Assembly: GCA_964583985.1 (NCBI GenBank)
Contig: CAZOYD010000041.1
Span: 14,453-32,980, forward strand
DNA length: 18,528 nucleotides
Reading direction: 5' to 3'
Origin: an uncultured archaeon
Lineage (GTDB): Archaea; Asgardarchaeota; Lokiarchaeia; Sigyniarchaeales; SOKP01
This document shows, in pieces, positions 1 to 18,528 of this stretch (its first letter is position 1; each line of letters begins with the position of its first letter). The notes beneath the pieces were generated by a model. The model was not told the origin of the DNA, made no database searches, and saw only the letters and a program-made list of their open reading frames with translations. The translations under genes and the position numbers were made by a program.

Positions 1-380
1 TGATCCATTCCTACTGGCTTAGTTATATAGCAATTAGCATGCAATTGATAAGATTTGATAATATCTTCATCTGCTGAAGAGGTAGTTAGTATAACAACGG
101 GAATTTTTTTCAAATTTTTATCAACTTTAATTTTCGCAAGTACTTGCCTACCATCCATTTTTGGTAGATTTAGATCTAATATTATTAAATCTGGGTGTGT
201 AGAATCTTTATAATTTCCTTCATGTCTTAAAAAATCCATGGCTTCTATTCCATCATTGACAACAAAAAGATCATTTACAATTTTGCTCTCTTTTAGTGCT
301 TCTATTGTCAAACGGACATCTCCTGGATTATCTTCAACCAATAATATTTGAACTGGATTTCTTTTTTTTTTTTGAGATAT
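1..380 (-). CDS. Rcp1-like stand-alone response regulator (REC), 3' end runs off the window
   Basis: Not in the ORF track. Manual translation gives (M)SQKKKRNPVQILLVEDNPGDVRLTIEALKESKIVNDLFVVNDGIEAMDFLRHEGNYKDSTHPDLIILDLNLPKMDGRQVLAKIKVDKNLKKIPVVILTTSSADEDISNSYQLHANCYITKPVGMD..., with an intact ED / D / T / K receiver set. There is an in-frame TAA at 425-423. The likely start is ATA at 380, 5 nt after GGAGGAGA (393-386). Confidence 0.92.
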   Translation of the reverse strand, partial: MSQKKKRNPVQILLVEDNPGDVRLTIEALKESKIVNDLFVVNDGIEAMDFLRHEGNYKDSTHPDLIILDLNLPKMDGRQVLAKIKVDKNLKKIPVVILTTSSADEDIIKSYQLHANCYITKPVGMD

Positions 381-500
381 CTTTCTCTCCTCCGTTATTT
401 TTTTATTTTTTTTCTTAATATCTTATAATTTGAGATTTGTTCCAAGATCTAAATGGATGAAGCATTTTAACAATATTCTGATAAATATCATATAAGTATT

Positions 501-977
501 TCACCATTTTTGAATCATTCTGTGCTTTCTTCTCCTATTAGGAAGTTTTACTATGCTGAACCAAAAATCTTCAATACATTGCACCACTTTTATAAATTGC
601 TCCATATCAACTGGTTTAGTTATGTAACAATTAGCATGCAATTGATAAGTTTTCATGATATCTTCCTCTGCTGAAGAAGTTGTTAAAATTACTATTGGAA
701 TTCTTTTTAGAACATTATCAACTTTAAGTTCTGCAAGTACCTCCCTACCATCTTTTCTTGGTAAATTAAGGTCTAGGATGATCAAGTCGGGATTGAGCGG
801 TTCTTTATATTTTCCGGCTCCTCTTAAAATATCCATGGCTTCTATACCATCTCTGGCTACGTGAAGAATATTACTTAAATTACTTTCTATGAATGCTTCT
901 TTTGTTAAACGAATATCCCCTGGATTATCTTCAACCAATAATATTTCGATAGCTCGTACATCTTTCTTTGGAGACAA
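501..977 (-). CDS. Rcp1-like stand-alone response regulator (REC)
   Basis: Motifs ILLVEDNPGD, IILDLNLPRKDG, VILTTSSAEEDI, ANCYITKP and EDFWF are typical of Rcp1-type receivers. The track start GTG(989) lies inside the GGGTGA SD motif, so TTG at 977, just after the kinase stop, is the more likely start. Confidence 0.93.
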   Translation of the reverse strand: MSPKKDVRAIEILLVEDNPGDIRLTKEAFIESNLSNILHVARDGIEAMDILRGAGKYKEPLNPDLIILDLNLPRKDGREVLAELKVDNVLKRIPIVILTTSSAEEDIMKTYQLHANCYITKPVDMEQFIKVVQCIEDFWFSIVKLPNRRRKHRMIQKW

Positions 978-978
978 C

Positions 979-2685
979 TTAATTTTCACCCATTTTTTCG
1001 TCTATTATGGCGTTTTTAATAGAGGTTTTTAATGTAAAATAAAAAGTGGTGCCTTTATCAGGTTCAGATTCTATCCAAATTTTACCTCCATGTCTTTGCG
1101 CTATCTTTCTACAAACCGATAATCCAATCCCGGTACCTCCATATTCATCTTTTTTATGCAATCGTTGAAAAATGATAAATATGCGATCGAAAAATTGGGG
1201 GTCGATACCAATTCCATTATCTTTCACGGAAAATATCCATTGATTTTCTTCCGTTTTTCCTGAAATATGAATGATGGGGGTTGCATTTTTTTTCTGGAAT
1301 TTGATTGCATTTGAAATTAAATTTTGTATTAATTGAATCATTTGTGATTCATCAGCTATTACAACCGGTAAAGGGTCATTAGTAATTATTGCTCCTGTAT
1401 CTTTTATAGAGTAACTCAAATTGGATTTTACTTGTTCTAAAATGAGATTCATGTCCGTCTCGTTAAAAGCGGCCTTTTGTGTTCCTACTCGGGAAAAAGC
1501 TAATAAATCATTGATTAAGCTTTGCATCCGTATTGCTCCATCTACCGCATAGTTAATGAAATCATTCGCATCTTGATCTAATTTATCGATATATCTTTTT
1601 TGGAGTAATTGAGTAAAACTAGCAACCATGCGCAATGGTTCTTGTAAGTCATGAGATGCTACATAAGCGAACTGTTCTAATTCAGCATTTGAGCGTTTTA
1701 AATCTTCTAATGCGTTCTTTAATTTTTTCCGAGATTTAATCCGTTCTGTAATATCAATATTTGCTGATTGAAATCCGATATGCTCACCATTTTCGGTATA
1801 TAATGGTGTAGCAAGTGCCTGTGAAATAAAATGCGATCCGTCGCTTTTTTTCGCTAGAAAATTGCCTTTCCATTCTCCTGGTTTGACCAATGCTTCAAGA
1901 ACAGATGTAGCATCATCGGGATTAACAAAAAAGTCACCCAAGGAAATCCCAATGGCATCTACTTCTGATTCATAGCCCCATAACTTTAGGAAAGCCGGAT
2001 TTACACTAATGATAATTCCATTTAAATCTGCTACACATTGAGCTGATAAGGAAGAATTGAACACGAGATTTTTTATATAGATTTCTTGATTTATTCGTTT
2101 TACTTCTTTTAAAGTATCCTTTAATCCTTCTTCTGCTTTTTTTCTCTCTGTGATATCTAAAATTGATATTAAAACTTTACTCCATGTTTGTTCATAGCCG
2201 GATACAACTGTTAATCTAAGGATACCGTTTCTTTTTTCACCAGTTAAAGTATAAATAATTGTTTCAGATTCAAAGTTAAGGTTTTCTTCAACGAGTGAAA
2301 TAATCTCTTCTTTAAATACTTCACTTCTTATTTTAGTAAAGATTTTATCCGTATTTTCTATAATCTCATCAATATTTTTTGCTTTAATTAGATTTAAAGT
2401 AGATTTATTTACATTCTTAATTATTATTAATGAAACAAATTCATCAACTAATTCTGGGTGTTCATCTAGATAAGATCTAAAATCTTTCACCCCAGAATTC
2501 TTTAATTCATCAATAATTTCCTTTATTTTTGAAAGGTCTTCATGCCATAACGCTATAGGAGAATTCTCATAAATGCATTGGAAATTTCCTTCAGAAAACT
2601 TTAAATCTTCACTTGTTTTTCTTAAGCTCTCTTCAATTAGTTTCCTTTTTCTCCCAATCATCTTGGCATTATTTACTTTCATCAT
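979..2685 (-). CDS. Cytoplasmic PAS-PAS-HisKA-HATPase sensor kinase with a Cph1/bacteriophytochrome-type transmitter
   Basis: Two PAS/PAC units end in DITER. H-box ASHDLQEPLRMVASF, N-box NLISNAIKF, DNGIGI, FQRLH, GTGIGL. No transmembrane segment. Directly upstream of the Rcp1-like receivers. Confidence 0.95.
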   Translation of the reverse strand: MMKVNNAKMIGRKRKLIEESLRKTSEDLKFSEGNFQCIYENSPIALWHEDLSKIKEIIDELKNSGVKDFRSYLDEHPELVDEFVSLIIIKNVNKSTLNLIKAKNIDEIIENTDKIFTKIRSEVFKEEIISLVEENLNFESETIIYTLTGEKRNGILRLTVVSGYEQTWSKVLISILDITERKKAEEGLKDTLKEVKRINQEIYIKNLVFNSSLSAQCVADLNGIIISVNPAFLKLWGYESEVDAIGISLGDFFVNPDDATSVLEALVKPGEWKGNFLAKKSDGSHFISQALATPLYTENGEHIGFQSANIDITERIKSRKKLKNALEDLKRSNAELEQFAYVASHDLQEPLRMVASFTQLLQKRYIDKLDQDANDFINYAVDGAIRMQSLINDLLAFSRVGTQKAAFNETDMNLILEQVKSNLSYSIKDTGAIITNDPLPVVIADESQMIQLIQNLISNAIKFQKKNATPIIHISGKTEENQWIFSVKDNGIGIDPQFFDRIFIIFQRLHKKDEYGGTGIGLSVCRKIAQRHGGKIWIESEPDKGTTFYFTLKTSIKNAIIDEKMGEN

Positions 2686-2869
2686 AATGAAATTAATTTC
2701 TGAGTTTTAATTTATTTAGCTAAAGTTGATGTTTAATCTAGATTTCGAGTTATCTTCTTGTACTTCTACTTTTTTCCTACTACTTTTACTATTCATTTCT
2801 ATTATCCTGCTTAAAATTTCACAAACTTATTATTCTTCAGTTCCTTGGGAAAGATTTGATCAATTTACT

Positions 2870-3010
2870 GATAATTTTATGTAAAACGTATTAATTTGAT
2901 TTTTACATTACATAAATGAAAAAAGTTAAATATAAATTTTTACATATTTTTAGAAGGAATAGTTAAAAAAAGTTAAATTAGTGTAAAAATCTTTTATAAA
3001 GATTAATTAT
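2870..3010. promoter_or_regulatory. Divergent promoter region with TATA-like boxes and repeated TGTAAAA(A) elements
   Basis: Minus strand: AATATGTAAAAA-TTTATATT (2948-2929). Plus strand: GTGTAAAAATC-TTTTATAAA (2981-3000). Inverted pair ATGTAAAA(2879-2886)/TTTTACAT(2901-2908). Confidence 0.45.
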
Positions 3011-3162
3011 AATCAACCAAATTAACAAAAATAATAAATCATTGTGTTATTATTTTAAATGAATTTCAAGTCGGATTTAATTATTTCCATCAAAATAAGC
3101 AGAATTGTTCGAAATTATAATAATAAAATCTGATCTTGATCAAAAAAAAAGGTATAGTTGGA

Positions 3163-4299
3163 ATGGTAGAAAAAAAGAAGATTGATATATTATTAATTGA
3201 GGATAATCCTGGTGATATTCGCCTTGTAAAAGAAATTCTAAAACAATCAAATCATTTCGAATATTCTTTTAATACATCTACCACTCTTAGTGAAGGATTA
3301 GAAATTTTTTTATGGAAAAAAATTGATATCATTTTATTAGATTTGAGCCTACCCGATTGTGATGGATTAAACACGGTCTCGATTTTAAAAAAAAAAATAG
3401 GTAATGTACCTATAATTATATTGACTGGCAATACCGATGATGAGTTAGCAATTAAAGCAGTCAAAGAGGGTATACAAGATTATATTGTGAAAGGGGAATT
3501 GACTTTATCACTTTTGGAACGGTCAATAATATATGCTAGAGAGAGAAGTCAAAATGAAGAGATTTTAAAGATCTCAGAAGAAAATTATAGGCAAGCTTAT
3601 CAACGAGCTAATTTTTATAAAGATATATTTACACATAATATGAATAATCTTCTCCAAGGAGTATTATCAGCATCTCAATTGTTTGAAATTCATTTACAGG
3701 GAATTTCGATTCAATCTGGATTGAGAGATGTTATAGAAATTATTGATGACCAAATATCTAAAGGATCTAATTTAATATTAAATATAAAAAGACTCACTCA
3801 AGTTGAAGAAAATCTCCTTCCTATTGAAACAATTGATTTTTTGAATATATTACGAGAAGAAATTCAAAGTATAAAGTTTATATACAAAAATAAAAAAGTG
3901 GACATAACAGTTATTTCGCCATATCAAAAAGTTCTTGTTTTAGCAAATGATTTTCTCCGTTCTATATTGCAAAATTTAGCATCTAATGCGATTAGATTCA
4001 ATTACAATCCTATTATTGAAATAACAATAAAAATTACTGAAGAAAATATAGATAGTGCTAAATATTTCAAAATCGAGTTTTCAGATAATGGTATTGGAAT
4101 AGAAGACGAATGGAAAAATGAAATCCTAAATAAAGGTTCTAAGGATGAACCATTAAACCGAGGGATCGGACTAGGTTTATTATTAGTTCGAAAGATTGTA
4201 GAAAGTTATCATGGCGAGATTTGCGTTGAAAATCGCATCAAGGACGATCATACACAAGGAAGTAATTTCGTTATTTTAATTCCTAGAGGTGAGCAATAA
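3163..4299 (+). CDS. Sensorless hybrid kinase REC-HisKA-HATPase
   Basis: REC: ILLIEDNPGD, ILLDLSLPD, IILTG, DYIVKG. H-box FTHNMNNLLQ. NLASNAIRF, DNGIGI, GIGLGL. ATG at 3163 is preferred over the track TTG at 3136. Confidence 0.92.
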   Translation: MVEKKKIDILLIEDNPGDIRLVKEILKQSNHFEYSFNTSTTLSEGLEIFLWKKIDIILLDLSLPDCDGLNTVSILKKKIGNVPIIILTGNTDDELAIKAVKEGIQDYIVKGELTLSLLERSIIYARERSQNEEILKISEENYRQAYQRANFYKDIFTHNMNNLLQGVLSASQLFEIHLQGISIQSGLRDVIEIIDDQISKGSNLILNIKRLTQVEENLLPIETIDFLNILREEIQSIKFIYKNKKVDITVISPYQKVLVLANDFLRSILQNLASNAIRFNYNPIIEITIKITEENIDSAKYFKIEFSDNGIGIEDEWKNEILNKGSKDEPLNRGIGLGLLLVRKIVESYHGEICVENRIKDDHTQGSNFVILIPRGEQ

Positions 4300-4661
4300 T
4301 ATCAAACATATTTATTGTTGAAGATGATCTATTACTGTTAAAAACTTTTGAGATGTTATTTGCATCAAAGGGGTTTTCGATAACGAAAGCTATTAATGGA
4401 GAAAGAGCTGTTAAAGAATTTAAAGAAGCAAATCCTAAACCAGATATCATCTTGATGGACCATCGCATGCCCATAAAAAATGGACTTGAAGCTTCTAAAG
4501 AAATCTTACAGTTCGACCCCACAGCGAAGATTATTTTCATTAGTGCTGATAGAAGTATTAAAAATGAAGCTGTTGCTTTAGGAGCATTAGATTTTGTTGA
4601 AAAACCATTTGACTTTAGTTTTCTTCTAAATCGTATTAATGAGATTTTAACTATAGTTTAG
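4299..4661 (+). CDS. CheY-like stand-alone response regulator (120 aa)
   Basis: The frame extends upstream of the track ATG(4353) to give (M)SNIFIVEDDLLLLKTFEM..., which restores beta1 and the acidic pair. Also IILMDHRMP, FISA, VEKPF. An in-frame TGA at 4290-4292 bounds the ORF. ATA at 4299 overlaps the upstream TAA and follows GAGGTGA. Confidence 0.9.
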   Translation: MSNIFIVEDDLLLLKTFEMLFASKGFSITKAINGERAVKEFKEANPKPDIILMDHRMPIKNGLEASKEILQFDPTAKIIFISADRSIKNEAVALGALDFVEKPFDFSFLLNRINEILTIV

Positions 4662-4766
4662 ATTTTTAAAAATATGAGAAACCGATATTAAAGGGGAATT
4701 TTTTGGCATAATTGCTCAAATTCTAGAATATTTCATCGAAAGATAATACCAAAATGTTGAGAGTAG

Positions 4767-5072
4767 TATGCAAACTCAATTGAACATAATACAAATGATA
4801 TTCCCGAAATCGCAATTCAAATTTCTCAACATTCTAAATTTTTCGAGATTTCTTTTATAGATAACGGAATTCAAATTCCCGATATTTCTAAGAAAAACAT
4901 TTTTATGAATGAAGTTAACTCTAAAGATAAGTTCAATAGAGTTGGATTAGGATTAACATGTGTTAAAAAAATATTAGATACCCTTAATGGTTCAACATTG
5001 GTAGAGAATAAAACAACAGATGATTTTACACGAGGAAGCATATTCAAAGTATAATTACCAGCAATTACATAA
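4767..5072 (+). pseudogene. Truncated HATPase_c (histidine kinase ATPase domain) remnant
   Basis: Translation YANSIEHNTNDIPEIAIQISQHSKFFEISFIDNGIQIPD...RVGLGLTCVKKILDTLNGSTLVENKTTDDFTRGSIFKV*LPAIT*. In-frame TAG at 4764-4766, no start codon or HisKA upstream, and a premature TAA at 5052-5054 in the last strand. Confidence 0.8.
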
Positions 5073-5270
5073 GATGCATGATTACTATTTTTAGACTCTT
5101 AATATGTCTACATATGATTTATTTTGTTTTACGCTCTGATATTTTACGGAATTTATGAATTGTTACACATAATATTAAATACTCTTTCTCTAGATCCGTT
5201 CTTAGCAAAAATTATTCATCACTTAACAATAATTTTCTAACAGTAATTTTAAGTATAGGGATGGGTGTCA

Positions 5271-8200
5271 ATGGTAGTGCAAAATCAGATAAAGATTTTA
5301 ATAGTTGATGATAGCCCCCGAGATGTAAATCTAATAAAAATACATTTAAAAGATCTTATACATAATTCTTATCATACTTATGTATCTCATTCCCTAGCAG
5401 ATTCGGAAAATTTACTAAATCAGAATCAAATTGATATTGTCTTATTAGATATAGATCTATTAGATAGTAAGGGAATGGAAACTATAGATAAAATGTTAGA
5501 TTTAGCAGATAATACTCCGATTGTTATATTTACTATAAATGGAGAAGATGATCTTGGATTAAAGGCTATTAAAAAAGGCATCCAAGATTACTTATTTAAG
5601 GATAGATTCGATAGTCAACTATTAACGCACTCAATTGAATACTCCATTGCGCGAAAAAAGTTGGAACATGAATTAAATCCCTCTAAAAAAGTATTGGAAA
5701 TTATACAACAGGAACATGAATCTAAGGTGGAACAAGCACCTAATGAATTACAGTCTGATCCGGAAATTTTTAAACTATTTGCTCAAACTAGTCCAATAGG
5801 AATAGTGATTTTAAATAAACAGGGGGATATTACATTTGCAAATAGGCATGCAGAAATTGCTTTGGAACTTTCTAAAGATGATATTATTAAACGCAAGTAC
5901 AATGCTCCAGAATGGAAAATGACTGATTATGAAGGGAATGATTTTCCACCTGAGGAGCTACCCTTTAATATAGTGAAAGTTACTCTTTCACCTTTACTTG
6001 ACGTTAAACATGCAATTGAACACTCAAATGGCAAAAGGATATTCCTTTCGATTAATGCGACCCCTCTTCTAAATGAAAGTGGGGGATTTAATGGAATGAT
6101 CGCAACTATCAACAATGTAACTGAGAGTGTTAAAGCTGAAAAAAAATTAAAAGCCTCTTTAAAAAGATACCAAGAATTGTTTAATAGCATTGATAGTGGA
6201 GTTATTGTTTATAAGGCAACAGATGATGGCTTGAATTTTATAATTAAAGAATTTAACTCGGCAGCAGAGAGAATTGATAATTTAAATAGAGAAAATATCA
6301 TTGGAAAGGAAGTCACTGAAATTTTTCCGGGAATTAAAGATTTTGGGCTTTTTAGTGTCTTTCAAAAAGTGTGGAAAACAGGAGTACCAGAACATCAATC
6401 TTCATCCTATTATCAAGATAATAGAATTGCAGGTTGGAGGCAGAATTATGTGTATAAATTAACTTCAGGCGATATTGTTGCGATATATAATGATCTGACG
6501 CAGAATAAAGAAACAGAACAGAAATTATTGGAATTTGATTTTCTTTTAAATGAACGATTAAAGGAGTTAAATTGCTTATATGAAATTTCGCAAGTAGCTG
6601 AAAAACCAGGAATCACGATTGAACAAATTCTTTATGAATTTGTTAATTTAATCCCGCTTGCGTGGCAGTTTCCAAAAAAAACATATTCAAGAATTGAATA
6701 TAATGGAAAAAGCTATCAGAGTGCCAATTATAATAAGACAAAGTTGATTGTAACCATCAAGGAGATAATAATTGACAAACCATTAATTATCACGATCTAT
6801 TCCTCCTCTCAAAAGACGCCCTTTCTTGAAGAAGAAAAACAATTAACAAAGGAGATTGGCATTCGTTTGAAATCAATAATCCAACGAAAACTTGCTGAAG
6901 AAGAGCTAAGAAATTCAAAAGAAAAATACAAAATTCTGTATGAAGAGGCTCCAATTGCTTACTTTTCGATTGATCTAGACGGGACAATTCAAAAATGCAA
7001 TAATGCAGCAGAAAAATTATTAGGTTATTCCAAGGAAGAATTGTTAAAAATGACTGCTTTTGACCTGTATTTCAATTCTGAAGATGGATTGGTGAAAGCT
7101 AAAAAAATATTCAAGGAATTCACTAAAGGTTATTCCATAATAGATGAAGAATTGCAGATGAAACATAAAAATCAAAATCCGATTTGGATCAGTCTAACTG
7201 TAAAACCAGTCCTCGATAAAACAAATAAAGTCATTGCATCCCGTTCAATGGTCATGGATATTAGCGAACGAGTAAAGGCTAAAGAAGAGATCGAAGACTT
7301 AGCTAAATTTCCTTCTGAAGATCCCAACCCCGTATTAAGAACTACTAGTGAATTTATAATTTATGCGAATCAAGCAGGGTGTGATATGTTTGATTGCAGA
7401 ATCGGATATAGAATCCCATATAATTTACGAGAATCAATCAAAAACGCATATTTAGAAAAAAAACCACAAAAAAAAGAACTGAAAATTAAGGATCGATTTT
7501 ACTCAATGTCTTTTTTTCCAATTCAAAATACAAATTACGTAAATGTTTATGGACATGATATTACTGATCTTAAATTAACTCAGAGAAAACTCAAAGATGA
7601 ACGAGCGAAAGTAGAGCAATATCTTGAGTTAGCAGGAGTAATAATGAGAGCTTTAGATAATAATGGAGATATTGTATTACTCAATAAGAAGGGATGTGAA
7701 ATTTTGGGATATGAGAGTGGAGAGTTATTGGGAAAAAATTGGTTTGAGACTTGCCTTCCGGATTATGAGAAAGAAAGGATACTAAAAGTGTTTGAAGATT
7801 CAATGATTACGAAAAATGAAGGTTATTATTACGTTGAAAATTATGTTACTACGAAAACTGGCGAAGAATTACTCATTAAATGGCGGAACATTGTAGTATT
7901 TGATGAAAATAAAAAAATAATTGGTACATTAAGTTCAGGTGAAAATATTACAGAAAATAAAAAAGCATTAGTTAAACTTGAACTTTCAGAAGAAAAATAT
8001 AAAAATTTGATTGAATCCTCAGCAATGGGTTTAATAAAGATTGATCTTCAAAGTAATGAAATCGTTTATATCAATCCAAAATTAATAGAGATTCTCGGAT
8101 ACAATGTATACGAATTAAAAAATGCAAATTCTTTTTACGAGATAATTCATCCTGACGATCGATATTTGTTTTCAAAATCCTTCGAAACCAAAGAGATGGA

Positions 8201-9029
8201 ATTTAGAATTTTTTCAAAAGTTGGAAAATTGAAATATTTATCCGGTTCACTACTACCTCAATATAATATCAATGGTGATGTATTGAGTTATAAGATTTGG
8301 GTCCAAGATATTACTCAACAAAAAGAAATTCTCATGATTAAAAATAATCTATTAACGAGATTTTCTCATGAATTTAAAACACCCCTGATATCGTTAATTG
8401 GGTTTACTGATTTTTTTTTAATGGAATATAAAGATCTTTTAGATACTAGAGCAATTTCATTCTTAAATAATATTAAGAATGGTAGTGAAAAACTAAAAAG
8501 ACTTGTTAACTCGTTCATAGAAAGCTCACAATTAGAAACTGACTTGGTAAATTTAAATTTGAGTCATGGAAATATAATTGAGGTGGTTAAAAAAAGCTTA
8601 AATGATTTGCAAGGACTTATTCAACTCAGGAAACACACTGTCCATCTTGATCTAAATGAAAATGTCCTGTTTTATTTTGATAAAGAGAAAATTTACGTGG
8701 TAATAATGAATTTATTGGTTAATGCGATTAATTACACGCCTAATGGAGGATTAATCTCGATTAAATCTATTGTTATGGATAAATCTATTGAAATATGCAT
8801 AAAAGATAATGGAATTGGGTTTACTGAAGAAGAGAAAGAAAATTTATTTAAACCTTTTGGAAAAGTAGAAAGATATGGAAAAGGATGGGATGTAGTTTCT
8901 GAAGGCATGGGAATGGGATTATTCATTTCAAAAGAAATAATTAAACTACACGGAGGAACGATTAAGATTGAATCTGAGGGAAGAAATAAGGGTAGTAAGT
9001 TCATATTTTCGGTTCCTATTAAAATTTAG
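5271..9029 (+). CDS. Giant cytoplasmic hybrid kinase: REC-PAS-PAS-(GAF-like)-PASx4-HisKA-HATPase
   Basis: Intact REC (IVDD, VLLDID, IFT, YLFK). About six PAS/PAC units, plus an 'LNERLKELNCLYEIS...WQFP...FLEEEK' GAF-like segment. H-box FSHEFKTPL, NLLVNAINY, DNGIGF, GMGMGL. The start is uncertain among 5265, 5271 and 5277. Confidence 0.93.
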   Translation: MVVQNQIKILIVDDSPRDVNLIKIHLKDLIHNSYHTYVSHSLADSENLLNQNQIDIVLLDIDLLDSKGMETIDKMLDLADNTPIVIFTINGEDDLGLKAIKKGIQDYLFKDRFDSQLLTHSIEYSIARKKLEHELNPSKKVLEIIQQEHESKVEQAPNELQSDPEIFKLFAQTSPIGIVILNKQGDITFANRHAEIALELSKDDIIKRKYNAPEWKMTDYEGNDFPPEELPFNIVKVTLSPLLDVKHAIEHSNGKRIFLSINATPLLNESGGFNGMIATINNVTESVKAEKKLKASLKRYQELFNSIDSGVIVYKATDDGLNFIIKEFNSAAERIDNLNRENIIGKEVTEIFPGIKDFGLFSVFQKVWKTGVPEHQSSSYYQDNRIAGWRQNYVYKLTSGDIVAIYNDLTQNKETEQKLLEFDFLLNERLKELNCLYEISQVAEKPGITIEQILYEFVNLIPLAWQFPKKTYSRIEYNGKSYQSANYNKTKLIVTIKEIIIDKPLIITIYSSSQKTPFLEEEKQLTKEIGIRLKSIIQRKLAEEELRNSKEKYKILYEEAPIAYFSIDLDGTIQKCNNAAEKLLGYSKEELLKMTAFDLYFNSEDGLVKAKKIFKEFTKGYSIIDEELQMKHKNQNPIWISLTVKPVLDKTNKVIASRSMVMDISERVKAKEEIEDLAKFPSEDPNPVLRTTSEFIIYANQAGCDMFDCRIGYRIPYNLRESIKNAYLEKKPQKKELKIKDRFYSMSFFPIQNTNYVNVYGHDITDLKLTQRKLKDERAKVEQYLELAGVIMRALDNNGDIVLLNKKGCEILGYESGELLGKNWFETCLPDYEKERILKVFEDSMITKNEGYYYVENYVTTKTGEELLIKWRNIVVFDENKKIIGTLSSGENITENKKALVKLELSEEKYKNLIESSAMGLIKIDLQSNEIVYINPKLIEILGYNVYELKNANSFYEIIHPDDRYLFSKSFETKEMEFRIFSKVGKLKYLSGSLLPQYNINGDVLSYKIWVQDITQQKEILMIKNNLLTRFSHEFKTPLISLIGFTDFFLMEYKDLLDTRAISFLNNIKNGSEKLKRLVNSFIESSQLETDLVNLNLSHGNIIEVVKKSLNDLQGLIQLRKHTVHLDLNENVLFYFDKEKIYVVIMNLLVNAINYTPNGGLISIKSIVMDKSIEICIKDNGIGFTEEEKENLFKPFGKVERYGKGWDVVSEGMGMGLFISKEIIKLHGGTIKIESEGRNKGSKFIFSVPIKI

Positions 9030-9157
9030 CTATTTCAATTAAACTGTAATATTAATTAAGAATTAATTTCTTAAATTTTGTCATTAACCTAAAAAAGTTG
9101 TATTTAGGAATAATAAATTATGTTTATGTCAAAAATTTGCTTGAATGGGTGATTAAA

Positions 9158-12100
9158 ATAACAGAAGTAATCATTAAAATACTTATTATCGAAAAGGACC
9201 TTAGGAATGTGCAATTGTTAGAGGATATTTTAAAAAACGCTAATGATGCTTGTTATAAAATAGAAAAGTGTAAATCAATCTCAGAAACAATTATTTATCT
9301 ACAAAAGAGTAAATGTGATGTCATACTTTGCAGTTTAAATCTACCAGACTTAAAAGGAGCTGATGTAATTAAAAAAGTTTTAGAAATCGCTCCTAAGGTT
9401 CCAGTCATTCTTATGGTAGAAAAAAATGAAGAAGATATTGCTCTACAAGCTTTGAAAATGGGGATTCAAGACTTTTTTTTCAAAGAAGATTTAACCAGTT
9501 CATTATTGAATCGATCGATTCGATACGTTATTGAAAAAAAAGAACTTAAAAGTCCATTATTAAAATCAGAAAGCAAATTAAAAAAAATTCATTCTGATTT
9601 CAATAAAATCGTTTCTGAAAAGAATAATAATTTAAGCTCCTCTGAAGAGCACTATAAGTATTTATTCGAGACCCCCTTCTCTGCGATAATCATTCTTGAT
9701 CACAATCTAAGGATTATTAATTGTAATACAACTTGTGAAATTTATTTTGGATACACTAAATTAGAGCTTGAGAATACCCATCTAATGCACTTATCGATTT
9801 TTTCAAAAACAAATCAAAATATCATTTTACAGAAACTTAAGAGCTTAAAAACTGATGCTCAGTTTATACCATCTGAATACAATGTATTCAGAAAAGATGG
9901 GAGCAATATTTGGGTAACTGTTGCGATGTCTATAGTTAAATTGAAAGAAAGTGAAGAATTTCTGATGATGTTCCAAGATATTACTGATAGATATAGGACC
10001 GAAAAAAAATTAAAAACAGTTGAAGAACAGTTTAAAATTTTCGGAGATCACTCATATATAGGAATATTTCTTCTTCAAGATGGAGAAATAAAATATGTAA
10101 ATGAAAAAGTATCTTTAATAAACGGATATTCAATTCAAGAAATGTTAAGATGGAGTATAGATCATATTTCTACTATTATTCATCCAGAAGATCAGACTTT
10201 TATTATTGAACAAGCAAAAAAAAAGGAAAGAGGAGATGCGGATGTTCTAAATGAAATTCAATACAGAATCATTTCAAAATCTGGGAATATTAAATGGGTT
10301 AATCAATACTCAAAGACAATTCTCTACAATGAAAAAACTGCGGATTTATGTTTGTGGATCGACATTACGAATAATAAAATGGTTATAGAAGAAGCTATAA
10401 GATCAGGGATAATGTCTCAAAATTTGTTTGAGAATAATCCCTTTTGTATTTTTCTTACAGATTTTAATGGTCAAATTTTAAATGCTAATAAAGCATTTTT
10501 AGAGAGATTAGGAATTTCCTTAATTGAAATTAAAAAAAAAAAAATTCAGGATATAGTAAAAAAAGATGGCAAGAAATTACTGTTAGAAATGTTAAAAACT
10601 AAATTTAAGGAAACAGAATTTAAAAATATTAAGATTAGCATCATAGATAATGATGGATTTGAAAACAACTTTCAAATTTATGCAATGCAAATTGAAGAAT
10701 ATGACCAATCAAATAGCATTCTATTTTTTGCACGAGACATAACTGAGAGGAGACTATTTGAAGAACGATTTAAAGATTCTGAAAATAAACTCGCTAAATT
10801 AATAGAAACAATTCCTCTTGCAATTTTAATTAGTAATCCTGAGGGAGAAGTTTCAGAATGTAATTTTTATGCGGTGAAAGTTTTTGGGTATGATTCTAAA
10901 GATGAGCTTTTAAAGATACCCGCACTCGACCATTACGATGATCAAAAAGATAGAAAAAAATTCCTGGAAATGCTTGAAAAGAGGGAAAGCGTACAGAATT
11001 TTGAGGTGAGTTTTAAACGTAAGGATCAGACTAAATTTTTTGCTTCCATGACTTCATCATCACACGAGATTAATGGTCAAACTTATTTTATTAATGCTAT
11101 AGACGATATCTCTGAGAGAAAAAAAATAGAAGAATTAATTAAGGATTTAGCGAAAATTCCAGATGAAGCACCTTACCCTATTATGAGAGTAAGTGCGGAT
11201 TTTATTCTCTATTTAAATGAACCTGGAAAAATACTCTTTGATCTTAAACCAGGAAATAGGATACCATTATTCTTAAGGGAAAAAGTTAAAGAATGTCTGC
11301 AAAATCATGAGATTATAATAAAAGAGCTAAATCTTAATGAAAGATTTTATTCACTTTACGTCACACCTGTAGAAGGTAGCGATTATATCAACATTTACGC
11401 CATAGAAATTACTGAACTAATGGAAAAAGATGAAAAGTTAAAATTATCATTAGAAAAATATAAGAATCTCGTTGATAACCTAAATGATGGAGTATTAATC
11501 ATGGACTTAGAGGGAAAAATTCTATATGCGAGCCCTCAGATTTATGATCTAACTGGATATACACCAAACGATATTATTGGAAAAACTGGAAACTCCTTTA
11601 TACATCCCAAAGACCTGAACATAGCTATTGAAGCGTATAAAAAGGTGATAAAACAGAAAAAAAAAGTTTTTCTTGATTATCAGATTATCGATAAAGCTGG
11701 TAAATATATAGATGTTTCTGCTAGCGGATTACTGATTAAAATTGACGGGGATGATAGGATGCTCGCAGTTATGAAAGATGTTACTGAAAAATTAATCTCA
11801 GAACAGAAGTTAAAAGAATCGGAGGAAAAGTACAGACATTTGTTTGAATTTTCACCCTATTATATATTACTTTTAAATCAGAGCTGGGATGTTCTTGATT
11901 GTAATTATAATATCAAGGAAATTTTAGGATATTCGAAAGAAGAAATAATCGGTAGAAATGCAATTGATATCCCTTTAATGGATAAGAATAAGCTTGATGA
12001 ATTAAAAAAGAGAACGGATTATTTATTTGAGGGAAAGAAGCTATCATCTTTTGAAATGGAAGTTCCTAAGAAAGATGGAACGATAATCTGGGTAAAATCA

Positions 12101-13654
12101 CAACCATCTTTAGTAAGGATTGGAGATGTGCAATATATATACATAATTTCTATGGATATTTCAAATGAGAAATTATTTGAGAAAAAATTAAAAGAATCCG
12201 AGCAGAAATTTGGTACCATTGCTAACGAATCATTACTAGGTATTGCGATTATTCAAGATGATCTTATAAAATACATGAACGAGAGGTTTGCAGATTTTTT
12301 ACAATATTCTGTACAGGAAATTGAGAACTGGGCTCCTGGAGAATTTAAAAAGTTCATTCATCCCGATGATAGGAGTTTAGTCACAGCTCAAGTTGAAAAG
12401 AAACAAAAAGGATTAAAAGGAATAATTAAACACTATCAATATAGAATTTTTAAAAAAGATGACACGATTAAGTGGTTGGATAATTACTCAAATACGATAA
12501 TATATGAGGGAAGGTCAGCTGACTTAGTCACTGTAATTGACATTACAGATCAGAAAAATACTGAACAGAAACTAAAAGATTCGGAGGAAAAATATAAGCA
12601 TCTTTTTGAAACTTCACCAAATGGTCTAATCTTGTTAAATATCGAAGGGAAAATACTCGAATGTAATTCAACATTAAAGAAGATAATAGGTTATTCTGAA
12701 AGTGAGCTTATAGGAAATAATTTCATAGATTTACCTATTTATATCGATAATGGGTTGGAACTACTTCAAACAGGACTAAATGATTTGATCAATAAAAATG
12801 AGTTAACTCATATTGAATTGCAAATTAAAACAAAAGAACAAACACTTAATTGGATCCAAATTAGATCCAGTCTAATAGAGTTAAAGCAAGAAAATATTAT
12901 TCTTACTGTTATAATTGATATCACCTCGGATAAAAAAATAGAACAAATGAAGTCTGATCTATTAATGAAATTATCTCATGAATTTAAGACCCCTCTAATC
13001 TCAATAAAAGGTTTTTCAGAATTTTTGATCAAACAATATCATTCACAACTAGATGAAAAAGCTATCTCATATCTCAATAATGTTGTAAATGGAAGTGATA
13101 GATTAAGACTTCTTATTAACTCCTTTATTGACAGTTTTCAATTAGACGATTATTTCAAAAAGTATGCTCGATTGGACATCAAAGAGATTTACTTATTTGA
13201 ATTAATAAAAAATGCAGTAAAGGATATGGAGGGGCTCAGTAAAATGAGAAATCATAAAATTCACGTGAATATCAATAATAATATAAAAGTGAATGTTGAT
13301 AAAGAAAAGATGTATTCCGTTATTGTAAACTTATTGCTCAATGCTATTAAATATACCCAAAAAGGAGGAGAAATAACAATTCGCTCAGAAATTACAGGAA
13401 ATTTCATTCAAATCTCAATTAAAGACACTGGTATAGGTTTAAGAAGAGAGGATCAAGATAACTTATTTAAAGCATTTGGAAAAATAAATCTTGATAAGAA
13501 TAGATGGGATATAATTACTGATGGAATGGGGATGGGATTGTACCTCTCAAAAGAGATAATACTCCTGCATGGTGGTAAGATGTGGGTCGAATCTGAAGGA
13601 ATTGATAAAGGTTCAACTTTCTATTTTACAATCCCTCTTGTTATTGCGAGATAG
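9158..13654 (+). CDS. Giant cytoplasmic hybrid kinase: pseudo-REC-(PAS)x9-HisKA-HATPase
   Basis: The N-terminal receiver fold has Ser in place of the phospho-Asp (VILCSLNLPD). About nine PAS/PAC units. H-box LSHEFKTPL, NLLLNAIKY, DTGIGL, GMGMGL. Likely start is ATA 9158 after GGGTGA; alternatives are GTG 9149 and TTG 9098. Confidence 0.93.
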   Translation: MTEVIIKILIIEKDLRNVQLLEDILKNANDACYKIEKCKSISETIIYLQKSKCDVILCSLNLPDLKGADVIKKVLEIAPKVPVILMVEKNEEDIALQALKMGIQDFFFKEDLTSSLLNRSIRYVIEKKELKSPLLKSESKLKKIHSDFNKIVSEKNNNLSSSEEHYKYLFETPFSAIIILDHNLRIINCNTTCEIYFGYTKLELENTHLMHLSIFSKTNQNIILQKLKSLKTDAQFIPSEYNVFRKDGSNIWVTVAMSIVKLKESEEFLMMFQDITDRYRTEKKLKTVEEQFKIFGDHSYIGIFLLQDGEIKYVNEKVSLINGYSIQEMLRWSIDHISTIIHPEDQTFIIEQAKKKERGDADVLNEIQYRIISKSGNIKWVNQYSKTILYNEKTADLCLWIDITNNKMVIEEAIRSGIMSQNLFENNPFCIFLTDFNGQILNANKAFLERLGISLIEIKKKKIQDIVKKDGKKLLLEMLKTKFKETEFKNIKISIIDNDGFENNFQIYAMQIEEYDQSNSILFFARDITERRLFEERFKDSENKLAKLIETIPLAILISNPEGEVSECNFYAVKVFGYDSKDELLKIPALDHYDDQKDRKKFLEMLEKRESVQNFEVSFKRKDQTKFFASMTSSSHEINGQTYFINAIDDISERKKIEELIKDLAKIPDEAPYPIMRVSADFILYLNEPGKILFDLKPGNRIPLFLREKVKECLQNHEIIIKELNLNERFYSLYVTPVEGSDYINIYAIEITELMEKDEKLKLSLEKYKNLVDNLNDGVLIMDLEGKILYASPQIYDLTGYTPNDIIGKTGNSFIHPKDLNIAIEAYKKVIKQKKKVFLDYQIIDKAGKYIDVSASGLLIKIDGDDRMLAVMKDVTEKLISEQKLKESEEKYRHLFEFSPYYILLLNQSWDVLDCNYNIKEILGYSKEEIIGRNAIDIPLMDKNKLDELKKRTDYLFEGKKLSSFEMEVPKKDGTIIWVKSQPSLVRIGDVQYIYIISMDISNEKLFEKKLKESEQKFGTIANESLLGIAIIQDDLIKYMNERFADFLQYSVQEIENWAPGEFKKFIHPDDRSLVTAQVEKKQKGLKGIIKHYQYRIFKKDDTIKWLDNYSNTIIYEGRSADLVTVIDITDQKNTEQKLKDSEEKYKHLFETSPNGLILLNIEGKILECNSTLKKIIGYSESELIGNNFIDLPIYIDNGLELLQTGLNDLINKNELTHIELQIKTKEQTLNWIQIRSSLIELKQENIILTVIIDITSDKKIEQMKSDLLMKLSHEFKTPLISIKGFSEFLIKQYHSQLDEKAISYLNNVVNGSDRLRLLINSFIDSFQLDDYFKKYARLDIKEIYLFELIKNAVKDMEGLSKMRNHKIHVNINNNIKVNVDKEKMYSVIVNLLLNAIKYTQKGGEITIRSEITGNFIQISIKDTGIGLRREDQDNLFKAFGKINLDKNRWDIITDGMGMGLYLSKEIILLHGGKMWVESEGIDKGSTFYFTIPLVIAR

Positions 13655-13663
13655 GATGATCCT

Positions 13664-14521
13664 TCATAGCTGCTCAAATAAAAAGTCGAAATCTGCCAAA
13701 TCAAAAGGTTTCATAATGTATCCATTTGCTCTTGTTTCTTCCATTTTTTCTTGTACTTTAAATCGTGGAATCGCAGTGATAAAATATACGGGTAAATCTT
13801 TTAAATTGTCAGAAAACTTTATCTTCTTGCAAACTTCAAAGCCACTGATGTCAGGAAGTATGACATCAAGTAATATCAATTTTGGTTTATAAGTCTTGAG
13901 TTTTTCTAAGCCAGCAGATCCCGTAAATTCACCTTTACAAGAATAACCCTTACTTTCAAAATAATTTGTGATGAGTTCGACCGTTGCTATGTCATCTTCA
14001 ATTAATAACACATCATATTCAGGTTCTAAATACATTTTTTCTTCATTTTTTGTTATAAATTTGCTTTCTAATTGTTTAGCTTGTTCAAAAACATTGTTAA
14101 TTATTCCTTTAATTTGTTCGTTGATTTCTCCATTGTAAGATTCGAGTATTAATTGAAGAAAACCTTTGATTGTTGTTAATTTTTGTTTTAGTTCATATGA
14201 AGCCGCAGAACTCAATTCTTTTTCAAACGTTGAACCGAAACGACTCATTTGTTCTGAATTTTGGTGAATAAAATTATTAACACTTTCCCTGATTAATTTT
14301 GATAGGGTACTGAATTCACTTTTTTCCACATAATCTTGCCATTTCTTTTCAGTCTCACGTGAAATATATACTGAAATTCGTTTCTTGTCTTCATAATAGT
14401 TTTTTTCACCTTCTTTCCATTTTTCAAATCCTTTGGTTATTCTTCCTTGCCATAAAGCTTGTTTTCCCGTCTCATGTTCATAGGATTCCATTTCTTCGGT
14501 TTTTTTAATAAGTAAGTTCAC
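13664..14521 (-). CDS. Putative transcriptional response regulator: Trp-rich motif-RHH-pseudoHisKA-REC (paralog 1)
   Basis: KKRISVYIS-helix(W)-TLSKLIRESVNNFI matches a ribbon-helix-helix pattern. ASYELKQKLTTIKGFLQLIL resembles an H-box with His->Tyr. The C-terminal REC is intact (LIEDD, LLDVILPD, FITA, MKPF). The exact start is uncertain because GTG 14521 sits within the SD. Confidence 0.85.
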   Translation of the reverse strand: MNLLIKKTEEMESYEHETGKQALWQGRITKGFEKWKEGEKNYYEDKKRISVYISRETEKKWQDYVEKSEFSTLSKLIRESVNNFIHQNSEQMSRFGSTFEKELSSAASYELKQKLTTIKGFLQLILESYNGEINEQIKGIINNVFEQAKQLESKFITKNEEKMYLEPEYDVLLIEDDIATVELITNYFESKGYSCKGEFTGSAGLEKLKTYKPKLILLDVILPDISGFEVCKKIKFSDNLKDLPVYFITAIPRFKVQEKMEETRANGYIMKPFDLADFDFLFEQL

Positions 14522-14629
14522 CTTGACATTGTGTGGTTATTTTTTCTTTTGACATAAAAATCAACTCGGTTACATAATAATAATACCTTGCAACAAATAA
14601 ATGTGTATATCTTAGGTAGATTCTGTATT

Positions 14630-14667
14630 TTTATCACTTGATAAATCATTGATATTAATAGTTGATA
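14630..14667. promoter_or_regulatory. Candidate operator: TTTATCA-CT-TGATAAA palindrome plus three TTGATA repeats
   Basis: Perfect 7-2-7 inverted repeat at 14630-14645. TTGATA occurs at 14638, 14649 and 14662, upstream of the RHH-REC gene. Confidence 0.35.
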
Positions 14668-14727
14668 ATTATAAATATTATTATTACTAAAAAGCACCGT
14701 AGATTATATAAATAGTAGAATCTTGAA

Positions 14728-14754
14728 AAGATTTTCTTTTTTTTTTAAAATCTT
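14728..14754 (-). terminator. Possible hairpin downstream of RHH-REC paralog 2
   Basis: AAGATTTT(14728-14735) and AAAATCTT(14747-14754) form an inverted repeat about 20 nt after the stop at 14774. The stem is weak and AT-rich. Confidence 0.2.
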
Positions 14755-14773
14755 CATACATTCTATAGTTTAT

Positions 14774-15640
14774 TCATAAATACTTAAACAGAAATTCAAA
14801 ATCTGTTAAATCAAATGGTTTTAATATGTATCCATCTGCTTGAGTTTCTTCTAATTTCTCTTGTACTTTAAATCCAGGCATGGCAGTCACAAATATGACT
14901 GGTAAATCTTTATACTTACTATTATGCTTAATTTTTTTACAAATATCAAATCCGCTTATATCTGGTAGAATGATATCTAGAAGAATAAGCTTAGGCATAT
15001 TCAGAATCAATTCCTCTAAACCATTTGCACCGGTATATACTCCTTTCGCCGAATAGCCTTGACTTGAAAAATAATTAGTTAATATTTCAACAGTTGCCAA
15101 ATCATCCTCTATTATAAGCACATCTAATTGCATCGTGCTTGTATTTTTATCGTCCACTTTATTAATAAATTTACTCTCTAATTGTTGAGCCTGGATTAAT
15201 AGGTTTTCGACTATTGATATTATCTCTTCATTTAAATTTAGTTTATACTTTTCTAAAATAAGCTGTAAAAAACCTTTAATGATTGTTAATTTTTGCTTTA
15301 AATAGTATAAGGTGTTAGGATTTAATTGGTAATCAAGATCTAGGTTAAAATTTCCGATTTGTTTTGATTTTTCTTTTATGTATTCATCAACACTCACTCG
15401 GATTAATTTTGAGATAGTTTTAGATTCCACAGAATTAATGAAATCTTGCCACTTTTGTTCTGTTTCGTGAGAAATATACACCGAAATTCTTTTTTTATTG
15501 CCATAAATATTTTTTTCTCCTTCCTTCCACCTTTTAAAACCTTTTGTTAATTCCCCATGCCAAATTGCTTGTCTTCCAGTTTCTTCCTCATAACGTTTCA
15601 TTTCACTAGTTATATTAAGCTTATTTGAGATTGATATCAC
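14774..15640 (-). CDS. Putative transcriptional response regulator: Trp-rich motif-RHH-pseudoHisKA-REC (paralog 2)
   Basis: Colinear paralog of 13664..14521: YEEETGRQAIWHGELTKGFKRWKEGEKN, KKRISVYISHETEQKWQDF, TISKLIRVSVDEYI, TLYYLKQKLTIIKGFLQLILE, and an intact REC (IIEDD, LLDIILPD, FVTA, LKPF). Confidence 0.85.
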   Translation of the reverse strand: MISISNKLNITSEMKRYEEETGRQAIWHGELTKGFKRWKEGEKNIYGNKKRISVYISHETEQKWQDFINSVESKTISKLIRVSVDEYIKEKSKQIGNFNLDLDYQLNPNTLYYLKQKLTIIKGFLQLILEKYKLNLNEEIISIVENLLIQAQQLESKFINKVDDKNTSTMQLDVLIIEDDLATVEILTNYFSSQGYSAKGVYTGANGLEELILNMPKLILLDIILPDISGFDICKKIKHNSKYKDLPVIFVTAMPGFKVQEKLEETQADGYILKPFDLTDFEFLFKYL

Positions 15641-15735
15641 GACCTGTTTTTAATTTTGCATACTGGTAATACCATGAAATTCTAGAACCTCGTAAAATAA
15701 TATTTATCGTAATTTTTCTTGAATAAAATAAAAAT

Positions 15736-17208
15736 TTATCGAGTCACCAATCCCCTTTTCATGAACATTTCTTTAAGTTCGGAGATGACGAGACTTCTTT
15801 GATTCTGTTTTGAACCATCTTCTGATCTTACGATTTTTGGAGGTGGTGGCGGTGGCTTAAGGGAATTAAGGGAGATTAACGTATCATTTAATTCTTTTTT
15901 CGGTGCTATGGGAGGAGTAAATGACGGTGTGGTTTGCAATAACGAATTTTTTGCATCTTTTATTTTCGTTTCATCGATTTTTTCAACTTTATTATTTATT
16001 TCAACTGTGGTATCTGGAGGCATAAAGACTTTCAACCTTTGAGGAGGACCTTTAGCTCTTTTGACTTTTTTAGAACTTGATGTTGCTTCTATCTTTTTCT
16101 TTTTTTTCTTTGATTTTTCTTTGATCATGTCATTATCAGCGATATATTCCATTGGAACTTTTTCAAAAGGCACAGAGAAGAAAGACTGAGAGAGATCAGC
16201 TGGGATTAATCTAAATAAGATTCGTTTTACTTCCGATAATTCACCTACAACATTATCCATCAATTTCAAATTAATGTCTAAGATTTTCTGAAGTTTTTCT
16301 TCAATATTTGGTAAAATCTTTTCTGCTGTTGACTTCGATTTATCTTTGGAGAAAATATTTTTTATGCTTCTAGCTATTTCAGGCTCGTTGGAATAAAAGT
16401 TGTAAATACTAGTAGGAATTATTTCGAAATTCCACGATTTCTCCCCGTTCATAAAAACATCAGATATTTTATGAGTTAAATATTCAAGTTTAATTTGAAA
16501 ATCAGGATCTTCGACAACATCTGAATCTGCTTTATTTAATAGCAGTACAAAATACGGATTTTCATTAAGAAATCCCAAAATTTCAAGAATCCCATTTAAA
16601 TATTTAATACCATCCTCATAACGCAAATCATCTTGCGAATCAAACACGAAAATTAAAACATCAACATTAATAAAAAATCGTTCAGGAGATTCAAGATATT
16701 CTTCAATATGATCTTTTTGACCCCCCAAATCCCATAAAACCAAATCTAATTTATCAGATTGAAATTCTTCAACGTTGGCACCTATAGTGGGTTCTAAATT
16801 AATCATGTCATTATAATTGTACTCATTCATCATTCTATTTAGTAATGAAGTCTTCCCAGCATAATCTAAACCAGCAATAACCACCTTCATTTTCACTTTT
16901 TTAAGATAAAGGTTTCTCTTATTCCACGCATTTGTGATTAAATAAGAAGCAACTAATGATGTATTAAATGTAGATTTTTCTATGAATACTTTTTTGGCAC
17001 GATTCTCATAATCGGTTGACTTTAATAAAGATAAATCTCTTATTGTGTGAACATTAATTTTTTTAAATTTTTCAACATCCTCTATTTTAATATTTTTTAA
17101 TACTTCAATATCTAAATCAAGAATTAAACTTAGACTGGATGGATAATAATCAATATTTAAAAATCGGTCACAAAAATATTTCACAATTGTTTTTGCAGAT
17201 TCAGACAT
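15736..17208 (-). CDS. Multidomain Arf-like small GTPase (HhH-like N-domain, G-domain, coiled coil, polybasic and polyproline tail)
   Basis: G1 GLDYAGKTS, G2 EPTIG, G3 WDLGGQ, G4 NKAD, G5-like PTSI. The GLDxAGKT / PTIG / WDxGGQ set is the Arf/Arl signature. Also KEKSKKKKKK, KPPPPPPK and a terminal helix RSLVISELKEMFMKR. Confidence 0.9.
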   Translation of the reverse strand: MSESAKTIVKYFCDRFLNIDYYPSSLSLILDLDIEVLKNIKIEDVEKFKKINVHTIRDLSLLKSTDYENRAKKVFIEKSTFNTSLVASYLITNAWNKRNLYLKKVKMKVVIAGLDYAGKTSLLNRMMNEYNYNDMINLEPTIGANVEEFQSDKLDLVLWDLGGQKDHIEEYLESPERFFINVDVLIFVFDSQDDLRYEDGIKYLNGILEILGFLNENPYFVLLLNKADSDVVEDPDFQIKLEYLTHKISDVFMNGEKSWNFEIIPTSIYNFYSNEPEIARSIKNIFSKDKSKSTAEKILPNIEEKLQKILDINLKLMDNVVGELSEVKRILFRLIPADLSQSFFSVPFEKVPMEYIADNDMIKEKSKKKKKKIEATSSSKKVKRAKGPPQRLKVFMPPDTTVEINNKVEKIDETKIKDAKNSLLQTTPSFTPPIAPKKELNDTLISLNSLKPPPPPPKIVRSEDGSKQNQRSLVISELKEMFMKRGLVTR

Positions 17209-17442
17209 ATTTATGTAATAAACTACACTTTTTTAAATTTTTACATATTCTTGAAAATTTATATCCATAAATTTTTATTAAGATAGATTTTTGTACTAAT
17301 ATAAAGAATGATCAGTTAAAATATAAAGAGTTATAAAGGGGCTTTTTAACATATTTAGTATAGGATAAGATCTTTTGTTATAAAAAAAAGTACTTTTTTT
17401 TTATTTTTTTGTAACAATCATAATAGATTTAGAGATTAGAAA
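17209..17442. promoter_or_regulatory. Divergent promoter between the Arf-like GTPase and the uDENN-Rag operon
   Basis: Minus-strand TTTAAAAA (17237-17230) lies at about -29 to -22 from ATG 17208 with no SD, which suggests a leaderless transcript. On the plus strand, AATATAAAGA is repeated at 17298 and 17320 and TTATAAAG is at 17331. Confidence 0.5.
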
Positions 17443-18111
17443 ATGGAATTGAAAGATTTAGAAAATGAGGAATTCAACAAGTATTATCAATTATTTAAAA
17501 ACGATTTGGACGAAAACCCATTTATTATAGTTATAGGGAAATATGATCATATTTTGGGACCAAGAGCTTTATATTCGTCAGTGAATTTAAAGGATGAAGG
17601 ATTTGTTAAAAATCTCTTGAGAGATGCGTTAAATACCAAAAATGAATTCCTAATTTTAGATTTTAATCGATTTTATTCTCAAATTTATAAAATTGAAGTT
17701 GATGATGAAAATGCAAGAGGAAAAAAACAACTTTATGCTATAATATTAATTCGAGATGTTGAATATCCAATGATCCCTATTCTGCATTTTAAACGAATTG
17801 GCATGATTTTTCGCAAAATAGCACCTGAAGATATTTTAAAAAATAACATTACCGCTTTTGAAAAGTTTTTTAATGAAATATGTGATATATATATGAGAAA
17901 AGGGGAAGTTCTACCATTAGAATCCACCAATTTGCAGATAAGAAGCGGTATAAACACAATTCAAGGGTTCTGTGAATTAATATTAGAGCAAGCAAAAAAA
18001 GAGGATAAAATCTTTAAGGAAGACATTAAAAATTATATCGAGCTAATGCTCGATTCATGTGATGATGTTATAGAAGCATTAGAACAACCCTTCTCCTCAG
18101 CTAGCAAATAA
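17443..18111 (+). CDS. uDENN/longin (folliculin/SMCR8/C9orf72-like) domain fused to a His-less HisKA-like helical hairpin
   Basis: IIVIGKYDHILGPRALY matches the uDENN beta1-'GP'-beta2 motif. VDDENARGKKQLYAIILI matches the FLCN/SMCR8 'DxxARG' arginine-finger loop. The C-terminal NLQIRSGINTIQGFCELILE...IKNYIELMLDSCDDVIEALE matches a DHp pattern with Leu at the His position. Confidence 0.75.
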   Translation: MELKDLENEEFNKYYQLFKNDLDENPFIIVIGKYDHILGPRALYSSVNLKDEGFVKNLLRDALNTKNEFLILDFNRFYSQIYKIEVDDENARGKKQLYAIILIRDVEYPMIPILHFKRIGMIFRKIAPEDILKNNITAFEKFFNEICDIYMRKGEVLPLESTNLQIRSGINTIQGFCELILEQAKKEDKIFKEDIKNYIELMLDSCDDVIEALEQPFSSASK

Positions 18112-18127
18112 GAATAGGTATAATAAA

Positions 18128-18528
18128 ATGAGTCAGAATAAAAAATTAATATTAATTGGACCTTCGGGAGTCGGAAAGACTACCATTAAAAATATTTTTT
18201 TTGATAAAGTTAATCCCACTCAATTATTAGAATTTCCTTTAGAACCATCAAGAGGGATTAATTCAGAAGTATATTCTTTTCAAAATACACACTTAGGAAT
18301 TTTCGATTTAGCGGGTCAAGAAAACAATAATTGGTTTTCAAAGAAAGGGAATGAAATTTTTCAGCAAAGCAATGCAATAATTTGTATTTTTGATATCAAA
18401 AATTCCCTTGAATCTATTATCGAATTCATGATAAAATTACATAAACTTAGAGAGGAATTAAATTTATCTCAATGTTATTTTGCTTCATTTTTACATAAAA
18501 CTGATAGAGTAAACCCGACTTATGTAGA
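18128..18528 (+). CDS. Rag/Gtr-like small GTPase, 3' end runs off the window
   Basis: Not in the ORF track. Manual translation: MSQNKKLILIGPSGVGKTTIKNIFFDKVNPTQLLEFPLEPSRGINSEVYSFQNTHLGIFDLAGQENNNWFSKKGNEIFQQSNAIICIFDIKNS...FASFLHKTDRV. It has G1 GPSGVGKT, G3 DLAGQ and G4 HKTD; a His-type G4 and the 'I..IFF' helix after G1 are Rag-like. It starts 16 nt after the uDENN gene. Confidence 0.88.
   Translation, partial: MSQNKKLILIGPSGVGKTTIKNIFFDKVNPTQLLEFPLEPSRGINSEVYSFQNTHLGIFDLAGQENNNWFSKKGNEIFQQSNAIICIFDIKNSLESIIEFMIKLHKLREELNLSQCYFASFLHKTDRVNPTYV

Follow-up and report, generated by a model that had tools for sequence, protein, structure and literature searches.

Does this locus connect two-component signalling to Rag- and Arf-like GTPases, and do kinase-type hairpins that have lost their phospho-acceptor histidine form the contact? 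The question was raised by an 18,528-nt stretch of DNA from an uncultured lokiarchaeial archaeon (the window; features in Table 1). The original prediction, made from this stretch, was that His-less DHp hairpins pass the state of phosphorylated receivers to a GAP-GTPase switch and to transcription, as a prokaryotic input into nutrient sensing of the Rag/FLCN kind. This interpretation was partly supported: the linkage of the genes is real, while the GAP, binding and nutrient-sensing roles are putative. The account below turns on FL, in which a longin of the FLCN/NPRL2 type, bearing a GP motif and an arginine conserved among relatives, is joined to a helical hairpin of HisKA origin.

Table 1. 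Features of the window (positions counted from its first nucleotide)
Feature	Position	Strand	Description
Single-domain receiver, 162 aa	501-989	-	Pfam Response_reg 5.3e-20
HK1	979-2685	-	PAS-HisKA-HATPase_c kinase (Pfam)
HK2	3136-4299	+	REC and HATPase_c; no HisKA match (Pfam)
Single-domain receiver	4353-4661	+	Pfam Response_reg 4.3e-18
HK3	5265-9029	+	Soluble kinase: REC, multiple PAS, HisKA, HATPase_c (Pfam)
HK4	9098-13654	+	Soluble kinase: REC, multiple PAS, HisKA, HATPase_c (Pfam)
DR1, DR2 paralogue, 285 aa	13664-14521	-	Pfam Response_reg 2.8e-19; putative RHH 14240-14386, REC 13670-14011; reads ...YELKQKLTTIKGFLQLILE
DR1 DHp	14042-14209	-	Tyr109, codon 14195-14197
DR2, response regulator, 288 aa	14774-15640	-	Pfam Response_reg 1.5e-19; N-terminal Trp-rich mini-domain, putative RHH 15350-15496, REC 14780-15121; reads ...YYLKQKLTIIKGFLQLILE
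DR2 CA-less DHp	15152-15319	-	Tyr112, codon 15305-15307
GT1, Arf/Rag-like GTPase, 490 aa	15736-17208	-	Pfam Gtr1_RagA 1.2e-22, Arf 1.4e-21
Divergent intergenic region GT1/FL	17209-17442	.	234 nt; promoters presumed
FL, longin-DHp protein, candidate GAP, 222 aa	17443-18111	+	AF2, Foldseek, VIA, Pfam Folliculin
FL longin domain, FLCN/NPRL2-type	17515-17901	+	aa 25-153
FL GP motif codons	17557-17562	+	Gly39-Pro40, both invariant in 50 relatives
FL Arg92 codon	17716-17718	+	Candidate arginine finger (D-E-N-A-R-G)
FL His-less DHp hairpin	17911-18084	+	aa 157-214; FL reads ...NLQIRSGINTIQGFCELILE
FL Leu164 codon	17932-17934	+	Phospho-acceptor His position of H-box, counted from GF motif
FL to GT2 gap	18112-18127		16 nt
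GT2, Rag-like GTPase	18128-18526	+	Pfam Gtr1_RagA 6e-15; cut by contig end

The window is the middle portion of a conserved lokiarchaeial accessory island in which two-component and small-GTPase genes are mixed, and the island carries on over a second contig (C42) of the same genome. The predicted architecture was found in place: three genes encode HisKA-type hairpins without a histidine or a CA domain (DR1, DR2 and FL), FL lies immediately upstream of the Rag-like GT2 and head-to-head with the Arf/Rag-like GT1, and the four PAS/REC kinases upstream of FL, predicted to be soluble, contain no hydrophobic segment of transmembrane strength. The region between GT1 and FL is AT-rich and has one 15-mer in common with the divergent region at 2686-3135.

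The FL family was confined to the window's order and was present in 56 of 399 genomes, including 14 of the 40 genomes of the window's own genus; some genomes rated 100% complete were without it. So patchy a distribution is more easily reconciled with an accessory module than with a core regulator of growth. Conservation of the neighbourhood, which had been suggested as a check, was borne out in relatives, where FL was located among kinase genes in 18 of 20 species and near GTPase genes in all 20. The 379 kb around FL in 20 species-level genomes contained ORFs for 51 kinases, 63 GTPases and 51 receivers, compared with 2.7, 4.1 and 2.1 expected from the density in the window genome, figures that overstate significance since related genomes are non-independent. 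The recurring order was GTPase (~500 aa, minus strand), FL (plus strand), optionally a Rag gene (~295 aa), two kinases, a GTPase pair and a receiver, while the outer flanks varied among loci. Among the family genomes, 37 of the 38 with a GT1 orthologue also carried FL, and in genus g12 both genes were present in 11 genomes, an FL fragment only in one (G217) and neither in 42. FL travels with PAS kinases, a DivK-like receiver, RHH-DHp-REC regulators, a co-inherited 490-aa GTPase and more Rag-like GTPases. The link was also found within single proteins, as the longin-DHp fusion in all members and as PAS-longin-DHp fusions, encoded head-to-head with a Rag GTPase, in some. Adjacency of FL and kinases may partly be an effect of a general signalling island; contigs C41 (the window's own) and C42 hold 7 of the 27 full-size kinase ORFs of the genome.

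The phospho-acceptor site was set by stepping 12 residues back from the Phe of the GF motif, giving Tyr109 in DR1, Tyr112 in DR2 and Leu164 in FL. This site was Leu or Met in the ten FL relatives read, and across 50 aligned relatives the consensus was Leu, with His in none. Pfam detected no HATPase_c domain in DR1, DR2 or FL. Against Pfam HisKA, FL reached 12.4 bits (E = 0.17) versus a cutoff of 26.9 and DR1 remained below the gathering score (E = 0.0025); matches were obtained for 6 of 50 FL relatives and 16 of 20 DR relatives (best 3.8e-11). The FL and DR families aligned with each other across the hairpin (hhalign, E = 3.5e-4), an FL profile searched against 1.84 billion proteins reached a protein with six HisKA repeats (E = 1.2e-11), and a two-helix hairpin was modelled by AF2 in both FL and DR1 (for DR1, pLDDT 79, helices 105-128 and 135-160, with a REC fold). 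The "I.GF..LILE" core noted in the three genes proved to be close to generic: "I.GF..L.LE" resembles the HisKA consensus and the island kinases have IIGFTDLLLE. The shared core therefore reflects descent from HisKA in general and no particular bond between DR1, DR2 and FL. The FL hairpin lacks the His as well as the catalytic residues at H+1 and H+4.

A His is present at the site in the divergent FL relatives P0211, P0214, P0227, P0229 and P0234, of which the distant P0227 has its gene flanked by those for a hybrid kinase, four GTPases and, 111 nt downstream, a receiver. Most RHH-DHp-REC relatives of DR1 and DR2 likewise retain it, and a His-bearing DR-family tandem pair is located on contig C1 of the window's genome. 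Since His is kept in both sets of relatives, the His-less ("pseudo") state of the FL and DR hairpins is, as judged from the alignments, derived, and Tyr in DR1 and DR2 is by the same comparison a recent local change. The ancestral longin-DHp and RHH-DHp-REC proteins had the His and, like Spo0B or ChpT, probably a role in phosphotransfer. The predicted tie of DR1 and DR2 to the GTPase module holds as adjacency but is weaker than implied, as their family is usually His-bearing and also occurs far from GTPases. The RHH assignment was weak: of 18 relatives, just 3 matched RHH_1, with E = 0.007 at best.

A single-domain receiver encoded in the island has DivK as its best solved relative (E = 5e-35 versus 2e-23 for the next). 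DivK binds DivL, a pseudokinase with Tyr in place of His. The complex model of two FL copies with this receiver scored 0.61 (best of three controls, 0.01). This value favours binding, but it carries no information on which receiver binds and may only mirror likeness to solved complexes such as HK853-RR468 and Spo0B-Spo0F. Of 80 solved complexes, 58 attained the same level, as did 2 of 110 mismatched pairs. The partners were modelled with a pLDDT of 84 or higher, and 85% or more of the contacts were shared between runs. As anticipated for a pseudo-DHp and a receiver, the model placed the receiver on the H-box face of FL in the canonical kinase-receiver pose, with FL 163-182 and 201-208 against receiver helix 1, residue 58 and the b4-a4 and b5-a5 loops. 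The modelled interface therefore covers the H-box residues of the set R167, N171, T172, Q174, G175 and F176, invariant in 50 relatives that are 57-86% identical over the whole protein, at which level invariance need not mark a partner surface.

It is conceivable, though on balance unlikely, that the hairpin serves for dimerisation only, as a four-helix bundle in place of the eukaryotic partner longin/DENN subunit and with no receiver or kinase contact, the nearby kinase genes then reflecting co-regulation or a general signalling island. Eukaryotic longin GAPs work as obligate dimers, and 6nzd, 7t3b and 6v4u were among the structure matches of FL, which has no DENN domain and no second copy in the genome. 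Both FL copies stand at the modelled receiver interface, an arrangement compatible with a bundle, and the lost catalytic residues and the share of kinase ORFs on the two contigs also suit this account. It is opposed by the six invariant residues, which are receiver-facing H-box and specificity positions and not just part of the bundle core, by relatives that retain the His, a PAS sensor or a receiver gene directly downstream, and by the operon position of FL upstream of kinases in most loci.

The AF2 model of FL (pLDDT 81) has a b-b-a-b-b-b-a-a fold followed by the hairpin. Its best Foldseek match was 8dhb_J of the active FLCN GAP complex (1.6e-4), and with VIA it reached Z 12.0 against GATOR1 chain 9v0j_A and 11.3 against FLCN 6nzd_H, GAP-type longins leading the fold list narrowly at Z 12 over VAMP7/Sec22 longins at about 10. 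Pfam Folliculin was matched by 50 of 50 relatives at E ≤ 0.05 (best 3.8e-5), and the window FL scored 18.8 bits, below the cutoff of 23.3. Arg92 and Gly93 showed no variation among the 50 relatives and fall within the Folliculin match (aa 71-127); we take Arg92 to be the counterpart of FLCN Arg164. GT1 consists of a 100-aa N-terminal extension, a G domain (aa ~106-270) and a long basic proline-rich tail, and its motifs GLDYAGKT, PTIG, WDLGGQ and NKAD are presumably Arf-like. The G4 motif of GT2 is HKTD, and a full-length orthologue has 292 aa (L007:10686-11564). The end of the window's contig coincides with the end of the window.

Most longin and roadblock proteins are platforms, GEFs or effectors for GTPases. 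We consider it improbable that the FL longin is likewise not a GAP and its conserved arginine structural, though the nearly equal scores of generic longins, the sub-threshold Folliculin match and the persistence of relatives P0211 and P0214 without the arginine lend weight to this non-GAP reading. Against it, all 50 relatives keep both the GP motif and the arginine of D-x-x-A-R-G; the GP motif has been reported for eukaryotic GAP longins and Asgard longins, and the GP and Arg pair defines the GAP longins FLCN, NPRL2/3 and SMCR8 (PMC12290439). The Arg-less relatives occur in purely two-component surroundings, while Arg-bearing ones adjoin GTPases. Little likelihood attaches to a reversed flow, with the FL hairpin in a mixed DHp bundle with downstream kinases and GTPase state as input to phosphorylation. 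In its favour, FL is co-directional and 41-209 nt upstream of kinases or a preceding Rag gene in most loci, its helix 1 (INTIQGFCELILE) and the C42 kinases (LNAIIGFTDLLLE) are alike at N, I, G, F, L, L and E, and RetS-GacS form DHp heterodimers as a precedent, but such heterodimers are uncommon among kinases and the receiver docks on the FL homodimer with high model confidence.

The reading adopted here, tentatively and as a real possibility short of a probable one, is that a receiver-read FL hairpin controls a longin GAP acting on the island GTPases, with DR1 and DR2 as a parallel transcriptional output. FL would dimerise via its hairpin, which would retain the receiver-docking face of a kinase and be bound by the DivK-like receiver; the PAS kinases nearby would determine the phosphorylation state of that receiver. 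Binding would alter how active the longin domain is or where it is located, and this domain, a putative GAP, would use Arg92 to act on the 490-aa GTPase encoded head-to-head with FL, on the co-transcribed Rag-like GTPase, or on both. The same kinases would drive DR1 and DR2, in which the DHp would chiefly keep the DNA-binding dimer together. With bacterial-style kinases and receivers and eukaryote-like Rag/Arf GTPases in one island, a Loki-type Asgard archaeon would offer a testable wire joining two signalling worlds.

The locus had been put forward as a candidate new system, which it is not: the general idea is already covered by published fusions between longins and two-component domains, together with the notion of Asgard growth control via two-component systems (Liu et al. 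2020, bioRxiv 10.1101/2020.10.19.343400), and by Asgard NPRL2-like and FLCN/SMCR8-type longins, the latter with GP motif and Arg finger (Traffic 2025, PMC12290439). The portions of the two texts consulted mention no His-less DHp fusion, His-bearing relatives, conserved gene order, co-inherited 490-aa GTPase, DivK-like receiver or RHH-DHp-REC regulators. New here are the derived loss of His, the PAS-longin-DHp fusions and, in the model, a DivK-like island receiver docked on the hairpin.

Among eukaryotic GAPs, FLCN (FLCN-FNIP2) targets RagC/D, NPRL2 (GATOR1) RagA/B and SMCR8 (with C9orf72) Arf. FL shares with these subunits the longin fold (Z 11-12), the GP motif, the arginine in D-x-x-A-R-G and a context of Rag-like and Arf-like GTPase genes; it differs in having a kinase hairpin instead of a DENN or NPRL2 C-terminal domain, no partner longin gene, a length of 222 aa and 7-14% identity to them. 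In DivL-DivK of Caulobacter, too, the HisKA hairpin has no functional His (DivL has Tyr, as do DR1 and DR2, where FL has Leu) and is paired with a single-domain receiver like that modelled on FL. However, DivL still carries an ATPase domain and PAS sensors, its target is the kinase CckA rather than a GTPase regulator, and the comparison with this bacterial pair implies homology only at the level of domain families. Spo0B and ChpT have a DHp bundle that exchanges phosphoryl groups with receivers and does not autophosphorylate, a pattern that suits the His-bearing P0227, P0229 and P0234 and most RHH-DHp-REC proteins, although Spo0B and ChpT retain a degenerate ATPase-like domain; DR1, DR2 and FL are without His and therefore, unlike them, without phosphotransfer. 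The families of the actinobacterial conservon (CvnA-D, Mfp) differ from those of the FL island, with an MglB-type roadblock, a DUF742 protein and an MglA-like GTPase, its regulator is not fused to a kinase hairpin and its core is without a receiver domain, but it too is an operon in which a sensor histidine kinase is coupled to a small Ras-like GTPase via a regulator of the roadblock/longin superfamily (PMC13343842, PMC13621833).

The window (G000 C41:14453-32980, ~29% G+C) runs up to the end of its contig, and its last five genes encode two putative RHH-DHp-REC response regulators (DR1 and DR2), an Arf/Rag-like GTPase (GT1), a longin-DHp protein that is a candidate GAP (FL) and a Rag-like GTPase (GT2), where DHp is the HisKA-type two-helix hairpin of histidine kinases. 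Upstream of these are four soluble PAS/REC histidine kinases (HK1-HK4) and two single receivers. An island recurs around FL in the order [RHH-DHp-REC(-)] / ~500-aa GTPase(-) / FL(+) / [~295-aa Rag-like GTPase(+)] / two PAS kinases(+) / Rag-like pair of ~515 + ~445 aa / ~125-aa receiver, with outer flanks that vary from locus to locus. In the source genome (G000), the right half of the island was found at the end of contig C42, where it comprises two PAS kinases, a GTPase pair (439 + 504 aa, 4-nt overlap) and a DivK-like receiver. Contig C42 probably adjoins the contig of the window, C41, and the break between the two would interrupt GT2 and the first kinase.

Island features in the window and on contig C42 (columns: feature, coordinates, strand, remarks; coordinates are those of the window unless a contig or locus is named)
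DR1	13664-14521	-	285 aa
DR2	14774-15640	-	288 aa
GT1	15736-17208	-	490 aa
FL	17443-18111	+	222 aa
GT2	18128-18526	+	cut by contig end
Island right half	locus L065 (G000 C42:16000-31272), 8482-15273		read in reverse
Island receiver in G000	C42:24484-24867		best solved relative DivK

Several further elements were observed on contig C41. A HATPase_c fragment (E 6e-15 to the kinase-ATPase profile) is encoded at window positions 4767-5051(+), between the receiver gene at 4353-4661 and HK3, and most likely represents either a remnant or a short CA segment on its own. The divergent intergenic regions GT1/FL (17235-17249) and HK1/HK2 (2934-2948) have the 15-mer AAATTTTTACATATT in common, which could be a promoter/operator element or a chance occurrence in AT-rich DNA; a common operator was set aside as a candidate, given that one 15-mer match in such DNA was not counted as evidence. 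Within the upstream kinase/Rag-GTPase cluster, two genes that overlap at their ends, one for a HEPN protein (E 5e-13) and one for a nucleotidyltransferase (E 1.5e-10), at 4157-5157 of locus L066 (G000 C41:1-14600), look like a toxin-antitoxin insertion.

The near relatives of FL (276 proteins from Promethearchaeota/Lokiarchaeia) are all annotated 'hypothetical', and worldwide the family forms only 35 clusters at 50% identity. FL was detected in 56 of the 399 genomes of the phylum, all inside the order of the window, and its distribution is patchy: it occurs in 14/40 genomes of its own genus and is absent from some rated 100% complete. The linkage of FL to two-component and GTPase genes is conserved. 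The FL surroundings of 20 species-level genomes, 379 kb in total, contain 51 ORFs for kinases, 63 for GTPases and 51 for receivers, versus 2.7, 4.1 and 2.1 expected from the overall density of G000, and a kinase was found at 18 of the 20 loci and a GTPase at every one; since related genomes are non-independent, these figures are given as conservation, with no P-value.

In the AF2 model of FL (pLDDT 81), aa 25-153 fold as a longin domain, with its b-b-a-b-b-b-a-a topology, and aa 157-214 form the hairpin. By VIA-align, the closest comparisons were with GATOR1 chain 9v0j_A (Z 12.0, rmsd 3.0, 132 aligned) and FLCN 6nzd_H (Z 11.3, rmsd 2.8, 127 aligned); generic longins reach Z 9-10, so a GAP-type longin cannot be told from the others by its fold. 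The active FLCN GAP complex ranked top in Foldseek, with GATOR1 and the SEA complex next. The window FL misses the curated cut-off of Pfam Folliculin (PF11704; 18.8 bits vs 23.3), and all 50 aligned relatives match this family at E<=0.05 (best 3.8e-5). PDB sequence searches with FL, single or profile, returned no folliculin or kinase chain, just chance matches at E>0.1. Both Gly39-Pro40, the GP motif before strand 2, and Arg92-Gly93 are invariant among the 50 relatives, and Arg92, the candidate arginine finger, is presumably the counterpart of FLCN Arg164. In place of a C-terminal DENN or NPRL2-specific domain, the protein ends in its HisKA-like hairpin. In PMC12290439, a GP motif and a conserved arginine define the FLCN, NPRL and SMCR8 longins and one Asgard longin class. 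FL may act as a GAP of this kind. The G000 genome encodes no second FL copy or partner longin.

The original prediction had described the hairpins of FL, DR1 and DR2 as His-less, and this holds: the phospho-acceptor position is occupied by Leu164 in FL, Tyr109 in DR1 and Tyr112 in DR2. HATPase_c is absent from all three by Pfam. These hairpins descend from HisKA domains, and their resemblance to them is not a matter of chance. A two-helix hairpin with similarity to the H-box is present in the AF2 models of FL and DR1, Pfam HisKA is matched by 16/20 DR relatives (best E 3.8e-11) and by 6/50 FL relatives, and the family profiles of FL and DR align over the hairpin (E 3.5e-4, hhalign). Searched against 1.84 billion proteins, the FL profile retrieves a six-HisKA-repeat protein at E 1.2e-11, and in the H-box of FL the residues R167, N171, T172, Q174, G175 and F176 are invariant in 50 relatives. 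A special mutual kinship of the three hairpins was rejected, as their common 'I.GF..LILE' core approximates the general HisKA consensus and is also present in the island kinases.

The metagenomic protein P0225 (556 aa) is built of a tandem array of six HisKA-like hairpins (six stretches matched by Pfam HisKA, 1.6e-37) behind a Gly/Ala-rich hydrophobic N-terminus, and the repeats that were inspected carry Phe at the His position.

The His-less state of the window's hairpins is derived. Most members of the DR family have the histidine (S-H-A-L-K-E-P-L-T-T-I-K-G-F), and Tyr is limited to close relatives of the window's pair. At the acceptor site of the longin-DHp family, 13 cluster representatives include five with His and one with Tyr, and Leu is found in the window's group. 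Both His and the arginine are kept in P0227, P0229 and P0234. P0227 has a hybrid kinase and four GTPases as neighbours, and a receiver gene follows it at a distance of 111 nt; read from sequence, this gene order is the layout of a putative kinase -> receiver -> His -> receiver relay. P0211 and P0214 keep His and lack the arginine, and their neighbours are two-component genes only. An extra N-terminal PAS domain is present in P0213 and P0215, the former lying head-to-head with a Rag GTPase. From these His-bearing, Arg-less and PAS-fused relatives it follows that the longin-DHp architecture is old, has been consistently within two-component surroundings and originally had a phosphorylatable hairpin.

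GT1 matches both Pfam Arf (1.4e-21) and Gtr1_RagA (1.2e-22); its motifs GLDYAGKT, PTIG, WDLGGQ and NKAD are, as we take them, Arf-like, and an N-terminal Met-Gly is absent. Orthologues of GT1 match along the whole protein length. Full-length orthologues at >=47% identity were found in 38 of the 134 genomes of the family, 37 of which also have FL, and genus g12 includes 11 genomes with both, one more with an FL fragment only and 42 with neither. These co-occurrence counts are approximate, because GT1 orthologues were not detected in two genomes (G170 and G242) though a ~500-aa GTPase adjoins FL there. GT1 and FL are thus co-inherited, which makes GT1 the best candidate partner of FL. Behind its G domain, GT1 has a long, basic, proline-rich C-terminal tail (window 15736-16140) with a K-rich run and P-P-P-P-P-P. 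GT2, which is cut by the contig end, has the G4 motif HKTD and matches Pfam Gtr1_RagA (6e-15). It is the GTPase co-transcribed with FL, but roughly half of the loci lack it. The C-terminus of a full-length 292-aa orthologue of GT2 (112-aa tail, L007:11226-11561) has no roadblock match in Pfam; the sole match of this tail is a weak one to Phage_rep_org_N (E 0.006), which we assume to be a family of the winged-helix kind. Overall, the non-G parts of the GTPases give weak Pfam matches alone (E 0.006-0.18).

DR1 and DR2 each contain a REC domain (Pfam E 2.8e-19 and 1.5e-19, respectively), in which D170, D176, D219, T249 and K271 are invariant in the family alignment, so that the acidic pocket, phospho-acceptor Asp, Thr and Lys are all in place. 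With the DR1 model, Foldseek returned receiver domains only (E 5e-11), and no match to an RHH or to the hairpin. The N-terminal region has an R-I-S-V-Y stretch followed by two helices in the AF2 model of DR1; RHH_1 is weakly matched by 3/18 DR relatives (best 0.007) and RHH_3 by 2/18, and a PDB profile search with this region gave no match. These features hint at an RHH, and DR1 and DR2 may have a transcriptional role. A second tandem RHH-DHp-REC pair in G000, at C1:113147-115276(-), is His-bearing (S-H-A-L-K-E-P-L-T-S-I-K-G-F/Y) and has no kinase on contig C1 and no GTPase within 50 kb. The proposed tie of DR1/DR2 to the GTPase module is weakened by this pair.

A Trp-rich mini-domain (Y-E-x-E-T-G-K-x-A-I-W...G-F-x-x-W-x-x-G-E-K) precedes the putative RHH at window positions 14396-14500 (DR1) and 15510-15610 (DR2). 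It was also found on four otherwise unrelated ORFs of G000 (C10:54027-55238, C2:22078-24756, C7:46222-47049 and C3:78351-79946; E 1e-5 to 7e-8) and looks like a mobile module.

FL islands repeatedly contain a single-domain receiver from one and the same orthologous group (20 members), whose gene at times directly adjoins FL. For the member in G000, the closest solved structure is DivK (E 5e-35, next match 2e-23). FL may dimerise, and a complex of two FL copies and this receiver was modelled as three chains using our own alignments. The model scored 0.61, against 0.01 for the best of 3 controls; this mark is reached by 58/80 solved complexes and 2/110 mismatched pairs, counts that hold only roughly for a three-chain job with its own alignments. 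Runs agreed in >=85% of contacts, with a partner pLDDT of >=84. The modelled interface is that of a canonical kinase-receiver pair, in which one FL copy presents residues 163-182 and 201-208 of its hairpin, and the other copy residues 206 and 210, to the receiver's helix 1, its residue 58 and its b4-a4 and b5-a5 loops. The model supports, rather than establishes, binding of the receiver to the FL hairpin; structures of kinase-receiver complexes exist, so the high score may stem from nothing more than resemblance to them, and it does not discriminate which receiver binds. Signalling would run from the island kinases through the receiver to FL and its GTPases.

A further-reaching wiring is offered as a speculative proposal, which we judge unlikely to be correct as it stands. 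The DivK-like receiver, phosphorylated by the island PAS kinases, would dock on the His-less hairpin and switch an Arg92-dependent GAP activity on the co-inherited Arf/Rag-like GTPases, and the His-bearing relatives would keep an older phosphotransfer version. If this is true, the island would contain a functioning phosphorelay of prokaryotic kind that feeds into a FLCN/GATOR1-type GAP, and it would be a living model of the pre-TOR wiring of Rag-type nutrient signalling. In the archaea most closely related to eukaryotes, Rag/Arf switches of eukaryotic type would then be driven by bacterial-type phosphorelays, which bears on the origin of nutrient signalling through Rag GTPases. The island names a testable set (candidate GAP, co-inherited GTPase, co-transcribed Rag-like GTPase, DivK-like receiver and two kinases), for which the His-bearing and Arg-less FL relatives are natural controls.

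No published account of this longin-DHp protein, the island, the His-bearing relatives or the DivK-like receiver was found in the literature, nor any tying the protein or island to kinases beyond Liu et al. 2020 (bioRxiv 10.1101/2020.10.19.343400), where Asgard growth control is surmised to centre on two-component systems. Assigning Asgard GTPases to regulators by genome layout has been called difficult, and in the cultured strain genes for GTPases generally do not share operons with longin genes (Tran et al. 2024); FL-GT2 is an exception to this rule. Among known systems, the actinobacterial conservon combines a kinase (CvnA), a roadblock protein (CvnB), a DUF742 protein (CvnC) and a GTPase (CvnD) in one operon. 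Its features DUF742 and MglB are absent from the Pfam matches of the window, and the conservon is considered here as a functional analogue only.
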